In this document: one piece after another, positions 1 to 64,000 of the stretch
How positions within the stretch are numbered: the first letter of the stretch is position 1
Layout of the letters: each line of letters opens with the position of its first letter
From: Thiosocius teredinicola
Lineage (GTDB): Bacteria; Pseudomonadota; Gammaproteobacteria; Chromatiales; Chromatiaceae
Length of the DNA stretch: 64,000 nt
Assembly: GCF_002009425.1 (NCBI RefSeq)
Contig: NZ_CP019936.1
Location: forward strand, 1,721,297 to 1,785,296
Reading direction: 5' to 3'
Program-made: the position numbers and the translations under genes
The notes under the pieces: model-generated
What the model was told of the DNA's origin: nothing
Database searches by the model: none
What the model saw: only the letters and a program-made list of their open reading frames with translations

Positions 1-896
1 TCGACCGTCTGCGCACTGGCGTCGCCGCCGAGTGAACTGGCAACGCCTTCGTTGACATGCAGCTTCATGTAACTGGTCTGTTCGCCAGGCGATACCGGGT
101 CGGAGTGGATATACGCCTCGCGGTGAAACTTGTCGAACGTGATCTTGCGGCCGTACAACGTCGGCTTGGTCACTACGCCGGCGTCGGATTCGCGCATGGC
201 GACCGAGAGTTTCTCATCGAGACTCTCGGCATCGACCGGATGACTGAACTGCAGGGTGGCGACGGTCTTGCGGATTTTCTTGTCCGCCGGATCTTGGTAG
301 AAGCGGAAGTTTTTCAGCTTGACCGTCATCGACGGCGTGCTGAATACGGCGCCGGGCTGCGTGAGTTCGACATGCGGTGCGAAAATGGAAGGCGCGAAAT
401 CGACGGTGTAGTCCTGGTTGGGAGCCCAGTCGTTTTTCGGCTGAAAACGCAGGGTGTTCGCGTCGAGCCATTCCCAGGTGCCGGGTACGGCCGGTTTCAT
501 CGTGACACCGTTTTTTACGGTCTCTCCGATCAGATCCAACTGGGCAACATCGGGCGCGCCTTCCGGATACTGTGCACGCAGTACATCGGTGGACAACACG
601 GCGTTGAATCGAATGATCAGCGGCTGCGGTTGCAACTCATCATTGACGACAGGGGTGACACGCGGACTTTCAGCGGCGGCGACGTAGCGCAGGGGTTCGG
701 GCAGGGTCTGGTAATAGAAATAGGCGGCGCCGCCGGCAATGCCGATCAGCAGCAATACGAGCACGGATCGATTGAATGTCGCGCTGTGATCGCGGCGCCA
801 AACCGTCATCGGACGCAACCAGGGCGGCGCTTGCCAACTCAGGCTTCCGAAGATCAAAGCCAGTAGTTTGCCGATTGCCCGGAAGATGAAACCCAT
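1..896 (-). CDS. hypothetical membrane-anchored protein (N-terminal TM helix, large soluble domain); C-terminus runs off window start
   Basis: Minus-strand frame open from ATG (~894-896) to position 1, antisense to listed ORF 57..866. N-terminus MGFIFRAIGKLLALIFGSLSW is a hydrophobic anchor. No family recognised by eye. Confidence 0.45.
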   Translation of the reverse strand, partial: MGFIFRAIGKLLALIFGSLSWQAPPWLRPMTVWRRDHSATFNRSVLVLLLIGIAGGAAYFYYQTLPEPLRYVAAAESPRVTPVVNDELQPQPLIIRFNAVLSTDVLRAQYPEGAPDVAQLDLIGETVKNGVTMKPAVPGTWEWLDANTLRFQPKNDWAPNQDYTVDFAPSIFAPHVELTQPGAVFSTPSMTVKLKNFRFYQDPADKKIRKTVATLQFSHPVDAESLDEKLSVAMRESDAGVVTKPTLYGRKITFDKFHREAYIHSDPVSPGEQTSYMKLHVNEGVASSLGGDASAQTV

Positions 897-1619
897 GCGA
901 CGTTCCTTGTAGTTGGTGTCCGAAAACGACGCGCAAGTATAGGCCGTTTGCTGCTGCGGTTCATGTGCAAATTGTGGCGAAACACTGGCGATTTGATGGA
1001 CCCGTTCGCTTGGCGAACACGACGCCGATTTCGTGACTGCTGATCCATAGCGTGCGATTCAAGGTCGTGCAGCATGCCTAGTTGAACAACTGCTAAACCA
1101 TGCGTCGTTACAGCGAATGGAATGCATTGATGTTCTTGTCAGGCGCGTGCCGTTGGTGGCGGGTGTCGTCTGAAATTCGGATGATTTCCGATAGCGGTTG
1201 GAGGGCATCGAGCCGTCGTTCGGTGAGAACTTGGGGATGGCTTTTGTAAAGGCACGATGTTCGGCTTTATTTTGAACTGCTTCTCAAATCTGAAAATCGG
1301 TGCGCGAGGGATAGTCGTTAAATGCCTGATTTAAGGAAGCTTTTGGTGAGTTGTGGGAATCAAGGGCTGACTTCTGCGATAAAAAATCGTTATATTAGGC
1401 AATGTTAAAGTAATGCCCTGCAGGGTCGATAGCTGAAGCCGGCCGAAACCCACCGCCATGGCATTGCGACGGTTGCTCGTCACGAGCGCTTACCGAGAGG
1501 AAGTCTGAGCTTGGTGCACGCGTCGTGCTACGCCAATGGTTGGTTGGGACACTCCTCTTAGTAGGTGCATTGGAGGCCCGAAACTTTTCCCGACTCCAAG
1601 ACAGAGACAACACAACGAA

Positions 1620-2444
1620 ATGAACATACGAACAAGACTGCTAGCCATCTTTTTTCTCATGGGTGCCGTGATCCTGGCGTACGCGCTCGCGGTGAGCTCA
1701 CTGAGCAATCGCCAGGTACAACTGGTTGACGAAACCCTGCTCAAGAACAGCCAGGCGCATGCACTGGCGAACTCGCTGATGATCCAGCTGCAGAAAACCC
1801 GTCGCTACGAGAAGGAATACTTCATCTACGTCGGTCATACCGCGAAGAAAGCCAAGTACATCGGCGAATGGACCGAGTCGATGAACAAGGTCGACGTCAT
1901 GATCAAAGCGATGATCGACGATGCGGACGGTTTGTTCGACGACAATGATGCGATCGAATTCATCGAGTGGCAGAAAGCGATCGCGTTCTATCGCAGCGAG
2001 TTCGAGAAGATCATCGAGCGTTATGCCGGGCTGAACGAGGTCGGCGAACTGGCAGCGGTTGCCTCGACCCAGCACACCGTGGATGCAAACACGCAGATCG
2101 CCGATGGCAAGAATCGACTCAAGCTGGTGTTTTCAGGGCTGGATACGCTGGAGGCGAAGAAAGATACCGAACTTGTTGCGACGCGCGCCAGCGTGCAGGA
2201 CAGCGCCGACATGATCGCCTATCTCACTTACGGCGCCGGCCTGCTTGTACTGGTGACGATGCTGATCGGCGTGATGACGCTGGATCGCTCGTTCATGGGC
2301 AAGTTCCGCAAGATCATCGATCAGACGCGCTCGATGCGCGATGGCGATATGGGCGTGCATTTCCAGAAGACCGGCATCAACGAGCTCGATGAACTAAGCG
2401 CCTCGCTGGAGATCATCAAGACCAAGTTGCTGCGTCGTAGCTGA
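1620..2444 (+). CDS. chemoreceptor-like membrane sensor: TM1, periplasmic helical ligand-binding-like domain, TM2 and a HAMP linker, with no output domain
   Basis: Internal ATG at MNIRTRLL of ORF 1536..2444 gives a TM helix (LLAIFFLMGAVILAYALAV). A ~190-aa periplasmic helical segment and a second TM (LTYGAGLLVLVTMLIGVMTL) follow. A HAMP-like segment (DRSFMGKFRKII..INELDELSASLEIIK) precedes the stop, and a hairpin terminator follows. Confidence 0.6.
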   Translation: MNIRTRLLAIFFLMGAVILAYALAVSSLSNRQVQLVDETLLKNSQAHALANSLMIQLQKTRRYEKEYFIYVGHTAKKAKYIGEWTESMNKVDVMIKAMIDDADGLFDDNDAIEFIEWQKAIAFYRSEFEKIIERYAGLNEVGELAAVASTQHTVDANTQIADGKNRLKLVFSGLDTLEAKKDTELVATRASVQDSADMIAYLTYGAGLLVLVTMLIGVMTLDRSFMGKFRKIIDQTRSMRDGDMGVHFQKTGINELDELSASLEIIKTKLLRRS

Positions 2445-2470
2445 TAACGTCATAGCAAAACCCAAAGAAA

Positions 2471-2511
2471 CCCACCGGCGAGGCCGATCAGCGCCTGCCG
2501 GTGGGTTTTTT
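2471..2511. terminator. bidirectional rho-independent terminator between the sensor gene and the convergent GNAT gene
   Basis: cccaccggc ... gccggtggg 9-bp stem followed by a tttttt run. An A-run lies on the opposite side. Confidence 0.7.
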
Positions 2512-2530
2512 GTTGCCCGGTCGCGGCAGC

Positions 2531-2989
2531 TTACTCGCCAGCGATGGCGATGCGAAGACTGTAGCCGTGTTTGTCGAATCCGAGTTTGTCGTAGAAGGCA
2601 TGCGCTCGCTCGCGCTTGAGATTGGACGACAAGGTCATCTTGTAGCAGCCCGCTGCGCCACACAGACGCATCGCCTCCTCGATCATCGCCGTACCGATGC
2701 CGAGCCCCTGTTGCTCGGGGGTAACCACGATATCTTCCAGCACGCCTGAAGGCGTCCCGCAGTGACCGAGGTTCGGCATGATCATCAGGGCAAAGGTGCC
2801 GACGATCTGCTGTTCGTGAACGGCGACATACAAACCGTAGCCGGGTAGGGCGTTGATCTGGTTGAAGACAGCCTGCGCAGCCGGGAGCGTCAGCACCTTG
2901 CCGTCGTCCAATTCGGGTTGGCTGTACAGATCCAGGATGGACGGAAGATCGGCTTCGGTGGCGGCTCTGAAGGAGATGTCGATCATCAC
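2531..2989 (-). CDS. phnO: GNAT-family N-acetyltransferase, PhnO-like (aminoalkylphosphonate N-acetyltransferase)
   Basis: 152-aa GNAT. C-terminal LSSNLKRERAHAFYDKLGF closely resembles E. coli PhnO (LSTNVKRHDAHRFYLREGY). It sits beside the phn cluster. Confidence 0.65.
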   Translation of the reverse strand: MMIDISFRAATEADLPSILDLYSQPELDDGKVLTLPAAQAVFNQINALPGYGLYVAVHEQQIVGTFALMIMPNLGHCGTPSGVLEDIVVTPEQQGLGIGTAMIEEAMRLCGAAGCYKMTLSSNLKRERAHAFYDKLGFDKHGYSLRIAIAGE

Positions 2990-3085
2990 CGTGTCAACCT
3001 GATGAATTTAGAACCCGATCGCATGATCTACGGTGCAATGCCGAAAAGCCATAGGCGAAACCACTCGAGCAACATAATGTTGTCA

Positions 3086-3101
3086 TTGTCAGCCATGACA
3101 A
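3086..3101. promoter_or_regulatory. perfect palindrome TTGTCA-gcca-TGACAA, preceded by an extra TTGTCA half-site, in the divergent promoter region between phnO-like and the HD gene
   Basis: Sequence ttgtcattgtcagccatgacaa read directly. It lies 35 nt upstream of the HD-gene ATG. Confidence 0.35.
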
Positions 3102-3134
3102 TTCAGCGACAATCAATCGCCGAGACAAACCACG

Positions 3135-3707
3135 ATGCCGATGCGCGACCCCGTTGCCGAGATTCTTCACCTGTTCGAGCGCCACGGACAGGGCCACTAT
3201 GGCGAAGCCGTGACCCAGACGCAGCACGCGGTGCAAGCCGGCGCGCTGGCGATTGCCGAAGGGCATCCCGATGATGTCGTGATCGGCGCTTTCCTGCACG
3301 ACATCGGGCATCTGATGGTCAACGAGGTGCCGGAGGCGCAACGTGATGCAGCCATCTACCGTCATCAGCAGATCGGTGCAGACCTGTTACGTGAGCTGGG
3401 GTTCTCAGAACTCGTGATCGATCTGGTGGCGACCCACGTCGACAGCAAGCGCTATCTGACTGCGGTCGATCCAGACTATCTGGCGACTTTGTCTCCCGCC
3501 AGCGTCGAGAGCCTGGCGTTCCAGGGCGGGCCGATGAGTGCAGATGAAGTGAGCGAGTTTCAAGCCCGTCCGGATATGTACCTGCACGTTCGATTGCGCC
3601 ATTGGGACGACCTGGCCAAAGATCCGCACAACGACAAAGTCGACATCGCACCTTTCGTGTCGCGCATGCGGGACCATTTTCGAGGTCAAGCCGGCGCGGC
3701 AGATTGA
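3135..3707 (+). CDS. HD-domain protein of the PhnZ family (mixed-valent di-iron oxygenase-like phosphonate C-P cleaving enzyme homolog)
   Basis: 190 aa. Motifs HYGEAVTQTQHAVQAG...FLHDIGH match the PhnZ pattern YIGEAITQLEHSLQ...LLHDLGH. It has the same length as PhnZ and sits inside the phn locus, convergent with phnP. Confidence 0.7.
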   Translation: MPMRDPVAEILHLFERHGQGHYGEAVTQTQHAVQAGALAIAEGHPDDVVIGAFLHDIGHLMVNEVPEAQRDAAIYRHQQIGADLLRELGFSELVIDLVATHVDSKRYLTAVDPDYLATLSPASVESLAFQGGPMSADEVSEFQARPDMYLHVRLRHWDDLAKDPHNDKVDIAPFVSRMRDHFRGQAGAAD

Positions 3708-3734
3708 TCGCAACCTGACGGTAGCGATTGGGCG

Positions 3735-4490
3735 TCAGATCTCTATCACCAGACCATCGTAAGCAACCGTTACCTCGTCGGGTAGCCGATGGTCGTGCTC
3801 CATCAGCCAGCTATCCAGTTCGTGCCCGATATGTGTGAGCAGATTGCGTGGTGACTTCAGCGACTCGATGGTGGCCAATGCGCGTGTCAGATCGTTGTGA
3901 TTGCGCGGGGCGGCGTCGCGCGGCGGAAAGCTGCAGTCGATGATCACTGCAGCGAGCGTTTGATCTTGTAATCGTTCTGCCGTAGCGTCAGGTAGACCGA
4001 CGGTGTCACAGAGATAAGCGACCGTTAGTCCGGCATGTTCGATCAGGTAGCCGAATGTCGGTTTCGAGTGTGTCAATGGCAAGGGTGTCAACCTGACCTC
4101 GCCGACAGTGAAAGGCTCGAATGCCGTTGCCTTGTTTCCGAAATCGAGAATACCGGGGTGTTTGAGCAGATCGCCGCAGCCCTCCGGGTCGTCCGGTCCG
4201 ATCACCGGGACGTGCTTGCCGGTTCCCCAGCGGATCCGGAACAGGCCCTGCACGTGGTCGGTATGGTAGTGGGTGAGCACCACCTTGGTCACACGATCCA
4301 TGAAGGGCTGGGTTGCCAGTTCGGGCAAGCCGGCATCGAGCAGAATCACGCTGTCGTCGGCCTCGATCAGCAGACAGGCAGAGTGGCGCCTGTAGGCCGC
4401 CGAGAGCGTCGCACGTTCACAGGCCGGACAGTCGCAGCCGAACAGCGGTACGCCGCCGGCGTTGCCACTGCCGAGAAACGTCAGCTTCAT
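3735..4490 (-). CDS. phnP: phosphoribosyl 1,2-cyclic phosphate phosphodiesterase PhnP (metallo-beta-lactamase fold)
   Basis: MKLTFLGSGNAGGVP..CDCPAC..HYHTDH motifs. Start taken at the internal ATG, because the upstream Arg/Pro-rich extension of ORF 3735..4784 is a GC artefact. ATGA overlap with phnN. Confidence 0.85.
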   Translation of the reverse strand: MKLTFLGSGNAGGVPLFGCDCPACERATLSAAYRRHSACLLIEADDSVILLDAGLPELATQPFMDRVTKVVLTHYHTDHVQGLFRIRWGTGKHVPVIGPDDPEGCGDLLKHPGILDFGNKATAFEPFTVGEVRLTPLPLTHSKPTFGYLIEHAGLTVAYLCDTVGLPDATAERLQDQTLAAVIIDCSFPPRDAAPRNHNDLTRALATIESLKSPRNLLTHIGHELDSWLMEHDHRLPDEVTVAYDGLVIEI

Positions 4491-5095
4491 TGCTCGTCTT
4501 CCGACAGCAGCCTTATCACTTGCTGGCCCGCCCGCTGCAGGCTGCCGTTGTTGTCGATGCATGTCAGGCGCGTGTGGTCGACCAATGCATCGCGCTCGCT
4601 GGCCAACAGCAGGCGTCGTTCGACCTCCACCCGGGTTTCCCGGCCGCGTGCGGTGAGTCGTTGTCGCAGGATCTCCGGGTCGGTCCTGATCAAAATTGGA
4701 TGAAGGTTCGGGAAAAGTGCTGCCGCCTTGTCGAGGTAGGTGCGAGAGCCATTGACAACGGCATGCATGCCGCGCTGCATCCATTCCTTGATCTCGATGC
4801 CGACGCCATACGAGAGACCATGGCTGCGCCAGTGCATGGCAAAGCAGCCTGCTTGCAGCCGACGGGCGAATTCGTCGGGAGTGAGCGCGACATGGTTCTC
4901 ACCACCGGCATCCGCAGGCCGGGTGATATAGCGATGGGCGAACAGCACGGATGCAGCCGTCGGCAGGTTGTCGCGCGCATAGCGCATGATACTGTCCTTG
5001 CCTGCACCAGACGCACCGATGATATAGAACAGTTTCGCGCCCACCAGAATATCGGTGCGTCTCAGGGTCAGACGACGCGTGTGCCCTGGCGCCAT
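4487..5095 (-). CDS. phnN: ribose 1,5-bisphosphate phosphokinase PhnN
   Basis: P-loop GASGAGKDS aligns with E. coli PhnN GPSGSGKDS. An alternative GTG start at ~5044 gives an MGAKLFYIIG N-terminus closer to the homolog. Confidence 0.85.
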   Translation of the reverse strand: MAPGHTRRLTLRRTDILVGAKLFYIIGASGAGKDSIMRYARDNLPTAASVLFAHRYITRPADAGGENHVALTPDEFARRLQAGCFAMHWRSHGLSYGVGIEIKEWMQRGMHAVVNGSRTYLDKAAALFPNLHPILIRTDPEILRQRLTARGRETRVEVERRLLLASERDALVDHTRLTCIDNNGSLQRAGQQVIRLLSEDEQ

Positions 5096-6213
5096 ACCTG
5101 TCTCACTACCGGCACATCATCCACGCAACGCACACGTATCAGGTCTGCCCGCTTGTCCACGGCGATGCTGCCGCGGTCGTGCAGGCCGGCGGCGTCCGCG
5201 GGGTTCAGATTGACCATGGCCACGGCTTCCGGCAGTTGGATGTGATCGATGTGCTGTGCAAGGACGAACGCGGCGTGCAGCAGGCTGTTCGGTACGTAGT
5301 CTGACGACAGGGTATCCAGCAGACCCTGTTGCGCGAGTTCACGTGCCGATACATTGCCCGAGTGCGAAAAGCCGCGCACGACATTCGGTGCGCCCATCAA
5401 CACGTGCAGGCCGTGGTGGCGTGACGCGTTGGCTGCGCCCACGGTTGTCGGGAACTCGGCGATACTCATGCCGTCGGCAACCGCTTCTTCGACATGCTCG
5501 ATCGTCGCATCGTCGTGACTGGCCAGAGACAGGCCGCGTTCGCGGCACATCTCTGCAATGGCCGCGCGATGATGGCGGCCGAGACGCAGGCTGGTCTCGG
5601 TCTGACGCTGGATCTGCGCCTCCATCTCCTCATCGCTCAGCTTGTACTTGCCCTGGTAGTACTCGCGGTACTTGTTGATGTCGGCGAACTGCCGCTGGCC
5701 GGGCGAGTGGTCCATGACCGATACCAGCTTGACGAGCGGGTCGTCGACGATCGACGTGAAGTTTTCCAATGTCGGCTCATAGGTGACCTCGCAGCGTATA
5801 TGCAGCAGGTGCTCGGCGCGCGTGAGATCGGACGCATGTGCCTGGCGAACGGCCTCGGTCATGTGCCTGAAGCGTTGGATGCGAGATGAACCCTGGATTA
5901 CGTCGCCTGTCGCCACGGCATTGAACACGGTGGTGATACCGGCGCTGGCAACCGCCGCATCGTGGGCAAAGATCGCCGGCATCGCCGGCCAGCTCACGGT
6001 CGGACGCGGGCTGAAGTGCTTTTCGAGATTGTCGGTGTGCAGTTCGATCAAACCGGCGATCAGGTAGTCGCCGTCGAGGTCAACAACGCTGGGCAGCTGA
6101 CTGTGACCCTCATCGACCGCCTTAATTTTGCCGTCGTGCAGGCAGACCGTACCTTTGATGACGCAGTCCGGCATCACGATCTGTGCGTTGCTGAGAACTG
6201 TCTCGCTGTTCAT
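5068..6213 (-). CDS. phnM: alpha-D-ribose 1-methylphosphonate 5-triphosphate diphosphatase PhnM (amidohydrolase)
   Basis: Amidohydrolase with DLHTDNLEKH and SHDD motifs. Position between phnL and phnN. Confidence 0.9.
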   Translation of the reverse strand: MNSETVLSNAQIVMPDCVIKGTVCLHDGKIKAVDEGHSQLPSVVDLDGDYLIAGLIELHTDNLEKHFSPRPTVSWPAMPAIFAHDAAVASAGITTVFNAVATGDVIQGSSRIQRFRHMTEAVRQAHASDLTRAEHLLHIRCEVTYEPTLENFTSIVDDPLVKLVSVMDHSPGQRQFADINKYREYYQGKYKLSDEEMEAQIQRQTETSLRLGRHHRAAIAEMCRERGLSLASHDDATIEHVEEAVADGMSIAEFPTTVGAANASRHHGLHVLMGAPNVVRGFSHSGNVSARELAQQGLLDTLSSDYVPNSLLHAAFVLAQHIDHIQLPEAVAMVNLNPADAAGLHDRGSIAVDKRADLIRVRCVDDVPVVRQVWRQGTRVV

Positions 6214-6932
6214 GCGGCCATACTCCGTAGTTCGCCGGTACCCATATCCAGTCGGTGCGTACCGACGTTTTCGCGCACTTCGGCGTCGTGGAAAATACCG
6301 ATCAGGGCTGCGCCGCGTTGCATCGCAGCGTGCATCAGGTCGATCACGACCTGGCGGTTGGCGGCGTCGAGCGACGCAGTCGGTTCATCGAGCAGCAGGA
6401 TCGGATAATCGGCGACGAAACAATGCGCGATGTTGACGCGCTGTTGTTCGCCGCCGGAAAAGGTGCTTGGTGCAAGCGACCACAGACGCCGCGGGATGTT
6501 GAGTCGGTCGAGATAGGTCTCTGCCTGTTCCCGGGCTTCATTGGCCGGTACGCCTTGGCGGCGCAGTGGCTCGGCGACGATATCCAGGGTGCTGACTCGG
6601 GGGATGACCCGCAGGAACTGACTGACATAACCCAGGGTTCGCCGCCGGATGTCGAGTATCTGGTGCGACGCAGCCGTCACCATGTCGACCCATGCCTCAT
6701 CGTGACGCACCAACACCTGACCCGATTGCGGGAGATAGTTGGCGTATAGCGAACGCAGCAGGGTGCTCTTGCCGGTGCCGGATTGACCGTGCAGCACGAT
6801 GCATTGACCGCGTTCGATGCTGAACGACACGTCGTCAAGCACATCGAGACGGATGCCGCCCTGGTTGTGCAGGGTGAAGTGTTTGTGCAGGTCTCGTGCT
6901 TCGAGCATCATCGAGTCCATCGGCGACCTCAT
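6210..6932 (-). CDS. phnL: C-P lyase system ATP-binding protein PhnL
   Basis: ABC ATPase motifs GQSGTGKST and LLLDEPTASLD. Follows phnK in operon order. Confidence 0.9.
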   Translation of the reverse strand: MRSPMDSMMLEARDLHKHFTLHNQGGIRLDVLDDVSFSIERGQCIVLHGQSGTGKSTLLRSLYANYLPQSGQVLVRHDEAWVDMVTAASHQILDIRRRTLGYVSQFLRVIPRVSTLDIVAEPLRRQGVPANEAREQAETYLDRLNIPRRLWSLAPSTFSGGEQQRVNIAHCFVADYPILLLDEPTASLDAANRQVVIDLMHAAMQRGAALIGIFHDAEVRENVGTHRLDMGTGELRSMAA

Positions 6933-7714
6933 GGTTGCAGTACCGATGAGACCAGCAACTGCGTATAAGCATGTTGCGGATCGTCCAGTACCTGGTCGGT
7001 CAGTCCCGTTTCCACGACTTCGCCACGGCGCATGACCATCAGGCGATGTGCCAGCAGGCGGGTTACGGCCAGATCGTGGGTGACGATAACGGCGGACAGT
7101 TGCAGATCGGTGACCAGGTTGCGCAACAGGTCGAGCAGGCGCGCTTGCACCGAAACGTCCAGGCCCCCGGTCGGCTCGTCCATGAACACCAGCCGCGGGG
7201 TGGTGACCAGGTTGCGCGCGATCTGTACCCGCTGTTGCATGCCGCCGGAGAAGTTCTTCGGCAGATCGTCGATGCGGGCGGCGTCGATCTCGACACGTCC
7301 GAGCCAGCGCTGTGCTTCGTTGCGAATCCCGCCGTAGTGCCGGGCGCCGACAGCCATCAAACGTTCGCCGACATTGGCGCCGGCGCTGACCCCCATGCGT
7401 AGCCCATCGCGCGGGTTTTGGTGCACGATGCCCCAGTCGGTGCGCATCAGCATGCGTCGCTGCGCCTCGGACATAGCAAACAGGCTCTGCATACCATCGT
7501 GGCGCGTGGCGTATTCGACACTGCCGCTACTTGGTGAGAGCTGGGCCGACAGGCAGTTGAGCAGCGTGCTTTTGCCGGAGCCCGATTCGCCGACGATTCC
7601 CAGGACCTCGCCCGGATGCAGTTCGAAGCTGACATCGCGACATCCCAGTTGTTCGCCGTAGTATTTGCTCAGCCGTGTGACGCGGAGTAACGGCTCGCGG
7701 GTGTTGCTGTTCAT
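6929..7714 (-). CDS. phnK: C-P lyase system ATP-binding protein PhnK
   Basis: ABC ATPase [19 protein letters not shown]-like signature and FMDEPTGGLD. Operon position after phnJ. Confidence 0.9.
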   Translation of the reverse strand: MNSNTREPLLRVTRLSKYYGEQLGCRDVSFELHPGEVLGIVGESGSGKSTLLNCLSAQLSPSSGSVEYATRHDGMQSLFAMSEAQRRMLMRTDWGIVHQNPRDGLRMGVSAGANVGERLMAVGARHYGGIRNEAQRWLGRVEIDAARIDDLPKNFSGGMQQRVQIARNLVTTPRLVFMDEPTGGLDVSVQARLLDLLRNLVTDLQLSAVIVTHDLAVTRLLAHRLMVMRRGEVVETGLTDQVLDDPQHAYTQLLVSSVLQP

Positions 7715-8622
7715 CGTTCGGATTCCGGGTGTGGGTATGCCGCCGGCGTGATGTCGTCACCGCTGAATCCCTGATCGCGGCGTTGTGCGCAGTACTGGGT
7801 ATCGGAACAGACGAACATGCGACCACCACGGTCGTCGGTGATGACCTCGTCGAGGTAGCTATGGTCGGAGCCGCACAGGGCGCAATGCTGCTGCCATGAC
7901 TGCACCTCGAAGGGATGGTCTTCGAAATCGAGGCTTCTGACCTCGGTAAACGGCGGAATGGCGTAGATGCGTTTCTCACGACCGGCGCCGAACAGTTGCA
8001 GTGCCGGGTTCATGTGCATCTTGGGGTTGTCGAACTTCGGAATCGGCGACGGCGACATGATGTAGCGGCCGTTGACCTGCACCGGGTAGTCGTAGCCGGT
8101 GGCGATGCGACCGAACTGGGTGATGTCTTCGTAGAGCTTCACGTGCATCACGCCGTACTCCTGCAAGGCGTGCATCTTGCGCGTTTCACTTTCACGCGGC
8201 TCGATCCAGCGTAGCGGCTCTGGGATCGGTACCTGGTAGACGAGGATCTGGCCATCCCGCAGCGGCACCTCGGGTATCCGGTGGCGCGTCTGGATCACGC
8301 TGGCCGCTGAGGTCTGCTCGGTGGTTGCAATGCCGGCGGTACGCGCGAAGAAGCGACGAATGCTGACCGCATTGGTCGTATCGTCTGCGCCCTGGTCGAT
8401 GACCTTCAGGGTGTCGTCGGCGCCGATCACGCTCGCGGTTACCTGAATGCCGCCGGTTCCCCATCCGTAGGGCAGAGGCATCTCGCGGCTGCCGAACGGC
8501 ACCTGATAACCCGGCACGGCGACGGCCTTGAGGATCGCGCGGCGGATCATGCGCTTCGTCTGCTCGTCGAGGTAGGCGAAGTTGTAGCCGTCCATCGGTG
8601 CGCTTGCGGCGGTGCCGTTCAT
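7711..8622 (-). CDS. phnJ: alpha-D-ribose 1-methylphosphonate 5-phosphate C-P lyase PhnJ
   Basis: Conserved PhnJ core GYQVPFGSREMP. C-terminal cysteine cluster CALCGS...CSDTQYC for the 4Fe-4S/radical SAM-like site. Confidence 0.92.
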   Translation of the reverse strand: MNGTAASAPMDGYNFAYLDEQTKRMIRRAILKAVAVPGYQVPFGSREMPLPYGWGTGGIQVTASVIGADDTLKVIDQGADDTTNAVSIRRFFARTAGIATTEQTSAASVIQTRHRIPEVPLRDGQILVYQVPIPEPLRWIEPRESETRKMHALQEYGVMHVKLYEDITQFGRIATGYDYPVQVNGRYIMSPSPIPKFDNPKMHMNPALQLFGAGREKRIYAIPPFTEVRSLDFEDHPFEVQSWQQHCALCGSDHSYLDEVITDDRGGRMFVCSDTQYCAQRRDQGFSGDDITPAAYPHPESER

Positions 8623-9758
8623 GCGGCACCTCCGGCCTTACGCTGGGTGGCGTCGTCATGTTCATCGGCTGCACGCAGGCGACGTACCAGATCGAGTTCG
8701 CCCTGAAAGTCGACGTAGTGGGGTAGCTTCAGGTGCTGCACGAACCCTGATGCCTCGACGTTGTCGCTGTGGTAGAGCACGAACTCTTCGTCTTGCGCGG
8801 GCGCCGATGTGTCTTCGCCCAGCTCGCGTGAACGCAGCGCACGGTCGACCAGGGCCATGGCCATCGCCTTGCGTTCACCGTAGCCGAATGTGAGTCCATA
8901 GCCACGCGTGAAGCGCGCCTTTTGTTCGGCGTTGCCTTTGAACTGGTTGATCATTTCGCATTCGGTGATGACGATGTCGCCGACGTCGATCGCGAAGCCG
9001 AGCTCCTCGGGCACGATTTCGACGCTGACTTCGCCCATGCGGATCTCACCGGCAAAGGGATGGTTGCGCCCGTAACCACGCTGCGTCGAGTAGCCCATCG
9101 CCAGCAGAAAGCCTTCGTCGGCACGGGCGAGATTCTGCAGTCGGATGTCGCGCTCGGCGGGGAACGTCAGCGGTTCCCGCGTCAGGTCGCCGACCGGTTC
9201 ATCTGCGTTGGCGTTTGCTTCGGTCTCGATCAGGTCTTCGTCGTTCAGCACGTCGGTGACCCGCGGCATCGCCTGCTGCGTCGCGTCGACCTTTGACGCC
9301 GGATGAGAAGACTCCGACTTGGTGGCGTCGCTATCAGCCGCGGTGTCGCCTTCGGCGGCCAACGCGAAATCGAGCAGTCGGTGGGTATAGTCGAATGTCG
9401 GCCCGAGGATCTGCCCGCCGGGGATGTCTTTGTAGGTCGCCGAGATGCGACGTTCGACATGCATCGCGTCGGTGTCGATCGGTTCGCTGACCGCGAGGCG
9501 GGGCAGGGTGGTGCGATAGGCGCGCAGCAGAAAGATTGCCTCGATGACGTCGCCGCGCGCCTGTTTGAGCGCGAGCGCCGCCAGGTCGCGGTCGTATACC
9601 GAGCCTTCAATCATCACGCGGTCGACCGCCAGGCTGAGCTGTTCGCGGATCTGATCGACGCCGATCTCGTCGATCGCGCGGTCGCCGCGGCGATCGCTGG
9701 CCAGCAGCCGGTGCGCATTGTCGATGGCCTTTTCACCACCCTTTACGGCTACGTACAT
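8619..9758 (-). CDS. phnI: C-P lyase core complex subunit PhnI
   Basis: MYVAVKGGEKAI N-terminus typical of PhnI. Operon position between phnH and phnJ. Confidence 0.9.
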   Translation of the reverse strand: MYVAVKGGEKAIDNAHRLLASDRRGDRAIDEIGVDQIREQLSLAVDRVMIEGSVYDRDLAALALKQARGDVIEAIFLLRAYRTTLPRLAVSEPIDTDAMHVERRISATYKDIPGGQILGPTFDYTHRLLDFALAAEGDTAADSDATKSESSHPASKVDATQQAMPRVTDVLNDEDLIETEANANADEPVGDLTREPLTFPAERDIRLQNLARADEGFLLAMGYSTQRGYGRNHPFAGEIRMGEVSVEIVPEELGFAIDVGDIVITECEMINQFKGNAEQKARFTRGYGLTFGYGERKAMAMALVDRALRSRELGEDTSAPAQDEEFVLYHSDNVEASGFVQHLKLPHYVDFQGELDLVRRLRAADEHDDATQRKAGGAA

Positions 9759-9759
9759 G

Positions 9760-10356
9760 TCAGGCCTCCAATCGCGTGCTGCGCGGTAATGCAGCCAGGC
9801 GATTACCGCTGGTCAAAATGAAATCGACACCGCGTGGAAAAAGCGTTGCGTTGTCGGCCACCCGTTGCCAGAGACCGGCCGGCGCGCCGGCAACTTCAAG
9901 CTCGATGACTCCGTCGATACCGGGGCCGATCAATCGCTGACCGCCATCGTTGGCGATGCCGGTAACATCAATGATGACGGTCGCTGCCTGTTCCGGATGT
10001 TCGTCCGTGCCGATATGAATCTGCGCAGTGCGATCGAATGCCTGTGCCTCGCCGAACAACAGGTATTGCGCACGCTCCGCTGCATCCGCAATCGGGCAGC
10101 CGCAATGAAAAGCCAGAAATTCGCGCGATTCTGAGGCTGCACTATCCAGCCAGACGGGTGTTTCAAAGTCGAGCAATGCGAGCGCGATCTGTGTCGCGGC
10201 GGCAGACAGGCCGTTGTTCGGTGCTATGCGCGAGTCCGGCAGCGTGACAACGAGGCCGGGGCGCGACATCGCCTGCAACACATGGCGAAAAACTTGCTGT
10301 GACTGGTGCACCGGGTTGTCGAACCCGGTAGCGAGCACGTCGCTTGCTTGAGGCAT
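9760..10356 (-). CDS. phnH: C-P lyase core complex subunit PhnH
   Basis: ~198 aa. Size and position between phnG and phnI. N-terminal GFDNPVHQSQQVFR is PhnH-like. Confidence 0.85.
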   Translation of the reverse strand: MPQASDVLATGFDNPVHQSQQVFRHVLQAMSRPGLVVTLPDSRIAPNNGLSAAATQIALALLDFETPVWLDSAASESREFLAFHCGCPIADAAERAQYLLFGEAQAFDRTAQIHIGTDEHPEQAATVIIDVTGIANDGGQRLIGPGIDGVIELEVAGAPAGLWQRVADNATLFPRGVDFILTSGNRLAALPRSTRLEA

Positions 10357-10357
10357 C

Positions 10358-10804
10358 TCAGTCGTCCCCCCGTACCAGCGTGAAGAAGTCCACCTTGGTT
10401 TTTGCGACCTCGCCGGAACGTGACCGCCGAGCCTGTTCGATGGCCTGCTGCAACGGCGCGACGGTCGCCGCCGGCAGGCTGCCGTTGAGCAACAAGGCGT
10501 CGGCTACGGCAGCCAGTTCGGCGCGCCGCTTGTCACGCCCGCAGATATAGGCGACGCCGGTTGTCTTGTCGGCGAGTTGTATGACACAGCGGGTCATCGT
10601 CATCTCACCCAGGTTGAACGCCCGGCCGTTGCCGCCCATGCGACCGCGCACTTGGCACAGCCCCGACTCCGGGGGACGTGGCAGGCTGTAACTCGGCTTT
10701 TGCGGTGCGTCGTCAATCAACGACTGCAACTGCGCCAGCGAACTGCGCGCGAGGGTCGCCATCCAGGCGCGTCGCTGCGTTTGTTGTGTTGAGGTTTCAC
10801 TCAT
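10358..10804 (-). CDS. phnG: C-P lyase core complex subunit PhnG
   Basis: First gene of the operon. Start set at the internal ATG (MSETSTQQ). The TTG start of ORF 10358..10855 would lie inside the operator palindrome. Confidence 0.8.
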   Translation of the reverse strand: MSETSTQQTQRRAWMATLARSSLAQLQSLIDDAPQKPSYSLPRPPESGLCQVRGRMGGNGRAFNLGEMTMTRCVIQLADKTTGVAYICGRDKRRAELAAVADALLLNGSLPAATVAPLQQAIEQARRSRSGEVAKTKVDFFTLVRGDD

Positions 10805-10828
10805 GTGCTGTTCAGACAATCCAAATAT

Positions 10829-10855
10829 TTGTATAGACAAATGTTGTCTATACAA
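10829..10855. promoter_or_regulatory. tandem inverted HutC/GntR-type operator (TTGTATAGACAA atg TTGTCTATACAA), a candidate PhnF binding site in the phnF/phnG divergent promoter
   Basis: Two 12-mers that are reverse complements of each other. Each contains the GT-N-TA-N-AC core (GTCTATAC) typical of HutC-subfamily operators. A third copy lies upstream of phnC. Confidence 0.7.
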
Positions 10856-10918
10856 TTACGCTGCCACGGTGACTTCCGCAAGGACGTTTCGGTGAATTTT
10901 TTTTGACAGACGAGGCGT

Positions 10919-11650
10919 ATGTTCATGGTTGTGTCAGATAACGCTGCTTCACTGCCTGTATGGCGCCAGATTCAAAACCGTCTGAAGGCCGCCATCCTGG
11001 ACGGCACCTATGCGGCCGGTGAACGCATTCCGACCGAACATGCGCTGGCGAGCGAACTGGGTGTCAACCGCCATACCGTGCGGCGTGCCATTTCCGGCTT
11101 GACCGAGCAGGGCCTGTTGCGGGTCGAGCAGGGGCGCGGCATGTTCGTGCAGGAGAACGTGCTGTTCTATCCGATCGGAAAACGCACGCGCTTCACCGAA
11201 ACGGTCGAGCGGCAGAACCGGTCGCGCGGCCGTCGCATCATCGCTGCCGACACCGCCAAGGCGGATGCCAAGGTGGCGCAGGCGCTCGGCATGCTGCGCG
11301 GGCGGGCGGTCATCCACCTGCGCTCGATCGCCGAGGTCGATGGGCGCCCGGTCAGCGTGTCGGACGATTTTTTCAATCGCGCGCGTTTTCCCGATATGGC
11401 GGGACATGCGCTCGACACCCTGTCGATCACGGAATCGTTGCGCCTGTGCGGCGTCGATGACTATTTCCGCAAGGTCACGCATGTAACGACGCGTATGCCG
11501 AAACGCGATGAAGCAGAGCAACTGCGCCAGCCGCTGAACCGCCCGGTGCTGGTCACCGAAAACATTGACGTGGACGTTGATGACAAACCGGTTGCCTTTG
11601 GCTCGACAATCTGGAGCGGCGACCGCGTGCAACTGGTCTTTGAAAGCTGA
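10919..11650 (+). CDS. phnF: GntR/HutC-family phosphonate operon transcriptional regulator PhnF (HTH plus UTRA domain)
   Basis: N-terminal winged HTH (PVWRQIQNRLKAAILDG...IPTEHALASELGVNRHTVRRAI) and a UTRA-like C-terminus. Divergent from phnG. Confidence 0.88.
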   Translation: MFMVVSDNAASLPVWRQIQNRLKAAILDGTYAAGERIPTEHALASELGVNRHTVRRAISGLTEQGLLRVEQGRGMFVQENVLFYPIGKRTRFTETVERQNRSRGRRIIAADTAKADAKVAQALGMLRGRAVIHLRSIAEVDGRPVSVSDDFFNRARFPDMAGHALDTLSITESLRLCGVDDYFRKVTHVTTRMPKRDEAEQLRQPLNRPVLVTENIDVDVDDKPVAFGSTIWSGDRVQLVFES

Positions 11651-11705
11651 CGTGCACGTCCGGTTAAACGGGCGCATCGCGGGGTCGGTCGAGTTCCCAA
11701 GAGAT

Positions 11706-12869
11706 TCACGCAGCAACACGTTGACGCGATGTGTAGACCGGTTGGCCGGCGACGAAGGTTGTGATGACCTCGGGCAGGCCGGGCTCACGGTCATCGACGA
11801 TCAGCACGTCGGCACGCATGCCTTCTCGTAGCGACCCGCGATCCGTCATCCCGGTTGCGGCCGCCGGCCAGCTGGATACCAGGGGCCACAGCTCCGCTAG
11901 CGTCTTGTCGGTCCGTTCAACCAGTTTGAACAGCGCGACCAGCAGCGATGGGTAGTAATAGTCCGACGTCAGGATGTCACAAACGCCATCGCGTACCGCG
12001 CCGGTTGCACACAGGCGGTCGCAATGGCTACCGTCCCGTACGACGTTGGGTGCGCCGAGGATCACGAAGTCGCCCTGGTCTTTGGCGGATCTGGCAACCT
12101 CGGTGCTCACGGGAAACTCGCACAGGCGCACGCCCAGTTCATGGAACCATGAGCGCATCTCGATGGTTTCATCGTCATGCGACGCACACGGGATGCCCGC
12201 ATCGCGTGCCGCTTGAGCCAGTCGGGCGATCGCGGGCGGCACATCGGCGGCGCGCGAAATCACGTCGTTGAAAACCCCGATGAACGCGTCGTGAGTCAAA
12301 CCTGTCCGATTGGCGTATTCATTGATCTTGCGGCGGTTGTCGGCCGCGATGTGCTGACCGATGTGGGCGGCATGGTCGTTGAAAGCCAGCAGATCGACAC
12401 GTCCGTCGTGCAGCAGGTCGGAAACGTCTCGCTCGCCCGCCAGGTTAAAGGTCTCCCAGCGCAGGTGCACGCGCGTGTCGCAGCCGAGGTTGGGCCTTTG
12501 TTGTTCTATGGCATCGATCAGAGAGAGTGCGGTTTCGCGTCCTCGCAGCCCGGGTTCCCATGAGTAGGTAATGCCGTGGAACGCGGTGGTGATGCCGTTG
12601 GCGAGCAACTGCCGATCGGTTTCACGCAGCGCCAGATCGACCGGGAAATGAACCCCGGGGCGCGGCAGAATCTGGCGCTCGAAGGCATCGCCGTGCAGGT
12701 CGATGATGCCTGGCAGAATCAACGCGCCCTGCGCGTCGATGGTTTGCCCGGCCGATGCCGGACCATTATCAGCGGAGCCGGCAATCACGCCGTCGCGGAG
12801 TTGCAACGGGACCGACGCGATGTGGCCTTCGCCCGTCAGCACCCGACCGTTGATGATCGTGAAATCCAT
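11706..12869 (-). CDS. second PhnM-like amidohydrolase (alpha-D-ribose 1-methylphosphonate 5-triphosphate diphosphatase paralog) at the end of the transporter operon
   Basis: Amidohydrolase motifs DLHGDAFE and SHDD. Similar length and motif layout to phnM at 5068..6213. Confidence 0.8.
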   Translation of the reverse strand: MDFTIINGRVLTGEGHIASVPLQLRDGVIAGSADNGPASAGQTIDAQGALILPGIIDLHGDAFERQILPRPGVHFPVDLALRETDRQLLANGITTAFHGITYSWEPGLRGRETALSLIDAIEQQRPNLGCDTRVHLRWETFNLAGERDVSDLLHDGRVDLLAFNDHAAHIGQHIAADNRRKINEYANRTGLTHDAFIGVFNDVISRAADVPPAIARLAQAARDAGIPCASHDDETIEMRSWFHELGVRLCEFPVSTEVARSAKDQGDFVILGAPNVVRDGSHCDRLCATGAVRDGVCDILTSDYYYPSLLVALFKLVERTDKTLAELWPLVSSWPAAATGMTDRGSLREGMRADVLIVDDREPGLPEVITTFVAGQPVYTSRQRVAA

Positions 12870-12872
12870 CGG

Positions 12873-13679
12873 TCAGATAACCAGTTTGCGCAGGCGCTGC
12901 GAAAGGATGTCGAGCAGGCTGACGCTGACCACGATGATGACCATGATCGCCGCAGTTTCTGCATAGTAGAAACCACGAATCATCTCGTACAGTGGCTGGC
13001 CTATGCCGCCGGCGCCGACGATGCCAAGCACCGTCGCCGAGCGCACGTTGGATTCGAAGCGGTACAGCGAATACGAAATCCACAGCGGCAATACCTGTGG
13101 GATGACGCCAAAGATGACTTCCTGCAGTCGGCTCGCGCCGGTGGCGCGGATACCTTCAACCGGACGGGGGTCGATCGCCTCGACCGCTTCGGAAAACAGC
13201 TTGGCGAGTATGCCGGTCGTATGCACGAACAGTGCGAGCACGCCGGCAAAGGGGCCGAGACCGACCGCTACGACGAACATCATCGCAAATACCATCTCGT
13301 TGATGGCGCGCGCGGCGTCCATCAGTCGGCGGACGGGTTGGTAGATCCACCACGGCACGATGTTCTCTGCCGACAACACGCCGAAGGGGATAGACAATAC
13401 GACAGCGAGTACCGTGCCCCATACGGCGATCTGAATGGTGACCATCATTTCTTCGACGTAGTCGGTCCAGTTCGTGAAGTCGGGCGGGAAAAAGCCCTGC
13501 AGGAACGAACTCATGTTGCCCGCTTCGCTGAACAGCACGCCCGGCGCCATTTCGGCGCCCTCCCAGGACCACACCAACACGGCGAGTGCAGCGGCCCAGC
13601 CGACGTAGTAGGCGAGCGATTTCTTCAGATCCCGCTTTGGGAGTTCCAGTTTGCCGGTGGCGGTAGCGGTGTGATTCAT
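12873..13679 (-). CDS. phnE: phosphonate ABC transporter permease PhnE
   Basis: Multi-TM permease with the EAA-like region typical of PhnE. Follows phnD. Confidence 0.88.
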
Positions 13680-13766
13680 AGCGATGTTATGGACGTTGGC
13701 GGGTGGCCTCCCCGGCCGGAAGCCGGGGAGGTGCCGCGCGCAGGGGTGCGCACGGCCAGGGGCGTC

Positions 13767-14798
13767 TTAGTTGGCGGCGACGCCCATCGAGCTGCTGATC
13801 AACACTTCGAGCTCGGCGAGCTTGGCGTCGATCTCGGCGATCTTTGCCTTTTTCTGCTCAGCGCTCATGTTGTCGTTGCCTTCGATCTTGAGCTTGTCCT
13901 TGAACAGGGCGAGCTGACGCACCGGGTACAACTGGGCGTTGTTGGAGTCGGTGTAACCGCCGCCACCGGTACCCAGGTCGGCAAGACGCTGCTGCTGTGC
14001 CGCGGCCTTGTCACCGAGACGGCCGTAACCGAGGAAGAACGATTTGATCTTGGCCTTGAGCGGCTTGCTCAGGTCCTTGCGATAAGTGATCGGATCTGCC
14101 GGGATCAGCGGTGAGGTCCAGACGATCTTGATCTTCTCGGCGGCATCCGGGGCAGTGACCTTGGAGCGTGCTACCTGCTCCGAGTTGTTCGACGCGGCGT
14201 CCACTTGCTTGTTGGCGACCGCCAGCAGGTTGGTCTCATGGTTGGCGTTGCGGACGGTTTTGAAACATTTTTTCGGATCGACGTTGTTCTGTGCGAACAC
14301 GTAGTAGGTCGGTACCAGGAATCCCGACGTGGAGTTCGGGTCGCCGATGCCGAAGTTCTTGCTGCCGTCGCACTTGAGCAGATCGTCGAGCGAGTTGATG
14401 TCCTTGTTGGCGACGTTGGTGATGATGTGCGAGTAGTAGCCCTGGGTTCCGTCGGCCTTGATCTCTTGAACGAATACCTCGGCACCAGCACGATCGACGG
14501 CCTCGATAGCCGATTTATTGCCGTACCAGGCGACGTGAACCTTGCCGAAACGCATACCTTCGATGATGCCGGCATAGTCCGAAGCGAAGAACGGTTTTAC
14601 TTTGATGCCGATCGCGTCTTCCATGTCCTTGAGAAAGGGCTCCCAGGACTGTTTCAGGTGGATGGTCGACTCGGTCGAGATGATTCCGAAGTTGATGACT
14701 TCGGGATCGCCTTCGAGCGCCTTGAAGTTTTGTTCGGCGACGGCTGCGCCGGTCAGCAGCAGCGCGGACAACGCGCCTTTCAGCAGGGTCTTCATCAT
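13767..14798 (-). CDS. phnD: phosphonate ABC transporter periplasmic substrate-binding protein PhnD (with a ~40-aa Lys/Glu/Ala-rich C-terminal extension)
   Basis: Signal peptide MMKTLLKGALSALLLTGAAVA and the PhnD-like core FGIISTES..YGNKSAIEA. The C-terminal coiled-coil-like tail AEQKKAKIAEIDAKLAELE is unusual. Confidence 0.88.
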   Translation of the reverse strand: MMKTLLKGALSALLLTGAAVAEQNFKALEGDPEVINFGIISTESTIHLKQSWEPFLKDMEDAIGIKVKPFFASDYAGIIEGMRFGKVHVAWYGNKSAIEAVDRAGAEVFVQEIKADGTQGYYSHIITNVANKDINSLDDLLKCDGSKNFGIGDPNSTSGFLVPTYYVFAQNNVDPKKCFKTVRNANHETNLLAVANKQVDAASNNSEQVARSKVTAPDAAEKIKIVWTSPLIPADPITYRKDLSKPLKAKIKSFFLGYGRLGDKAAAQQQRLADLGTGGGGYTDSNNAQLYPVRQLALFKDKLKIEGNDNMSAEQKKAKIAEIDAKLAELEVLISSSMGVAAN

Positions 14799-14840
14799 GA
14801 TTCTATGCTCCAGGTGAATGTGGGCCGGGTTTCAATTGCA

Positions 14841-15707
14841 CTAACTGGCAGAGGCGTAGACGACGTCGGTGTCGAACGCGTCGTCGTAGTCGTCATCGTC
14901 GGCGGTGTTCTTGCGGGTGCCGAGGATGAGTTCTTCGCTGTCTTCTCCGTACAGCTCGGTGAGAAATTCGGGGGTCAAGGCCTCGCTGGTGCCGTCATAG
15001 ACGACTTCGCCGTCGCGCATCGCCAGTGTTCGCGGGCAGTAGTGGATTGCATACGACACTTGATGCAACGACACGATGACGCTGATGTCCGCTTGGTTGA
15101 TCGCGGCCAGCGCCTTCATCACGCGTTTTGAGGACGCGGGATCGAGTGAGGCGATCGGTTCGTCAGCCAGAATGAGTTGGGCACGTTGTACCAGGGTGCG
15201 CGCGATCGCGACGCGCTGCTGTTGGCCGCCCGACAGTGTCGATGCGCGCTGATCGGCAAAGCGTGCCATGCCGACCTGGTCGAGCGCTTCCATGGCGGCA
15301 AGTTTCTCGGTTTTGTTGAACCACCCGAGCGAGCCCCGGTTTACCGGAATCCGACCCAGCAGCCCGAGACAGACATTGGTAAGCACAGAGAGGCGCTCTA
15401 TCAGATTGAATTGCTGGAATATGAAGCTGGTGTCGGCGCGCTGATGTCGTTTGCCGCGACGGATACGACCATTTCGCTGCACGGTTCGCCCGTTGACCTC
15501 GACAATGCCGGCGCCGTTCTTCGCGTCTCCAGCGGCAAGGCCGGCGACGTGACGTAGCAGGGTGGATTTGCCCGAGCCCGACGCCCCGATCAAAGCGACC
15601 ATTTCGCCACGTGCGATATCCAGGTTGATATTCTTCAGTGCGGTCTGCGCGCTTGATCCCCGGCCGAACGTTTTGTTCAGCTGCTGAATGCTGATTGCTT
15701 TGGACAT
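14841..15707 (-). CDS. phnC: phosphonate ABC transporter ATP-binding protein PhnC (acidic C-terminal tail)
   Basis: ABC ATPase [25 protein letters not shown] and ILADEP. First gene of the phnCDE operon. Confidence 0.9.
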
Positions 15708-15797
15708 GGCTCGGCCTCCGTCTTATGTAACTATTCTCCCGGCGCAGCCATGACTCCCGCGTTTACGAACGATGACAAATCGGTTACCGGCCATGAT

Positions 15798-15809
15798 TTG
15801 TCTATACAA
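15798..15809. promoter_or_regulatory. single HutC-type box TTGTCTATACAA (third copy of the PhnF-like operator) between phnC and the divergent EEP gene
   Basis: Exact 12-mer shared with the phnF/phnG operator. It lies ~90 nt upstream of the phnC start and ~110 nt upstream of the EEP gene. Confidence 0.6.
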
Positions 15810-15916
15810 CGTTGCTGATTGGTTGGTGCGTCGCGGATCGATCTCTGTCGATCGAACGCCTGTCACATCGTGCGGGTAGTTTTTGTTGGTTTACCGGTAT
15901 CGAAAATCGCCGAATC

Positions 15917-16711
15917 ATGCAGCGACAGCGCGTCAGAATCGTCACGCTCAACACCTGGAAAGGGGAGCGCGATTATGCAAACCGCTTGCGGTGTCTTGCC
16001 GACGGCTTGGCGCGGATCGAACCCGATGTCGTTCTTCTGCAGGAGGTGCTGGTGGCATCGGCGGGAGAGATCGATACTGGCGTGTTCCTGGCGAGAGCAC
16101 TCGATATGTATCTGTGTTTCGCACCTGCGCGTCGCAAGCGGCGTCGGGTGGGAGAAAGATCGGTCGACTGCTATTCCGGACTCGCGATATTGAGCCGCTT
16201 ACCGCTGTCGGCCACGCGAATCCTGGCGCTGAACAGCAACCCGCGCGATGGCGAGCGTGTCGCCTTGTGGGCGGAATGCCACCTCGGATCGGTTGTGGTG
16301 GGGCTGCTCAACGTTCATCTGACCCACCTCGATCCCGGCGATCGTTTACGCGCGCAGCAGGTGGGTCAGCTTGTCGATTTTTTGGATACCAGGGTCACAG
16401 ATTTGTGTGTGTTGGGCGGTGATTTCAACGCCGGCGTGCATTCACCTGCGCTGCACAGATTGGCCGGACGGGACGATGCGATTTCGGTCTGGGACGAATG
16501 CAACGCGGGCAATGACCTCAACACATTGAACTTCGACGGCCGCGGATGCATCGATCATCTGTTTCGCTTCGGTGGCGGTGTATTGGGTATTCGCTGGGCT
16601 GCGCTATCTGTCGCCCTCGACCGGCCGACATGCGATGGCAGTTTCGCCAGTGACCACGCCGCTGTCGTGGCCGATCTCGATCTGCCGGACGGGGTGGATG
16701 TATGCGCATGA
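15917..16711 (+). CDS. endonuclease/exonuclease/phosphatase (EEP) family hydrolase
   Basis: Start at the internal ATG (MQRQRVRIVTLNTW). EEP motifs LQEV, GDFN and SDHAAV. Confidence 0.75.
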   Translation: MQRQRVRIVTLNTWKGERDYANRLRCLADGLARIEPDVVLLQEVLVASAGEIDTGVFLARALDMYLCFAPARRKRRRVGERSVDCYSGLAILSRLPLSATRILALNSNPRDGERVALWAECHLGSVVVGLLNVHLTHLDPGDRLRAQQVGQLVDFLDTRVTDLCVLGGDFNAGVHSPALHRLAGRDDAISVWDECNAGNDLNTLNFDGRGCIDHLFRFGGGVLGIRWAALSVALDRPTCDGSFASDHAAVVADLDLPDGVDVCA

Positions 16712-17576
16712 CGGGGAAACGCTGATGCTGTGGAGTGTGTCGATCGACGTCGAGCAACCTGACCTAAGAGTTGGGGACAAACCGCCGTTGCTGCTGCAGC
16801 CGATACCGCCGGGTGAATGGTTTCAACGGGTTGCTGCCACTCGGTATACCAACGCGGCGCTGGCCGGCCGACTGACGGCGGATGCGTTGTCGCAAGGCGC
16901 AATGCTGCTGTGTGCCGTCGACAACCGTGCACTGTCGATCGGTTTCGACATCGAACTGACGATGGACAGGCCCGACGCTTCGGTGTGGCGGCAGCCAGAC
17001 AATCGCTATACACGTGCAACGATCGGGTTGGTCGACACGGCGAGATCGACCGTTGCCCATTGCGCAAACCAGGCAGATGCGGTGCGGGCGCTGGTCGAGC
17101 ATGCCGCCGTACGATTCGAATACGCCCACCCCAAACAACGATTCAACGATGCGACTGCTGAGATGCCCCTGGTATGTGGTACGGCGCAAGGCAGTTGCGT
17201 CGACATGCATGGCTATATCATGGCGATGGCCAAAGCCGTCGGCCTCAAAGCGCAATACCTGGCTGGGTATTGGGTTCATCCGGAAAAATCGCAGACCCAC
17301 GACATGCATTGTTGGCTCATGTTCGAGGCCGACGGCGACATTGTGTACTGGGATTTGGCGCATCATCTGAAGTGGCGGGTGCCGGAGCTTGCGCCCGCAC
17401 TCAATCCCGCTGGTGGCAGGCGGGTACTGATGAGCCACGGGCGCGGTCTGGTGTTTCATACGCCCTACGGTTGCGTCGAAGTCAGTCATTTCTCAGAGCC
17501 GCTCTGGATAATGCCCGATGGCTCGATCGTCGAGCCGCAGATCACCGTCAGGATAGATGGGCCACACATGAACTGA
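16698..17576 (+). CDS. transglutaminase-like cysteine peptidase domain protein
   Basis: Cys-His-Asp core: GSCVDMHGY...HCWLMFEADG...WDLAHH. The start may instead be the ATG at ~16725. Confidence 0.65.
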   Translation: MYAHDGETLMLWSVSIDVEQPDLRVGDKPPLLLQPIPPGEWFQRVAATRYTNAALAGRLTADALSQGAMLLCAVDNRALSIGFDIELTMDRPDASVWRQPDNRYTRATIGLVDTARSTVAHCANQADAVRALVEHAAVRFEYAHPKQRFNDATAEMPLVCGTAQGSCVDMHGYIMAMAKAVGLKAQYLAGYWVHPEKSQTHDMHCWLMFEADGDIVYWDLAHHLKWRVPELAPALNPAGGRRVLMSHGRGLVFHTPYGCVEVSHFSEPLWIMPDGSIVEPQITVRIDGPHMN

Positions 17577-17758
17577 GTGGTCATCGAGATTGCGCGCCCT
17601 CGACGGTCGATCTGACTTGGACGCGTTTGGCGTTGACGACGCGCCGACCGGGATATTGAGCTTTCATCGTCTCCCTGCCTGTTCTTTGCGCCCGGTCATT
17701 CGCACTACCTGCCTGGCTGTGTTATTGATTCGAGGGAACTTGAACGAATGATCTGAAG

Positions 17759-18574
17759 ATGTGCGAGTTATTTGCGATGTCGAGCCGATCGCCGACCAGT
17801 GTCGGGTTCTCGCTCGAACGCCTGACGCGTCGGGGCGGTGCCGAAGGCCCGCATCGCGATGGTTGGGGCGTGGCGTTTTATGCCGGTCCCGATGCCTTGT
17901 TGCTGCGCGAACCGAGTGCCGCGAGCGAGAGCGACCTGGTGAAGTTCATCGAGCAGCACGGTCCGCCGACGCAGCGGGTGATCTCGCATATCCGCCTAGC
18001 GAGCTTCGGCGAGCGCGCATTGCACAATACGCAGCCCTTCGTGCGAGAACTCGGCGGACGTGCCCACGTGTTTGCACACAACGGCGACCTGCCGGATCTG
18101 CTCGGCAAGGTGCCACTGCGGCATTCGCGCTTCCGTCCGATCGGTGAGACTGACTCCGAAGTCGCATTCTGCAAGCTGCTCGATGGCCTGGCGCCACTTT
18201 GGGATGAGGCCGGGGGCGGTGTGCCGGACCTGGCAAAGCGGCTGCAAACCGTCGCCGATTTCGCCGCGCAGACACGCGAACTCGGCTCCGCCAACTTCAT
18301 CTATTCCGATGGCGATGTGCTGTGGGTCCACGCGCATCGCCGCACCGAGCCCGACAAGGAGATGGTGTTGCCGGGTATGTTCGTGCTGACGCGCAGCTGC
18401 GAGGAAGCGACGCCCGACCTGTCGGGGTCCGGGGTCACCCTGTCGCCGGTTGCGCAGGCATTGACCCTGGTGGCCAGCGTACCGCTGACCGACGAATCGT
18501 GGGAGGTGCTCGCAGAGGGGGAGATTCTCGCGATCCGCGATGGCGAGATTGTCGAGCGCCGCATCGGTCGATAA
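17759..18574 (+). CDS. class-II (Ntn) glutamine amidotransferase, YafJ-like
   Basis: N-terminal MCELFAMSS, with catalytic Cys2 directly after Met. Typical of the YafJ/EgtC-type GATase-2 family. Confidence 0.75.
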   Translation: MCELFAMSSRSPTSVGFSLERLTRRGGAEGPHRDGWGVAFYAGPDALLLREPSAASESDLVKFIEQHGPPTQRVISHIRLASFGERALHNTQPFVRELGGRAHVFAHNGDLPDLLGKVPLRHSRFRPIGETDSEVAFCKLLDGLAPLWDEAGGGVPDLAKRLQTVADFAAQTRELGSANFIYSDGDVLWVHAHRRTEPDKEMVLPGMFVLTRSCEEATPDLSGSGVTLSPVAQALTLVASVPLTDESWEVLAEGEILAIRDGEIVERRIGR

Positions 18575-18583
18575 GACCGGCCG

Positions 18584-19834
18584 TCAGGTACCTTCCCGCC
18601 AGCTTGCGAGATACTGTGCCTGCTCGTCCGTTAGTTCATCGATGGCCAAACCCATGGCGGCCAGCTTAAGAGCGGCGACTTCGTTGTCGATCTCGGCGGG
18701 TACGCGATGCACCCCTGCCGGCAGGGCATGGTCGCGCAGATAGGCGACGGCGAGCGCCTGGTTGGCGAAGCTCATATCCATCACCGCAGCGGGGTGTCCT
18801 TCGGCGGCTGCGAGGTTCACCAAGCGGCCTTCCGCCAAAAGGCGTACACGTCGTCCATCGTTGAGCCGGTATTCGTCGACATGCGGCCGCGGCCGGGTAA
18901 CCTCGACCGACATCGCCTGCAGCGCCGGGATATTGATCTCGACATTGAAATGCCCGGAGTTGCCGATCACGCAGCCGTCCTTGATCGTCTCGAGGTGGGT
19001 TGCATCCAGCACGTGTTTATCGCCGCTGGCGGTGATGATGAAATCCGATTCGGCGGCCGCCTGACGCAATGGCATCACACGATATCCGTCCATCGCCGCC
19101 TCGAGCGCGCGCACCGCGTCCACCTCGCAGACGATGACGTGTGCGCCGTGTCCGTGGGCGCGGTTGGCGATGCCGCGTCCGCACCAGCCGTAACCGACGA
19201 CGGTGAAGGTGCGGCCGGCCAGCAGGATGTTGGTCGCGCGAATAACGCCGTCCAGGGTGCTTTGGCCGGTGCCGTAGCGGTTGTCGAACAGGTGTTTGGT
19301 ATCGGCATCGTTGACGGCGATTACCGGTATGCGCAAGGCGCCGTCGGCCGCCATGGCGCGCAGTCGGATCACACCTGTGGTGGTTTCTTCGGTGCTGCCG
19401 ACCACATCGTCGAGCGTTGGGCCGCCGCGCTTGTGCAACTCGCTGACCAGGTCGGCGCCGTCATCGAGCGTCACTTGCGGTCGGTGGGCGATAGCCGCAT
19501 CGATATGTTGGTAGTAGCGCTCGTTGTCTTCGCCGCGCACAGCGAACACCGGTATGCCGAAATCGTGCACCAGTGCGGCCGCCACGTCGTCCTGCGTGCT
19601 CAGTGGGTTGCTGGCACACAAAGCGATATCGGCGCCTCCTGCTTGTAGTACGCGTGCCAGGTTGGCGGTTTCCGTCGTGATATGCAGGCAGGCGCTGACG
19701 CGCAGCCCGGCGAGCGGTTTGTCGGCTGCAAAATGTTCGAACAATGTCTGCAGTACCGGCATCTCCGACCAGGCCCAATCGATGCGTCGACGGCCGCCGT
19801 CGGCGAGAGACCGGTCTTTGATGTCGCAGTGCAT
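18584..19834 (-). CDS. ahcY: adenosylhomocysteinase (S-adenosyl-L-homocysteine hydrolase)
   Basis: Start at the internal [31 protein letters not shown]-binding [10 protein letters not shown] and the [11 protein letters not shown] motif. Confidence 0.9.
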
Positions 19835-19958
19835 GATGGGTACGCCTCGCGTTTGTTCACGACGAGCCGGCCGGCGTGTCGAACGGTGTTCGATGGCGAC
19901 CGTGTTTTCACTACTATGCTTATAGTAGATCGAGACTTCGTCCAATACGGTTTGCGGC

Positions 19959-20636
19959 ATGTCAAGCAAAACACATGAAGCCGACAGCATGTTGCAGGCA
20001 ATCAACGACGATGTGGCCCTCACACGTCGTCAGACGGGCCGGGATGCGTTGGCTCCCGCCGTGATCGACGCGCTGCGCCGCGTGCCGAGGCATGCGTTCG
20101 TCGACGACGACCTCAAGGACCATGCCTATGACAACCGACCGTTGCCGATCGGGCGCGGGCAGACCATCTCGCAGCCGTTTATCGTTGCCTTGATGACCGA
20201 GCTGGCCGAGGTCGGCAAGGGTGCGCGCGTGCTCGAGGTGGGTACGGGTTCGGGTTACCAGTGCGCGGTTCTGGCCGAGTTGGCCGATGAGGTGTACTCG
20301 GTCGAGATCGTGCCGGAACTCGCCGAAAATGCGGCGCGCAGGCTGAAATCACTCGGTTATCGCAATGTGTCGACCAAGTTCGGTGACGGTTACGAGGGTT
20401 GGCCCGACAAGGCGCCGTTCGACGCGATCATCGTGACCGCGGCGACGCCACTGATACCGCCACCGCTGATCGAGCAACTCAAGCCCGGCGGCAGGCTGGT
20501 GTTGCCGCTGGGCCAGCCGCATTTCAGCCAGGAGCTCGTACTGTTGCGCAAGAACGCGCACGGTGAGATCGAAACCCACAACATACTGCCGGTAGCGTTC
20601 GTACCGCTGACAGGCCAACATGCACGCGGCGATTGA
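19959..20636 (+). CDS. pcm: protein-L-isoaspartate O-methyltransferase
   Basis: [13 protein letters not shown] and SAM-binding [10 protein letters not shown] motifs. Confidence 0.9.
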
Positions 20637-20726
20637 TGTTCGCCAAACGGAGTCCTGCAGCGCGAGTACCAGGTGTCGGCGCTGCCGGTACCATCTTCTC
20701 CATCGCCGACCGTGGGTATCCGTCGA

Positions 20727-22556
20727 ATGACAGATTCAACGTTCGAAAACCGTGTGTCGCAACAGATCTGGGACAGCCGCTACCGCTACCGGCTCGACGG
20801 TGTGGTGCAAGACCACACTTTGCAGGACAGCTGGCAGCGTGTGGCCGCGGCGTTGGCGAGTGTCGAGCCATCGGACCAAGCGCACTGGCAGGAGCGCTTC
20901 TATGCACAGTTGAATGCGTTTCGCTTTCTGCCCGGAGGGCGGATTCTTGCTGGTGCCGGCACCGGTTTCGACGTGACCCTGTTCAACTGCTTCGTCATGG
21001 GGCGCATCGAAGATTCGATGGAAGGCATCTTCGAGGCCTTGAAGGAAGGCGCGATCACGATGCAGTCCGGGGGCGGGGTCGGTTACGATTTTTCGACCCT
21101 GCGTCCGTCGGGCGTGCCGGCCTGGCGGGTCGGCGGTACGGCGTCCGGGCCGGTCTCGTTCATGCGCATCTGGGACAGCATGTGCGAGACCTTGCTGTCC
21201 ACGGCCGCACGGCGCGGCGCCATGATGGCGACATTGCGCTGCGATCATCCGGATATCGAGGCGTTCGTCGACGCCAAGCAGCAGACGGGCCAACTGCATA
21301 ATTTCAACCTCTCGGTATTGGTCAGCGATGCGTTCATGCAGGCGATGCACGCAGACGATGAATGGCCGCTGGTGTTTCCGGCAGACGGTCTCGCCGGCGG
21401 GCAGCATGCCGGCAACGCGATCATTGAGCGTGAATGGCCCGGCTATGCAGGCCGCGTGCCCTGCGTGGTGTTGCGTGTCTTACGGGCGCGGGCGCTGTGG
21501 GACAGGATCATGCAGGCCAGCTTCGAGAGTGCTGAACCCGGCGTGTTGTTCGTCGATAGGATCAACCGGCAGAACAATCTTGCTTACCGCGAGCGCATCA
21601 GCGCCACCAATCCGTGCGGTGAGATCCCGTTGCCACCGTATGGCGCCTGCAACCTGGGTTCGATCAACCTGGTTCAGTTCGTCCTTCATGCGTTAACTGC
21701 AGAGGCGCGTATCGATCTGGACGGCATCGCCCAGACCGCTGGGGTTGCGGTACGCATGCTCGACAATGTCATCGACCTGTCGCGTTTTCCGTTGCCGGCG
21801 CAGCAAGAGCAGGCCCGTGGCAGCCGCCGCATCGGTCTCGGCATCACCGGGCTGGCGGATGCGCTCATCATGCTCGGTCTGCACTACGGCAGCGATGCGG
21901 CACGGCAGCTTGCCGCGACGATCATGCGCACCGTGTGCCACGCCGCCTATCGTGCATCGGTGGCGCTGGCAGAGGAGAAGGGCAGCTTTCCGTTCTTCGA
22001 GCGCGATGCCTTGCTGCAGCAGCCGTTCATCAAGTCGTTGCCGCAGGACATTCAGCAAGGCATACGCAGCAGCGGTCTGCGCAACAGCCACCTGACGGCC
22101 ATTGCCCCTACCGGCACGATCAGCCTGCTGGCCAACAATGTGTCCAGCGGTATCGAGCCGGTGTTCAGTTTTGAGCACCAGCGACAGATCCGCGACAACG
22201 ACGGTTCGCCGCAGTGCTTTGCCTTGTACGACTACAGTCTCGGGCTATGGCGCCGGCAACGTGGTGAACAGTCGCTGCCCGATTACTTTGTCGCCGCTCA
22301 CCAATTGACGCCGGAAGAGCATCTGCAGATGCAGGCGGCATTGCAGCCCTATGTCGACAATGCGATCTCGAAGACCGTCAACATCCCCGAGGATTTCGCT
22401 GTGGCCGATTATCAGTCGGTGTACGAAGACGCCTATCGTCTTGGACTCAAAGGTTGCACCACCTTCCGGCCGAATCGTGTGACCGGTTCCATCCTCGAGG
22501 CGTCTGCCGCCGGGCCGGATTCGCATTGCTGCGGGGTGGATCGCAGCGACGACTGA
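20727..22556 (+). CDS. nrdJ: adenosylcobalamin-dependent ribonucleotide reductase (class II), short monomeric type
   Basis: NCFV, TNPCGE and PYGACNLGS motifs. Start at the internal ATG MTDSTFENR. Confidence 0.8.
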   Translation: MTDSTFENRVSQQIWDSRYRYRLDGVVQDHTLQDSWQRVAAALASVEPSDQAHWQERFYAQLNAFRFLPGGRILAGAGTGFDVTLFNCFVMGRIEDSMEGIFEALKEGAITMQSGGGVGYDFSTLRPSGVPAWRVGGTASGPVSFMRIWDSMCETLLSTAARRGAMMATLRCDHPDIEAFVDAKQQTGQLHNFNLSVLVSDAFMQAMHADDEWPLVFPADGLAGGQHAGNAIIEREWPGYAGRVPCVVLRVLRARALWDRIMQASFESAEPGVLFVDRINRQNNLAYRERISATNPCGEIPLPPYGACNLGSINLVQFVLHALTAEARIDLDGIAQTAGVAVRMLDNVIDLSRFPLPAQQEQARGSRRIGLGITGLADALIMLGLHYGSDAARQLAATIMRTVCHAAYRASVALAEEKGSFPFFERDALLQQPFIKSLPQDIQQGIRSSGLRNSHLTAIAPTGTISLLANNVSSGIEPVFSFEHQRQIRDNDGSPQCFALYDYSLGLWRRQRGEQSLPDYFVAAHQLTPEEHLQMQAALQPYVDNAISKTVNIPEDFAVADYQSVYEDAYRLGLKGCTTFRPNRVTGSILEASAAGPDSHCCGVDRSDD

Positions 22557-22637
22557 CCTCGCCCTGGTCACCCGATATGCCCGAAGGCCGCGGGTCGATT
22601 ACAATCGGCAGGCCAGACCCGCGTTTAACGACGCGCA

Positions 22638-25136
22638 ATGCCGGCAGGCATGCCCGGTGCAAGTGGCGGCAACAAGAACAAGGAGGGCGAAAGCGCGCTC
22701 ATGGCCACGGCGGCTCACGAATTGACAGCGTTCGAAGAAGCAAGGGCCCTGGCTCGCCGTCGTCGATTGCGCCTGTGGTTTCCGATTGGCGTTGTGGTGG
22801 TCATGCTGGTTGCGCTGGTCGGGATCGCCATATTCGACTACAGGACCATGCGCGCCGACACCCTGGCATTGTCCAAGGGCGTGATCGTCAATCTGCAAAG
22901 CCGGATCGAGACCGAAGTCGTCGCCTATATCGAGCCCATCGGCGACACCATCCGCCTGTCGCGCGATCTCTTGTCTGACAAGACCCTGTCCGATGTCCGC
23001 CGCGACCTCGTCGAGCCCTTGGGCATCGGCGTGTTGAACAACATGCCGCAGCTCACGAGCCTGATCATCGGCGTGCCGAACGGCGAGTTCTTCATGGTGC
23101 GTCGCTATCAGGACGACAAGCAGCAACAGCGTGGGCTCGAGGTCAAGACCATCAGCAAAGCCAGCGAGGCCGATGGCAAGCCCGTCGTGCGCCTGGTAAG
23201 GCGTGATGCTGCCGGCAAAGTGATTTCAGATCAGGTTGTCGAGTGGGACGGGTACGATCCCCGTCAGCGTCCGTGGTATCAGGGGGTAAGCCATGAGGAA
23301 GCCGACCGCCTGTTCTGGACCGACGTCTATCCGTTCTTCACCGACCGCGCCGCCGGCATTACGGGTTCGCTGCCGTTTATCAACGAGGCGGGCGAACTGG
23401 CGGCCGTGATAGGTGCCGACGTCAAGCTCGAAAGCCTGAGTCGTTTCTTGAGCGACCTCAAAATCGGCACCACAGGCTTTGCGTTCATTGTCGACAAAAC
23501 CGATCGCGTTATCGCCCACCCCAGTGCCGAATTGGTCAAGGAGACGGAGGCCGGTGAGGTGCGTTTGACGCGCGTCGCCGATCTTGCCGATCCGATTGCA
23601 CGACGCGCCTACGACCGTTTCCGGGTAGAAGGCCACGGCCGGCGCGATTTTGAATTGAACGATCGCCGCTACATCAGTTCGGTATCTTCACTGAAGCACC
23701 TGATCGACCGGGACTGGTCGGTGATCGTGGTGGTGCCGGAGGATGACTTCATTGGGTTTGTCGTCGAGAACGTCGGCAAGACGCTGGCGATGGGTTTGTC
23801 GGTCATGCTGCTGGCGGCCTTCCTCGCCGCCTTGTTGATTCGCCAGGGATTGCGTACCGACCGCGAGGCCATCCGTATTCTCGAACGTGAAGCGCAGCTC
23901 GATGCGCAGAGTGAGGCATTCGGCAGCACCGCCGTGCAGTCGGCGATTTTCGACTCGGGCGACGAGAACTCGTTGGCGCCGGTCACCGAAGCGGTGGCGC
24001 GTTCGTCGCGAGTCCGGCGTGCCAGCGTGTGGCAGTTCGACAGCGCTCATGACGAACTGCGTTGTCTCGACTGTTTCGACCAAGAGGCAGAAGGACACAC
24101 CCACGGCAATGCCTTGCGCCGCCCGGACCACCAGGCGTTGTTCGATGCAATCGAGCAGGGCGTGACATTGCGCGAGCTCGATACATCGAATGCGGCGGCA
24201 ACGACCTCTGTGTACAGCCGCTACCTCGACCCGATGGGTTGCCGGGCCTTGTTGTCGGCACCGGTCAAGGTAAGGGGCGAGGTGATCGGTGCGCTGTGGC
24301 TGGAGGATACCGGCAGGCGTGAACGCTGGTCGGACCAGGTGGCGCAATTTGCGCTGGCAATGGCCAACCTGTTGGCCATTCGGCAGGCGACGAGCGGCGC
24401 GACCGTGTCGGACAGCCAGCGTGACATGGCATCACCCGTCGAGAAGCGGCAAGGCGGCGCGCTGCCGGCTGCGGCGAAAGCCAGGCGTGACGAGGCGGTC
24501 GACATCGAAACCAGCCTGGGGGCGCAGCGTGCGGCAGCCTTTACCGCGAGACTTGCCCAGCTCGCCGGCGAGCAGCGCGCGGCGAGCGCCGAGGTTATCG
24601 ACGAGTTGGCGGTATTGTCACTGCACTTCACCGATGCCGTCGTGCTGGCCGAGCCGTTCGGCAAATCCAGCGACGAGTCTGTCGTCACCTACCTGATCCG
24701 CGAACTCGAGCGCGCCGCCGCCGATCACGACTTGGCCTATATGAAGTTTCTCTCCGATCAAGTGATGGCAGCGGCGGATCCCAACGATGATCCCAGGACC
24801 GGCGCGGCGAAGCTGGCCGATTTTGCGCTGCAGGTGCAGACGGTGTGCGAACGATTGTTCACCGAGCAGCAGTCACCGCTGGCGTTCTGTATCGGTCTTG
24901 ATCTCGGTCCGGTGATCGGGAGCGTCGTAGGTCGCGAGCAGCGCGCGTTCAACCTGTGGGGGGAGGCCGCGCAGATGGCGACAGACATGGCGCTGACCGG
25001 GCTGCCCGGCAGCATTCAGGCAACCGAAACGGTCTACCGGGCCTTGTCGGACGACTATCTGTTCCAACTCCGCGGGCGCCACTATCTGGAAAATATCGGT
25101 GAATTTTCCACGTACCTGATGAGTGGCCGGCTGTGA
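22638..25136 (+). CDS. membrane sensor with periplasmic Cache-like domain, cytoplasmic GAF domain and a C-terminal class-III nucleotidyl-cyclase homology domain (adenylate/guanylate cyclase-like; catalytic residues appear substituted)
   Basis: Two TM helices flank a ~300-aa periplasmic region. A GAF-like block follows (ASVWQFDS..EVIGALWLED). The C-terminal CHD pattern HFTDAV..IGLDLGPVIGSVVG..FNLWGEAAQMATDMA resembles the WGDTVNxASRMES motif, but N becomes Q and R becomes D. Confidence 0.7.
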   Translation: MPAGMPGASGGNKNKEGESALMATAAHELTAFEEARALARRRRLRLWFPIGVVVVMLVALVGIAIFDYRTMRADTLALSKGVIVNLQSRIETEVVAYIEPIGDTIRLSRDLLSDKTLSDVRRDLVEPLGIGVLNNMPQLTSLIIGVPNGEFFMVRRYQDDKQQQRGLEVKTISKASEADGKPVVRLVRRDAAGKVISDQVVEWDGYDPRQRPWYQGVSHEEADRLFWTDVYPFFTDRAAGITGSLPFINEAGELAAVIGADVKLESLSRFLSDLKIGTTGFAFIVDKTDRVIAHPSAELVKETEAGEVRLTRVADLADPIARRAYDRFRVEGHGRRDFELNDRRYISSVSSLKHLIDRDWSVIVVVPEDDFIGFVVENVGKTLAMGLSVMLLAAFLAALLIRQGLRTDREAIRILEREAQLDAQSEAFGSTAVQSAIFDSGDENSLAPVTEAVARSSRVRRASVWQFDSAHDELRCLDCFDQEAEGHTHGNALRRPDHQALFDAIEQGVTLRELDTSNAAATTSVYSRYLDPMGCRALLSAPVKVRGEVIGALWLEDTGRRERWSDQVAQFALAMANLLAIRQATSGATVSDSQRDMASPVEKRQGGALPAAAKARRDEAVDIETSLGAQRAAAFTARLAQLAGEQRAASAEVIDELAVLSLHFTDAVVLAEPFGKSSDESVVTYLIRELERAAADHDLAYMKFLSDQVMAAADPNDDPRTGAAKLADFALQVQTVCERLFTEQQSPLAFCIGLDLGPVIGSVVGREQRAFNLWGEAAQMATDMALTGLPGSIQATETVYRALSDDYLFQLRGRHYLENIGEFSTYLMSGRL

Positions 25137-25972
25137 AGCTGCGCGAGGCAAACACGGTTGCCGTGAACACTGGCGATACATTGCCGGCTTTGGGGCTACT
25201 TGCTCGATTGGGCGAGCGGGTACTACGCGTCATTCGCGCCGTCTTGATGTTCGTCGGCGATGCCTCGGTGGCGCTGGCCCGCGGTTTCGTACCGGGGCGC
25301 TGGCGGCGCACGATGCGCGAGGAGCTGTTCACCTATTTCTACCACGTCGGGGTGCGTGCCGTGCCTGCCGTGGTTGTCGCCGCGCTGTTGGTCGGCATCG
25401 GGCTGGTCCAGCAGATCCTGTATTGGCTCGACGTCGCCGGGCAACAGGGAAGCGTCGGTTCATTTCTCGTTCTGGTGCTGGTGCGTGAGATTTCGCCCGT
25501 GGTCACGGCGCTGATCGTCATCGGGCGCAGCGGATCGGTGCTGCTCGACGAAGTGGGACACATGAAAGTGAATGGGCAACTGCGCATGTTGCAGTCGGTC
25601 GGCCTCGACCCGGTCGATCTCATTGCGATACCGCGTTGCTTTGCCATGTCCCTGGCAGTCTGCGTGCTGACGATCATCTTTCTGTATGCAGCGCTGTGGT
25701 CGGGCTACCTGATGGCGTCGTTGACCGGCCTGACGTCGATCTCGCTGCTGAGCTTCGTCGATAGCGTATTGAGCGGCATGACCATCGGCGATCACCTGTT
25801 GTTGGTAATCAAGCCGTTGGTTACCGGCTACGTCATTGCGTATATCGCCGTCTGGTTCGGTATGCGCGTGGAGGCCAATGCGCTGGCGGTGCGTCGCATG
25901 TTGCCGCGTGGTTTCGTTTATTCCCTGATCGCGACGTTCTTGATCGGGGCAACGGTTTCGGCGGTGTTGTAG
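25133..25972 (+). CDS. MlaE/YrbE-family ABC transporter permease
   Basis: Topology and size match MlaE-like permeases. Start overlaps the upstream stop (ATGA). Confidence 0.75.
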   Translation: MKLREANTVAVNTGDTLPALGLLARLGERVLRVIRAVLMFVGDASVALARGFVPGRWRRTMREELFTYFYHVGVRAVPAVVVAALLVGIGLVQQILYWLDVAGQQGSVGSFLVLVLVREISPVVTALIVIGRSGSVLLDEVGHMKVNGQLRMLQSVGLDPVDLIAIPRCFAMSLAVCVLTIIFLYAALWSGYLMASLTGLTSISLLSFVDSVLSGMTIGDHLLLVIKPLVTGYVIAYIAVWFGMRVEANALAVRRMLPRGFVYSLIATFLIGATVSAVL

Positions 25973-26686
25973 ATGCTTGCACCAATGACTCATCACAACA
26001 CGGTGCCGCGCCTGCAGGCACATGGCGTCAGGGTGGCCGCATCCGGCACCTGGCCGGCACTGTCGTTCGATCTGAATGTTGCGCCGGGCGAACTGCATCT
26101 GCTGCGTTCGCTCGACGTCGAGCGTTCGACGGCGCTCGTGGACATTCTGCTCGGGCTTGAACAACCGCAAGCCGGCGATGTGCGCTTTGACGGACAGGCC
26201 TGGCGTGAAATGTCTGAAAGTGACGCGTTTCGCGTGCGCGGCCAGGTTGGTCGGGTGATGAACCGCGGTAACTGGTTACGCTCGCGCACGGTCATGGACA
26301 ATCTCTTGCTGCCATTGCGGCACCACACAGTGCTGCCGGACGATCTGCTGCGTGAAATGGCGTGTGACCTGGCGCGCCATTTCGGTCTGCCCGGCCTGCC
26401 GATGTTGCCGCCAGACGATTGTCCCGCCAGCGATCTCGAACGCGCGGCGTGCGTCAAAGCTTTTCTGGGACGACCGCAGCTGGTGTTTCTCGAGCACCCC
26501 ATGGAGTATGCCGACATCGGCCTGCTGCCGCCGTTGATGGCGGCGGTGCAACAGGTGCGCCGCCGTGGCGGGGCCGTGGTCTGGTTCACGCGCAATCGGG
26601 CCGTGCTTGAACAGCGCAGCATCCCCGCCGATCGTCGCTATCACATCGTCGGCGGGCATCTACTTGACCTGGAGCGAAGCGAGTGA
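25973..26686 (+). CDS. degenerate ABC ATPase-like protein (MlaF-like fold lacking Walker A, signature, Walker B and H-loop residues)
   Basis: Where GxxGxGKST is expected it reads LLRSLDVERSTAL. Where Walker B is expected it reads LVFLEHPM instead of hhhhDEPT. The signature region reads ASDLERAA. Confidence 0.65.
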   Translation: MLAPMTHHNTVPRLQAHGVRVAASGTWPALSFDLNVAPGELHLLRSLDVERSTALVDILLGLEQPQAGDVRFDGQAWREMSESDAFRVRGQVGRVMNRGNWLRSRTVMDNLLLPLRHHTVLPDDLLREMACDLARHFGLPGLPMLPPDDCPASDLERAACVKAFLGRPQLVFLEHPMEYADIGLLPPLMAAVQQVRRRGGAVVWFTRNRAVLEQRSIPADRRYHIVGGHLLDLERSE

Positions 26687-27738
26687 CCGATATCAAACGC
26701 TATCGTCGGGAGCGTACCTTCCTGGGCGCGACAGTGCTGATAGCGCTGGTGCTGTTCCTGTTCACCTTGATCAAGGCCGATGCGCTGCGCGAGTTGTTCG
26801 ACCCCGGCGAACCGCTGCGCCTGGTGCTGCCTGATGAGGGGCTTTACGGCCTGACCGAAGGGGCGAAGATCGAGGTGCTGGGAACCGAGGCGGGCAAGAT
26901 CCAACGCATCGTGATCGAGCCGGACCAGAAGATTCATGCGATGGCGCGCTTGAGCGCTTCGATGGTGCCATTCGTTCGGGGAGATTCTGAAGCCATCATC
27001 CGCAAGACCTTCGGTGTCGCTGGCGACAGTTATGTCGAGATTACCCGCGGCACCGGCGAGCCGATGGATTGGGAATACGCCGTATTGACGGCGAGGCCGG
27101 ACCGGGCGCCGACCGACAGTATCGGCGAGATCATGGAAGACGTGCGTAGCAGGGTCATCCCAATTCTGGAGCAGACCGAGCGCACCATGACGGCGTTGGC
27201 CGATCTGACGGAGCGACTTGCCGATCCAGAAGGCGATCTACAGGGGGTGCTGGCCGACATCAACGCAGTCACCGGACGCATCGAGCGCGGTGAGGGCACC
27301 TTGGGCAGCCTGTTGAGCGACGAGGGCACCGCCAAAGAACTCGAGGCACTGTTGCTCAGCGCCAACAAGGCGGTCGACCAACTCGGTCCGATCCTCGAGG
27401 AGCTACAGAAAACCGCGCAACAGGTCACGTCCTTGTCGCGTTCGATCAATGCGCAGAGCAAGGATCTGCCGGAGATCAGTGCCAGCGTGAAGTCGGTCAT
27501 GGCATCGCTCGATGTCGTTATGGCCGACCTGAAAAAGACCTCGCCGGAGCTACCTAAGATCACGCGTGACATCAGCGCGTCCACGGCGAACATCCCGGTA
27601 CTGCTTGGTATGACCCAGCAGACCTTGTCGGAACTGGAAGGCTTGCTGCGTCAACTGCGCAACAGCTGGCTGATCGGTGGAAGTGGCGCGCCGCCTCCGG
27701 AGGGTGGTCGCTTGCCTCCGAGCGAGGTGCGGCCATGA
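26683..27738 (+). CDS. MlaD/MCE-domain protein (single N-terminal TM, MCE domain, long helical C-terminal region)
   Basis: TM LGATVLIALVLFLFTLI, then MCE-like RLVLPDEGLYGLTEGAKIEVLGTEAGKI. Coiled-coil-like C-terminus. Confidence 0.75.
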   Translation: MTDIKRYRRERTFLGATVLIALVLFLFTLIKADALRELFDPGEPLRLVLPDEGLYGLTEGAKIEVLGTEAGKIQRIVIEPDQKIHAMARLSASMVPFVRGDSEAIIRKTFGVAGDSYVEITRGTGEPMDWEYAVLTARPDRAPTDSIGEIMEDVRSRVIPILEQTERTMTALADLTERLADPEGDLQGVLADINAVTGRIERGEGTLGSLLSDEGTAKELEALLLSANKAVDQLGPILEELQKTAQQVTSLSRSINAQSKDLPEISASVKSVMASLDVVMADLKKTSPELPKITRDISASTANIPVLLGMTQQTLSELEGLLRQLRNSWLIGGSGAPPPEGGRLPPSEVRP

Positions 27739-28646
27739 ATGTTGTCCGCATGGTGATCGGCGCCGCGGTGTGCGCAACCTTACTGGCCGCATGCGGCGGC
27801 TCTGCCGAGAAACCCGAGACACCGCCGACCGAGCAACAGTCGCTCGACCGTTCTGCGCGCCTGGCCTTTGCGCAGGGTAGGTACGATCAGGCCGCAAGCC
27901 TGTACGAAGCGGCGTTGCTCGCCGCATTGAAGGAAGACGCACCGCAGGCAATCGTCGATGCCCGCTTCAACCTCGCACTTTGTCAAACCTACCAGGGGCA
28001 ATACGCCGAGGCGCTCGATCAACTCGAACAGGCTGAGGCGGAAAGGCTGCGTCGCGGTGTTGTCGGTGAAGGCAGTATCGAGCTGCTGCGTGGCACGATC
28101 CATTACCGAAGCGGTCAACTCGATAAGGCGCGCTTGGTGCTACAGACGCTGTTGGTCGGTGACAACGGTAGCGCCGCGACGGCGACAAAGGCGCACTTCG
28201 TGCTCGGATTGATCGCCGCGGATCAGGGCGATATCAAGGACTTGAGCACGCATCTCAACGCCATCGGCGCGGACGCCGTGCAGGCGTCGGCGACCGACCG
28301 GTTGGAACTTACGGCATTGCTCAGCGCCTTGCAGGGCGAGGCCGATCAGGCCCTGGCCCAGCTCGAACAGGTTGCGCGTTTGCGTCGGGACGAGCGCGAT
28401 TACAGGGGGATGGTGCGCGTGCTGGCGAAAGCCGGCGACGTGGCCGAGCATGCGCAACGTATTCAGTCGGCGGGGCGTTATCTGCTACGAGCCGGGCGCA
28501 GCGCCGCGCAACGCCGCGAGCCGGAAACACGTGGCTGGCTGGAGCGTGCTGAACAGCTGGCTTCGCGGGCGGGCGATACTGAAACGGCGCGTGAGGCCCG
28601 CGAACTGTTGAATGGCTTGGAAGACAAGGCGGCGACGAGCCGCTGA
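27735..28646 (+). CDS. TPR-repeat lipoprotein
   Basis: Lipobox LLAAC after the signal peptide. Repeated YxxAxxxYxxAL-type helical repeats. ATGA overlap with the upstream MCE gene. Confidence 0.7.
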   Translation: MNVVRMVIGAAVCATLLAACGGSAEKPETPPTEQQSLDRSARLAFAQGRYDQAASLYEAALLAALKEDAPQAIVDARFNLALCQTYQGQYAEALDQLEQAEAERLRRGVVGEGSIELLRGTIHYRSGQLDKARLVLQTLLVGDNGSAATATKAHFVLGLIAADQGDIKDLSTHLNAIGADAVQASATDRLELTALLSALQGEADQALAQLEQVARLRRDERDYRGMVRVLAKAGDVAEHAQRIQSAGRYLLRAGRSAAQRREPETRGWLERAEQLASRAGDTETAREARELLNGLEDKAATSR

Positions 28647-28664
28647 ACAGGCCGATCGGTCGAG

Positions 28665-29126
28665 CTACCGGCGGCCCGCATCCGATGTTTTCATCCGATG
28701 TTGAATATCTGCGATCAATTCATCGGTCGCGACTGCGTACCATTCGGGCACTATCGTGAATTGGCTGCGTTCTCCAAGAAGCACACGCACCGGTTCGCTG
28801 GTGATCATAATCCGTGGCTTACTCGAGTCGGTAGCCAGTTCGACGGCCGTGATCTTCGAATAGGGTATCTGTGCCGTTGGCGATCCCAAGGGCTCGCGAA
28901 TCTTCAACGTGTCTGGCCCCAGGTCCAACCCGGGCAAGAGCCAGACTTTTGCGACCTGGAATACAAAGCCTGACACCACCATAGCGATAACTGCACCAGT
29001 GACAAACGTGGTGGCGTTCAGATCGAAGAAGCTGAATACGAACCCCAGCAGTCCGGCAAAGCCTGCCATCAGAATGAGGTCGATCAGCCTTGCCGGCCAG
29101 GTGAATGCAATTTTCTTGTTATTCAT
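28665..29126 (-). CDS. small membrane protein with two TM helices and a PH-like cytoplasmic domain (hypothetical)
   Basis: ORF 153 aa. Hydrophobic helices LIDLILMAGFAGLLGFVFSFF and AVIAMVVSGFVF. Confidence 0.55.
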   Translation of the reverse strand: MNNKKIAFTWPARLIDLILMAGFAGLLGFVFSFFDLNATTFVTGAVIAMVVSGFVFQVAKVWLLPGLDLGPDTLKIREPLGSPTAQIPYSKITAVELATDSSKPRIMITSEPVRVLLGERSQFTIVPEWYAVATDELIADIQHRMKTSDAGRR

Positions 29127-29208
29127 GCCGTCGACCCGTTGTCGAAGTTGTAGGGGTGGCCGGTAAGCTTGGATCGATCGGCAGCCTAACCAATGCCGGA
29201 CTGCCTCG

Positions 29209-29829
29209 CTAGTGTGAAATCAAGGTGCGTGCAATGCCGACCAATTGGCGGCGCTGCTTGTCGTCCATGTCCGAATAGATCGTCATCAGTTCGCGCAGTT
29301 CGTCGGGAAACGAGGCGCACAGGCCATCCGACTCGATATGTTGTTCGTCCAGCCACGTTCGCGGTTTGTCGCCGGCTTTCTCTATCTTGCGCGCCAGGCG
29401 ATCGCCGATATGCTTGAAGGGGTTATCGATGTGCTCGATGACCGTCGACGGTTTGAGATGCAGATCGGCGATGAAGGCCGCGGTGGCGTCCTGCGAGGTG
29501 TCGGCGGCCATCTGGTACAGATAGACGAGATTTTGATGACGCACTGCCTGCAGGTCGCGTTCGCCGGATCGAATCGGCCCGAGGCCAAACATGATCCAGC
29601 AAACAGAGGTGCCGGTGAGCTTGGCGATTGTTGTGACATCGTTGGGGTGGGGCATGGAGTAACCTGCCTCGTACCACGACAGCCTGTTCTCCGGCCATTT
29701 CGGCAACTTGCGTTTGAACTCCTTCGCCGATTTGAAGCCGGCCATCTTGCGTGCCTGCGCGATACGTTTGCCGATCTTTATGGCAAGAGGATCTTTGGTG
29801 CGCGAAGGGGATGAATGAATTTTTGTCAT
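29209..29829 (-). CDS. XRE-family helix-turn-helix transcriptional regulator (phage-repressor-like)
   Basis: HTH segment IGKRIAQARKMAGFKSAKEFKRKL...DVTTIAKLTGTSVCWIMFG. Start at the internal ATG (MTKIHSS). Sits at the edge of the tRNA islet. Confidence 0.65.
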   Translation of the reverse strand: MTKIHSSPSRTKDPLAIKIGKRIAQARKMAGFKSAKEFKRKLPKWPENRLSWYEAGYSMPHPNDVTTIAKLTGTSVCWIMFGLGPIRSGERDLQAVRHQNLVYLYQMAADTSQDATAAFIADLHLKPSTVIEHIDNPFKHIGDRLARKIEKAGDKPRTWLDEQHIESDGLCASFPDELRELMTIYSDMDDKQRRQLVGIARTLISH

Positions 29830-29926
29830 ATGCAAAAAAAGTTCTTGCAAAGTAAGTTTTGCCAATTATACTTTGCGCCATTCCAGCGGGGTATGCCCGC
29901 GATAACTTTTTTTACTGGAGTTGAAC

Positions 29927-30079
29927 GTGCGTTTTCTGAACGAGCCAAGAACACAAGCCGAACGCGATGTGCGGTCAGTACTGACCGTCGCGGGCAGTCT
30001 GTGCTCGTTTGCGGTCCGGGGTGTCGACGGGTTTGTTGGCACGCTTGGCGACAAGCAACTGAAGATTGGTATGAATTGA
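29927..30079 (+). CDS. small hypothetical ORF (50 aa, GTG start with GGAG Shine-Dalgarno), divergent from the XRE gene and ending before a strong terminator
   Basis: ggag-N8-GTG. Translation MRFLNEPRTQAERDVRSVLTVAGSLCSFAVRGVDGFVGTLGDKQLKIGMN. No homology recognised. Confidence 0.3.
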   Translation: MRFLNEPRTQAERDVRSVLTVAGSLCSFAVRGVDGFVGTLGDKQLKIGMN

Positions 30080-30135
30080 CGCACTGCGATTGAAGGATCG
30101 GAGGCGTCGAGATGGATTGACGCCTTCCGGAAAGA

Positions 30136-30167
30136 ACCCCGGTAGGTGATGAACCCCGGGGTTTTTT
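30136..30167 (+). terminator. rho-independent terminator (ccccgg...ccgggg followed by T7), preceded by a second 9-bp hairpin
   Basis: aaccccggtaggtgatgaaccccggggttttttt. An upstream hairpin ggaggcgtc...gacgcctcc sits at ~30099-30127. Confidence 0.7.
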
Positions 30168-30195
30168 TGTGCCCGGTGGTTGGGAATTGAACAAC

Positions 30196-30432
30196 AGGTC
30201 GCTGGTGTAACGGTTAGCACATCGGCCGGTCAGGAAAGCGTTGGTGATTCTGGGCAGATTGAGAAGTGTTCGAAACAGACTGAATCAAGGCGCGAATCGC
30301 GCGTAATAGCGAGCTATTGCGAAGATTCGTAACGCTTAGTCGGTTTGTTTCGAGCGCTTGGCAACTGACCACGAATTGCCAACGCTTTCCTCAAGCCGAA
30401 AGGTACAGGTTCGAATCCTGTGCGACCTACCA
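30196..30432 (+). tRNA. tRNA-Asp(GUC)-like gene interrupted in the anticodon loop by a 158-bp insertion (putative disrupted or unusually processed tRNA)
   Basis: 5' half: acceptor aggtcgc, D-arm gtgt-aacggtta-gcac, anticodon stem tcggc. 3' half ~165 nt downstream: gccga, variable aaggt, T-arm acagg-ttcgaat-cctgt, acceptor gcgacct, then a + cca. All four stems are fully complementary. Removing the insert and one TCA copy restores a 7-nt loop cggtcaa with anticodon GUC. Confidence 0.6.
30233..30390. mobile_element. 158-bp MITE-like insertion with 12-bp perfect terminal inverted repeats (GGAAAGCGTTGG...CCAACGCTTTCC) flanked by a 3-bp TCA direct repeat, inserted in the tRNA anticodon loop
   Basis: The TIRs are exact reverse complements. 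TCA is duplicated on both flanks. The interior contains a 7-bp hairpin (ttggcaa...ttgccaa). No coding capacity. Confidence 0.55.
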
Positions 30433-30436
30433 GACT

Positions 30437-30513
30437 GCGCTCATGGCCAAATGGATGAAGGCACCCGGTTGCGAACTGGGAGATTCCGGGTTCGAGTCCT
30501 GGTGAGCGCGCCA
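30437..30513 (+). tRNA. 77-nt cloverleaf tRNA with anticodon GCG (Arg-decoding) but a Ser/Leu-type D-arm (3-bp GCC/GGC stem, 11-nt loop) and a short variable loop; a non-canonical tRNA
   Basis: Acceptor gcgctca/tgagcgc, then g and an encoded CCA. Anticodon arm cccgg-ttGCGaa-ctggg with U33 and A37. T-arm ccggg-ttcgagt-cctgg. Flanked by a 10-bp inverted repeat cagactgcgc/gcgcagtctg. Confidence 0.6.
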
Positions 30514-30569
30514 AGTCGCGCAGTCTGCAGAGGCGGACTGCTTGTTCAACGTGAGAAAGGAGGTGTGCC

Positions 30570-30647
30570 ATGCCACGCATCAAATGGGACGACGAACGTT
30601 GGGAAGACCGGGCCAATAGCTTTCGAAAAGATGTCGAAGCGGAGTAA
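30570..30647 (+). CDS. 25-aa small ORF with a perfect AAGGAGG Shine-Dalgarno ([25 protein letters not shown])
   Basis: gagaaaggaggtgtgccATG. The ORF terminates with TAA, overlapping the next ORF start. Confidence 0.4.
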
Positions 30648-30825
30648 GGGTTATCCGTCGGAAACAAACGTGAAGCGCGGAGAACGCATCGTAAACAAAG
30701 ACAAGGAACTGCTGGAAAAATTGGGTCGGAACGATCCGTGCCCGTGCGGCTCGGGCCGTAGGTTTCAAGCAGTGCTGCCTCGAAAGGAAGTCCTTTCGAC
30801 AGCAGTGATCGCAAGGATTACGTAA
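30631..30825 (+). pseudogene. SEC-C-motif (YchJ/SecA C-terminal zinc-binding motif) small protein gene with an apparent +1 frameshift inside the metal-binding motif
   Basis: Translation reaches ...[21 protein letters not shown], then reads QAVLP... A 1-nt shift after ttt-c restores [13 protein letters not shown]-stop, matching the consensus CPCGSGKKFKKCC. Confidence 0.5.
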
Positions 30826-30854
30826 GAGATTGAAGGGCGGGTCGTATTGGCGCT

Positions 30855-30885
30855 GCTGTCCTTCAAATGAACTCCCTCGAAGCGG
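30855..30885 (+). repeat. tRNA-like acceptor/T-arm minihelix element (ccctcga-a-gcgg-ttcgact-ccgc-tcggggg)
   Basis: A 7-bp stem stacked on a 4-bp stem with a T-loop-like ttcgact loop. A related copy lies at 31096-31130. Confidence 0.4.
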
Positions 30886-31015
30886 TTCGACTCCGCTCGG
30901 GGGAACAAGGTCCTCATCAGGACGTTGCGTGACCGTGGTTGGGCTTCAGAACGCCCGCCGGCGCCGCCTGCACTGCAGTCCGGTGTACCGCACGCAATGG
31001 TCGATGGAGACTCCA

Positions 31016-31089
31016 CTGGATATAGCTCAGTTGGGTAGAGCAATCGCCTTACACGCGATCAGTCAGAGGTTCGAATCCTCTTATCTAGA
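31016..31089 (+). tRNA. tRNA-Val(UAC)
   Basis: Acceptor ctggata/tatctag (one G-U pair), D-arm gctc-agttgggta-gagc, anticodon arm atcgc-ctTACac-gcgat, T-arm agagg-ttcgaat-cctct, discriminator A. CCA is not encoded. Confidence 0.8.
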
Positions 31090-31095
31090 CCTGGA

Positions 31096-31130
31096 AAGGG
31101 CGAGAGCCCCGCGGTTCGATTCCGCTTACA
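31096..31130 (+). other. tRNA 3'-half-like fragment (hairpin gggc-gaga-gccc plus T-arm-like gcgg-ttcgatt-ccgc), related to the element at 30855-30885
   Basis: Contains a T-loop consensus ttcgatt but no matching 5' acceptor or D-arm. An inverted repeat ccgcgat...atcgcgg lies further downstream. Confidence 0.4.
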
Positions 31131-31429
31131 CCCGAGGCAAGGCCCCGGTGAGTTCCGCGATCGTGTATCGCGGATGTCGTCTCACAGCATGCTGGATGCC
31201 TGCGTGACGCCGAGCCGGTAACGGCCAGTGCGCTTCCCATCGCGATGGATGGTCAGACCAGGGACGGTCAGCCAGACAAAACGACCGGAAGCGCACCCGC
31301 TGCTATCGATCGATGTCACCCGCACCGTGCATGTGGGGCCGAGCCTTTTCGAAGCGCATCTTCGGGTGCGCTTCGCAAAGGCGAACGGAAGTTCACGAGG
31401 AATGCACTAACGATAACAAGGAGAAGAAA

Positions 31430-32572
31430 ATGATGATGTTCAAGCATTTTGTGGTCGCTCAGCACGAACGCGCCTTGCTGTACCGTGACCGTCAGTTGGT
31501 CGCCGTGCTTGCACCGGGCGTACACCGCTACTTCGACCCGACCGGTCGGATTTCGGCAACTGTGTTCGACCTGTCGCAGACCGAATTCGCGGATGCCAAC
31601 GCGGACCTGTTGATGAAGACCTCGGGCGACTTGCTCGACGGTTACCTGATGCAGGTCTTGATGGGTGATCACGAGGTCGGCCTGGTGTACCGCGACGACA
31701 CCTTCGTTACGGCATTGGCGCCGGGCGAGCGCAAGGTGTTCTGGAAGTTGCCGCACCAGTTGCGTGTTGAACGCGTTGCGGTCGACACCGAGCTGCAGGT
31801 GGCCAAGCAATTGGTCGATGCGATTGTGCGTACCAAAGGTGGCGTCGTGTCGCGTGCATTGATGCCGTTCGTCTACAGCGCCGAAGTGGCGGACAACCAG
31901 GTTGGCCTGTTGTTTGTCGACGGTGAGATGGCACAGGCATTGAAGCCGGGTTATTACGTGTACTGGGCGGTCAAACGCCGTGTGGTGGTTGAGCCGTACG
32001 ATACCCGTATCCAGGCCATGGAAGTGCAGGGCCAGGAGATCCTGACCCGCGACAAGGTGTCGCTGCGGGTGAACCTCGGTGCACAGTACCGTGTGGCCGA
32101 TGCGGTGAAGGCACGCGCTGATCTGCAACAGCCGATCGAATGGCTGTACCGTGAACTGCAGTTTGCGTTGCGCCAGGCGGTGGGTTCGCGCGATCTCGAC
32201 AAACTGTTGGAAGACAAGGAACGTGTCGACCACGAAGTGTTCGAGAAGGTGGTGGCCACGGCTGCAGAGCACGGTTTCGATCTGCGTAGCGTGGGTATCC
32301 GCGACGTCATCCTGCCGGGTGACATGAAGGATATCCTGAACCAGGTCGTGCAGGCCGAAAAAGCCGCTCAGGCGAACGTCATCAAGCGACGTGAAGAAAC
32401 GGCAGCGACCCGTTCGCTGTTGAACACGGCAAAGCTGATGGACGAGAACCCGACCTTGCTGCGCCTGAAAGAGTTGGAAACGCTCGAGAAGGTGACCGAG
32501 AAGGTCGATCGCCTGACCGTGTTTGGTGGTCTCGACGGCGTGTTGAAAGACACGGTCAAGATCAATGTTTAA
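31430..32572 (+). CDS. SPFH/band-7 (stomatin/flotillin-like) domain protein without a predicted TM, with a C-terminal coiled coil
   Basis: Start at the internal ATG MMMFKHF with an AAGGAGAAG Shine-Dalgarno. SPFH-like core VSLRVNLGAQYRVADAV. C-terminal Glu/Lys/Leu-rich helices. Confidence 0.7.
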   Translation: MMMFKHFVVAQHERALLYRDRQLVAVLAPGVHRYFDPTGRISATVFDLSQTEFADANADLLMKTSGDLLDGYLMQVLMGDHEVGLVYRDDTFVTALAPGERKVFWKLPHQLRVERVAVDTELQVAKQLVDAIVRTKGGVVSRALMPFVYSAEVADNQVGLLFVDGEMAQALKPGYYVYWAVKRRVVVEPYDTRIQAMEVQGQEILTRDKVSLRVNLGAQYRVADAVKARADLQQPIEWLYRELQFALRQAVGSRDLDKLLEDKERVDHEVFEKVVATAAEHGFDLRSVGIRDVILPGDMKDILNQVVQAEKAAQANVIKRREETAATRSLLNTAKLMDENPTLLRLKELETLEKVTEKVDRLTVFGGLDGVLKDTVKINV

Positions 32573-32653
32573 CGTTAACCCGCCCGGTCGTTGTGGTTCG
32601 CCACACGCCGGGCACAAACTCAATGGAAGACAACAGGACGAGGGAGAAGAACG

Positions 32654-33853
32654 ATGCCTGTTAAACATACCCTGAACAAGGGCAAGGTGCCGGTACATAT
32701 CTGGACCGAGGATGCCGAGTCGCAGGCGATGACGCAGTTGGCGAACATCGCGCAGCTGCCGTTCGTGCATCACCACGTGGCGGCGATGCCGGATGTGCAT
32801 GCGGGTATCGGTGCAACCGTCGGTTCGGTGATCCCGACCAAAGGCGCGATCGTGCCGGCGGCCGTTGGTGTGGATATCGGCTGCGGCATGAACGCGCTGC
32901 GTACCTCGCTGAAGGCCGAAGACCTGCCGGAGAGCCTGCGTCGCGTGCGAAACGCGGTCGAGGCGGCAATCCCGGTCGGCTTTGATATGCATAAGAACGA
33001 TCCGGTGAAGCGATCGACCATCACGCCGATGGCCAAAGGCCTGGACGTGATCATCGACAAGCATCCGGCGCTTGCGCGTATGCAGAAGAAGCGTCCGTAC
33101 GATGTCTGGGTGCGTCAACTGGCGACACTCGGCGGCGGCAACCACTTTATCGAGCTGTGCCTGGACGAGGTGGGTGATGTCTGGATCATGTTGCACTCCG
33201 GTTCACGTGGAATCGGCAACATCATCGGGCGCTACTTCATCAACCTGGCGCGACACGATATGGGTGACCAGCTGGGCCGACTGCCCGACAAAGATCTGGC
33301 GTACTTCACCGAGGGTGCGAAGCACTTCGAGGACTATGTCGAGGCGGTGCATTGGGCGCAGGACTACGCGATGGTCAACCGTCGGGAAATGATGCGCTCG
33401 ATCATCTCGGCACTGGAGAAGTATCTGCCGCCGTTCACGATCACCAAAGAGGCGATCAACTGCCACCATAACTATGTGGCACGTGAAACCCACTTCGGTG
33501 CCGACGTGTACGTAACGCGCAAAGGTGCGATCCGGGCCGGCGAAGGTGAGCTGGGCATCATCCCGGGCTCGATGGGCGCCAAGTCGTACATCGTGCGCGG
33601 TAAAGGCAATGCCGAGTCGTTCTGCTCGTGTTCGCACGGCGCGGGCCGACGCATGTCGCGTAGCAAGGCGAAGAAGCAGTTCAGCCAGACGGACCTGGAA
33701 CACCAGACCGAGGGTGTTGAATGTCGCAAAGACAGCGGGGTGATCGACGAGATCCCCGGTGCCTATAAAGACATCGACGTGGTAATGGCGAACCAGACCG
33801 ACCTGGTTGAAGTGGTACACACACTGAAACAGGTGCTGTGTGTGAAAGGCTGA
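32654..33853 (+). CDS. rtcB: RNA-splicing ligase RtcB (3'-phosphate/5'-hydroxyl nucleic acid ligase)
   Basis: Conserved motifs MPDVHAGIGATVGSV, GGGNHFIEL, HSGSRGIGN, NCHHNY and SHGAGR. Start at the internal ATG with a GGAGAAG Shine-Dalgarno. Confidence 0.9.
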   Translation: MPVKHTLNKGKVPVHIWTEDAESQAMTQLANIAQLPFVHHHVAAMPDVHAGIGATVGSVIPTKGAIVPAAVGVDIGCGMNALRTSLKAEDLPESLRRVRNAVEAAIPVGFDMHKNDPVKRSTITPMAKGLDVIIDKHPALARMQKKRPYDVWVRQLATLGGGNHFIELCLDEVGDVWIMLHSGSRGIGNIIGRYFINLARHDMGDQLGRLPDKDLAYFTEGAKHFEDYVEAVHWAQDYAMVNRREMMRSIISALEKYLPPFTITKEAINCHHNYVARETHFGADVYVTRKGAIRAGEGELGIIPGSMGAKSYIVRGKGNAESFCSCSHGAGRRMSRSKAKKQFSQTDLEHQTEGVECRKDSGVIDEIPGAYKDIDVVMANQTDLVEVVHTLKQVLCVKG

Positions 33854-33854
33854 G

Positions 33855-33881
33855 TGGGCCGGGGCTTCGGCCCACTCTTTT
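33855..33881 (+). terminator. rho-independent terminator after rtcB
   Basis: gtgggccggggcttcggcccac followed by tcttttt. Confidence 0.75.
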
Positions 33882-33894
33882 TACGAAACCAGTA

Positions 33895-34110
33895 ATGGAA
33901 GCAAAAGCAATGGCGAACAAGACCAACAAGGCAAGAAACCTGTTGCACAACCACCCGATGATGAAGAAGGGTGGCGTGCATCAGAAATCGAACAAGGCAC
34001 AACGTAAAAAGGAGAAAATGGCGCTGCGCAAGGCGTGGTTTTCTCCGAGTGCAGCCATGTCGGCTGTATTCGGAGAAGACCGTGCACGCATTGACATGGT
34101 TCATTGTTAA
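33895..34110 (+). CDS. small highly basic hypothetical protein (71 aa)
   Basis: ORF within listed 33838..34110, after the terminator. Lys/Arg-rich (KARNLLHNHPMMKKGGVHQKSNKAQRKKEKMALRKAW). Lower-GC region. Confidence 0.35.
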   Translation: MEAKAMANKTNKARNLLHNHPMMKKGGVHQKSNKAQRKKEKMALRKAWFSPSAAMSAVFGEDRARIDMVHC

Positions 34111-34223
34111 TTGGGGTTAGTTCTGTTCAGGCGATCGTTGCTCAATCAGTTAGACTCGATATTGTTGCTGCTGATGGAGTCGTGGTACCGTTTCGCGCCA
34201 ATGACTAGCAATGGAGATGCAGC

Positions 34224-34589
34224 ATGCCATGGCAATACAGTCAGAGTACTGGAGTACTCACAAGGGATGGGCGCGTAGTCGGAACCGGCTATTCGGGAGC
34301 AGCTGGCGTTGGGCGAAACAATCCAGATGCCGAGCGACTGACTGACGTGGGTCCGATACCGCGAGGTCAGTATCGAATTGGGGCTCAATATTCGCATCAG
34401 TCGAAAGGGCCCGTTACTATGGCGTTAAATCCCGTCAATCACTCAGCGCATGGTCGAATGCATTTTCTCATTCACGGAGACAGTATCCGGAATCCCGGCA
34501 ATGCTTCTCAAGGTTGTATTATTCTTCGGCGTGATATCCGAGAACGTATTGCCAACAGCGGTGATGCAGTTTTGGAGATTGTGAGATGA
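34224..34589 (+). CDS. Tlde1-like/DUF2778-type L,D-transpeptidase-fold toxin domain protein
   Basis: The motif HFLIHGDSIRNPGNASQGCIIL matches the His...Ser-x-Gly-Cys catalytic signature of YkuD/Tlde1 L,D-transpeptidase domains. Low-GC islet. GGAG Shine-Dalgarno. Confidence 0.6.
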   Translation: MPWQYSQSTGVLTRDGRVVGTGYSGAAGVGRNNPDAERLTDVGPIPRGQYRIGAQYSHQSKGPVTMALNPVNHSAHGRMHFLIHGDSIRNPGNASQGCIILRRDIRERIANSGDAVLEIVR

Positions 34590-34942
34590 CCCGTTTGTCT
34601 ATAGCGATCGTGGTGCTGACACTGTTTTCTAGTCCAGCGGTCGCCGACCCGGATTGTACTAGCCCCGATGCTTGGCCGGCCGGTATGGCGTTCACGCATC
34701 TGAAGAACGCGGGGTTGGTGACCAACTACAACTTGGATTTCGATAAAACGACCGTAACCCGATTGGCATCGGAAAGAGTGGGTGACGACCTCTATCGCCA
34801 GATTCACAGAGTGTCGTTTGTGAGAAAGTCTGGAGCAAAACTCGAAGCAATTACCGTCAATGATGCGTCGAATGAAGAGTGTTCCATGTCGGGCGTCGAC
34901 GTTTATGTCATCGAGAAGATGCTAGGCGACTTCAGCTCATAA
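34586..34942 (+). CDS. periplasmic immunity-like protein (signal peptide), translationally coupled to the upstream toxin-like gene
   Basis: ATGA overlap with the upstream gene. Signal peptide MTRLSIAIVVLTLFSSPAVA. Small soluble domain. Same low-GC islet. Confidence 0.55.
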   Translation: MTRLSIAIVVLTLFSSPAVADPDCTSPDAWPAGMAFTHLKNAGLVTNYNLDFDKTTVTRLASERVGDDLYRQIHRVSFVRKSGAKLEAITVNDASNEECSMSGVDVYVIEKMLGDFSS

Positions 34943-35090
34943 AGTCTTATCGTCATGGGATCTAGGTCTTGAGCCGGATACCCGATGCCAGAGGTGAAGT
35001 CGCCAAGCGCGGCCTACAATGACTACGCCTTTGCGCAGAATATGTCAGACGCCCAAGGCGTCGATTCAGTCGATCTCATCGTAAATTCAC

Positions 35091-36077
35091 CTAATTCTTG
35101 GCTCTAGCCGAGGACCTCCGTTTCGTCGAGGCGGCCGCGTGCGATCCGCCTTGCTGCACCGCCTTGCCGGTCCTCGCTTGCCCGGCAACCAAGGCGGGCA
35201 CAGCTTTCTCTATGTGCGTAAGGAACTCGATCATCGTATCAGACAGAGTTTTACCTCGCTTCCAGATCCACTCATAGGCGAACACTGCAGGTTCATTGTT
35301 GGAAAGGAGCAAGGGACGCGCGCTCGTATTGTTGGCTGACAATTTGCTCGTCGGCAATATGCCTGCACCGATACCGATCGACGTCCATTCTTCAATGACC
35401 TTATAGGTGAGTGCTTGTCCTGGATAGGGTGAGAACTTACAACGCTCGCTGGCAAACATTCGCTCGACCGCGTCGTTCAACCCGCAGCCGCCACCAGTCA
35501 AGATGATCGGCGCTGTAGGCAATTCAGAGATAGGCAGTGGGCCGGCTTGTTGGTCACTCTCGTCTGCTGCCGGTAGATAGCGGAGCTCGTCTCTATAGAA
35601 CGCCATAGAGTTTTCTTCGGCGGCGAGTTCGCGTGCAACAACAACTTGTATATCGATTTGCGTGGCATGTAGACGGGACGACAATTCGTCGACAAAACAC
35701 TCTTTGAAATACACATGAACATCCGGATGCCGTTGTCTGAACGGTTGTATTGCCTGGTTCAAGCGTTGCATGTCGACCAGCGGCGAAAACCCGATGCGCA
35801 ACATTTTGTGCGTCGGGTTCAGATACTGCTCCGCTGCTTCCAGCAAGTCGTCGCGGCTTTGTGCGACGCGCTGCATGTACGGCAGCAGGGTCTGGCCGAA
35901 GGGAGTGATTTCGACTTTGCGTGTCGTACGGGTGAACAACCGCCCGCCGAGTTCTTCTTCGAGCTGCGAGATCGCGTTCGACAGCGTGGGTTGGGTGGCG
36001 AAAGCGAGTTCCGCGGCACGACTGAACGACCCGGTTTGAGCGACCAGCAGGGCAAACTGCAGTTGTTTTAGGTTCAT
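35091..36077 (-). CDS. LysR-family transcriptional regulator
   Basis: N-terminal HTH MNLKQLQFALLVAQTGSFSRAAELAFATQPTLSNAISQLEEELGGRLF. LysR substrate-binding-like C-terminus. Confidence 0.85.
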   Translation of the reverse strand: MNLKQLQFALLVAQTGSFSRAAELAFATQPTLSNAISQLEEELGGRLFTRTTRKVEITPFGQTLLPYMQRVAQSRDDLLEAAEQYLNPTHKMLRIGFSPLVDMQRLNQAIQPFRQRHPDVHVYFKECFVDELSSRLHATQIDIQVVVARELAAEENSMAFYRDELRYLPAADESDQQAGPLPISELPTAPIILTGGGCGLNDAVERMFASERCKFSPYPGQALTYKVIEEWTSIGIGAGILPTSKLSANNTSARPLLLSNNEPAVFAYEWIWKRGKTLSDTMIEFLTHIEKAVPALVAGQARTGKAVQQGGSHAAASTKRRSSARAKN

Positions 36078-36184
36078 AATCAGATTTATTCGAAAATCAT
36101 ATAAATCAAATTCAGAAATAGAATTTCTAAATTATTCTAGCGGTACTTATGCTCTTCGTCGAAACATCTGACGAGGAAATACTC

Positions 36185-36364
36185 ATGAGTGCACAACGCA
36201 TGTTGTTCTTTACCGTGGCAGCGCTGCTGTTGACCGGCATAGGTTTGACCGGATGGCGTGAAGTCCACTGGTTTCTGTATGTGGTGCCGGCGATGCTGGT
36301 ATTCGCCGGGATCTCCGGCATCTGCCCGGGGCTGATGCTGTACAAGAAGATCGGCTTCAAGTAG
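36185..36364 (+). CDS. DUF2892 (YgaP-like) small inner-membrane protein
   Basis: Two hydrophobic helices with the GICPG motif typical of DUF2892. Start at the internal ATG MSAQRMLFF. Confidence 0.6.
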   Translation: MSAQRMLFFTVAALLLTGIGLTGWREVHWFLYVVPAMLVFAGISGICPGLMLYKKIGFK

Positions 36365-36418
36365 TCGATCGCACGACCGGCGGTCGATGTCCGTTCGGTG
36401 GTGCAGGGCACGTGGGCC

Positions 36419-37723
36419 ATGAACAATTTCGGCTTCGAGTCTTTTCTGTTCTCCGTCATTGTCGTGACGGCGGGTTTGCTTTTCGTAAACCGCTTGGTGG
36501 CGGAACTGGCGCCGCGCACGCGACGGCGTTGGTTGTTGGGCTTGGCCATTGGTTCGGGCGTGATCGTGTTTACGCTGAAGGTCGCATTTGCCGTCATCTT
36601 CAGCTTTTACGCGGAAGACATTCTTGCCCTGTTGCCCGACAAGGCATCGCCCGGTCGGCCGTCATCGGCTGGTGAATTGCCGGCATTTATCGAGGTAGGG
36701 ACGGGCGATGCCGCCTATCAATGGCAGGCATTGCCCGAAACAGCCCCGTTTCCGCCCGACAATCCACCTTCGCCCGAAAAGGTCCGCCTGGGTCGTGCAT
36801 TGTTTTTGGATAAGCGCTTGTCGCTGGACGGATCGGTGGCATGTGCCGGTTGTCATGAGATCTCGAACGACAAGGGCGGGGCGGACGGCGATGCAACGTC
36901 AACCGGTGTCGGCGGACGTTCGGGGCAACGCAACGCCCCAACGGTGCTGAACGCCGCGTTCTTTACGGCATTGTTCTGGGACGGGCGTGCGGGTTCACTG
37001 GAAGAGCAGGTGCGTGGCCCCCTGCTCAACGAAGTGGAGATGGCGATGCCGTCGCTGGACGCTGTCGTCGACCGCGTTCGAGCGATCCCAAGCTATCCGC
37101 CGATGTTTGCAGCGGCCTTCGGTGAGGGAGCGGCGATCGATATCGACGCCATCGCCAAGGCCATAGCGGCTTTCGAACGCACCCTGGTAACGCCCAACGC
37201 TGCGTATGACCGGTTCGTGCGAGGTGACGCGACCGCGTTGAGCGACCGACAGTTGCGAGGCATGGCCTTGTTTGAGTCGACCGGCTGTGTTGCGTGTCAT
37301 CGCGGCCCGGCATTCAGCGCAGCCGCGGAGGCAGGGCGGGGAGACGCCTACCGGATGTTTCCCGCAGTGCCGGGCACCGAGTATGCGAAGCGATACCGAC
37401 TCGACGAAGACACCGGCCTGGCCGATGCGGACAAAAATGCGGGCCGTGGGGTCTGGCGAGTACCGTCGTTGCGCAACGTGGCGCGTACCGCACCGTACTT
37501 TCACAATGGTTCTGTGGATAGTCTCGCCGAGGCGGTACGTATCATGTCGCGCGTGCAGTTGAACAAGCGACTGAGCAACGATCGCAACGACGATCGATCA
37601 ATCCGGTGGCACCAAGACACGCGTCGGCTTCACGTGCATGACGGAGAAGCGCTCAGCGATGATGAAGTCGACGATATCGTCGCCTTTCTCGAGGCATTGA
37701 ACGGTGAATTGCCGGTGTTCTGA
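36419..37723 (+). CDS. di-haem cytochrome c peroxidase (CCP/MauG family) with an N-terminal membrane anchor
   Basis: Two CxxCH motifs (CAGCHE, CVACHR). Conserved WDGRAGSLEEQ and PSLRN..TAPYFHNGS motifs. Two N-terminal TM helices. Confidence 0.85.
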   Translation: MNNFGFESFLFSVIVVTAGLLFVNRLVAELAPRTRRRWLLGLAIGSGVIVFTLKVAFAVIFSFYAEDILALLPDKASPGRPSSAGELPAFIEVGTGDAAYQWQALPETAPFPPDNPPSPEKVRLGRALFLDKRLSLDGSVACAGCHEISNDKGGADGDATSTGVGGRSGQRNAPTVLNAAFFTALFWDGRAGSLEEQVRGPLLNEVEMAMPSLDAVVDRVRAIPSYPPMFAAAFGEGAAIDIDAIAKAIAAFERTLVTPNAAYDRFVRGDATALSDRQLRGMALFESTGCVACHRGPAFSAAAEAGRGDAYRMFPAVPGTEYAKRYRLDEDTGLADADKNAGRGVWRVPSLRNVARTAPYFHNGSVDSLAEAVRIMSRVQLNKRLSNDRNDDRSIRWHQDTRRLHVHDGEALSDDEVDDIVAFLEALNGELPVF

Positions 37724-37747
37724 GGTTTGTCGTAGGAACCGCGGGGT

Positions 37748-38806
37748 TCAACAGATGCGCGGCAACTGTTCGCCCACAAGCATGTCGACAATGCGTTCGC
37801 CGCCGAAACCGGTTTCGAGAATCACGCTACCATGCGGCGCCTCGACCACATGACCGATGATCGCGCTGTGCTCACCCGCCGGGTGTGCCTGCATCGCAGA
37901 GAGCACCTTGGCAGAGGCATCGGCCGGCACGATCGCAACGAGTTTGCCCTCGTTCGCCAGGTAGAGCGGGTCAAGCCCGAGCAACTCGCTGAGTCCGCGT
38001 ACCTCGGCACGTACGGGCAGCGCTTCCTCGCGGATGCGGATGCAGGTGTCGCTGGCGTCGGCGAATTCGTTGAGCACGGTCGCTATGCCTCCGCGCGTTG
38101 CGTCGCGCAGGCAATGGATGTCCGGGCAGACATCGAGCATCGCTGCGATCAGGCCGTTCAGCGCGCAGCAATCGGTTTCGATATGGCTTTCGAGCGCCAT
38201 ATCGCCGCGCGCGTCGGCAATCGCGGCACCGTGGTCGCCGACGTAGCCGTTGATGATAACGACATCGCCGGCACGTGCGCGTTGCGTGCGGATGTCGATG
38301 CCGTGAGGTATCACGCCGACGCCGGCGGTATTGATAAACAGCTTGTCGGCAGCGCCCTTGTGTACCACCTTGGTATCGCCGGTGACGATCTTCACGCCGG
38401 CGGCATCCGCCGTCGCCTTCATCGATGCGACGATACGCCGCAGGTCGTCGACCGCGAAGCCCTCTTCGATAATCATGCCGCAGGTCAGGTACAGCGGCAC
38501 CGCGCCGCCGACGGCAAGATCATTGACCGTGCCGGCCACCGCCAGCTTGCCGATATCGCCTCCGGGAAAGAACAACGGATCGACGACATAGGAATCGGTC
38601 GTCATGGCCAGCGTGCCGCCGAGGGCGTTGAGCGAATCAAGGCTGATGCGTGCCTGGTCTTCGAGGGCTGCCAGGGTTTCGTTGGCAAAGCCGTCGACGA
38701 ACACATCGTTGATCAGGTCGCGCATCGCCTTGCCGCCGGCGCCGTGCGCCAGCGTGATCGTTTTGCCTTTCAGGCGCGGTTTGGCTGCGGTGTTGGATGC
38801 ACTCAT
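37748..38806 (-). CDS. hypE: hydrogenase maturation protein HypE (carbamoyl dehydratase)
   Basis: AIR-synthase-like fold. C-terminal ...PRIC with a terminal Cys. 4-nt overlap with hypD. Confidence 0.9.
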   Translation of the reverse strand: MSASNTAAKPRLKGKTITLAHGAGGKAMRDLINDVFVDGFANETLAALEDQARISLDSLNALGGTLAMTTDSYVVDPLFFPGGDIGKLAVAGTVNDLAVGGAVPLYLTCGMIIEEGFAVDDLRRIVASMKATADAAGVKIVTGDTKVVHKGAADKLFINTAGVGVIPHGIDIRTQRARAGDVVIINGYVGDHGAAIADARGDMALESHIETDCCALNGLIAAMLDVCPDIHCLRDATRGGIATVLNEFADASDTCIRIREEALPVRAEVRGLSELLGLDPLYLANEGKLVAIVPADASAKVLSAMQAHPAGEHSAIIGHVVEAPHGSVILETGFGGERIVDMLVGEQLPRIC

Positions 38807-39963
38807 GCGGAGGCCTCGTGGCGTTGCTTGTCGTTACGCTTGGCGAGCAGTTCGGGCAGGTTGCCGAAGTTATAGTAGGCGGCGCACGCCCCTTCGGATG
38901 ACACCATCAACGCACCCAGCGGCGTCTCGGGCGTGCAGGTGCCGCCGAACACCTTGCACTCCCATGGGCGTATCACGCCCTTGAGTACTTCGCCGCACTG
39001 GCAGGACTTCGGGTCGGCAATCTTCAGGTTGGGCACGGCGAACTTGCGCTCGGCATCGAAACGGGCGAACGCATCGCGCATTTTCACGCCGGAATGGTCG
39101 ATCGAACCCAGGCCGCGCCATTCGAAGAACTCGCGCAGTTCGAAGACCTGGTGGATCGCGTCGAGCCCGGCCGGGTTGCCCTGCTTGGGCACCACCCGCG
39201 CATACTGGTTTTCTACCTCGCAGCGCCCTTCGGCGAGTTGCCTGATCACCATCCACAGTGACTGCACGATATCCAGCGGTTCGAAGCCGGTGATGACGAT
39301 CGGTTTCTTGTAGGTGTCGGCGACGAACTCGAAAGGGCCTTCGCCGACCACCATGCTGACATGGCCCGGCGCGAGGAATCCGTCGAGCTGCATGTCGGGC
39401 GAATCGAGAATGGCCTTGATCGTCGGCACCGTGGTGATGTGGTTGCAGAACAGTGAGAAGTTGTCGCGGTTCTCGCGCTGCGCCTGCAAGACGGTCAGCG
39501 CCGTGCTCGGCATCGTCGTCTCGAATCCCAGGCCGAAGAAGATCACTTGGCGGTCCGGGTTGCGGCGCGCCAACTCGAGCGCGTCGAGCGGCGAATACAC
39601 CATGCGGATATCGGCGCCATCGGCCTTGGCCTGCAGCAGGCTTTTCTTTGAACCGGGCACGCGCATCGCATCGCCGAAGGTCGCGAAGATCACGTCGGGT
39701 CGTTCGGCCAAGGCAACGCAGTCATCGACCCGGCCCATCGGCAGCACGCAGACCGGACAGCCCGGGCCATGCACCAGTTCGATCCGTCCCGGCAGCATCT
39801 GTTCGATACCGTAACGGAAGATCGTGTGCGTATGGCCGCCGCAGAACTCCATGATCTGCAACGGACGTTGTTTGGCGGCCGGGATGCGGTCGAGCAGTAC
39901 GGCGATCTCATCGATCAGGCGTCGTGCCGCCTTGGGGTCGCGGAATTCGTCTACGTATTTCAT
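38803..39963 (-). CDS. hypD: hydrogenase maturation protein HypD
   Basis: CGGHTH, GPGCPVC and CxxGE..C..C C-terminal cysteine motifs. Start at the internal MKYVDEF. Confidence 0.9.
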   Translation of the reverse strand: MKYVDEFRDPKAARRLIDEIAVLLDRIPAAKQRPLQIMEFCGGHTHTIFRYGIEQMLPGRIELVHGPGCPVCVLPMGRVDDCVALAERPDVIFATFGDAMRVPGSKKSLLQAKADGADIRMVYSPLDALELARRNPDRQVIFFGLGFETTMPSTALTVLQAQRENRDNFSLFCNHITTVPTIKAILDSPDMQLDGFLAPGHVSMVVGEGPFEFVADTYKKPIVITGFEPLDIVQSLWMVIRQLAEGRCEVENQYARVVPKQGNPAGLDAIHQVFELREFFEWRGLGSIDHSGVKMRDAFARFDAERKFAVPNLKIADPKSCQCGEVLKGVIRPWECKVFGGTCTPETPLGALMVSSEGACAAYYNFGNLPELLAKRNDKQRHEASA

Positions 39964-40646
39964 GTCGCTGCTCCGAGTTGGCCGCGATGATCGGCGAGCA
40001 GGGTGTGCACCAGGTCCCACAGGATGTGGTAACAGGCGACATGCACCTCCTGCACGCGGTGAATGGAATCGGTTTCGACGACAAGGCAGTGATCCACCAG
40101 CCCGCTGGATCGCATCTCGCCGCCATCGCCACCGGCCAGGCCGAGTGTGACCAGGCCGAGTTGCTTGGCCTTGCGATAGGCATTGATCAGGTTGTCGGAA
40201 TTGCCGCTGGTCGAAAAGCCCATCACGCCGTCACCGGCGCGCGCATGCGCCTCGAGTTGGCGGACGAATACATGCGCCATGCCGACATCGTTGCCGACGG
40301 CCGTCAACATCGCGGTGTCGACGCACAAATTCATCGCCGGCAGGGCGGGGCGGCCGGCAGTCACCGGGTGTTGGAACTCGACGGCGAAGTGCGCGGCATC
40401 GCAGCTCGAACCGCCGTTGCCCATGCTGAACATCCGACCCTGGCGGCGATAGACATCCGCGACCGCCGTTGCGGCCTCGATCAGCGCTTCGCCGTGCTGG
40501 GTAAAAAACTGCTGTTTCACGGCAACGCTGTCAGCTGCCTTGCGTTCTATTGAATTCAGCAGCGCCTGGTGTTCCTGCGCGGCATCTTTGGTCTTGCCGT
40601 GCAGGAAGGGGTACAGCGCTTGAAGACGGTCGTCGCTGTCGCTCAC
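39960..40646 (-). CDS. SIS-domain phosphoheptose-isomerase-like protein (GmhA/DiaA family) embedded between hypC and hypD
   Basis: GmhA-like core MFSMGNGGSSCDAAHFAVEF and GFSTSGNS. The GTG start overlaps the hypC stop. The Arg-rich N-terminus of ORF 39960..40928 is an artefact. Confidence 0.7.
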   Translation of the reverse strand: MSDSDDRLQALYPFLHGKTKDAAQEHQALLNSIERKAADSVAVKQQFFTQHGEALIEAATAVADVYRRQGRMFSMGNGGSSCDAAHFAVEFQHPVTAGRPALPAMNLCVDTAMLTAVGNDVGMAHVFVRQLEAHARAGDGVMGFSTSGNSDNLINAYRKAKQLGLVTLGLAGGDGGEMRSSGLVDHCLVVETDSIHRVQEVHVACYHILWDLVHTLLADHRGQLGAAT

Positions 40647-40930
40647 GTTTGCTCTGCCGCCGTTTGTTGCATCGCGTTCAGTTCGTCCTGCATCTCGCCC
40701 AGTTCCTGCAGGATCGCCAATGTCTTCTGTGCCTCGTCTTCGTCGATACGACTCATCGCAAATCCGACATGCACCAGTACCCAGTCGCCGATGCAGTCCG
40801 CGGCGGGCCTTGTTTCGGTGACCACGCAGGCGATGTTCACAGCGCGCCGTACACCGGCGACGTCCACCTTCGCCATGAAGTTGTCGGCGTCGGTGATCTC
40901 GACGATCTGTCCGGGGATGCCAAGACACAT
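40643..40930 (-). CDS. hypC: hydrogenase maturation factor HypC
   Basis: N-terminal MCLGIP. ~95 aa. Confidence 0.88.
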   Translation of the reverse strand: MCLGIPGQIVEITDADNFMAKVDVAGVRRAVNIACVVTETRPAADCIGDWVLVHVGFAMSRIDEDEAQKTLAILQELGEMQDELNAMQQTAAEQT

Positions 40931-40951
40931 AGTGCTTACCTCTTACCTTGC

Positions 40952-42418
40952 TCAGTGCACCGTACAGACCATGCAGGGGTCGAACGAGCGCACGATGTGC
41001 TGTATGGAAACGGTCTGTTTGCCGTTGTCGCCGACCTCGGTGCCGATCAGCGCCTGTTCCAGCGCGCCCGGTACATCGTCCTGGTCGCGCGGAGAGAAAT
41101 TCCAGGTGGTCGGGGCGACGATCTGGTAGTTCAGAATCCGCCCGTGCTTAATCTGCAGCCAGTGGCCCAGGCTGCCGCGTGCCGCTTCGACGAGACCGAC
41201 CCCTTCACCGTCTTTGGGCAACTTGCCTTGGTTACAGAAGGTTTCACCGATGGCGATGGCTTTGATCCAGCCTTCCATCATGGGAACCACGCGCGCCAGT
41301 TCGAGCAGGCGCGCAACCACTCGGCTGAACACATTGCCGCCGCCGTTCGTCACCAGTTCGGCGATCAAGGGGTGGCCGTCGATCAACTGGCGTGCGACGG
41401 CGCCCACCTCGAAGACCCGGCCGTTGTAGCGCGGCGCCTTGCACCAGCTGTAGGCATCGGCGATATCGGCGTCGGGCAGGGTACTGCCGTCGAAGGGGTG
41501 TTTCGGCGTGCGTTGCGCGTGCATCCAGGCGTGACTGATGTCTTCGGTGATGGCGCGCTGCTCGAACGACTCGCGGCGACCGTCGAACCAGATGCCGGAT
41601 TCGAAACGGTGGGTCTCGTTGGGGTGACCGGTGGCATAGGCACCGTAGCTCATGAAGTGGTCGGTGGCGCGTCCGAGTTTGGCCAAGCCGGCCGAAGCCG
41701 CGATGCGGACGAAATGCGCGAAGTCGCCACCGGCATGCTGTCCGGCCCATGCCATCAGCTCATCTTCGGTAGCGATTGCAGCGACGTTCTCCAGCTTGTC
41801 GGCAAACAGTGTGGTTTCGAGAAAGCGCCGAAAACCTGCAACGATGGATTGAAGGCGCAGTTTTTCACGCGGCTCGATCGCGCGCGTCGTACCGCCCGGC
41901 TGCAGGGCCAGCGAGTGAGGCCATTTGCCGGCGAGCAGGCCGGTGATGTGCATCCATTCGCTGCGTGCCGGCAACATGTCGCGCGATGCGCTGCCTTTCT
42001 GTGCAACGAAGCGCTCGGCGGCATCGCGATGCCAGGCATGTTCGGCATAGTCGCTGCGCGCGAAGTCGGGCATGAAGAACAGGTAGAAGTGCGACAGATG
42101 GTCGGCGACGTTCTCACAGGCAAGGATCAGGTTGGTCGCCAACAGGCCGTTGGGCGTCTGCTCGATCCCCTGTGCATCGGCGAGGGCGCGTGCGGCGGCG
42201 ACCGACTGCGAGACCGAGCAGATGCCGCAGATACGCGGCGTGATCACGAGCGCATCGCGCGGGTCCTTGCCGACCAGGATCTGTTCGAATCCACGGTAAA
42301 GAGGTGAGTTCACCCAGGCCGACTCGATTCTTCCCTCGTCGATCTCGACCTGAACTTCGAGATCACCTTCGACGCGATTGAATGGTCCGAGGATGCGACG
42401 TGTGGAGTTGCCCGCCAT
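40952..42418 (-). CDS. hupV: regulatory (H2-sensing) [NiFe]-hydrogenase large subunit HupV/HoxC
   Basis: RICGICS N-terminal and DPCMVCTVH C-terminal Ni-binding motifs. The protein ends at the His with no cleavable extension, as in sensor hydrogenases. Confidence 0.85.
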   Translation of the reverse strand: MAGNSTRRILGPFNRVEGDLEVQVEIDEGRIESAWVNSPLYRGFEQILVGKDPRDALVITPRICGICSVSQSVAAARALADAQGIEQTPNGLLATNLILACENVADHLSHFYLFFMPDFARSDYAEHAWHRDAAERFVAQKGSASRDMLPARSEWMHITGLLAGKWPHSLALQPGGTTRAIEPREKLRLQSIVAGFRRFLETTLFADKLENVAAIATEDELMAWAGQHAGGDFAHFVRIAASAGLAKLGRATDHFMSYGAYATGHPNETHRFESGIWFDGRRESFEQRAITEDISHAWMHAQRTPKHPFDGSTLPDADIADAYSWCKAPRYNGRVFEVGAVARQLIDGHPLIAELVTNGGGNVFSRVVARLLELARVVPMMEGWIKAIAIGETFCNQGKLPKDGEGVGLVEAARGSLGHWLQIKHGRILNYQIVAPTTWNFSPRDQDDVPGALEQALIGTEVGDNGKQTVSIQHIVRSFDPCMVCTVH

Positions 42419-43428
42419 CAGCGTTCACCCCGTTTCTTGTCGCTGCCCGGCGGCACCACGATGTGGTCGGCAACTGCATTTTCGCGCAGGCGCTTGGGTG
42501 TCGCGGCTTTCGACAGGGAAGCCAGCGCAACGAACCATGCCTTCGGCATATCCGTGGGCAGGCCGATCGGTATGCCGGCAATCTTCGGTGTTTCGGTGAA
42601 CGGATGCCCGGGTTCTTCGAACACCGGTGCGGTGCAGTTGATGCAGGCATAGCCGCCGCGAATACACGAGCCTTCGCCGTTCCACGGGCGGCGGTTGCAG
42701 TCGGCATGCGCCTGGGTGCCCAGGCAGCCCATGTGCTCCATCATGCAGCCCTGATCGGATGGCGCCTCGGCGCTGGCCTTGAATTCGTAGAACTCGTTGC
42801 GCGTACAACCGTGATGTACCAGGTGATTGGTATAGCTGCGTGGACGGTTCCATTCGTCCAATTGCGTCTCGTCCATATCGCCCATCGCCACCTGCGCCAG
42901 GGTATCGGTGACCCAGCCGGGATGCACCGGGCAGCCGGCCACGTTGATTACGCGCAGTCCTTCCGGGCTGTGCCAGTCTTCGCCGAGCAGTCCGCCGGGC
43001 TGATTGCCCTCGTATTGCAGTCCACACGCCTCGGTCGGGTTGCCGCCGGCCATCGTCACGCCACCGAATGCAGCACACGAACCGATGGCGATTGTGTAGC
43101 GTGCCTTGCGCGACAGGTCGGCTATCCATTGCATCATCGGCCGACCGGTGCCGGCGAGCATATGAAAGCGCCCGGTATCATTGGGGCCGCGCATCACCGA
43201 GCCTTCGAGACAGAGGATGTCCAATGCCTGCTCGCCGCTCATGATGCGGTTGAGCAGATCGATGAATTCGCCGTTGGATGCCTCGCTGAGCGACGGATGC
43301 CAGAGCAGTTCGATGCCGGCGTATTCCAGTGTTGCGTAAAGATCCGGCGATTCGGCATTCAGCAGCGACATGCTGCAACCGCCACAGCTGCCGGATTGAA
43401 GCCACAAGGTACGCAACGCTGTCGTCAT
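42418..43428 (-). CDS. hupU: regulatory [NiFe]-hydrogenase small subunit HupU/HoxB (no Tat signal peptide)
   Basis: Starts directly MTTALRTLWLQSGSCGGCSMS with no twin-arginine leader. Fe-S cluster cysteines are present. Overlaps the hupV start. Confidence 0.85.
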   Translation of the reverse strand: MTTALRTLWLQSGSCGGCSMSLLNAESPDLYATLEYAGIELLWHPSLSEASNGEFIDLLNRIMSGEQALDILCLEGSVMRGPNDTGRFHMLAGTGRPMMQWIADLSRKARYTIAIGSCAAFGGVTMAGGNPTEACGLQYEGNQPGGLLGEDWHSPEGLRVINVAGCPVHPGWVTDTLAQVAMGDMDETQLDEWNRPRSYTNHLVHHGCTRNEFYEFKASAEAPSDQGCMMEHMGCLGTQAHADCNRRPWNGEGSCIRGGYACINCTAPVFEEPGHPFTETPKIAGIPIGLPTDMPKAWFVALASLSKAATPKRLRENAVADHIVVPPGSDKKRGER

Positions 43429-44795
43429 TCACTCAACTCCAACGGCACGGTCAAGGTAAATACAGCGCCACCTTCGTCGCGATTGGCTCCTTCCAGTTTG
43501 CCCTGGCACTGATCGGTGGCCAGCGAATAGCTGATGTACAGGCCGAGGCCGGTCCCTTTGCCGACCGGTTTGGTGGTGAAGAAGGGGTCGAACACGCGCA
43601 GCAACTGGTCTGGTGCGATGCCGGTGCCGTTGTCTGAGACCTCGACGGTCACCGTTGAATTCTGGGTGCCGGCGCGTATCGCAATGCGTCCATCCTTATA
43701 GTCTTCGATTGCGTCGGCGGCATTCTGGATCAGGTTGACCAGAATCTGGTGGACGTAGCCTTCGTAGCCGTACAGTTCGAGCGATGGCGGGATGTCGATG
43801 ACCACTTCGGGCCGTTCGCGGCGTGCCTTGATCACCCATTCGGCCGCCGTGTTGATGACCCGGCTGAGATCGAAGCGGCTGCACTGTTGTTGGTTCGGCG
43901 TCGAGAAACGACGCAGGTCTTCGACGATCTCGCCGACGCGTTCGGCGCCTTCGAGCGAGCCGTCGATCAGCGGGCCGATATCCTGCAGCAGGCGGTCGAT
44001 CTTCAGATCGCTGCGCAGTTGTTCGCGCTCTTTGTCGCTCGCCGAACGGTGAATCGCACCGAGGTATTCGGCGAGGCGTTTCTCGTAGCGTTTCAACGCG
44101 TGCATGTTGCCGAACACGAAGCTGATCGGGTTGTTCAATTCGTGCGCGACGCCGGCCACCAGCTGGCCGAGCGATGCCATCTTTTCCGATTGCACCAATT
44201 GTTGCTGCGCGGTCTTCAATTGATCGTGCGTCTCGCGCAGATCCTGGTAGGCGCGGCGCAGTTCGCCCAGCGGCCGACCGGTGATCACCAGCCCCGACAG
44301 GCGACCGTCGTGATCGAAGCGCGGTGTGCAGTTGATCGCGATCGGCGCGCCTTCGCCGTCGGGGCCGCGCAGTTCGACCTCGCAATCGGTGATCACGTCA
44401 GTGCGGATATGCTCGGCGAAGTCTTCGACCTGTTCGGCGTATTCCTCGGTGAACAAGGTGCCGAGCGCGACGCCGGTCAGGTCGCTGGCAGTGCGACCGG
44501 TGAGTTCTTCGAGTGCGCGGTTGACCTGCTGGATGCGACCGCGGGTGTCGGCGACGATCAGCACATCGGTCATCGACGAGATCACGCTCTGGATGAAGCG
44601 GTGCGCATCCTCCAAGCCGGCATTCTTTTCTTCGAGTTCGACCTGGTAACGCACGATGTCCGCATAGATGGTATCCATGCGCTGGATCACCTCGATCCAT
44701 GCCGATTCATCGACCATACCGTGCTCGATGTTGCCGACACGCGCCATCAGGCCGCCGATGTCGTCGTTTGCCGCCTTGTCGCCGGGCGACGTCAC
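43425..44795 (-). CDS. hupT: PAS-domain histidine kinase HupT/HoxJ
   Basis: PAS region, then HisKA H-box VAHELNNP and an HATPase_c (GTGLGL) block. Sits between hupR and hupUV. Confidence 0.85.
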   Translation of the reverse strand: MTSPGDKAANDDIGGLMARVGNIEHGMVDESAWIEVIQRMDTIYADIVRYQVELEEKNAGLEDAHRFIQSVISSMTDVLIVADTRGRIQQVNRALEELTGRTASDLTGVALGTLFTEEYAEQVEDFAEHIRTDVITDCEVELRGPDGEGAPIAINCTPRFDHDGRLSGLVITGRPLGELRRAYQDLRETHDQLKTAQQQLVQSEKMASLGQLVAGVAHELNNPISFVFGNMHALKRYEKRLAEYLGAIHRSASDKEREQLRSDLKIDRLLQDIGPLIDGSLEGAERVGEIVEDLRRFSTPNQQQCSRFDLSRVINTAAEWVIKARRERPEVVIDIPPSLELYGYEGYVHQILVNLIQNAADAIEDYKDGRIAIRAGTQNSTVTVEVSDNGTGIAPDQLLRVFDPFFTTKPVGKGTGLGLYISYSLATDQCQGKLEGANRDEGGAVFTLTVPLELSE

Positions 44796-46279
44796 TGTGC
44801 GCGACCCGTGCTTTTCAGTTCTTCCATGCCGTCCACCTTCTCGAGGTCGTAGCGTTCGAGCTTACTGCGCAGACCGACGCGCGACAGGCCGAGTTCCTCC
44901 GCGGCGCGCGTCTTGTTCCAGCGATGCCGTATCAGGGTTTCTTTCAGAATCCGCGCCTCAAGCGATTCGATGCGCTCCTTGAGGCTGCCTTCGGTCTGGC
45001 TGACGATCGCCAGATCGTCGGTGCCTTCTTCGTCCGCGCCTTGCAGGATGCGCGGCGACAACAGTTCGGCGCCGAGGATCGCGTCCTGGGCGAGTACCAG
45101 CATGCGCTTCAATTCGTTCTGCAGTTCACGCACGTTGCCCGGCCAGTGATAGGCCTCCAGGCAGGCGAGCGTTTCGCGGCTGATGCCGTCGACGCGTTTG
45201 CCCAGCTGGCGCTGCAGATCATCGAGCAGGCTGTGGGCGAGTACGGCGATGTCCTTGGGGCGGTCGCGCAGCGGCGGCAGATTGATCGTGAACGTGGCGA
45301 TACGGTAGTAAAGGTCTTCACGGAAGCGACCGGCACGCACCTCGGCCTCGAGATCGCGGTTGGTGGCGGCGACCACGCGCACGTCGACCATGCGCCGCTG
45401 GTTGCTGCCGAGCGGGCGGATCTCGCCCTCCTGCAACACGCGCAGCAGCTTGACCTGAAACGCCGGCGATATCTCGCCGATCTCGTCGAGAAACACGGTG
45501 CCGCCGTCGGCCAGTTCGAACAGGCCGACGCGTTCTTCGCTGGCGCCGGTAAAGGCGCCGCGTTTGTGACCGAACAACTCGCTTTCGAGTAGCTCATCGG
45601 GCAAGGCGCCGCAGTTCTCGGCGACGAACGGGCCGTCGCGCCGCAGGCTGTTGTAGTGCAGGGCGCGTGCGCACAGTTCCTTGCCGGTACCGGACTCGCC
45701 GCTGACCAGTACGCTGACGTCATATGGCGCAACCCGGCGCACCAGGTCGCACACGCCGTTCATACAGCTTTCCGGGCCGCGCACGATGCCCTGGTCCCAG
45801 TCGAAACGCTGCTGCAGCAGACGGCGTTTGCCTTCGAGATCTTCGGCGACAGTCTCCGGGCGCAGCTTCAGCTCGGTCGACAGCAGCGCATTCTGGCGTT
45901 GCAGGTGAAACAGATCGACCGCGTTGCGCAGCTTCAGCAACAGCTTGTCGGGATGCCACGGCTTGCTGATGTACTGATAGATGCCGGCCCGGTTGATCGC
46001 CTCGACCAGGTCGCCGGCGTCGGTGTAACCCGAGATGATGATGCGGATGACCTCCGGCCAGCGATCGCGCACCCGGCTGAGGAATTCGACACCGGTCTCA
46101 CCGGGCATGCGCTGGTCGCACAGGATGGCCTGCACCCACTCGCGTTCGAGGATGCCCTCGGCCTCGGCGGCGTTCTCGGCCGTCAGTACCTCGAATTCCT
46201 CTTCGAGCGTACGCCGCAGGGTTTCGAGCGAGCGCGGCTCGTCGTCGATGACCAGAACGGTGGGCAGGTTGCTACTCAT
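44792..46279 (-). CDS. hupR: sigma-54-dependent response regulator HupR/HoxA (NtrC family)
   Basis: Receiver [11 protein letters not shown]+ sigma54 activator motifs GESGTGKE and GAFTGA, and a C-terminal Fis-type HTH. Start at the internal MSSNLPTV. Confidence 0.88.
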
Positions 46280-47190
46280 ACGTGATTCTTGACCGACTCG
46301 GCGATGTTCAGCGGTTCGGACAGGGGATGACCGATCAGGCGCAATTGGCGCGACCCACGAATCCAGGCATACCAGTCGCTCATGCCTTCGCCGGTGGTTG
46401 CAGACACCTTGAGGACCTGTAGCTTGGGGTTCACCCGGCGCGCGTAGGCGATGCATTTGTCGACATCAAAATTCAGATGCGGCAGCAGGTCGATCTTGTT
46501 CAGCAGCATCAGGTCGGCCGCATGGAACATGTCCGGGTACTTGATCGGCTTGTCTTCGCCTTCGGTAATCGACAGGATCGCGACCTTGTGTGCCTCGCCC
46601 AGATCGAACGCGGCGGGGCACACCAGGTTGCCGACATTCTCGATGAACAACACCGAGCCGGTCTGCGGCTTGAGGTGCTCGATGGCGTGCCCGACCTGAT
46701 GCGCATCGAGATGGCAGCCCTTGCCGGTGTTGATCTGAATCGCGTGTGCGCCGGTCTCGCGAATGCGTTCGGCATCGTTGCTGGTTTCCTGGTCGCCTTC
46801 GATAACCGCCAGCGACAGTTCGTCTTTCAGATCGGTCAGGGTGCGGGTCAGCAGGGTGGTTTTGCCCGAACCCGGTGAAGACACCAGGTTGAGCGCGAGG
46901 ATGCCCTGGTCTGCCAGCATCTGGCGGTTTGCATTGGCGTATTGATCGTTTTTGCTCAGGATGTCCTGTTCGATCTGCACCATGCGTGATTGCGACATGC
47001 CGGGGGCATGTGCGCGCGCCGGCCCATGACCGTAGTGATGATCGTCGCCATGGCCATGCGCATGCGAGTGTTCATGCTCGTGATCATCATGATGGTGGTG
47101 AGGATGGTCGTGAGAATGCGAGTGATCGTGATCGTCGGTGACACCTTCGATACGCGATTCACCTTCGCCGCAGCCGCAGACGGTACACAT
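46276..47190 (-). CDS. hypB: hydrogenase nickel-incorporation GTPase HypB with a long His-rich N-terminal Ni-storage region
   Basis: [10 protein letters not shown], then a [33 protein letters not shown] stretch. GTPase P-loop [11 protein letters not shown]. Confidence 0.9.
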
Positions 47191-47531
47191 TATTCCACCT
47201 CCAGTTCTTTGATCCGCATCTGGTCACCGTGGGTGACCTGCAATTGATAGCCGCCACAACGCGGGCAGGCGTCGTAGCGTTGATTGATTTCGACGTTGTC
47301 GCCGCACGCCATGCACCAGGCGATCGCCGGTTGATCGACGATCTCCAGCTTGCAGCCATCGGCCAGCGTGCCGCGACAGACGACATCGAAACTGAACAGC
47401 ATGGCCGACGGCTCGACACCCGCCAGCGCGCCGATCTCGAGCCATACCGTTTTGACCCGCTTGAATTGCTGCGCCTCGGCTTGGTCTTCGAGTACCTGCA
47501 AAATGCCTTCACACAATGACATCTCGTGCAT
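47190..47531 (-). CDS. hypA: hydrogenase nickel insertion protein HypA
   Basis: [11 protein letters not shown] with an N-terminal MHE. Zn site CMACG...CPRCGG. Confidence 0.9.
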
Positions 47532-48685
47532 CAGCTTTCCTCGATGTGTAGGTCGTAGCCGACACAGGGATCGATCGAGTGCACCAACAGGCGCGCCTGT
47601 AGCTGCGCGGTCGATTCATCGGCTGCACGGACCGACGTCAGCGTGCGTACAGCGACGCCGCTCGGATGGAAGTTCCATTCGGTCGGCGCCAGGATGCGGT
47701 AGCGTGAGACTTTTTCGCCCTCGAGTTCGACGTAGTGACACAGCCGGCCGCGCGCCGCCTCGAGTTGCGCAAAGCCGGTTTGCCCGCGTGGGGGTTTCTC
47801 CGTATCCAACAACACCGACGACAGCTCGGCGATCTCGATCAGCCGCGCCGTCAGACGCCACAGCAGGCCGTTGCCGAAGCGACGGCCGATCGCCTTCATC
47901 AAAGGATGCGCAGCCTGGCGCGCCGACGGGCCGGTTTCGCGTGTCTGGTTCTTCCAGGTCGGTTGTGCGACGAAGACGTCGGCACCTTCGGCGGACAAGA
48001 TCGCCGTCAGTTCGCGCTCGACACTCTTGGGCAGGGTGGCCATCTTGGCATTGCCGAGGCTTTCCCAGGCGCGCCGGCGGACGAACTTGAGCAACTGGGC
48101 AGCCGGCGAAGGGCTTGTATCGGCCCAGGCGAGAAAGGCGTCCTGGTCGTGATGCAGCCAGGTTGCGATGTCGCCGCCGAACACCTGCGAGGCGACGGAC
48201 TGGCGAAGGTGTTCGGCCAACGGGCGCAGTTCATCGAGGTTCAATGCGAAACGTTGCAGACCGGGCCAGCGACATACCATCTGTTCAGGGTCGATCAGCT
48301 GCTTGAGCGCCTGCACATCCTGGGTGATTCGTCCGAGCGACGCATTGGCGCGTTCGCCGCCGCAGAACTCAGGCCATTCGAACAGCACGCGCCACAGGTG
48401 TTCACGCAGTGTTTCGAGCCGCTGCAGGATGACCCGCGCGTGCTGAACATCGCCGTTCGGGGTTTCGCCGATCGCCGACTCGATGGCGCGCACGGCAGCG
48501 ACCGATTGCGCCTGGCCGCAGACGTTGAACACCAGTGGCATGAGCTTCAGCGTCTCGTCGATCGTGCGCCCCTCGAACAGGCGCGAAGCCAGGGTCGGGC
48601 GCGTCGAAAGCACGCTGACCGCGGCGCGTTTCGGCGCTACGCGGATATCCAGGCGTCCTTCGATGGCCGACCGACCGGGGCTCAC
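47531..48685 (-). CDS. hupK: HupK/HoxV-like [NiFe] large-subunit-like scaffold protein
   Basis: Large-subunit-like with a degenerate N-terminal motif (FNVCGQAQ) and a C-terminal DPCVGYDLH lacking the full CxxC pair. Confidence 0.8.
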   Translation of the reverse strand: MSPGRSAIEGRLDIRVAPKRAAVSVLSTRPTLASRLFEGRTIDETLKLMPLVFNVCGQAQSVAAVRAIESAIGETPNGDVQHARVILQRLETLREHLWRVLFEWPEFCGGERANASLGRITQDVQALKQLIDPEQMVCRWPGLQRFALNLDELRPLAEHLRQSVASQVFGGDIATWLHHDQDAFLAWADTSPSPAAQLLKFVRRRAWESLGNAKMATLPKSVERELTAILSAEGADVFVAQPTWKNQTRETGPSARQAAHPLMKAIGRRFGNGLLWRLTARLIEIAELSSVLLDTEKPPRGQTGFAQLEAARGRLCHYVELEGEKVSRYRILAPTEWNFHPSGVAVRTLTSVRAADESTAQLQARLLVHSIDPCVGYDLHIEES

Positions 48686-49194
48686 GGTGATTCTTCTCCA
48701 TCCTTGTGCAGGCGGCCACGCAGAAAATCGCGCCGGCTCAGTTTGGTAGGTTGCGCCGTCGCTGCGACGTCTTCAACGGTGTCGTCGTTGCCTGTCTGCT
48801 CCTCGCCGTGCCAACGCTTGACGATCTCATCGGCGAAAGTCGACGACTCGGTGTCACGGCATTCGGCATCATCGATGGCTTCCAGGGCGGCGAGCGCAAA
48901 CGCCACCGCGGTTTCCTGGTCTGCGATCTCGCCGACCGGTGACAGCAGGGAGCAGGACTGGAAGCGACCGATGCCTTCTTCGTGCCCGATCACGAAATCG
49001 TAGGGACCGGAGGCGAACACATGGGTCTGGTAGCTGCCCACCGGCAGGTCATGCCAATCGTCGCCCTCGCAAGGCAACAACATCAGATTGATGAACCAGG
49101 GGGTGATCAGAATGCCCAGGCAGCCCTGCGGCGTGCGCCGAAAGCCGACCGGTTCAACCGACAGCGCCGGGTTCAGGATCGGAACGTCCTGCAT
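48682..49194 (-). CDS. hupJ: HupJ / HybE-family hydrogenase assembly chaperone
   Basis: HybE-like core. Start ambiguous: ATG at ~49194 or GTG at ~49263. The N-terminal part of ORF 48682..49449 is an artefact. Confidence 0.65.
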   Translation of the reverse strand: MQDVPILNPALSVEPVGFRRTPQGCLGILITPWFINLMLLPCEGDDWHDLPVGSYQTHVFASGPYDFVIGHEEGIGRFQSCSLLSPVGEIADQETAVAFALAALEAIDDAECRDTESSTFADEIVKRWHGEEQTGNDDTVEDVAATAQPTKLSRRDFLRGRLHKDGEESP

Positions 49195-49264
49195 GCGCGT
49201 GTTCTGCACATGCTGAAAATGCCGCCGCAGTCCTCCCGCCAGTGCCTGTAACTGCAGATCCACG

Positions 49265-49483
49265 TCAGTCCTCCAGGATGACCATGAACTGCGCCTTGGC
49301 GCCGTCGCATTCGGGACAGCGCCAGTGGTCGGGCAGCTGCGAGAACGGTGTGCCGGGCGGGATCTGCCAGTAGTCGTCACCCTCGGCAGGGTCGTAGACA
49401 TGCCAGCAGATCTTGCACTCCATATGGGCGTCATCGGGCAGACGAGCATCGTCGCCGGCGTATGACCCCTCGAACGTCTTCAC
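49265..49483 (-). CDS. hupI: rubredoxin HupI
   Basis: GTG start overlaps the hupH stop. FEGSYAGDDARLP..ECKICWHVYDP...CPECDG rubredoxin motifs match HupI. Confidence 0.8.
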   Translation of the reverse strand: MKTFEGSYAGDDARLPDDAHMECKICWHVYDPAEGDDYWQIPPGTPFSQLPDHWRCPECDGAKAQFMVILED

Positions 49484-50346
49484 CGGTACATCTCCAGTAT
49501 CTCGTTCAATCGCTCTGCGCTGTCGAGGATGTCTTCGGGCGCGGCCAGCGCGACCGACGGCACGTCGACGACCTCGATGGTATTCAGGATCAGCGCGTCC
49601 TGCGAGTTGAAGTACTTGATCCACCACACGTTGGGGAAGGCGGTGCTGCCGATGCGGCAGTTGCCGTAGCCGCGCGAAAGTACCGTGACCGGGCCTACGC
49701 CGAGGCGTTCGCCCAGCAGCATCACGTCGCCTTCGGTCAACGGCAGCAGGGTCAGGTTCACCGTGTGCTCCGCGTCGCCCGGGCGAAAGTTCGCCATGTG
49801 GTCGGCCAGTTCCACGAGAATCGCGGGCGCGTTCTGAATGCCTGGGTCGGTCGCGTCGAACTGCGTGTCCAACGGGGCAGGCGGGATGGTCTGCGAGATA
49901 TCGCTGACCAACGACGGCACATCGCCGACCTCGATCGTATCGTGGCGCATCTGGCCGAAGCTGTCGAAGTGCTGCACGCGCCAGACACCTGCCAGTACCG
50001 ATTCCTGCGCCTTGCTCGGCGACAGCCCCTCCATCGTCGCGCTGACTTCGCCTTCACCCAGCAACTGGTTGATGAAGTCGAGGTTGGCCGCATCGAGTTG
50101 CTCGAGCGTGATGGCCGTCGACGGGTCGCCGCATTGGTAGCTGCGCAGCGCGCTCAGCGCCTGCTCGAGAATGCGTTTGCTAACCGACAGGTCGGCCTCG
50201 ACTTCGTCGGGCTCCGGCAATATCGGTTGATGATAGGTCTGCATGTCGCCAGGCATCTGCATATAGTTCAGCTCGCCGTCTTCGTCCGGCTGACTGCCTG
50301 GGCCGATACCGATACCGATGACGGGGATGTCGGGAAGCTTAGGCAT
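49480..50346 (-). CDS. hupH: hydrogenase expression/formation protein HupH (HyaF family)
   Basis: ~288 aa. HupH-like duplicated domain. Position between hupG and hupI. Confidence 0.8.
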   Translation of the reverse strand: MPKLPDIPVIGIGIGPGSQPDEDGELNYMQMPGDMQTYHQPILPEPDEVEADLSVSKRILEQALSALRSYQCGDPSTAITLEQLDAANLDFINQLLGEGEVSATMEGLSPSKAQESVLAGVWRVQHFDSFGQMRHDTIEVGDVPSLVSDISQTIPPAPLDTQFDATDPGIQNAPAILVELADHMANFRPGDAEHTVNLTLLPLTEGDVMLLGERLGVGPVTVLSRGYGNCRIGSTAFPNVWWIKYFNSQDALILNTIEVVDVPSVALAAPEDILDSAERLNEILEMYR

Positions 50347-50770
50347 GGCGTTGCTCCTTCGAGGCGTCGATCACCGGGATACCGACACCGGGGTTGTGAG
50401 ACGGTGCGTTGTCGAGGATTTCGGGAATGCGTTCCATGTATTCCGACCAATCGCGAATCTTGCTGATCTTGCCGAGAAATCGACCCCGACGAAGGAACAC
50501 CAGACTCGGCCAGACCGTGATGTCGTAAACCAGCTTCAATTGATCCTCGAGTTGGCGGTCGACGACCATCGGGATGAAGCGATCGGGAAAGGCGCGTGCC
50601 AGTTCGGGCAGCACCACGGCGACGTCGTTGCTCTCGGGGTAACGCTTGGGGTCTTCGGTGAAGAACAGCACGACAGTGCTGTCGCTCTCCAGGGTGGACG
50701 CCAGGTTCTGCGCATCCAGTACGGGGTAACCATGTTCGGCAACCAGTTGGGCGATCAAGGGAGATGGCAC
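50339..50770 (-). CDS. hupG: hydrogenase-1 operon protein HyaE-like HupG (thioredoxin-like)
   Basis: 143 aa. HyaE-family. Position after hupF. Confidence 0.75.
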   Translation of the reverse strand: MPSPLIAQLVAEHGYPVLDAQNLASTLESDSTVVLFFTEDPKRYPESNDVAVVLPELARAFPDRFIPMVVDRQLEDQLKLVYDITVWPSLVFLRRGRFLGKISKIRDWSEYMERIPEILDNAPSHNPGVGIPVIDASKEQRHA

Positions 50771-50773
50771 GGC

Positions 50774-51085
50774 TTACGCCTCCTTTATGTTGTTTTTCAG
50801 GTGGTCGGGTAGCTGTGGCTCGCGATCGATCAGATCAGCGAACAGGTGATCGACCTGGTGGTCGCCCGACATCACGTGTTGAATGGCGTTGACGGCATCC
50901 CGCATCTCCAGTGCGGTCCGCTCATCGAGTATTTCGCGGGCGGCCCCGAGGAACACGAGCAGCCAGTCACCCGGCGAGGGTGTGCCGACCAGGCTGATAT
51001 CCACGATGTGTCGTTGGCCGTTGTCGTCACAGCCCGCCTGAAACTCGCCGACATCGACGACCTGCATGGGGATGCCGATACACAT
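50774..51085 (-). CDS. hupF: HypC-family hydrogenase maturation chaperone HupF
   Basis: N-terminal MCIGIP, with an extended C-terminus relative to HypC. Confidence 0.85.
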   Translation of the reverse strand: MCIGIPMQVVDVGEFQAGCDDNGQRHIVDISLVGTPSPGDWLLVFLGAAREILDERTALEMRDAVNAIQHVMSGDHQVDHLFADLIDREPQLPDHLKNNIKEA

Positions 51086-51780
51086 CAGTCTTTCACCCGG
51101 TGGTCGACATTCACGCTGAGTTTGTCGCCTTCGAACTGCACCGGCTTGGGGTCGAACTGCATGTTCTCGTCCCGCAACACCCGCTCGTCACCACCTCGAT
51201 AGGCGAGGCGCTCATCCGGGCGTCCGGTTTCATAGGCGCTGAGGTTCAATGCCTCGGGGTTCAGGGAATCGTTGTCGGGGAGCGGCTCGGCGCGCTGTTC
51301 GGCATTCGCCCCGCGCTGCGCCAGCCAATTCAAAGCCGCTGTGATCGCCGGCTCGATCTGCGCGCGCACCACCGGGCGCAGGCTGCCGCCGTAGTCTTCG
51401 AGATGCTCTGGTTGCACACCGACCAGCAGCAGTGCACGTGGGTAGGATCCGGTAAGTTCGGCCATCGCCAGCACTTCCTGGAAACCGGTCTGGTGGAGGC
51501 TCATTTTCTTTGCGCCCATGAAGCTCGGCACGTCGTCGCCTTCGACCAGCTTCAAGGTGCCCGGTGCAAGGCCGTAGTCGACCGCGTCGAACACCACGAG
51601 GATCTCGGCGGTTTGCACATGCTCCAATAGATAGATGCCCTGGGTACCGCCGTCGATCAACGAGACGTTGCCGCCGAATTGATACCGCCGGTTGAGTTCC
51701 TCGATGGCGCGTACGCCGAACCCCTCATCTGCCCATAGCACGTTGCCGATGCCGAGTAGGGTGACACTGGGTGTCGTCAT
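51085..51780 (-). CDS. hupD: [NiFe]-hydrogenase maturation endopeptidase HupD (HyaD/HybD family) with a C-terminal extension
   Basis: LLGIGNVLWADEGFGVRA and GGTQGIYL motifs of HybD-type proteases. Confidence 0.85.
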   Translation of the reverse strand: MTTPSVTLLGIGNVLWADEGFGVRAIEELNRRYQFGGNVSLIDGGTQGIYLLEHVQTAEILVVFDAVDYGLAPGTLKLVEGDDVPSFMGAKKMSLHQTGFQEVLAMAELTGSYPRALLLVGVQPEHLEDYGGSLRPVVRAQIEPAITAALNWLAQRGANAEQRAEPLPDNDSLNPEALNLSAYETGRPDERLAYRGGDERVLRDENMQFDPKPVQFEGDKLSVNVDHRVKD

Positions 51781-51810
51781 GTCTGCTCCGCAGGTTGCGT
51801 GTTAAACGAT

Positions 51811-51821
51811 TTGCAAGCCAA
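51811..51821. promoter_or_regulatory. TTG-N5-CAA palindrome (TTGcaagcCAA), a candidate HupR/NtrC-type site in the hupD/hupS divergent region
   Basis: Read directly, ~30 nt upstream of the hupD start. HupR-type regulators are reported to bind TTG-N5-CAA. Confidence 0.3.
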
Positions 51822-52209
51822 GTGGCAAGTTGCATGCCGCTCGTAGGGCCATCGCTCAAGTACCGGATTTTCAACGTGTTCTTGAATGCTTATCCGGTCG
51901 GTGCAGCAGAATTCGGAAACAATCCTTTCAGTGATGTCGGCAATCCGGCAAAGAACTTTACAGAATACTTGACGATTTTGCTTGGGGAAGGCGGTTACTT
52001 GGTGGCGCCTGGCGTCGAGTTCCGGCTGAACACTTGCCACTTGGCGTTCATGCATGAATTTTCATTCAAAAAGCGGCTGACCGCTGCCGGCGGAGGTGAA
52101 AGCGTTCCTTCCAGCTGAGTGCAAAGAACCGTTTAACGCTTTTCGGCAATGCTTAGGATTGAAATCGAGAAAACAGCATAACCCTTTGTTTTTAAAAGCC
52201 TAAAAAACT

Positions 52210-52226
52210 TGGCAGAGTCTTTGCTA
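52210..52226 (+). promoter_or_regulatory. putative sigma-54 (-24/-12) promoter TGGCAG-N6-TTGCT upstream of hupS
   Basis: GG and GC are spaced 12 nt apart, matching the TGGCAC-N5-TTGC consensus. Lies ~57 nt upstream of the hupS ATG, and a sigma54-dependent HupR is encoded nearby. Confidence 0.5.
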
Positions 52227-52282
52227 TTCCTGCTTACACAAAGCGCACCGGCCGAGTTGCGCTATTGCCACGGGAGATAAGC

Positions 52283-53353
52283 ATGACAGAGACCTTTTAC
52301 GAGGTGATGCGGAAGCAGGGGATTACCCGCCGCAGCTTCCTGAAATATTGCAGCCTGACCGCTGCCGCGCTGGGGCTGGGTCCAGCGTTCGTTCCGAAGA
52401 TCGCGCATGCGATGGAAACCAAGCCCCGCATCCCGATCCTGTGGCTGCACGGCCTGGAATGTACCTGCTGTTCGGAATCCTTTATCCGCTCGGCACACCC
52501 GTTGGCCAAGGACGTGGTTTTGTCGATGGTCTCACTCGACTACGACGACACCATCATGGCGTCGGCCGGTCACCAGGCCGAGGCCATCATCGAAGAGACC
52601 ATCCAGAAATACGACGGCAACTTCATCCTCGCGGTCGAGGGCAACCCGCCGCTCAACCAGGATGGCATGTCGTGCATCATCGCCGGCAAGCCGTTCGTCG
52701 AACAGCTGCAGCATGCTGCGGCACACTGCAAGGCGATCATCTCCTGGGGTTCATGCGCCTCGTACGGTTGCGTGCAGGCGGCCAAGCCGAACCCGACGCG
52801 CGCCACGCCGGTTCATAAAGTCATTCACGACAAGCCGATCATCAAGGTGCCGGGCTGCCCGCCCATCGCCGAGGTCATGACCGCCGTTGTGACCTATATG
52901 CTGACCTTCGACCGCATTCCCGAGCTCGACCGCCAGGGTCGGCCGAAGATGTTCTACAGCCAGCGTATCCACGACAAGTGCTACCGCCGTCCGCATTTCG
53001 ATGCCGGTCAGTTCGTCGAGAGCTGGGACGATGAGAACGCCCGCAAGGCCTACTGCCTGTACAAGATGGGCTGCAAGGGTCCGACCACCTACAACGCCTG
53101 TTCGACCATCCGCTGGAACGAGGGCACCTCGTTTCCGATCCAGGCCGGACACGGCTGTATCGGTTGTTCTGAAGACGGCTTCTGGGACAAGGGCTCTTGG
53201 TATGCCCGCCTTACCGACATCAAGCAGTTCGGTGTCGAAAGCAATGCCGACAAGGTCGGTATGACTGCCGCCGGCGTCGTCGGTGCAGCCACCGCCGCAC
53301 ATCTCGCCGTTAGTGCCGTCAAGCGCGCCCAGCAGAAAGGAGACAAAGAATGA
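52283..53353 (+). CDS. hupS: uptake [NiFe]-hydrogenase small subunit HupS (Tat signal)
   Basis: Twin-arginine leader [18 protein letters not shown]. Fe-S cysteine motifs. ATG with a GGGAGA Shine-Dalgarno. Confidence 0.9.
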
Positions 53354-55164
53354 GTGTTAAACAGACGCCTAACGGTTACAGCCTGGATACCGGCGGTCGG
53401 CGGGTCGTGGTCGATCCGGTTACCCGGATCGAGGGCCACATGCGCTGCGAGGTCAACGTCGACGAAAACAACGTGATCCGCAATGCGGTGTCGTCCGGCA
53501 CCATGTGGCGTGGTCTCGAAGTGATTCTGAAAGGTCGCGATCCGCGTGATGCCTGGGCCTTCGTCGAGCGTATCTGCGGTGTGTGTACCGGTTGTCACGC
53601 GCTGACCTCGGTACGTGCGGTCGAAGATGCACTGGGCATCGAGATTCCGAAGAATGCCCACCTGATCCGCGAGATGATGGCCAAGACGTTGCAGGTGCAT
53701 GACCATGTCGTGCACTTCTATCACCTGCACGCGCTCGATTGGGTCAACCCGGTCAACGCGCTGAAAGCGGATCCGAAAGAGACCTCGAAGATCCAGCAGT
53801 TGGTGTCGCCGCATCATCCGATGTCGAGCCCGGGTTACTTCCGCGATATCCAGACCCGCATCCGCAAGTTCATCGAGTCGGGGCAACTTGGCCCGTTCAA
53901 GAACGGCTACTGGGACAACCCGGCGTACAAGCTGCCGCCGGAGGTCGACCTGATGGCGGTCGCGCACTATCTCGAAGCGCTCGACATGCAGAAGGAGTTC
54001 GTCAAGGTGCATACGGTGTTCGGTGGCAAGAACCCGCACCCGAACTACCTGGTCGGTGGCGTGCCGTGTGCGATCAATATGGATGGCGATCTGTCCGCCG
54101 GCGCACCGCTCAACATGGAGCGCCTCAACTTCGTCAAGGCGCGCATCGACGAGATGAAGGCGTTCAACGACAACGTCTACATTCCCGACGTTATCGCGAT
54201 CGCCAGCTTCTACAAGAATTGGTTGTACGGTGGCGGCCATGGCGCGAAGAACGTTATGGATTACGGTGCCTATCCGAAGGTCAACTACGACAAGTCGACC
54301 GATCAATTGCCGGGTGGTGTCATCCTCAACGGCAATTGGAACGAGGTGCTTCCCATCGATCCGCGCGATCCGGAGCAGGTGCAGGAGTACGTTGCGCATT
54401 CCTGGTACAGCTACCCCGACGAGAAGAAGGGGCTGCACCCATGGGACGGTATCACCGAGCCGAACTTCGAACTGGGTCGCGGCACCAAGGGCAGCCGGAC
54501 CAACATCGAGGAACTCGACGAGAGCGCCAAGTACTCGTGGATCAAGTCGCCGCGCTGGCGCGGCCATGCGGTCGAAGTCGGTCCGCTGTCGCGTTACACC
54601 CTGGCGTACGCGCAGAACGTCGAATACGTGCAAGAGCAGGTACACCGCAGTGTCGCGGCGTTCAACCAACTGGCCGGCACCAATGCCGATGCCAAGACCG
54701 TCCTGCAGTCGACCATCGGCCGGACCTTGGCGCGCGCGCTGGAATCACAGTATTGCGCCGACATGATGGTCGACGATTGGAATGAATTGATGGCCAACAT
54801 CAAGGCCGGCGATACCGCGACTGCCAACATGGAAAAGTGGGATCCGTCGACTTGGCCGAAAGAGGCCAAGGGTGTGGGCACCGTCGCCGCACCGCGCGGT
54901 GGGCTTGGTCATTGGATCAAGATCAAGGACGGCCGTATCGAGAACTACCAGTGCGTGGTGCCGACCACCTGGAACGGCTCGCCGCGTGACCCGGCCGGCA
55001 ACATCGGTGCGTTCGAGGCCTGCCTGATGAACACGCCGATGGAGCGTCCGGATGAGCCGGTAGAGATCCTGCGCAGTCTGCACAGCTTCGATCCCTGCTT
55101 GGCGTGCTCGACGCATGTCATGTCTGAAGAAGGTGAGGAACTCACCAGCGTCAAGGTCCGCTAA
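53350..55164 (+). CDS. hupL: uptake [NiFe]-hydrogenase large subunit HupL (with cleavable C-terminal extension)
   Basis: [11 protein letters not shown]-terminal and [11 protein letters not shown]-terminal motifs, followed by a 15-aa extension for HupD processing. Confidence 0.92.
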
Positions 55165-55180
55165 GGCGAGGAGAACGACG

Positions 55181-55399
55181 ATGATGAAACGAAAAACGGC
55201 AATGCTGTTCGGGGCCTTGGCGACCATTAGCGGGTGGGCGATCGCTCATCCTGGGCACGGCCTGCACTCGGTGAATGATGGCTGGCACCCGATGTTCGGC
55301 ATCGAGCATATCGCCCTGCTGGCGATTCTCGGCGGTGTGGGCTGGTATCTGGCGCGGCGCAGCAAGGTGTCGGGCCGACACAACGACCGTCAGGAGTAG
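55181..55399 (+). CDS. mini HupE/UreJ-like protein (signal peptide, His-rich N-terminus HPGHGLH and one TM), 72 aa
   Basis: Shine-Dalgarno AGGCGAGGAG. Signal peptide. His-rich motifs HPGHGLH and HPMFGIEHIALLAIL resemble the N-terminal metal-binding region of HupE nickel permeases. Full HupE is ~190 aa. Confidence 0.5.
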   Translation: MMKRKTAMLFGALATISGWAIAHPGHGLHSVNDGWHPMFGIEHIALLAILGGVGWYLARRSKVSGRHNDRQE

Positions 55400-55402
55400 C
55401 CT

Positions 55403-56116
55403 ATGACCACCATGGCAACCAAAACCCATTCGGAGCCGGCGGTCTACGTCTACGAGGCGCCGCTACGGATCTGGCACTGGGTCAATGCCTTGTGCATCGT
55501 GACCTTGGCCTTGACCGGCTACTTCATCGGCAGCCCGCTGCCGAGCGTGCCGGGCGAGGCCAGTGACAATTTCCTGATGGGTTACATCCGCTTCGTGCAT
55601 TTCGCCGCAGGCTACATACTGGCGATCGGATTCCTGTTCCGCATCTACTGGGCGTTTGTCGGCAACCATCATGCACGCCAGTTGTTCGCGCCACCGTTGT
55701 TCAGTGGCAAGTTCTGGAGTGGCGTGTGGCATGAGATCAAGTGGTATGCCTTCATGGTCAAAGAGCCACGCAAGTACACCGGGCATAACCCCTTGGCGGT
55801 GGTCGTGATGCACGTGCTGTTCGTATGGATGCTGATCTTCATGATCGTGACCGGCTTCGCGCTGTACGGCGAGGGCACCGGCATGGGGTCGTGGCAGTTC
55901 GAGCTGTTCAGCTCGTGGGTGATCCCGTTGTTCGGCCAGAGTCAGGACGTGCATACCTGGCACCACCTGGTGATGTGGGCCCTGGTGTGCTTCGTGATCA
56001 TTCACGTGTATGTCGCGATTCGCGAAGACATCATGTCGCGTCAATCGCTGATCAGCACGATGATCAGCGGCTGGCGCATGTTCAAGGACAATCGCGATAT
56101 GGATCGTCTCGAATAG
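55403..56116 (+). CDS. hupC: [NiFe]-hydrogenase b-type cytochrome subunit HupC/HupZ
   Basis: Four TM helices with conserved His ligands (WHW, HF, HV). Confidence 0.88.
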   Translation: MTTMATKTHSEPAVYVYEAPLRIWHWVNALCIVTLALTGYFIGSPLPSVPGEASDNFLMGYIRFVHFAAGYILAIGFLFRIYWAFVGNHHARQLFAPPLFSGKFWSGVWHEIKWYAFMVKEPRKYTGHNPLAVVVMHVLFVWMLIFMIVTGFALYGEGTGMGSWQFELFSSWVIPLFGQSQDVHTWHHLVMWALVCFVIIHVYVAIREDIMSRQSLISTMISGWRMFKDNRDMDRLE

Positions 56117-56202
56117 TCCGCACCTGAGCACCCTCCCGACGGGTCCCGCGTACCCCCCCGTACGCGTGGCCCGTTGGCTTTTCGGCTGCGCGGTTGGCCG
56201 AT

Positions 56203-56244
56203 GGGCGGCCGATTTCCTCTTGTCGTTCCCGCCCTTTTTTTTTG
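56203..56244 (+). terminator. putative terminator after hupC (gggcgg...ccgccc stem followed by T10)
   Basis: Stem with a long loop, then tttttttttt. Confidence 0.4.
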
Positions 56245-56368
56245 TATCTTTGTGTCCGACCGCATAGTGCCACCATTTCGTCGTGGGTCAAATTGATTTC
56301 TGACGTTGCACCTGCCTGTCGGCCTGCCTAGAGTGCTGCGTTTTGTCGTTTCAGTCAGTGAGGAAATC

Positions 56369-56761
56369 ATGAGCTACGAGTTCAACGTTACCCTTTCCAT
56401 GCCGTTTGCCGCCGCCCTCGAGAAAGTGCGCGAAACCCTGATGTCGGAGCACCTCGGCATCGTCAGCGATGTCGACGTACAGGCCATCTTCAAGAACAAG
56501 ATGGACAAAGACATTCCGCCTTACCACATCCTGGGGGCGTGCAATCCCAAGTTGGCCGATCGTGTGATCGGCAGCGAGCCGAATGCCGGCGTGTTGCTGC
56601 CGTGCAATTTCGTGCTGCGCGAGGTCGACGGCGGCAGCACCGTGGTGAGTTTCATGGATCCGGTGCCGGTGCTCGCGCTGACCGCTACGGATGAGCCGAA
56701 AGCGGTCGCCAGCGAAGCCCGCGAGATCCTGCAGCGCGTGGTCGCCAAGCTCGGCGGTTGA
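56369..56761 (+). CDS. DUF302-domain protein
   Basis: MSYEFNVTLSMPF...GIVSDVDVQAIFK pattern typical of DUF302. Start at the internal ATG. Confidence 0.6.
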   Translation: MSYEFNVTLSMPFAAALEKVRETLMSEHLGIVSDVDVQAIFKNKMDKDIPPYHILGACNPKLADRVIGSEPNAGVLLPCNFVLREVDGGSTVVSFMDPVPVLALTATDEPKAVASEAREILQRVVAKLGG

Positions 56762-57012
56762 ACGTCCAGTAAGGGAACGGCGCGCGTGACCGGTGTCCGC
56801 GCGTTGTCACCCGGCGTTGTTATAATCGATCAAGCTTTTACGTCGGCGACGCGGGCCAGCTATCTCCAGAGACCGGTTTGGAGCAGCCGTTAGATGTTTA
56901 TTATGCGCATATCTCATCTTTTGGCTGTTTGATTCCTCTTAGACTCCTTTAAATGAGGCTATCGGCTCGTTCCGCTACATCCATTGATTATTTATGAAGT
57001 GAGCTCGCATCG

Positions 57013-58737
57013 ATGACGACGAAAATACTGCCGCACGGCAGTGAGGACCTGGTTAACCTGCTGGCGGATCCTGAAGCTGCCGAGGTGCTCAAGAACGAGT
57101 CCGGCGTGTATCCGTCGGTCACCCTGAGTCAGCGCCAGATGTGCGATCTGGAACTGCTGATGAACGGCGCGTTCACGCCGCTGACCGGCTTCATGGACCA
57201 GGCCGCCTACAATGCCGTGGTCGACAACTTGAGCCTGCCCGACGGCACCCTGTGGCCGATCCCGATCGTGTTCGATGTGCCCGAGCAGATAGCCGAAAAG
57301 CTCAAGCCGGGCGACAAGGTTGCGCTGCGTGACAACGAAGGCTTCATGCCGGCCGTGTTGACGGTGTCCGACGTCTGGCAGCCGGACAAACAGCACGAGG
57401 CGCAGCAGGTCTACGGTACCAGCGACATCGAGCATCCGGGTGTGCGCTACCTGATGAACTCGGTCAATTCGCATTACATCGGCGGTTCGATCGAAGGTGT
57501 GCAGGCGCCGGTTCACCACGATTTCGAGAATCTGTGGGACACCCCGGAAGAGATGCGTGCGATGTTCGCCAAGCTCGGCTGGCGGCGCGTGGTGGGTTTT
57601 CAGACCAGCAAGCCGATGCATCGCCTGCAGCGCGAGATCACGCTAAGGGTCGCCAAGGAGTTGCAGGCGCATGTGTTGTTGCACCCAACCGTCGGTGTGA
57701 CCAAGCCGGGCGATCTGCAGTACTACGCCCGTGTGCACTGCTACCAGGCCATTCGCAAATATTTTCCGCACAACCTGGCGATGCTTTCGCTGCTGCCGCT
57801 GGCGATGCGCATGGCCGGCCCGCGCGAAGCGCTGTGGCATGCGATCGTGCATCAGAATTATGGTTGCTCGCACATGATCGTCGGCCCCAAGCATGCCGGC
57901 CCGCCACCGGTCGATGGCAACGACGCGCCGTTCTACGACACCGAAAGCTCGAAGGCGTTGATCGAAGAGCATGCCGGTCGCCTGGGCATCGAGATCGTGC
58001 ATGTCGAGCCGCATCAGTATGTGCCGGAGAAGCAACGCTTCATGGGCGTTTCCGAGATTGCGGCCAAGGGTCTGGAGGGTATCGAGTACACCGATGCCCA
58101 GCTCAAGCAGGATCTGGCAATGGGTGAGCAGCCGCCGGAATGGTTCAGCTATCCCGAGGTCGTCGCCGAGTTGCGCAACGTCTACCCACCGCGCAGCCGT
58201 CAGGGTTTCACGCTGTTCTTCACCGGCCTGTCGGGTTCGGGCAAATCGACGCTGGCCAAGATCATCTACGGCAAGCTGGTCGAAGGCGGGCGCCGCCCGG
58301 CGACGCTGCTCGATGGCGACATTGTGCGTCAGAACCTGTCGAGTGAGCTGGGTTTCTCCAAGCATCACCGCGACCTGAACATCCGGCGTATCGGCTACGT
58401 CGCCAGTGAGATCACCAAGAACGGCGGGATTGCGATCTGCGCGCCGATCGCGCCGTACACCGAAACGCGGCGTGCGGTGCGCGAGATGATCGAAGACCGC
58501 GGCGCCTTTATCGAGGTGCACGTGGCAACGCCGTTGGAAGTCTGTGAGGCGCGCGACCGCAAGGGGCTGTACGCCAAGGCGCGCAAGGGCATCATTCCGG
58601 AATTCACCGGGATCAGCGATCCCTACGAACTGCCCGAACGGGCCGAGATCAAGATCGATACGGCGAATGTTTCGCCGATGGAGGCGGCGCAGGAGATCTA
58701 CCTGTACCTGGTCAAGGAAGGCTACATCGATTCCTGA
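57013..58737 (+). CDS. sat: bifunctional sulfate adenylyltransferase (ATP sulfurylase, Sat-type) / adenylylsulfate kinase (CysC) fusion
   Basis: N-terminal ATP-sulfurylase motifs QTSKPMHR and HxxH-like GPKHAG. C-terminal APS kinase P-loop GLSGSGKST. Confidence 0.9.
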   Translation: MTTKILPHGSEDLVNLLADPEAAEVLKNESGVYPSVTLSQRQMCDLELLMNGAFTPLTGFMDQAAYNAVVDNLSLPDGTLWPIPIVFDVPEQIAEKLKPGDKVALRDNEGFMPAVLTVSDVWQPDKQHEAQQVYGTSDIEHPGVRYLMNSVNSHYIGGSIEGVQAPVHHDFENLWDTPEEMRAMFAKLGWRRVVGFQTSKPMHRLQREITLRVAKELQAHVLLHPTVGVTKPGDLQYYARVHCYQAIRKYFPHNLAMLSLLPLAMRMAGPREALWHAIVHQNYGCSHMIVGPKHAGPPPVDGNDAPFYDTESSKALIEEHAGRLGIEIVHVEPHQYVPEKQRFMGVSEIAAKGLEGIEYTDAQLKQDLAMGEQPPEWFSYPEVVAELRNVYPPRSRQGFTLFFTGLSGSGKSTLAKIIYGKLVEGGRRPATLLDGDIVRQNLSSELGFSKHHRDLNIRRIGYVASEITKNGGIAICAPIAPYTETRRAVREMIEDRGAFIEVHVATPLEVCEARDRKGLYAKARKGIIPEFTGISDPYELPERAEIKIDTANVSPMEAAQEIYLYLVKEGYIDS

Positions 58738-58755
58738 TCGAGGCTGTCGATCAAT

Positions 58756-58784
58756 GAAAAAAGCCCGCGTGAGCGGGCTTTTTG
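58756..58784. terminator. bidirectional rho-independent terminator (aaaaaagcccgc-gtga-gcgggcttttt)
   Basis: Perfect 8-bp stem flanked by an A-run and a T-run, between convergent genes. Confidence 0.8.
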
Positions 58785-58794
58785 CTGTTTGCTG

Positions 58795-59139
58795 TCAGTG
58801 AGCTTTTTTGATCTCGTCGAACGGATCGTTTTCCGCATCGGACGGTTCGACATGGTGGTCGCGCGGGCTCCACATGCCGTGGCAGCGGTCGGCCTCAACC
58901 CCTTGCAGGGTCAGCATGGTCCAGACAGCGGCGATGCCCCACATGGCAAAACCCAGTGCGACGGTGTACCAGCTGATGCCGGCTTCGCCCGTCGGGCCGC
59001 CGAGAAAGCCGTAGACGACGCTGACGACGCCGAATAGCCAGAATACAGTGACCGGCGCGGCGCAATTTGTTCCGCAACCGTAACGGCATGCACCAACCGG
59101 CGGTACAACTGCCGACGTCATGTATCGCTTCATCCCCAT
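58795..59139 (-). CDS. small membrane protein (hypothetical)
   Basis: Hydrophobic helices VTVFWLFGVVSVVYGFLGG and VALGFAMWGIAAVWTML. No family assigned. Confidence 0.45.
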   Translation of the reverse strand: MGMKRYMTSAVVPPVGACRYGCGTNCAAPVTVFWLFGVVSVVYGFLGGPTGEAGISWYTVALGFAMWGIAAVWTMLTLQGVEADRCHGMWSPRDHHVEPSDAENDPFDEIKKAH

Positions 59140-59266
59140 TCGCCATCCGCTCCCGAGAAGCTTCTCAATAATGACGATTGATTAGTAACACGGGCGTTAC
59201 ACCTGGGCAACACCTAATTCACACAGTGTCACTCGGATATTTGTCGTTTCACGAACGGTTTTGGCG

Positions 59267-60064
59267 TCAGGCGGGCATCGATTCGGGCACATGTGGCCGG
59301 ATCGTGGAGATCATTTCGCGGTGCAGCTTGATGCTGCCGGTGACCACGTTGCCGGTCTCAAGGTGGCGGCTGCCGCCGCGGATGTCGGTCACCACGCCGC
59401 CGGCTTCCTGAACCAGCAACGCACCGGCTGCGAAATCCCAGACCGACAGGCCGAGCTCCCAGAAGCCGTCGAGCCGGCCGCAGGCGACATAGGCGAAATC
59501 GAGCGCGGCCGAGCCCGGGCGGCGGATGCCGGCAGCCGGCTTGGCCAGGTCTTTCATCATGCCCAGGTATTCATCCATATAACGCTGGTCACGGAACGGG
59601 ATGCCGGTGCCGAGCAGGGCGCCGTGCAGACCTTTGACATCGTTGACACGGATGCGGCGATCGTTGAGCAAGGCACCTGCGCCGCGATCGGCCGTGAACA
59701 TCTCGTCGCGCAGCGGATCGTAGACCACGCCGCTCTCGAGGCGGCCGCGGTGCAGCAGTGCAATCGACACGGCGAACTGCGGAAAGCCGTGCAGGTAATT
59801 GGTAGTGCCGTCGAGCGGATCGATGATCCACTGGAAATCGTCCTTACCCTGGGCGCCGCTCTCTTCGGCGAGGATCGCGTGGCCTGGGTAGGCCTTGCGG
59901 ATCGTGTCGATGATCGCCTGCTCGGCGTTGCGATCGACTTCGCTCACGTAGTCGTTCGACTGCTTTTCGATCACGGTCAGACTGTCGAGCCGACTGAACG
60001 AACGCATGATGACGCTGCCGGCCTGGCGCGCGGCGCGTACTGCAATATTGGTCGTGGGATTCAT
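59267..60064 (-). CDS. suhB: inositol monophosphatase family protein SuhB
   Basis: Motifs EESG, WIIDPLDGT and DFAAG. Start at the internal MNPTTNIAVRAA. The upstream part of ORF 59267..60553 is an artefact. Confidence 0.88.
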   Translation of the reverse strand: MNPTTNIAVRAARQAGSVIMRSFSRLDSLTVIEKQSNDYVSEVDRNAEQAIIDTIRKAYPGHAILAEESGAQGKDDFQWIIDPLDGTTNYLHGFPQFAVSIALLHRGRLESGVVYDPLRDEMFTADRGAGALLNDRRIRVNDVKGLHGALLGTGIPFRDQRYMDEYLGMMKDLAKPAAGIRRPGSAALDFAYVACGRLDGFWELGLSVWDFAAGALLVQEAGGVVTDIRGGSRHLETGNVVTGSIKLHREMISTIRPHVPESMPA

Positions 60065-60143
60065 GGCGCGCGAGCATACGGGAAATCCAGTGGCGCGGAA
60101 AGGCGAAGCGCCGCTGTCTGTGCATTTGATAAGCTCTCGCGCC

Positions 60144-60878
60144 ATGACGAATAACGTACGCATTGTCATGGTGCAGACATCGCATCCCGGCAACATCGGC
60201 GCTGCTGCACGCGCGATGAAAAACATGTGCCTGTCGGAGTTGGTGCTGGTCGATCCGAAGCGCTTTCCCTGCGACGAGGCCACGGTGCGCGCCTCGGGGG
60301 CGGACGATCTCCTGGCGAGCGCGCGTGTGGTCGGTTCACTCGCCGATGCAATAGCCGATTGCCGCATCGTGATCGGTGCCAGCGCACGCCTGCGTTCCGT
60401 CTCCTGGCCGTTGGTCACGCCTCGCGAGGCGGCGGCGTTGGCCCTGGCTGAAGCGCCGACTGCGCCGGTGTCGATCGTGTTCGGTCGCGAGAGTTCGGGG
60501 TTGAGCAACGACGAGCTCGATCTGTGCACGCATTTGGTCCACATTCCGACCAACCCTGAATACAGTTCGCTGAACGTGGCGATGGCCGTGCAGGTGCTGG
60601 CTTATGAACTGATGGTGGCCGATATCGACGCGACCACGCCGACCGAGTCGATGGAAGACGTAGCGAGCAACGCCGAGATGGAGGGTTTCTTCGGCCACCT
60701 CGAGCAGGCCCTGGATGAAATCGGTTTCACCGACGAGCGGCGCTCGGCCAAATTGATGCGCCGTTTACGTCGACTGTTCCATCGCGCCACGCCGGCCAGC
60801 GACGAGATCAATATCCTGCGCGGCATATTGAGCGCGGCGCAGGGGCGCAAGTCGATGCGTCGCGACGCCGGCGACTGA
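60144..60878 (+). CDS. trmJ: tRNA (cytidine/uridine-2'-O-)-methyltransferase TrmJ (SPOUT family)
   Basis: IVMVQTSHPGNIGAAARAMKNMCLSELVLV N-terminus typical of TrmJ. Divergent from suhB. Confidence 0.88.
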   Translation: MTNNVRIVMVQTSHPGNIGAAARAMKNMCLSELVLVDPKRFPCDEATVRASGADDLLASARVVGSLADAIADCRIVIGASARLRSVSWPLVTPREAAALALAEAPTAPVSIVFGRESSGLSNDELDLCTHLVHIPTNPEYSSLNVAMAVQVLAYELMVADIDATTPTESMEDVASNAEMEGFFGHLEQALDEIGFTDERRSAKLMRRLRRLFHRATPASDEINILRGILSAAQGRKSMRRDAGD

Positions 60879-61002
60879 CTGAAAAAAACTTCGCCGCGCA
60901 ACGGTCATAGGGTGGCCGGAGCAAGTTGGCCCCCGCTGGTTTGCTGCGGGAGCTTTCCTGTAAAGTGTTGTGTTTTCATCCGTAGATCCAAGTCGGAGAT
61001 CC

Positions 61003-61806
61003 ATGTTCGACAACCTTCGCGAAGATGTGCGTATCGTCTTCGATCGCGACCCGGCGGCCCGCAGTACGCTGGAGATCCTGACCGCCTATCCCGGGCTGCA
61101 CGCGCTGCTGTTTCATCGACTGTCGCACTGGTTGTGGGGTGTGGGTCTGCACTGGCTGGCGCGGATGGTGTCGCATATCGCCCGCTGGCTGACCGGCATC
61201 GAAATTCATCCCGGTGCGGTGATCGGCCGCCGCTTCTTTATCGATCACGGCATGGGGGTGGTTATCGGCGAGACCGCGGTGATCGGCGATGACTGCACCC
61301 TGTATCACGGCGTGACCCTCGGCGGCACCAGCTGGCAGAAAGGCAAGCGCCATCCAACCCTGGCCAACGACGTGGTGGTCGGGGCAGGGGCCAAGGTGCT
61401 CGGTCCGATCGAGATCGGCTCGGGCGCGCGTATCGGCTCGAATGCCGTCGTCGTGCGTGATGTGCCGGCCAACAGCACGGTGGTCGGCGTACCCGGCCGA
61501 CTGATCGAGCGCAAAGACAAAAACGTCGACACCGAACATCGCGAGAAGATGGCGACGAAGATGGGGTTCGATGCCTACGGCGCGACCGCCGATGCGCCCG
61601 ACCCGGTCGCCCACGCGATCAACTGCATGCTCGATCATGTGCATGTCATGGAAACCAAGATGCAGCGCATGTGCGAGGCGATGCGTGAGATGGGCTTCGA
61701 GCCTGGTGAGGAAGACCTGCCGGGCCTGGAGAGTTGCGAGATCATCTCGACGGCCGACGAGCTACGCAAAATGCAGTTGGAAGAGGGTGACAAGGACGGC
61801 AAATAA
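61003..61806 (+). CDS. cysE: serine O-acetyltransferase CysE (with C-terminal extension)
   Basis: SATase N-terminal domain and hexapeptide repeats [38 protein letters not shown]. Confidence 0.9.
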
Positions 61807-61827
61807 CCGCGAGAAATGCGCGCGAGT

Positions 61828-61853
61828 AATAGTTGACTAATTTACTCGGTAAT
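61828..61853 (+). promoter_or_regulatory. type-1 IscR binding site (ATAGTTGACTAATTTACTCGGTAATG) in the iscR promoter
   Basis: Near-identical to the E. coli iscR promoter IscR box ATAGTTGACCAATTTACTCGGGAATG. Lies ~40 nt upstream of the iscR start. Confidence 0.7.
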
Positions 61854-61892
61854 GTATAGTCCGCTGCATTCTCAGCGGCGGAGTATATACTG

Positions 61893-62384
61893 GTGAGGCT
61901 CACAACCAAAGGCCGTTACGCGGTCACCGCGATGCTGGATCTGGCTCTTCACCATGGGCAGGGTCCGATTACACTGGCCGACATCGCACAGCGTCAGGGC
62001 ATCTCGCTTTCTTACCTGGAACAGCTGTTTTCGCGACTGCGCAAGCGCAACCTCGTTTCGAGCGTGCGCGGACCGGGTGGCGGGTACACGCTGGGCCGTG
62101 AGGCATCCAATATCTACGTCGCACAGGTGATCTCGGCAGTCGACGAAAACGTCGATACGACGAAGTGTGGGGGTGCCCACAATTGCCAGGACAACCATCA
62201 GTGCCTGACGCACGACCTGTGGCAAGACCTGAGCAATCGCATCTTCGACTACCTCAACCGGATCAGTCTGCAGGATCTGATGAACCGGCAGGGCGTTCAG
62301 GAGGTGGCCGAGCGCCAGGAGCAGGGTGACGAGGTGGCTTCGGTCGGGTTGGCTGATCTGCAGCCCGAATCCGCAGGCGCCTGA
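61893..62384 (+). CDS. iscR: Fe-S cluster assembly transcriptional regulator IscR (Rrf2 family)
   Basis: [18 protein letters not shown]. Cluster-ligand cysteines [16 protein letters not shown] start. Confidence 0.9.
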
Positions 62385-62429
62385 TTCCATAACAACAAAG
62401 ATGAGAAGCAAGCAGGCTCGGAGCGCTTC

Positions 62430-63644
62430 ATGAAATTCCCGATCTACCTCGATTATTCCGCAACGACGCCGGTCGATCCGCGCGTGGCAGAGAAGATGTG
62501 CGCCTGTCTGACACCGGACGGTGCCTTTGGTAACCCGGCATCGCGTTCGCACGCCTTCGGCTGGCAGGCGGAGAAACTGGCCGACGAGGCGCGCGCCAAT
62601 GTCGCCGCGCTGGTCGGCGCCGATCCGAAAGAGATTATCTGGACCTCGGGCGCGACCGAGTCCGACAACCTGGCGATCAAAGGGGCGGCCCATTTCTATC
62701 AGAAGCAGGGCAAGCACATCATCACGGTCAAGACCGAGCACAAGGCCGTACTCGATACCTGCCGTCAGCTCGAGCGAGAAGGCTTTGAAGTCACCTATCT
62801 CGATGTTTTGCCGAGTGGGCTGGTCGACCTCAAGGCGTTCGAAGCGGCGATAAGGCCCGACACCATCGTTGCCTCGGTAATGCACGTGAACAACGAAATC
62901 GGCGTGATCCAGGACATCGCCGCGCTCGGCGCAATCTGCCGCGAGCGCAAGGTGATCTTCCATGTCGACGGCGCACAGAGTGCCGGCAAGGTACCGATCA
63001 ACCTGGCGGAGCTGCCGGTCGATCTGATGAGCTTCAGCGCGCACAAGATCTATGGTCCGAAGGGCATCGGCGCGCTGTACGTGCAGCGCAAGCCGCGCAT
63101 CCGCCTCGAAGCGCAGATGCACGGCGGCGGGCACGAACGCGGGCTGCGCTCGGGTACGCTTGCGACGCACCAGATCGTTGGGATGGGCGAGGCGTTTCGC
63201 ATCGCCAAAGAAGAGATGGCGACCGAGAACGAGCGTATCCGCGCATTGCGTGATCGTCTCTACGCCGGCCTGAAGGATATGGAAGAGGTCTACGTCAATG
63301 GCGACATGGACCAGCGCATCGCCGGTAACCTGAACATCAGTTTCAATTTCGTCGAGGGCGAGAGCCTGATGATGGCGCTGAAAGACATGGCGGTTTCATC
63401 GGGTTCGGCATGTACCTCGGCGAGCCTCGAGCCCAGTTATGTGCTGCGCGCGCTGGGGCGGGAAGACGAACTGGCACACAGCTCGTTGCGATTCACGCTC
63501 GGCCGTTTTACGACCGAGGAAGAGATCGACCATGTACTTTCCCAGGTGCGCGGACAGGTGGAGCGGCTACGCGAGTTGAGCCCCCTGTGGGATATGTACA
63601 AAGAGGGCATCGATCTTAAAAATGTCGAATGGGTAGCGCATTGA
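62430..63644 (+). CDS. iscS: cysteine desulfurase IscS
   Basis: PLP site [12 protein letters not shown]. Active-site loop SSGSACTS. C-terminal EWVAH. Confidence 0.92.
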
Positions 63645-63881
63645 GCCTACCTATTAAAAGTGCTCTCATCTGCGCCAGCGCAAAAAATAGTTGCACCATC
63701 CTGTCACATTTAACTTCAGGCTTTGTGTAATTCGCGGGTTAGGTGTAGCCTCGCGATGCGGATAGGAGAATATCCGTCTCGAAAGAGTATTGCGCGGGTT
63801 TATCCGCAGTCCGCTGGTGATATGTGGTTCGGTTACCGGTGGATTTTGTGCTACGGACCACACGCTTGAGAGCATTCTGTG

Positions 63882-64000
63882 ATGAATATATATGTAGGTA
63901 ATCTGGCTTACGCAGTCACCGACGACGATCTGCGTGACGCTTTTTCAGCGTTCGGTGAGGTATCACGTGCGAACGTGATCATGGATCGCGACACGGGTCG
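63882..64000 (+). CDS. RRM-type RNA-binding protein (partial, continues beyond window)
   Basis: MNIYVGNLAYAVTDDDLRDAFSAFGEV, with the RNP-2 motif IYVGNL. Preceded by a ~240-nt AT-richer leader with hairpins. Confidence 0.7.
   Translation, partial: MNIYVGNLAYAVTDDDLRDAFSAFGEVSRANVIMDRDTG

Follow-up and report, generated by a model that had tools for sequence, protein, structure and literature searches.

The stretch of DNA analysed here, 64 kb of the 4.79-Mb genome of Thiosocius teredinicola (hereafter the window), contains a complete C-P lyase locus (phnCDE / phnF / phnGHIJKLMNP), next to which lies a gene for an HD-domain protein. This protein is most likely, if by no means certainly, a stand-alone Fe(II)/Fe(III) oxygenase of the PhnZ type, acting as an optional accessory of the C-P lyase system, while the neighbouring GNAT N-acetyltransferase would be a second, independent accessory. 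This view rests on membership of the PhnZ family by sequence and fold, on a recurrent association with phnP, on the absence of a nearby hydroxylase and on purifying selection.

The reading frames that an earlier note had described from the same DNA (a GNAT, an HD protein of 190 residues and phnP) match those that we found (Table 1). Beyond the HD gene the order is phnP, N, M, L, K, J, I, H, G, phnF, a second phnM-like gene, phnE, D and C. The HD gene and phnP, the product of which has 251 residues as called in locus L001, are convergent, their reading frames ending 27 bp apart, and no terminator is predicted between them. On its other side the HD gene is separated by 145 bp from the divergent GNAT gene, which stands at the edge of the locus and encodes 152 residues from a GTG start (151 in the RefSeq protein). 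Rfam identified no RNA family in positions 1-17000.

Table 1. Features of the C-P lyase locus and its accessory genes (positions in the window)
Feature	Position	Strand	Basis or remark
GNAT N-acetyltransferase, WP_078119222.1	2531..2989	-	Pfam Acetyltransf_1, 4.9e-17
Conserved promoter core for the HD gene	3069..3102	+	layout kept in L011 and L096
Perfect palindrome TTGTCA-GCCA-TGACAA	3086..3101	.	unique match at <=1 mismatch in the window
HD-domain mixed-valent di-iron oxygenase candidate, PhnZ/TmpB-type, WP_078119223.1, 190 aa	3135..3707	+	TIGR03276, 194.8 bits
phnP, cyclic phosphodiesterase of the C-P lyase pathway	3735..4490	-	TIGR03307, 357 bits, from residue 99 of a long ORF
Core C-P lyase operon phnN, M, L, K, J, I, H, G	4487..10804	-	profile matches
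Two TTGTATAGACAA boxes, inverted relative to each other, in the phnG-phnF gap; putative PhnF operator	10829..10855	.	
phnF	10919-11650	+	
Second PhnM-like amidohydrolase	11706-12869	-	
phnE	12873-13679	-	
phnD	13767-14798	-	
phnC	14841-15707	-	
Third TTGTATAGACAA box, upstream of phnC	15798-15809		

The model that fits the HD protein best, by a wide margin, is TIGR03276, 'phosphonate degradation HD-domain oxygenase', yet its score stays under the curated cutoff (194.8 against 214.6 bits), as do those of five members of its clade (184-195 bits); this is consistent with the generic name, 'HD domain-containing protein', which is all that RefSeq gives. The scores on the equivalog models of TmpB (NF049941, 141.0 bits) and GmPhnZ1 (NF052439, 131.1 bits) are likewise below their cutoffs of 300 bits, and by far. 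Among sequences of the PDB the best match is TmpB of Leisingera caerulea (6NPA, E 9e-33), followed by PhnZ (4MLM, E 1e-28), the (R)-1-hydroxy-2-aminoethylphosphonate oxygenase of HF130_AEPn_1 (4MLM/4MLN/4N71), to which the protein is about 31-34% identical. Alignment with these enzymes places H31, H55, D56, H77, H101 and D158 opposite the iron ligands H34, H58, D59, H80, H104 and D161 of PhnZ, and thus reproduces the motif H...HD...H...H...D defined for oxygenases of the PhnZ/TmpB type (PMC8177086). All six residues are invariant across 25 members of the clade, and so is H59 within HDIGH, the counterpart of PhnZ H62; a fifth conserved histidine at this place marks the TIGR03276 clade (PMC11203657). 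The residues K105, S123, S126, Q130 and R155 correspond to K108, S126, T129, Q133 and R158 of PhnZ. We take the latter to be the residues that contact the phosphonate; four of the counterparts are invariant in the 25 sequences, and S126, which stands for T129, is conserved in at least 90% of them. An AlphaFold2 model (pLDDT 93.3, pTM 0.90) agrees with this picture: when the predicted fold was compared with the PDB by Foldseek, the top 10 matches were all PhnZ or TmpB, with TM values of 0.80-0.90, and the next ones were HD hydrolases, with TM below 0.5. The gene is under purifying selection (dN/dS 0.12-0.15).

It might be argued that we deal here with a metal-dependent phosphohydrolase, a phosphodiesterase or phosphatase acting on an intermediate of the C-P lyase pathway or on a nucleotide. 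The generic RefSeq name and the sub-cutoff TIGR03276 score would fit such a role, and the same ligand motif is carried by some bimetallic HD hydrolases (PMC11203657). We hold this to be highly improbable: the predicted fold is close to that of PhnZ and TmpB only, the fifth histidine and the residues at the phosphonate-contact positions are conserved, and the phosphoester steps further down the pathway already have their enzymes in PhnP and PhnN. The sequence and the model therefore support a candidate di-iron oxygenase of the PhnZ family rather than a generic HD phosphohydrolase, in line with what the earlier note had proposed; the grouping with HD phosphohydrolases that it had named as its refutation is not what the ligand set and the fold comparison display.

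The substrate is less easily approached. The loop that in PhnZ (Y24/E27) and TmpB (Y30/E33) reads YxxE is one residue shorter in the clade, where it reads Y-G/D-E (Y22-G23-E24 in the window), its tyrosine and glutamate being invariant. The same short Y-x-E loop is found in a planctomycete protein, in locus L005, that resembles GmPhnZ1, the hydroxymethylphosphonate dioxygenase of Gimesia maris, and that is paired with a methylphosphonate-hydroxylase-like gene. We dropped an assignment of the substrate from phylogeny: the clade is about equally distant (0.61-0.68) from PhnZ, TmpB and the GmPhnZ1-like protein, so that the substrate is not readable from similarity.

The characterised PhnZ, TmpB and GmPhnZ enzymes all work with a hydroxylase (PMC8177086, PMC10574752): phnZ forms a pair with phnY, and TmpB and GmPhnZ1 adjoin TmpA or PhnY*. 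The HD gene of the window has no such neighbour and is tied instead to the phnP gene of a C-P lyase operon. None of about 60 reading frames of the window matched the TauD or PhyH families of Pfam. A six-frame tblastn search of the 64 kb, for which a PhnY* probe of the PhyH type and two TmpA-like probes of the TauD/GBBH type were used, returned no 2OG/Fe hydroxylase at E <= 0.1. No hydroxylase appeared either in the sequenced flanks (up to 10 kb from the HD gene) of 14 orthologous loci of the clade. The lack of a nearby PhnY is thus confirmed, and what does not hold is the idea that this orphan state would be out of the ordinary. A hydroxylase is absent from 51 of the 52 metagenome loci of the wider family that span at least 5 kb, one carrying it, and PhnY*-less TIGR03276 proteins were already described in 2024, among them the Achromobacter 'PhnHD', which, like the protein of the window, is encoded by a stand-alone PhnZ-like gene on a major phosphonate pathway (PMC11203657). 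Family members without a hydroxylase are the norm, not an oddity.

One could still suppose that the 1-hydroxy substrate arises from 2-AEP, methylphosphonate or a similar compound by the action of a 2OG hydroxylase of the PhnY* or TmpA type, the gene of which would lie in another part of the genome. Besides the precedent of the characterised enzymes, this idea draws on relatives that do have paired loci (L005, Labrenzia and Phyllobacterium) and on the scope of our hydroxylase search, which covered the 64-kb window of a 4.79-Mb genome. It appears rather improbable to us, since hydroxylase and oxygenase genes lie side by side or are fused, both in the characterised systems and in the paired loci that we met, the 14 orthologous loci have no hydroxylase either, and the C-P lyase of the same cell already deals with 2-AEP and methylphosphonate. 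For a candidate PhnZ-family oxygenase without a PhnY nearby, in the window as in the orthologous loci, the most economical reading is that the substrate comes already hydroxylated, one of the options that the earlier note had named.

The association with the C-P lyase is recurrent. In the window the HD gene and phnP run towards each other, and the same convergent arrangement is found in loci L011, L002, L008/9, L010, L095, L096/97 and P0018. The distance between the two genes is 6 kb in locus L006, where the HD gene overlaps, and is translationally coupled to, the gene of a hexapeptide acetyltransferase (TIGR03308) associated with phn genes. A single-sequence scan of genome contigs gave 4 loci. 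C-P lyase genes are absent around three members of the clade, all on short contigs. More distant members of the family are found in or beside C-P lyase operons, and RefSeq already annotates such oxygenases there: Nostoc sp. ATCC 53789 (plasmid pNsp_b) and Variovorax sp. SRS16 (plasmid 4, next to phnE) carry TIGR03276 proteins in C-P lyase loci devoid of hydroxylase, as in the window. These proteins are 33-41% identical to that of the window, with which they differ in having the standard YxxE loop, and their genes are co-directional within the operon whereas the HD gene of the window is convergent with phnP. The hybrid locus that the earlier note had suggested, an oxygenase combined with a C-P lyase, is thus already on record in RefSeq, for Nostoc and Variovorax. 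The literature that we searched contained no mention of a PhnZ-like gene within a C-P lyase operon. Of the family members that we sampled, most are associated with loci for the C-P lyase or for phosphonatase and lack a hydroxylase partner.

The GNAT had been called PhnO-like. This stands as far as genomic context goes and fails by sequence: the PhnO model NF007530 gives 37.2 bits against a cutoff of 142, which RimI and other GNAT models at least equal, and the best PDB match is 2dxq, an uncharacterised Agrobacterium GNAT. Judged on its sequence, the protein is not a PhnO equivalog and belongs to a GNAT subfamily that recurs in C-P lyase operons. Its three closest plasmid relatives are all in or beside such operons, between phnJ and phnK in Acidovorax (47.6% identical), between phnH and phnI in Nostoc (39%) and after phnM in Thermus (38.7%). 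PhnO of E. coli and Salmonella and the TIGR03308 acetyltransferase are similarly optional accessories of C-P lyase operons; the GNAT of the window differs from PhnO in that its gene lies beyond the HD gene, not within the operon, and has a promoter of its own. It is under purifying selection (dN/dS about 0.16-0.20), and orthologues hold the same place in L011, L096 (58% identical) and the P0018 locus.

The divergent GNAT-HD pair is kept at 58-60% identity in these three loci and the window, with a common conserved promoter core, and this invites the thought of a shunt in which both enzymes act in sequence on one aminohydroxyphosphonate, HAEP being N-acetylated and then oxidatively cleaved, or the glycine-type product being acetylated. 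Nostoc has both genes in one operon, and the HD gene of L006 overlaps that of another acetyltransferase. Several observations nevertheless make this unlikely. The two genes are not adjacent in Nostoc; the GNAT subfamily occurs without an HD gene in the C-P lyase operons of Acidovorax and Thermus, within the stretch examined; the HD gene occurs without a GNAT beside phnP in L002, L008-10 and L095, and next to phnE in Variovorax; and the loop glutamate (E24), which in PhnZ binds the free amine, is invariant. As each gene is found without the other, we rejected an obligate coupling as the best explanation and see the two as independent accessories. The same findings weaken the proposal of an oxygenase acting on a substrate that the GNAT has N-acetylated.

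The region between the two genes contains a palindrome that the earlier note had taken as a hint of separate regulation. It is real and, by itself, only mildly non-random: allowing at most 1 mismatch, it occurs once in the window against 0.10 expected, and a match was present in 10 of 100 shuffled sequences. A promoter scan predicts TTGTCA-16-GACAAT on the forward strand and TTGTCA-16-CATTAT on the reverse strand, each arm of the palindrome being the -35-like hexamer of one of these divergent promoters. In L011 the palindrome is degraded to TCGTCG-GATA-TGATAA, and L096 lacks it. For this reason, and with its arms in the double role just described, we considered it as a dedicated operator and discarded it as the main element; what survives of the hint is that the two genes have a promoter region of their own, devoid of putative PhnF operators.

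The element that is kept across orthologues is the promoter core of the HD gene. It comprises a direct repeat resembling a Pho box, GCAACAT (3069-3075), N4, TTGTCAT (3080-3086), followed after 10 nt by a -10-like hexamer GACAAT (3097-3102). At identical distances to the start codon of the HD gene, L011 displays CGAACAT-N4-CTGTCAT ... GATAAT and L096 AGATCAT-N4-CTGTCAC ... CACAGT; TGTCA is expected 0.07 times per 120 bp, and the upstream half-site is weak (3-4 of 7 positions). The Pho-box consensus of E. coli, searched with up to 3 mismatches, gave 3 matches, fewer than chance and none at phn promoters, so that the Pho-box reading rests only on the architecture conserved in the three orthologous promoters. 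The divergent promoter region looks Pho-regulated, and PhoB would be the regulator.

The TTGTATAGACAA boxes (Table 1), which we ascribe to PhnF as its putative operators, are of another kind: the window has 6 matches with at most 2 mismatches against 0.96 expected, a count reached in 0 of 100 shuffles, and L002 has the box as well, between phnG and phnF. The GNAT-HD gap contains no match at this threshold; for this reason, and because its spacing differs, the palindrome was not retained as a variant of the box.

We may then picture the stand-alone oxygenase at work as follows. A 1-hydroxyalkylphosphonate would enter the cell already hydroxylated, presumably through the neighbouring PhnCDE transporter, candidates being (R)-1-hydroxy-2-aminoethylphosphonate and hydroxymethylphosphonate; the HD enzyme, using dioxygen, would cleave the C-P bond to yield a carboxylic acid and phosphate, and no PhnY partner would be needed. 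Such candidates are not far-fetched: (R)-HAEP is a natural compound for which dedicated enzymes exist (bioRxiv 10.1101/2020.12.13.422544), and GmPhnZ cleaves both HMPn and (R)-HAEP (PMC10574752). The HD gene would be one of several optional accessories that widen the range of phosphonates accessible to the locus. The GNAT, probably PhnO-like in function, would N-acetylate aminoalkylphosphonates, both genes being expressed from the divergent region that looks Pho-regulated.

A bolder reading, possible although we would not count on it, is that the gammaproteobacterial, phnP-linked, short-loop clade has a substrate of its own. An alpha-hydroxyphosphonate on which the radical C-P lyase works badly would come into question, for example the hydroxymethyl or 1-hydroxyethyl compound or a hydroxy-aminoethylphosphonate derived from the host; together with an operon GNAT devoted to alpha-amino phosphonates, the enzyme would make up a Pho-controlled 'alpha-heteroatom' bypass. 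Were this true, C-P lyase loci would have to be considered as two-mechanism systems.

Metagenome surveys of ocean and soil count PhnZ-like genes as markers of 2-AEP oxidation. Estimates of the abundance of these genes vary widely among studies (PMC10574752). The family members that lack a hydroxylase probably act on environmental or host-derived 1-hydroxyphosphonates. The picture of C-P bond cleavage itself would stay unchanged; once resolved, the substrate of the clade linked to the C-P lyase would allow better annotation and refined inventories of the genes of the phosphorus cycle, and it would also throw light on phosphorus scavenging in a chemoautotrophic shipworm symbiont.

As far as sequence and predicted fold can tell, the 190-aa HD protein lying beside the C-P lyase genes is a PhnZ-type oxygenase, so that the assignment proposed in the earlier note was sound. 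Among family models, TIGR03276 ('phosphonate degradation HD-domain oxygenase') fits it best by a wide margin, with 194.8 bits as against 141 for the TmpB model and 131 for GmPhnZ1. Sequence searches of the PDB match it to TmpB (E 9e-33) and to PhnZ (E 1e-28), and to nothing else. In a residue-by-residue alignment all six iron ligands of PhnZ (H34, H58, D59, H80, H104 and D161) have their counterparts (H31, H55, D56, H77, H101 and D158), as do the fifth histidine (H62, here H59) and the phosphonate contacts K108, S126, T129, Q133 and R158 (here K105, S123, S126, Q130 and R155). These ligands, the fifth histidine and K105, S123, Q130 and R155 are invariant in 25 of 25 members of the close clade, that is, HD relatives at 52% identity or more, mostly from marine metagenomes; S126 is at least 90% conserved. 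It is highly improbable that the protein is a phosphohydrolase: rather than grouping with generic HD phosphohydrolases, its AlphaFold model (pLDDT 93) reaches TM 0.80-0.90 to PhnZ and TmpB, while the next HD proteins stay under 0.5. A dN/dS of 0.12-0.15 against two orthologues shows purifying selection on the gene. On TIGR03276 all of the clade stays at 184-195 bits, just below the cutoff of 214.6 bits, which fits the generic name retained in RefSeq.

The substrate loop, Y22-G23-E24, is shorter by one residue than the mobile YxxE loop described in PhnZ and TmpB (PMC8177086). This short form is also present in a planctomycete protein (locus L005) that reaches 260 bits with the GmPhnZ1 model and whose gene adjoins a methylphosphonate-hydroxylase-like one. 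The clade stands apart in a neighbour-joining tree, at about the same distance (0.61-0.68) from PhnZ, TmpB and a GmPhnZ1-like protein; similarity, therefore, does not assign its substrate.

[quoted passage not shown] From the order and strands of the genes (see table), the HD gene converges on phnP, the final gene of a complete C-P lyase operon, and diverges from the acetyltransferase (GNAT) gene. Terminator prediction returned nothing between the convergent HD and phnP frames, which overlap in the related loci L095 and L011, and their transcription could interfere. The second PhnM-like amidohydrolase, between phnF and phnE, is extra to the operon's own phnM; amidohydrolase-sized genes are found at the matching position in L009 and L010. 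The transglutaminase-core gene just past phnC is a recurrent neighbour, with a 43% identical relative adjoining phnP in the TARA locus L006 (12839-13702), together with ArsP-type permease and ArsR-type regulator genes. Further along, the large [NiFe]-hydrogenase region comprises two small/large subunit pairs, hypD/hypE-like genes, HybE, HupH, a maturation protease, cytochrome b, a PAS histidine kinase and a sigma-54 activator; with the fused ATP sulphurylase/APS kinase and RtcB, it fits a chemolithoautotroph.

Features of the window around the HD gene (promoter positions counted from the HD start codon)
Feature	Position	Strand	Remark
GNAT	2531-2989	-	WP_078119222.1
GNAT-HD gap			145 bp
Palindrome	3086-3101
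Weak half-site	-66..-60		conserved in window, L011, L096
Strong YTGTCAY	-55..-49		conserved in window, L011, L096
-10-like hexamer	-38..-33		after 10-nt spacer; GACAAT, GATAAT, CACAGT
HD gene	3135-3707	+	WP_078119223.1, 'HD domain-containing protein'
HD-phnP gap	3708-3734		27 bp
phnP	3735-4490	-
phnN, M, L, K, J, I, H, G	after phnP, in that order	-
12-mer, inverted pair	10829-10855		3-bp spacer
phnF	10919-11650	+
Second PhnM-like amidohydrolase	11706-12869	-	NF011987 subfamily, 438 bits
phnE, phnD, phnC	after second PhnM-like gene	-
12-mer, third copy	15798-15809		upstream of phnC
Transglutaminase-core protein	16572-17576	+
RtcB	32591-33853
[NiFe]-hydrogenase region	37748-56116
ATP sulphurylase/APS kinase	57013-58737

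PhnZ and TmpB usually have Fe/2OG hydroxylases (PhnY, PhnY* or TmpA) as partners. The earlier note saw none in the window, and this holds: no TauD or PhyH domain turned up when about 60 ORFs of the window were scanned with Pfam, and tblastn gave no match at E<=0.1 in the window and 14 orthologous loci, whether probed with the PhyH-type PhnY* of L005 or with either of two TauD/GBBH-type proteins, from Labrenzia and Phyllobacterium. Such local absence is not unusual. The wider family was sampled through 80 metagenome loci, 40-52% identical; among the 52 that span at least 5 kb, a single one encodes a hydroxylase, as a fusion with the HD domain. In this 449-aa ORF (L060, 185-1534) a PhnZ-like HD domain at the N-terminus precedes a PhyH-type PhnY*-like hydroxylase at the C-terminus, apparently a bacterial equivalent of the fungal fusion enzyme PhoF. 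That a distant hydroxylase, encoded elsewhere in the 4.79-Mb genome, supplies the HD enzyme appears unlikely.

What had been described as an orphan hybrid locus is a real arrangement, yet a recurrent and previously annotated one of a known family. Convergence of the HD gene with phnP, as in the window, recurs in L011, L002 (a Neptuniibacter MAG), L008/9, L010, L095, L096/97 and the P0018 locus; in L006 the two genes are 6 kb apart, and the HD stop overlaps the start of the gene for a TIGR03308 hexapeptide acetyltransferase (293.6 bits), a phosphonate-metabolism protein by NCBIfam's own naming. That acetyltransferase and an endonuclease/exonuclease/phosphatase-family protein form a pair adjoining C-P lyase genes both in L006 (7946-10061) and in L104 (Acidovorax p2-T1, 9227-10760). 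No phn genes were seen on three short contigs of the close clade. On a Variovorax sp. SRS16 plasmid, a gene annotated as 'phosphonate degradation HD-domain oxygenase' comes after phnIJKLM-phnCDE, and on a plasmid of Nostoc sp. ATCC 53789 the oxygenase is within the operon (phnG-H-GNAT-I-fosA-like-phnM-like-HD-J-K-L-M), where the FosA-like glutathione transferase gene sits between phnI and the phnM-like gene (L102, pNsp_b, 4351-4773). A Comamonas plasmid carries the phosphonatase-linked type, and Labrenzia and Phyllobacterium plasmids the TmpA/TmpB type. PhnZ genes linked with phnWX clusters are on record (bioRxiv 10.1101/2020.12.13.422544), and a 2024 paper discussing the TIGR03276 'PhnHD' proteins of Achromobacter also mentions some pseudomonads devoid of PhnY*, and terms their function a conundrum (PMC11203657).

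The usual neighbours in the wider family are genes for a PhnX-like HAD hydrolase, DUF5690, an FAD oxidoreductase and an HTH-cupin regulator, with large ORFs of about 1,100 and 530 aa, SusC/SusD-like by size alone. In soil loci L012-L091 (for example L040, 5155-8546) the PhnZ-like gene belongs to a recurrent HTH-cupin/HAD/DUF5690/FAD oxidoreductase set, often with SusC/SusD-sized ORFs and a phosphodiesterase-like gene, which may be a phosphonate utilisation locus without hydroxylase. A Nitriliruptoraceae MAG (L003, 2037-3251) has a 404-aa ORF joining a phosphonatase-like HAD to a PhnZ-like HD, adjoining an FAD-dependent oxidoreductase gene.

The GNAT had been called PhnO-like. Its sequence is that of a generic GNAT, with 37 bits on the PhnO model against a cutoff of 142, no better than RimI; an Agrobacterium GNAT, itself uncharacterised, is its best PDB match. 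Its surroundings clearly mark it as a phn-locus gene: orthologues hold the same divergent position in L011, L096 (58% identical) and the P0018 locus, and each of its three best plasmid relatives sits in a C-P lyase operon, between phnJ and phnK in Acidovorax sp. T1 (47.6%), between phnH and phnI in Nostoc (39%) and after phnM in Thermus thermophilus (38.7%). We may naturally infer a putative PhnO-like role, acetylation of aminoalkylphosphonates. A shunt coupling GNAT and HD enzyme is rather doubtful, if slightly less so than a distant hydroxylase: there is no HD gene in the 10-12 kb surveyed at the Acidovorax and Thermus relatives, and many HD loci have no GNAT. As each gene is found without the other, we read them as independent C-P lyase accessories, not as a two-step pathway.

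The separate regulation suggested for this pair is supported in part, by another route than the palindrome on which it was based. TTGTCA-GCCA-TGACAA is exact and unique in the window, and both arms double as -35-like hexamers, one per predicted divergent promoter; in L011 and L096 the orthologous GNAT-HD gaps do not preserve it. The window, L011 and L096 do share a promoter core, set at exactly the same distances before the HD start codon, which resembles the general layout of PhoB-dependent promoters; a strict search with the E. coli Pho-box consensus gave no match there. The exact 12-mer TTGTATAGACAA, which forms an inverted pair between phnG and phnF, recurs between these two genes in the Neptuniibacter locus L002 (17609-17620), and at up to two mismatches it has six matches for 0.96 expected, far above chance. 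It resembles the mycobacterial PhnF operator, and is probably the operator of this HutC/GntR regulator. Because TTGTATAGACAA is absent from the GNAT-HD gap, where the Pho-box-like core is conserved, the two genes probably have a promoter region of their own, free of PhnF control but probably within the Pho regulon.

The most likely mechanism, which we hold to be reasonably probable, is that of a stand-alone HD oxygenase cleaving an imported phosphonate. A substrate already 1-hydroxylated would enter the cell, presumably via PhnCDE, and bind at the di-iron site through its phosphonate and hydroxyl oxygens; the enzyme would then activate dioxygen, releasing phosphate and a carboxylic acid. (R)-1-hydroxy-2-aminoethylphosphonate, or (R)-HAEP, is found in nature (bioRxiv 10.1101/2020.12.13.422544), and GmPhnZ accepts both HAEP and hydroxymethylphosphonate (PMC10574752). 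If this mechanism is true, natural alpha-hydroxyphosphonates would also be usable by an organism equipped with C-P lyase.

Follow-up and report, generated by a model that had tools for sequence, protein, structure and literature searches.

The MlaFEDB complex of E. coli, P. aeruginosa and A. baumannii combines an MlaE-family permease, an MCE-domain protein anchored by an N-terminal transmembrane helix, and the nucleotide-binding-domain protein MlaF. MlaF requires K47 and E170 to function, and in E. coli both the C-terminal extension of MlaF and MlaB are required to hold MlaF on the complex; loss of the extension is rescued by forced dimerisation (PMC7367683). Without ATP, MlaFEDB carries out a spontaneous two-way phospholipid exchange (10.1101/2021.05.25.445566). 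In Brucella MpcEFDA, a single-MCE needle protein of 331 residues and an outer-membrane lipoprotein form a stable trans-envelope complex. This bridge-type architecture, which is also found in Mce1 and Mce4 of M. tuberculosis and in chloroplast TGD1-3, uses an MCE protein of about 330-350 residues, in which a single MCE domain is followed by a long helical C-terminus, and has no MlaC shuttle (PMC12436622). PqiABC and LetAB span the periplasm with an MCE tunnel or needle without an ATP-hydrolysing subunit; in PqiABC, the outer-membrane lipoprotein PqiC is located at the tip of the needle (PMC12436622).

We analysed a window of 64,000 nucleotides from the shipworm symbiont Thiosocius teredinicola, in which five plus-strand genes at 22638-28646 encode, in this order, a membrane sensor, an MlaE-family permease, an ABC-fold protein (psF), an MCE protein and a TPR lipoprotein (Table 1). 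The domain calls in all five proteins came from Pfam profile searches; the RefSeq product names are generic. According to the ORF list, each junction overlaps or abuts. The sensor stop overlaps the GTG start of MlaE by 4 nt (GTGA), as the sequence-only reading had stated, psF starts at the base after the MlaE stop (TAG followed by ATG), and the last two junctions are GTGA and ATGA overlaps, respectively. These overlaps suggest that the five genes are co-transcribed. A scan of the operon found no strong internal promoter or terminator, and gave two weak, mutually overlapping terminator-like matches at 23812-23831, within the sensor gene. The closest described system is Brucella MpcEFDA, which shares the order permease, ATPase-like protein, MCE protein and lipoprotein, with the lipoprotein last. 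A full-text literature search found no prior description of a five-gene MCE/pseudo-ATPase/cyclase-sensor system, in agreement with the earlier impression that this is not a described system.

Table 1. Positions in the window of the five genes and of the domains and motifs discussed in the text.
Feature	Position	Strand	Basis
Sensor, membrane receptor, 832 aa	22638..25136	+	ORF; Pfam dCache_1, GAF, Guanylate_cyc; hydrophobic segments
Sensor periplasmic region, residues 67-382 (dCache_1 Pfam match 204-365)	22836..23783	+	Pfam, hydrophobicity
Sensor GAF domain, residues 446-581, cytoplasmic	23973..24380	+	PF01590, 45.5 bits
Sensor cyclase-homology domain, residues 683-829	24684..25124	+	Pfam Guanylate_cyc, alignments
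MlaE-family permease, 279 aa	25133..25972	+	PF02405, 144.2 bits, profile positions 3-211 of 212
psF, ABC-fold protein, 237 aa	25973..26686	+	Profile searches, AlphaFold2 model, family alignment
psF Walker A-equivalent, residues 46-53, SLDVERST	26108..26131	+	Alignment; 0.62-0.88 bits per column
psF Walker B-equivalent, residues 170-175, LVFLEH	26480..26497	+	Alignment; family column information
MCE protein, 351 aa	26683..27738	+	MlaD match; TIGR00996 on residues 211-327; AlphaFold2
TPR lipoprotein, 303 aa; lipobox LLAAC, Cys20 at 27792-27794	27735..28646	+	TPR_2, signal peptide

As in MlaFEDB, the permease is a full-length member of the MlaE family (Pfam E-value 5.5e-42) and has a partner with a nucleotide-binding-domain fold. 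The AlphaFold2 model of psF (pLDDT 87.4) shows a complete ABC nucleotide-binding domain, similar to those of FtsE, MlaF, LolD and YbbA (TM 0.78-0.81). The solved-structure relatives closest to psF by sequence are MlaF proteins, and the motif PLR(E/H)HTxLP is common to both. However, alignment with E. coli MlaF revealed that psF lacks the Walker A motif, the Q-loop Gln, the LSGGQ signature, the catalytic Glu and the H-loop His. Walker A changes from GPSGIGKT to SLDVERST, with neither the Gly-rich loop nor the Lys (K47 is aligned to S52), the Q-loop Gln becomes N97, the LSGGM signature of MlaF becomes CPASD, and the Walker B Asp-Glu pair becomes E174-H175. The equivalents of K47 and E170 in psF are thus Ser and His. 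The sequence-only reading had reported the loss of all nucleotide-binding signatures, and profile alignments, which could have uncovered intact motifs missed by eye, confirmed the loss of the Walker and ABC motifs as well as of the cyclase Asn and Arg discussed below. It was right that the H-loop His is gone but not that Arg replaces it, because N208 aligns there and the Arg lies one residue earlier. The ABC_tran score of psF is 18.4 bits, below the cut-off of 25; the window also contains two true ABC ATPases, both in a phosphonate operon, with scores of 113.7 and 107.3 bits.

This motif loss is a property of the psF family and not of the T. teredinicola genome alone. Walker A GK[ST] was present in 0/150 psF cluster representatives, in which the ATP-site columns, including the non-conserved Walker A-equivalent, have an information content of 0.6-0.9 bits (family mean 1.94). 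The Walker B Asp column is a conserved Glu (3.41 bits), and the catalytic-Glu column, His here, is variable (0.87 bits). Among the best-conserved columns in the same representatives are W101, N110, H117/H118 and P143, with 3.4-4.1 bits. High conservation is found just past the Q-loop and in the helical subdomain, which we take to be where the coupling helix of the permease docks in ABC transporters. The psF family is large, comprising 266 clusters at E<=1e-30, and selection acts on it.

About a hundred loci, drawn from metagenomes and from genomes of uncultured bacteria, carry the module; its hosts are Chromatiaceae, Sedimenticolaceae, Burkholderiales and Accumulibacter, and it also occurs in sediment and soil metagenomes. 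Considering only loci with enough sequence to show each gene, psF is accompanied by MlaE in 70/70, the MCE protein in 83/83, the TPR protein in 47/48 and the cyclase domain in 56/56, so the pairing of a cyclase sensor with a pseudo-MlaF, which the sequence-only reading had suggested surveying, is general. The tight linkage of the five genes also held up, their order being kept down to 34% psF identity, while flanking genes differ between loci. The scaffolds are under purifying selection and the co-occurrence of the five genes is near-obligate; the recurrence of the same losses and of the same gene order in about a hundred independent loci is more than chance. Decaying pseudogenes, or an artefact of alignment by eye, would have nothing in their favour beyond the motif loss itself, and we give this explanation practically no weight. 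Decay is refuted by the intact reading frames, which share 34-100% identity over about a hundred loci, and by the strongly conserved scaffold columns; an artefact is refuted by profile and structural alignments that match the earlier one. No Mla-related Pfam family was found among the flanking genes of the examined loci, where MlaC and MlaA were not specific targets. Two unrelated loci (L001 and L003) have cNMP-binding genes no more than 8 kb away from the module.

In M. tuberculosis, MceG is encoded outside the operons and serves both Mce1 and Mce4 (PMC9947336). By analogy, the module might be an ordinary ATP-driven MCE importer whose energy is supplied in trans. MlaF or another ABC ATPase from elsewhere would displace or pair with psF, leaving psF as a regulator only. 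We consider this quite improbable. Mycobacterial mce operons lack any ATPase-like gene, whereas psF directly follows MlaE in every locus. A full nucleotide-binding-domain fold at this place, together with the conserved expected permease-contact region, suggests that psF should itself occupy the ATPase site. If psF paired with MlaF, both composite sites of the heterodimer would be defective, since psF can supply neither Walker A nor the signature motif. The window's other ABC ATPases belong to the phosphonate operon.

psF ends without the MlaF C-terminal extension of about 25 residues (the 'handshake'). In contrast to MlaFEDB and to Brucella MpcE, which carries a STAS domain, the five operon proteins gave no Pfam match to MlaB/STAS. 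Because both features keep MlaF on the complex in E. coli, and forced dimerisation makes up for the lost extension, it is plausible that another dimeric partner takes their place here.

The MCE protein consists of an N-terminal transmembrane helix, one MCE beta-barrel (residues ~43-139) and an all-helical tail of about 185 residues (~147-330), which is absent from MlaFEDB and has an invariant Pro or Gly every 22-28 residues. Its Pfam MlaD score is 28.8 bits (cut-off 25.1), and its AlphaFold2 monomer shows a barrel with pLDDT of about 80 and a tail of low confidence. In size, domain number and helical C-terminus it resembles the bridge-type MCE proteins, and, as in those systems, none of the five genes encodes an MlaC shuttle. 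The TPR lipoprotein (TPR_2, 9.7e-11), which has no counterpart in MlaFEDB, carries a signal peptide and a Gly at +2 after Cys20, which makes the outer membrane its probable destination; a lipobox was present in 47/53 distinct orthologue N-termini. However, MpcA of Brucella is PqiC-like and not built of TPR repeats, the Mpc, Mce and TGD systems have an active ATPase (MpcF, MceG and TGD3) and no associated Cache-GAF-cyclase receptor, and PqiABC and LetAB use multi-MCE proteins and PqiA or LetA as the inner-membrane partner instead of MlaE with a pseudo-nucleotide-binding domain, also without a receptor subunit.

We tentatively propose, at somewhat less than an even chance, that the module is a bridge-type MCE conduit without its own ATP motor, with psF as cap and the receptor as a regulatory or scaffolding subunit. 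The five proteins would form one envelope-spanning complex, with an MlaE dimer in the inner membrane, a psF dimer capping its cytoplasmic face, and a hexamer of the single-MCE protein on top. The helical tails, whose model is of low confidence, may build a periplasmic needle, the tip of which would be received by the TPR lipoprotein, as PqiC is positioned in PqiABC. From its sequence, psF is predicted neither to bind nor to hydrolyse ATP, hence the absence of a motor in this proposal; it would be retained as a structural partner needed by MlaE. Lipid or other hydrophobic cargo might then exchange spontaneously by way of the MlaE pocket and the tunnel of the MCE protein, driven by equilibrium. 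Stoichiometry, bridge geometry, cargo, passive flow and the receptor-psF contact are what we infer. Given an ATPase subunit without ATP-binding motifs and a crippled partner cyclase, the transporter probably works unlike known ATP-driven lipid transporters.

The sensor, also without a counterpart in MlaFEDB, is arranged as TM1, periplasmic dCache, TM2, GAF and cyclase-homology domain (hydrophobic segments 48-66 and 383-401; Pfam E-values 4e-19 for dCache_1, 1.4e-11 for GAF and 3.1e-18 for Guanylate_cyc, which passes the Pfam cut-off). Translation could also begin at M5 (22650), the RefSeq start, which gives 828 aa, or at M22 (22701), the start in other gene calls, which gives 811 aa; alignments with most homologues begin at residues 5-24, most commonly at 22. 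The best solved-structure match of the cyclase domain was Mycobacterium intracellulare Cya (4p2m, 2e-18), and catalytic residues were assigned by alignment to it. Like class III cyclases (Rv1625c, Cya) and mammalian C1, the domain has the cyclase-homology fold, both metal Asp (D666, N-terminal to the Pfam span, and D707) and the adenine-specifying substrate Lys (K703). In contrast to them, the transition-state Asn and Arg are Q779 and D783, in line with the substitutions first seen by eye, N772 stands at the substrate Asp position, and Glu and Ile take the place of the KGKG lysines; these positions vary in the family. The KGKG lysines of class III cyclases bind triphosphate, and in the 13 loci aligned they are Glu and Ile/Val/Leu throughout the close family. 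Among 51 relatives, the two metal Asp are present in 45 and 42, the transition-state Asn in none and the Arg in one; the Asn position is Arg in 31 and the Arg position Lys in 11. Ranked by conservation within the domain, the Arg column falls at the 3rd percentile, whereas the metal Asp and Lys columns are above the median. By alignment, the pocket is half degenerate, with Asn and Arg gone and the metal Asp and Lys kept. The claim that both enzymatic cores are crippled on intact scaffolds therefore stands for the folds and the psF core, but only by half for the cyclase.

Since the pocket retains the two metal Asp together with the Lys, and Asn loss alone is tolerated by some active cyclases such as Rv1900c (PMC4886424), the sensor might be an active non-canonical cyclase, and the operon would couple a cAMP/cGMP-making receptor to the neighbouring transporter. 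Some family members could have weak activity, given the Arg and Lys at the two transition-state positions in many relatives. For the T. teredinicola sensor we judge this very unlikely, as the charge reversal from Arg to Asp, the Gln at the Asn position, the nearly least conserved Arg column and the loss of the KGKG lysines argue against it.

In mammalian adenylyl cyclase, the C1 domain supplies the two metal Asp and C2 supplies the Asn and Arg. The retained metal Asp and Lys make the sensor pocket resemble C1, and their above-median conservation suggests a possible role in ligand binding or as one half of a heterodimer. Signalling could thus run in reverse: MCE, MlaE and psF would sense envelope lipid load or mechanical state, a shape change of psF would reach the receptor, and its C1-like half-site would make cAMP or cGMP with a C2-like protein from elsewhere. 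The exclusively C1-type residue set and the nearby cNMP-binding genes fit this scheme. However, no second cyclase-domain gene was found in or beside the module in the loci examined, and thus no C2-like partner is encoded near the sensor; the metal Asp are not invariant, unlike those of working cyclases, and the triphosphate-binding lysines are also gone. Such reverse signalling is unlikely in our view.

In the proposed conduit, the co-translated dCache-GAF receptor would instead be the fifth subunit. Its cyclase-homology domain, dimeric and impaired in catalysis, would serve as a docking and allosteric module and not as an enzyme. The receptor may hold or reposition the psF dimer, for which canonical Mla uses ATP, the 'handshake' and MlaB, and periplasmic (Cache) and cytoplasmic (GAF) ligands would set the opening. 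If this is true, the module is an Mla/MCE envelope bridge without its own ATP motor, gated by Cache and GAF ligands. The suggestion of a signalling or structural system rather than an importer stays an inference. BceAB-BceS and FtsEX likewise tie an ABC-type module to a membrane sensor or periplasmic effector instead of classical substrate import. The Bce sensor is a histidine kinase with enzymatic output, whereas neither partner here has an evident one; BceA and FtsE are active ATPases, unlike psF, but their nucleotide-binding domains are structurally close to it.

The interval 22638-28646 is filled by five plus-strand ORFs, encoding a TM-dCache-TM-GAF-cyclase-homology receptor (the sensor), an MlaE permease, a 237-residue protein with the ABC nucleotide-binding-domain fold but without its ATP-binding motifs (psF), an MCE protein and a TPR lipoprotein. 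All four gene junctions overlap or abut, in agreement with the sequence-only reading, which had described five tightly linked genes with the sensor stop overlapping the MlaE start. The operon is delimited on both sides, because a class II-type ribonucleotide reductase gene ends upstream at 22556 and a convergent gene ends downstream at 28665. A simple consensus scan of the operon, of low power, found no strong internal promoter or terminator, its matches not exceeding shuffle expectation, which offers weak evidence for a single unit; two weak terminator-like matches, overlapping each other, lay within the sensor gene (23812-23831). The MCE protein has the exact sequence of RefSeq WP_078119243.1, from Thiosocius teredinicola, a sulfur-oxidising gammaproteobacterial symbiont of the giant shipworm. 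None of the five RefSeq products carries the name of a system, and a full-text literature search found no description of the module, as expected from the initial impression that it was not a described system.

Features of the operon and its surroundings, in window coordinates
Feature	Position	Strand	Remark
PhnK-type ABC ATPase	6929-7714	-	Pfam
PhnJ	7711-8622	-	Pfam
PhnI	8619-9758	-	Pfam
Amidohydrolase	11706-12869	-	Pfam
ABC permease	12873-13679	-	Pfam
Phosphonate-binding protein	13767-14798	-	Pfam
PhnC-type ABC ATPase	14841-15707	-	Pfam
Sensor	22638-25136	+	RefSeq: cache domain-containing protein
Sensor stop / MlaE start	25133-25136	+	GTGA overlap
MlaE	25133-25972	+	RefSeq: MlaE family ABC transporter permease
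MlaE stop / psF start	25972/25973	+	TAG then ATG, zero gap
psF	25973-26686	+	RefSeq: P-loop NTPase family protein; UniRef: hypothetical protein
psF stop / MCE start	26683-26686	+	GTGA overlap
MCE protein	26683-27738	+	RefSeq: MlaD family protein
MCE stop / TPR lipoprotein start	27735-27738	+	ATGA overlap
TPR lipoprotein	27735-28646	+	RefSeq: tetratricopeptide repeat protein
ORF without Pfam match	28665-29126	-	low-GC region
ORF without Pfam match	29209-29865	-	low-GC region
tRNA-Arg(gcg)	30437-30513		within low-GC 28000-36000
tRNA-Val(tac)	31016-31091		within low-GC 28000-36000
Band 7/SPFH gene	31313-32572		low-GC region

The solved structures closest to psF were those of Pseudomonas aeruginosa MlaF (6e-13) and Escherichia coli MlaF (8e-13). 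In the alignment with MlaF, the Walker A motif GPSGIGKT is replaced by SLDVERST, with K47 opposite S52, the Q-loop Gln by N97, the signature LSGGM by CPASD, the Walker B Asp and catalytic Glu by E174-H175 (LVFLEH), and the H-loop His by N208. The claim that the ATPase-like protein had lost every nucleotide-binding signature is thus borne out for Walker A, Q-loop, signature, catalytic Glu and H-loop; the proposed change of the H-loop His to Arg was right about the loss of His but not about its replacement, which aligns as N208. A check against the Pfam ABC_tran profile (PF00005), also proposed in that reading, gave 18.4 bits for psF, below the cut-off of 25, whereas the PhnC- and PhnK-type ATPases of the same window, serving as an internal control, scored 113.7 and 107.3 bits. 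Because five defining motifs were tested and none was found, psF falls outside the functional ABC ATPases. MlaF carrying K47A or E170Q fails to complement a deletion of mlaF (PMC7367683).

The AlphaFold2 model of psF (pLDDT 87.4, pTM 0.86) gave Foldseek TM scores of 0.78-0.81 to the nucleotide-binding domains of FtsE, MlaF, LolD, YbbA and MacB, and predicts a complete nucleotide-binding-domain fold with both the RecA-like and the helical subdomain. The motif PLR(E/H)HTxLP is common to psF and MlaF. However, psF stops at residue 237 without the roughly 25-residue C-terminal "handshake" of MlaF, and Pfam detected no STAS/MlaB domain in any of the five proteins. On the structure matches, the shared motif and the adjacency to MlaE, we favour an MlaF ancestry for psF; the same three observations disfavour an origin in another ABC subfamily such as FtsE, for which the NCBIfam score was equal.

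A word-indexed search for psF returned 43 clusters and then fell abruptly to generic ABC proteins, and when 1.84 billion representatives were searched exhaustively with a profile, 266 clusters reached E<=1e-30 and 1185 reached E<=1e-10. Not one of the best 150 cluster representatives has the Walker A sequence GK[ST]. Computed over these 150, per-column information was 0.62-0.88 bits for Walker A, 0.87 for the catalytic Glu, 0.8-1.2 for the H-loop and 0.6-1.0 for the D-loop, against a family mean of 1.94 bits; the signature-Gly and H-loop columns together were poorly conserved (0.66-1.2 bits), and alignments of the family show variation at the Q-loop column. Positions of the scaffold and the helical subdomain (G61, G68, W77, R89, W101, H117/H118, P143, R162 and W204) reach 3.4-4.3 bits. 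The Walker B Asp is a conserved Glu in 127/148, and the catalytic Glu position is most often R (34), E (22) or H (20). The ATP site thus evolves almost neutrally while the remainder is under strong purifying selection, which is the signature of a pseudoenzyme retained for structure. Decay of the genes as pseudogenes was considered and rejected as extremely improbable, given the number of clusters at E<=1e-30, the gene order kept across loci and the conserved scaffold columns.

Within their respective families, the permease and MCE protein are unexceptional. The second gene encodes a full-length MlaE (PF02405, 5.5e-42, 144.2 bits, profile positions 3-211 of 212). It might be energised in trans by an ATPase encoded elsewhere, as MceG powers both Mce1 and Mce4 (PMC9947336). 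Mycobacterial mce operons, however, lack any ATPase-like gene, whereas here a full nucleotide-binding-domain fold directly follows MlaE at every locus, and we consider energisation in trans very unlikely. The MCE protein has a TM segment at residues 12-30 and matches MlaD (PF02470) with 28.8 bits against a cut-off of 25.1. Its single beta-barrel at residues 43-139 was modelled by AlphaFold2 with a pLDDT of about 80, and residues 147-330 are helical by DSSP, but with a tail pLDDT of 40-55 in this monomer model, too poor for a fold search or a length estimate. TIGR00996, an actinobacterial Mce model, matches residues 211-327, and matches of PF28544 (Helical_needle) in relatives were faint. Across 42 relatives the tail (window 27121-27672) has invariant Pro or Gly at positions 160, 182, 203/205/208, 236, 263, 291 and 305, spaced by about 22-28 residues, which suggests a segmented or repeat-built needle comparable to the coiled-coil repeats reported in Brucella MpcD. 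The fifth gene encodes a TPR protein with the lipobox LLAAC and a Gly directly after it; 47/53 distinct orthologue N-termini have a lipobox, and by the +2 rule the lipoprotein probably goes to the outer membrane. No PqiC-family match was found in it using Pfam. In the Burkholderiaceae metagenome-assembled genome AOB1 (locus L016, 394-1218), a single 274-residue ORF fuses residues 14-192 of psF to the ~84 C-terminal residues of the MCE protein and lacks both the barrel and the greater part of the needle, apparently the result of an in-frame deletion or of mis-assembly.

The sequence-only reading had called for a survey of the co-occurrence of the sensor with the pseudo-MlaF. In all eight relatives looked up (five through psF and three through MCE proteins at just 43-47% identity), the identical five genes were found in the same order, and the flanking genes varied. 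Nine loci were present among 185,579 species-representative genomes, all nine in metagenome-assembled genomes assigned to Chromatiaceae, Burkholderiales, Burkholderiaceae, Candidatus Accumulibacter regalis or Candidatus Accumulibacter meliphilus. Scanning metagenomes for the pattern RAAC[VI][RK]AFL yielded 311 relatives, 80 of which were retrieved. Over 99 loci, with each component scored where the flanking DNA was long enough, MlaE lies directly 5' of psF in 70/70, the cyclase domain 5' of MlaE in 56/56, the MCE gene 3' of psF in 83/83 and the TPR gene on the 3' side in 47/48, counts that are not independent, some loci being near-duplicates. The order is therefore kept wherever the flanks allow it to be scored, and the linkage of the five genes is near-obligate. 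The MCE protein is the best-conserved component, at 57-77% identity among closer relatives and about 35-49% in a distant tier; closer relatives share about 50-55% identity in psF and in the sensor, with psF identity falling to 34% in the loci compared.

In one soil-metagenome locus (L058, 2794-5225) and its close relative L055, the sensor starts at the second TM segment without a Cache domain, and its cyclase part is apparently frameshifted. Upstream, and overlapping it, lies a gene for a winged-helix (Trans_reg_C) and TolB_N/FlgO-like protein. We considered a link of the module to a DNA-binding output in this lineage. With the sensor truncated N-terminally and frameshifted C-terminally, a disrupted copy or an assembly error is more likely, and a lineage in which the module is joined to a DNA-binding regulator is the less likely alternative.

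The sensor has TM segments at residues 48-66 and 383-401, and Pfam recognised a periplasmic dCache_1 domain (4e-19), a GAF domain (1.4e-11) and Guanylate_cyc (PF00211, 3.1e-18, 66.5 bits against a cut-off of 21.9). Its start is ambiguous between ATG 22638 (832 residues, the numbering used here), 22650 (RefSeq, 828 residues) and 22701 (811 residues, other gene calls). Homologue alignments mostly begin at residues 5-24, most commonly at 22, and an AAGGAGG at 22680-22686 lies 14 nt 5' of ATG 22701. The cyclase domain matched Mycobacterium intracellulare Cya (4p2m) at 2e-18. The roles of the six canonical cyclase residues were taken from PMC4886424 and general knowledge. Aligned to 4p2m, the window sensor keeps the metal Asp residues D666 and D707 and the substrate Lys K703, the D666 assignment being less certain as it adjoins a three-residue insertion and itself lies outside the Pfam match. 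The substrate Asp is replaced by N772, the transition-state Asn by Q779 and the transition-state Arg by D783, and the C-terminal KGKG lysines are E and I.

Among 51 distinct relatives, the first metal Asp is D in 45/51, the second in 42/51, and the substrate Lys is K in 38/51 and R in 9/51. The substrate Asp is D in 0/51 and N in 42/51, the transition-state Asn is N in 0/51 (R 31, Q 9, S 6), and the transition-state Arg is R in 1/51 (K 11, M 11, A 8, others). The suspected substitution of the catalytic Asn and Arg is therefore confirmed family-wide. The Arg column lies at the 3rd percentile of conservation within the cyclase domain, the Asp, Lys and Asn772 columns lie at the 65th-82nd, and 11 scaffold positions are invariant across the family. 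The C1 half of the heterodimeric mammalian adenylyl cyclase keeps its metal site and lacks the transition-state residues, a pattern that the sensor domain resembles in sequence. Reverse signalling via a heterodimeric cyclase partner is an alternative that we regard as rather unlikely. Since the transition-state residues are absent, the sensor is not a functional class III cyclase by canonical criteria, and from its sequence the domain should be inactive, or nearly so, as a homodimer. A non-canonical yet active cyclase would find a precedent in some active cyclases that tolerate loss of the Asn alone (PMC4886424). For this reason the stronger evidence for inactivity comes from the Arg, which is lost and whose position drifts freely, and from the missing KGKG lysines; an active enzyme is considered quite improbable. 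The residues Y701, C737, F741, F750, D755, G761, Y816 and E822 (window 24684-25124) are invariant or nearly so within the family and have no counterpart in Cya; they may form a novel interaction surface or ligand site.

By analogy, the system would work most like the bridge-type MCE systems of the Mpc/Mce1/TGD kind. Brucella MpcEFDA has the same gene order, a 331-residue single-MCE needle protein and a terminal lipoprotein, and its components come down together in pull-downs as one complex, for which the model measures about 310 Å (PMC12436622). The operon shares with Mpc/Mce1/TGD-like systems a predicted outer-membrane lipoprotein encoded last, but one of TPR type; with Mla it shares the MlaE permease and an inner-membrane-anchored MCE protein, but not the ATP-hydrolysing MlaF, MlaB/STAS or C-terminal handshake; and with Pqi and Let it shares the absence of an ATPase. 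What is new is the family-wide pseudo-nucleotide-binding domain on an MlaE permease, the dedicated Cache-GAF-pseudo-cyclase subunit, and a TPR lipoprotein, not PqiC-like, ending the operon.

Based on homology with MlaFEDB and the bridge-type systems, an MlaE dimer would carry a psF dimer beneath it and an MCE hexamer above it, whose helical tails would form a needle towards the outer-membrane lipoprotein. Without an ATP site, psF would drive no transport cycle. MlaFEDB exchanges phospholipids spontaneously and bidirectionally without ATP, which only biases the direction (10.1101/2021.05.25.445566), so a motorless version could still mediate equilibrium exchange. E. coli MlaF stays on its complex through MlaB and the handshake, and forced dimerisation rescues loss of the handshake (PMC7367683). 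As psF has neither MlaB nor the handshake, the co-translated dimeric GAF-cyclase module would be the obvious candidate for holding the psF dimer in place or shifting it, and ligands of the Cache and GAF domains might in turn act on the conduit. This role of the receptor is the least supported step. This model as a whole, an ATP-less bridge-type MCE conduit with a receptor-held psF, is put forward tentatively, at somewhat below an even chance. A bolder version, in which the pseudo-cyclase dimer of the Cache/GAF receptor clamps or releases the pseudo-ATPase dimer, thereby opening or closing the MlaE-MCE lipid tunnel to the outer membrane according to periplasmic and cytoplasmic ligands, is on balance unlikely. 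If true, it would mean an ABC-transporter scaffold turned from ATP-driven to receptor-driven, and a lipid conduit between the membranes that is gated by ligands and made from two pseudoenzymes.

It is still debated how phospholipids travel from one membrane of Gram-negative bacteria to the other, what drives this traffic and what sets its direction. A widespread, conserved Mla/MCE-type system without ATP hydrolysis that keeps the whole ABC scaffold is a natural experiment showing the role of the scaffold without the motor. Two pseudoenzymes, a pseudo-ABC ATPase and a pseudo-cyclase, would here have been recruited to a single membrane complex, a clear example of this in bacteria, and a Cache/GAF receptor would be coupled directly to a lipid conduit of the envelope. 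Candidatus Accumulibacter, the key organism in removing phosphorus from wastewater, is among the hosts, as are symbionts that oxidise sulfur. Because T. teredinicola is available as a cultured isolate, experiments on the system should be feasible.

Several minor observations concern neighbouring genes. In two otherwise unrelated loci of relatives, cNMP_binding genes lie less than 8 kb 3' of the module (L001, 16069-16518; L003, 16298-16708), which could be coincidence or a hint of a cyclic-nucleotide link. Directly 3' of the operon, GC content in the window falls to 0.53-0.59 over 28000-36000, against about 0.62 in the flanks, and this region may be an insertion beside tRNA genes. Furthermore, the window contains a phosphonate C-P lyase and uptake cluster on the minus strand at 3735-15707, recognised by Pfam.

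Follow-up and report, generated by a model that had tools for sequence, protein, structure and literature searches.

An accessory tRNA-Lys-type gene probably disrupted by a palindromic mobile element upstream of the Band-7 and RtcB genes of Thiosocius teredinicola

INTRODUCTION

Bacterial MITEs and palindromic repeats, such as Correia/NEMIS, ERIC, and the Rickettsia palindromic elements, are small, have inverted ends, and carry no open reading frame (ORF). The whole element can form a hairpin, filled and empty sites occur sporadically, and copies are found in both orientations. In the case of the Rickettsia elements, copies also lie within genes, including RNA genes and coding sequences. Inserts in tRNA genes are known as well: bacterial group I introns occupy the anticodon loop of genes for tRNA-Leu (UAA), tRNA-Ile, and tRNA-Arg, and the archaeal and eukaryal introns with a bulge-helix-bulge (BHB) motif are processed by EndA and RtcB. 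In 23S rRNA, intervening sequences are sporadic extended hairpins at helix tips, which RNase III removes without re-ligation.

RtcB is also at home in bacteria beside accessory tRNAs. Published tRNA arrays are linked to rtcB and regulated together with it (PMC8421152), and a preprint (10.1101/312249) sets out the concept of a b7a-tRNA/Band-7/RtcB locus, at which tRNA-like RNAs are proposed to serve as repair cofactors. The accounts of these RNA-repair and tRNA-array loci that were available to us, the original 2016 description not among them, do not mention an insert of the kind that we describe here.

We analyzed a 64,000-nt stretch of DNA (the window) from Thiosocius teredinicola, a shipworm symbiont and gammaproteobacterium related to Sedimenticolaceae and Thiodiazotropha, together with loci collected for comparison (L numbers). 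The window holds a tRNA gene interrupted by a palindrome, and it touches on each of the systems above. The insert is like the MITEs and palindromic repeats in its small size, inverted ends, lack of an ORF, whole-element hairpin, sporadic filled and empty sites, and two orientations, and like the Rickettsia elements in having copies within an RNA gene and a coding sequence. With the group I introns it shares an anticodon-loop position. With the BHB introns it shares a 37/38-compatible position, a helix that extends from the anticodon stem, and a nearby RtcB gene, and with the 23S rRNA intervening sequences it shares the form of a sporadic extended hairpin at a helix tip. The b7a-tRNA/Band-7/RtcB loci, the YrlA/Rsr/RtcB loci, and the rtcB-linked arrays have the same setting of accessory tRNAs, a CCA-less tRNA, Band-7, and RtcB.

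RESULTS AND DISCUSSION

A tRNA gene is split in its anticodon loop

Two tRNA halves on the forward strand of the window surround a 158-bp palindrome with perfect 12-bp ends, as an earlier note on this DNA had described. The 5' half (positions 30196 to 30232), delimited by sequence and by intron-aware ARAGORN, comprises the acceptor strand, D arm, 5' anticodon stem, and the loop letters c-ggtca; the 3' half (30394 to 30432) comprises a38, the 3' anticodon stem, variable loop, T arm, acceptor strand, A73, and an encoded CCA. Sequence inspection revealed that all of the tRNA stems, the T loop, and the encoded CCA are intact. In the acceptor stem, aggtcgc (30196 to 30202) pairs with gcgacct (30422 to 30428), and in the anticodon stem, tcggc (30222 to 30226) pairs with gccga (30395 to 30399). 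The D stem is gtgt/gcac, the T arm reads acagg-ttcgaat-cctgt, and the gene ends with A plus CCA, the last base being 30432. A TCA stands on either side of the palindrome on the forward strand (30230 to 30232 and 30391 to 30393).

This gene (30196 to 30432) was missed by standard ARAGORN and by the Rfam tRNA model. With introns allowed, ARAGORN recovered it over the full interval as tRNA-Asp(gtc) with a 161-nt intron, i(37,161). The tRNA-Leu(UAA) gene of L149 (9707 to 10047, minus strand), interrupted by 254 nt where group I introns classically lie, served as a positive control for intron-aware calling. The fold of the 237-nt RNA of the window gene has an energy of -122.9 kcal/mol, compared to a mean of -73.8 ± 4.4 kcal/mol for shuffled sequences (z = -11). 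Intron-aware calling also returned two tRNA-like genes with short inserts unrelated to the palindrome, at L156 8331 to 8445 (32 nt at 37/38) and L006 2292 to 2395 (14 nt). These may be degenerate genes or ARAGORN over-calls.

The interrupted tRNA is of the Lys type

Which tRNA was interrupted? The two halves were fused computationally, and the product was set against 569 tRNAs from the loci collected here. Each of the six best matches of the 569 was a tRNA-Lys(UUU) gene without an insert, found at the corresponding place in its locus, and the joined tRNA was 87 to 91% identical over 64 to 76 nt to tRNA-Lys(UUU) of L001, L196, L006, and L114. The gene order, with a Lys-type tRNA followed by an Arg-type tRNA, b7a-tRNA, Band-7, and RtcB, is common to the window and L196. 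The discriminator base of the interrupted gene is A73, which under the standard identity rules suits Lys; Asp identity uses G73. The tRNA-Asp identity put forward in the earlier note is contradicted by these matches and by A73. An intact tRNA does exist at the same position in relatives, but where that note had proposed to look for tRNA-Asp, it is tRNA-Lys(UUU). Sequence and position thus point to an accessory, array-type tRNA-Lys(UUU) as the ortholog of the interrupted gene.

The Asp call derives only from letters at the junction. Uninterrupted Lys relatives have the anticodon loop CTTTTAA, and in the window gene, the TTTT (U33 to U36) has become GGTCA-(158 bp)-TC. Because GGTC replaces TTTT, the GUC anticodon is junction sequence. 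The loop restored by excision would read CGGUCAA, with a G at position 33 and without U33. A clean insertion does not account for GGTC in place of TTTT.

The insert has homologs at other sites

The palindrome (158 bp, 30233 to 30390) is the one-hairpin form of a twin-hairpin family, and the forward strand is the one that folds well. Its left terminal inverted repeat, GGAAAGCGTTGG (30233 to 30244, forward strand), is the outer 12 bp of an arm of ~31 nt, and the right repeat, CCAACGCTTTCC (30379 to 30390, forward strand), is the exact complement of the left end. With one mismatch allowed, the 12-mer has only two matches in the 64 kb, and in a repeat search, the arms were the longest inverted repeat of the window. 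Between the arms lies a conserved structured core (30264 to 30359, forward strand; CAAGGCG ... AAUAG-loop-CUAUUG ... AACGC). We built one covariance model from the window rod (R1) and one from the 97-nt core (R2) and ran both over the collected loci; the window core scored 97.5 bits with R2. MAFFT aligned the rods of the window and of L006 poorly, and model-based alignment was used instead. An early DNA pattern scan of viral contigs gave chance matches only.

In the window, the element occurs once (64 kb searched, filters off), and copies do exist in other genomes: approximately nine further sites hold one, with both orientations and a variety of contexts represented. The homologous cores, in unrelated contigs, have E values of 1e-13 to 1e-23. 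None of the copies contains an ORF; their content is hairpins only. Rfam 15 has no family that matches the element (window copy at E ≤ 10, eight other loci at E ≤ 0.1), a BLAST search of plasmids and phages with the rod as query gave no match, and a domain search found no transposase domain in the ORFs that flank the window copy or in eight ORFs of L202. We know of no partner transposase for this family.

Full-length copies span 264 to 269 bp and consist of two hairpins joined by a mini-hairpin, with inverted ends of 31 to 32 bp that lie 200 to 207 nt apart. In L161, L167, L173, and L202, these 31- to 32-bp ends are 88 to 97% complementary. The window and L006 copies are of the one-hairpin form, with 31-nt arms and one core. 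L202, a prophage-like contig from IMG/VR, holds a full 269-bp copy (1441 to 1709), whose 31-bp ends are 97% complementary. An S24 repressor-like gene and a DUF1376 gene flank this copy, which is far from any tRNA or RtcB. The L161 copy has two cores arranged tail to tail, and that of L033 is a weaker match. By sequence, the L116 copy is intergenic; the L173 copy is intergenic between b7a-tRNA and Band-7, and the L186 copy lies downstream of Band7. The copies of L116, L161, L173, and L186 are all outside called tRNA genes and outside Band7 and RtcB, the flanks in L161 and L186 being unannotated.

Four comparisons pair a filled site with an empty one. The window gene is uninterrupted in L001, L196, and L114 (Lys-type tRNA). 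In L167, the copy splits the D arm of a tRNA-Gln gene, of which L173 and L170 have intact counterparts. In L117 (1880 to 2027), the element interrupts the RtcB coding sequence, which is continuous in all the other RtcB genes; it starts exactly where homology breaks after LPDKDL, and since only 2 nt of contig follow the element, the near junction alone is visible. The fourth pair is L006, a MAG of the Chromatiales (RtcB identity, 81%), against L003, L004, and L008. Here the copy occupies the anticodon loop of a tRNA with another scaffold; the uninterrupted form is a "Leu-UAG" gene of 77 nt with the loop CTTAGAC, and the restored loop would be CCUAGAC, with C33 and without U33. On the basis of collinear lengths, the L006 insert had seemed to be a homolog in the same orientation. 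The covariance model (92 bits on the minus strand, at most 20.5 bits on the plus strand) and pairwise identity with the window insert (65% reversed, 54% in the same orientation) overturned this reading: the L006 copy is inverted. The homologs at approximately nine other sites, the four filled/empty comparisons, and the lack of an ORF lend weight to the earlier suggestion that a MITE-like element made this tRNA gene a pseudogene.

Within the clade of the window (Band7 at least 65% identical to that of the window), only four lineages have the element, each at a different place. Among ~100 Band7 loci, tRNA-borne copies occur only in the window lineage and L006. In all, 3 of about 10 element-bearing lineages have it in tRNA loops, a point of difference from the MITEs and palindromic repeats; this recurrence suggests a target preference or selection beyond a simple insertion model.

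The earlier note had also proposed that TCA is a target duplication. A TCA is present on both sides in the window, but no matching 3-bp repeat stands at L006, L161, L167, L173, L186, or L202. The element boundaries are uncertain, and the termini are poorly conserved between copies. Since it does not recur, the TCA repeat of the window may be a chance match (1/64 per site).

The conserved core folds with a strand bias

The most conserved part of the element is the internal core and not the termini. Across ten copies of the 97-nt core, pairing holds in 88.9% of cells, and compensatory changes are seen at 31 of 40 pairs. The covariation score of the core, in an alignment that had been fitted to the model, is 0.80, compared to 0.27 for shuffles and 0.11 to 0.17 for slid partners. 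In the loops, CAAGGC(G), AAU(A/G)G, and AA(C)GC are kept across genomes of 30 to 75% G+C. In the sense orientation, G-U cells outnumber A-C cells by 35 to 6. The rods fold with the same bias: that of the window at -89.4 kcal/mol versus -61.1 for the complementary strand, and that of L006 at -86.1 versus -65.0 kcal/mol for the opposite strand.

These alignments clearly point to a core under selection to fold as a single strand, be it RNA or single-stranded DNA (ssDNA). In contrast to the MITEs and palindromic repeats, conservation lies in the 97-nt core rather than in the termini, and there is no consistent target duplication. Because the termini are poorly conserved, no fixed-length target duplication recurs, and the fold is strand biased, the element may be recognized, or may function, as single-stranded RNA or DNA. 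A covarying, strand-biased core is atypical of a passive DDE-type MITE and hints at a function at the RNA or ssDNA level. By eye, we set aside four other kinds of structured sequence: integron attC sites (R-box motifs are missing), retron noncoding RNA (no adjacent reverse transcriptase), IS200/IS605 ends (the hairpins are on opposite strands), and REP/REPIN (no GTAG/CGTC heads).

Accessory tRNAs and RtcB are habitual neighbors

The genes of the locus are, in order, the interrupted tRNA, tRNA-Arg(GCG), a frameshifted small ORF, a CCA-less tRNA, Band-7, and RtcB. The accessory tRNA-Arg(GCG) (30437 to 30513, forward strand) lies 4 nt downstream of the interrupted gene, in the same tRNA-array remnant; its ortholog in L196 has ACG, the usual bacterial form. 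The small ORF (30672 to 30830) encodes a SEC-C metal-binding motif and is frameshifted, with CPCGSGRR in one frame and FKQCCL in the next. The CCA-less tRNA upstream of Band-7 (31016 to 31091, forward strand) was called Val(TAC). Band-7 (31430 to 32572, forward strand; PF01145, E = 4e-25) is a Band-7/SPFH "slipin family" protein of 380 amino acids, 100% identical to a T. teredinicola protein of that annotation, and 18 nt after it comes the RtcB RNA ligase (32591 to 33853, forward strand; PF01139, E = 4e-131). From the interrupted gene to RtcB the distance is 2.2 kb, in line with the 2 kb of the earlier note. PADLOC, run on Band-7, RtcB, and their neighbors, found no defense-system match.

A tRNA lies no more than 700 nt upstream in 82 of 104 Band-7 loci, and 75 of these 82 tRNAs are without an encoded CCA. 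Up to 24 tRNA genes are found within 5 kb upstream of Band-7. RtcB stands beside accessory tRNAs in ~100 loci that lack the insert. Because accessory tRNAs and RtcB are habitually linked, the proximity of RtcB needs no special explanation, and the earlier idea of a healed precursor that involves RtcB is not supported. A b7a-tRNA is a tRNA-like gene with a family-A scaffold, directly upstream of Band-7 and most often lacking an encoded CCA; this role is filled by the CCA-less tRNA at 31016 to 31091. The interrupted gene itself was considered for the role and rejected: its scaffold is different, it encodes CCA, and it ends 998 nt from the Band-7 start at 31430.

Several observations concern the tRNAs of these loci. 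The b7a-tRNA anticodon changes fast: it is TAC in the window and ATC in L112 (1805 to 1880) and L113 (975 to 1050), two loci that are ~98% identical to the window and in which the b7a-tRNA outside the anticodon is almost unchanged. Across the 82 loci, the Band-7-associated tRNA received 24 different anticodon calls, among them a stop anticodon and 4-nt loops. The arrays of up to 24 tRNA genes upstream of Band-7 occur in L121, L122, L126, L139, L156, and others; in L156, ARAGORN called up to 26 tRNAs in one locus. These arrays match the published "L-arrays" that are co-regulated with rtcB (PMC8421152).

Probable disruption by a mobile element and its alternatives

We consider it probable that a palindromic mobile element, belonging to a family not yet described, disrupted an accessory tRNA-Lys-type gene. 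The ancestral gene would have been a tRNA-Lys(UUU) from a tRNA array that had spread horizontally and of which a short remnant is left upstream of the b7a-tRNA/Band-7/RtcB module, and a small non-autonomous palindromic element would have inserted in its anticodon loop at the DNA level. The element would be the one-hairpin derivative of the 264- to 269-bp family, whose full copies combine two 31- to 32-nt inverted ends with two hairpins of ~97 nt, each bearing a conserved core that is selected for single-strand folding. Transposition would presumably occur at the DNA level by an enzyme acting in trans. The insertion could be tolerated because array tRNAs are redundant. Accessory tRNAs do decay here, as seen in the sister strain L112, in which the tRNA-Arg (~1239 to 1305) has lost 10 nt of its D arm and is now without a tRNA call. 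If transcribed, the window gene would yield a tRNA body with a rod of ~70 bp in place of the anticodon loop, which would be incapable of decoding. RtcB would be nearby through its habitual linkage with accessory tRNAs and not to heal the interrupted RNA.

Read as such, the locus would be a tidy example of a mobile element that knocks out a redundant tRNA gene. It also holds a lesson: junction letters are unsafe for naming a tRNA, and a nearby RtcB is unsafe for inferring splicing. A by-product of the analysis is an undescribed twin-hairpin element family, spread over 30 to 75% G+C, with a core clearly under selection for its single-strand structure. The family recurs in tRNA loops and around tRNA-array/Band-7/RtcB loci.

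Could the chimera of tRNA and rod be functional as it is? It might resemble the bacterial Y RNA YrlA, which has a tRNA-like domain and a Ro-binding stem and is encoded next to rsr: a protein-binding rod on a body shaped like a tRNA could serve as a Band-7/RtcB cofactor, decoy, or sensor. The intact tRNA stems, T loop, and encoded CCA would fit such a role, as would the coincidence of the rod's best-folding orientation with the tRNA strand. The locus is of the type at which tRNA-like RNAs are proposed as repair cofactors (10.1101/312249). U33 is replaced in both of the tRNA-borne copies, and in L006, the change extends pairing into the rod. The interrupted tRNA body has also been kept intact in three strains: the window and L113 differ at 2.4% of positions overall and at 4 of the 237 positions of the interrupted gene, and no difference breaks a pair. 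However, the strain divergence (~2.3%) is too low to show constraint. Against a functional chimera, the L006 copy is antisense to its host tRNA, other copies occupy a coding sequence, intergenic DNA, and a prophage-like contig, and a tRNA-borne copy is present in only two lineages among ~100 Band7 loci. No YrlA or Y RNA matched in Rfam, and a Pfam scan of 17 ORFs from the 22.6- to 37.7-kb part of the window gave no Ro/TROVE match. Taken together, we regard a functional chimera as unlikely.

A further reading, to which we give a slim chance, is that the element is a mobile structured RNA module and not a passive MITE; its sense core would direct cleavage of the host RNA, be it a tRNA loop or the RtcB mRNA, with RtcB re-joining the ends. 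A weaker version would make the chimera of tRNA and rod a permuted, Y-RNA-like cofactor of Band-7/RtcB; compared to YrlA, the topology of the window chimera is permuted. If the core acts at the RNA level, it would link mobile elements with bacterial RNA repair, and if the module reading is true, it would represent a bacterial, protein-dependent, intron-like class in RNA-repair loci.

Removal of the insert from the RNA, either by an endonuclease that cuts where the rod begins, followed by RtcB ligation as in archaeal tRNA splicing, or by RNase III excision without re-ligation, is very unlikely in our estimate. The earlier note had offered as its second option a precursor that is healed after the insert is removed. 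ARAGORN does place the insert at the canonical 37/38 position, a perfect 12- to 13-bp helix is stacked on the anticodon stem, and RtcB is 2.2 kb downstream. The copy inside the RtcB coding sequence would be harmless if spliced, the core is under selection for folding as a single strand, and twin-hairpin copies would offer one sense core to transcripts from either direction. A BHB motif cannot be drawn at either junction (there are no 3-nt bulges 4 bp apart); the window junction, 5' cggtca and 3' tcaa, is an internal loop of 6 nt and 4 nt around a continuous 12-bp helix, and the junction in L006 differs. Unlike the archaeal and eukaryal genes with BHB introns, the window gene has a bacterial host, no EndA-like gene among the flanking ORFs checked, and a restored loop that would be non-functional, and further copies of the element lie outside tRNAs and, in antisense orientation, in another tRNA.

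In the Rfam 15 scan for ribozymes, for which the threshold was E ≤ 10 with the window copy and E ≤ 0.1 with eight other loci, Intron_gpI had no match to the insert at E ≤ 10, and in contrast to bacterial group I introns, the insert is a 158-nt unbranched rod with no P3-P9 core. Hammerhead, twister, hairpin, pistol, hatchet, and HDV-like ribozymes likewise had no match, the hits being tRNAs and chance hits only. Excision would leave the loop CGGUCAA, in which G33 and an Asp anticodon are combined with a body of the Lys type that has A73. The ends that RNase III produces, 5'-phosphate and 3'-OH, cannot be ligated by RtcB, and the linkage with RtcB is explained without the insert. In comparison with the 23S rRNA intervening sequences, the host here is a tRNA with a functional loop, and the element is also present in non-RNA contexts. 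The absence of a BHB motif, group I intron, or ribozyme at the searched thresholds, restored loops that lack U33, and the antisense copy in L006 speak against the healing of a precursor.

The least tenable reading, that the palindrome arose by local chance (for example, replication slippage) or by assembly error and is not mobile, could draw on the single copy in the window and a TCA repeat that is possibly fortuitous, but it is in practice refuted by the identical or near-identical insert in two independent metagenome assemblies, L112 and L113, and by the homologous cores in unrelated contigs.

Other genes around Band-7 and RtcB

In relatives, a conserved ORF of 315 amino acids without a Pfam match lies between Band-7 and RtcB (L192 2166 to 3113, L195 2504 to 3451, L196 5424 to 6371, L199 5255 to 6202, L200 2171 to 3118, and L201 1509 to 2456); it is absent from the window. 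Directly after RtcB, the window has a very basic ORF of 71 amino acids (33895 to 34110), with a stem-loop (34033 to 34085) in its 3' part. By eye, this arrangement resembles that of ArfA, a ribosome-rescue factor with an RNase III hairpin; an ArfA-like assignment was rejected, as no Pfam or NCBIfam model matches. Farther on, at 34224 to 34942, an ORF with a Tlde1 domain (PF10908, E = 1.4e-13) overlaps at its downstream side with a small ORF that belongs to no family, and the two look like a toxin and its immunity protein.
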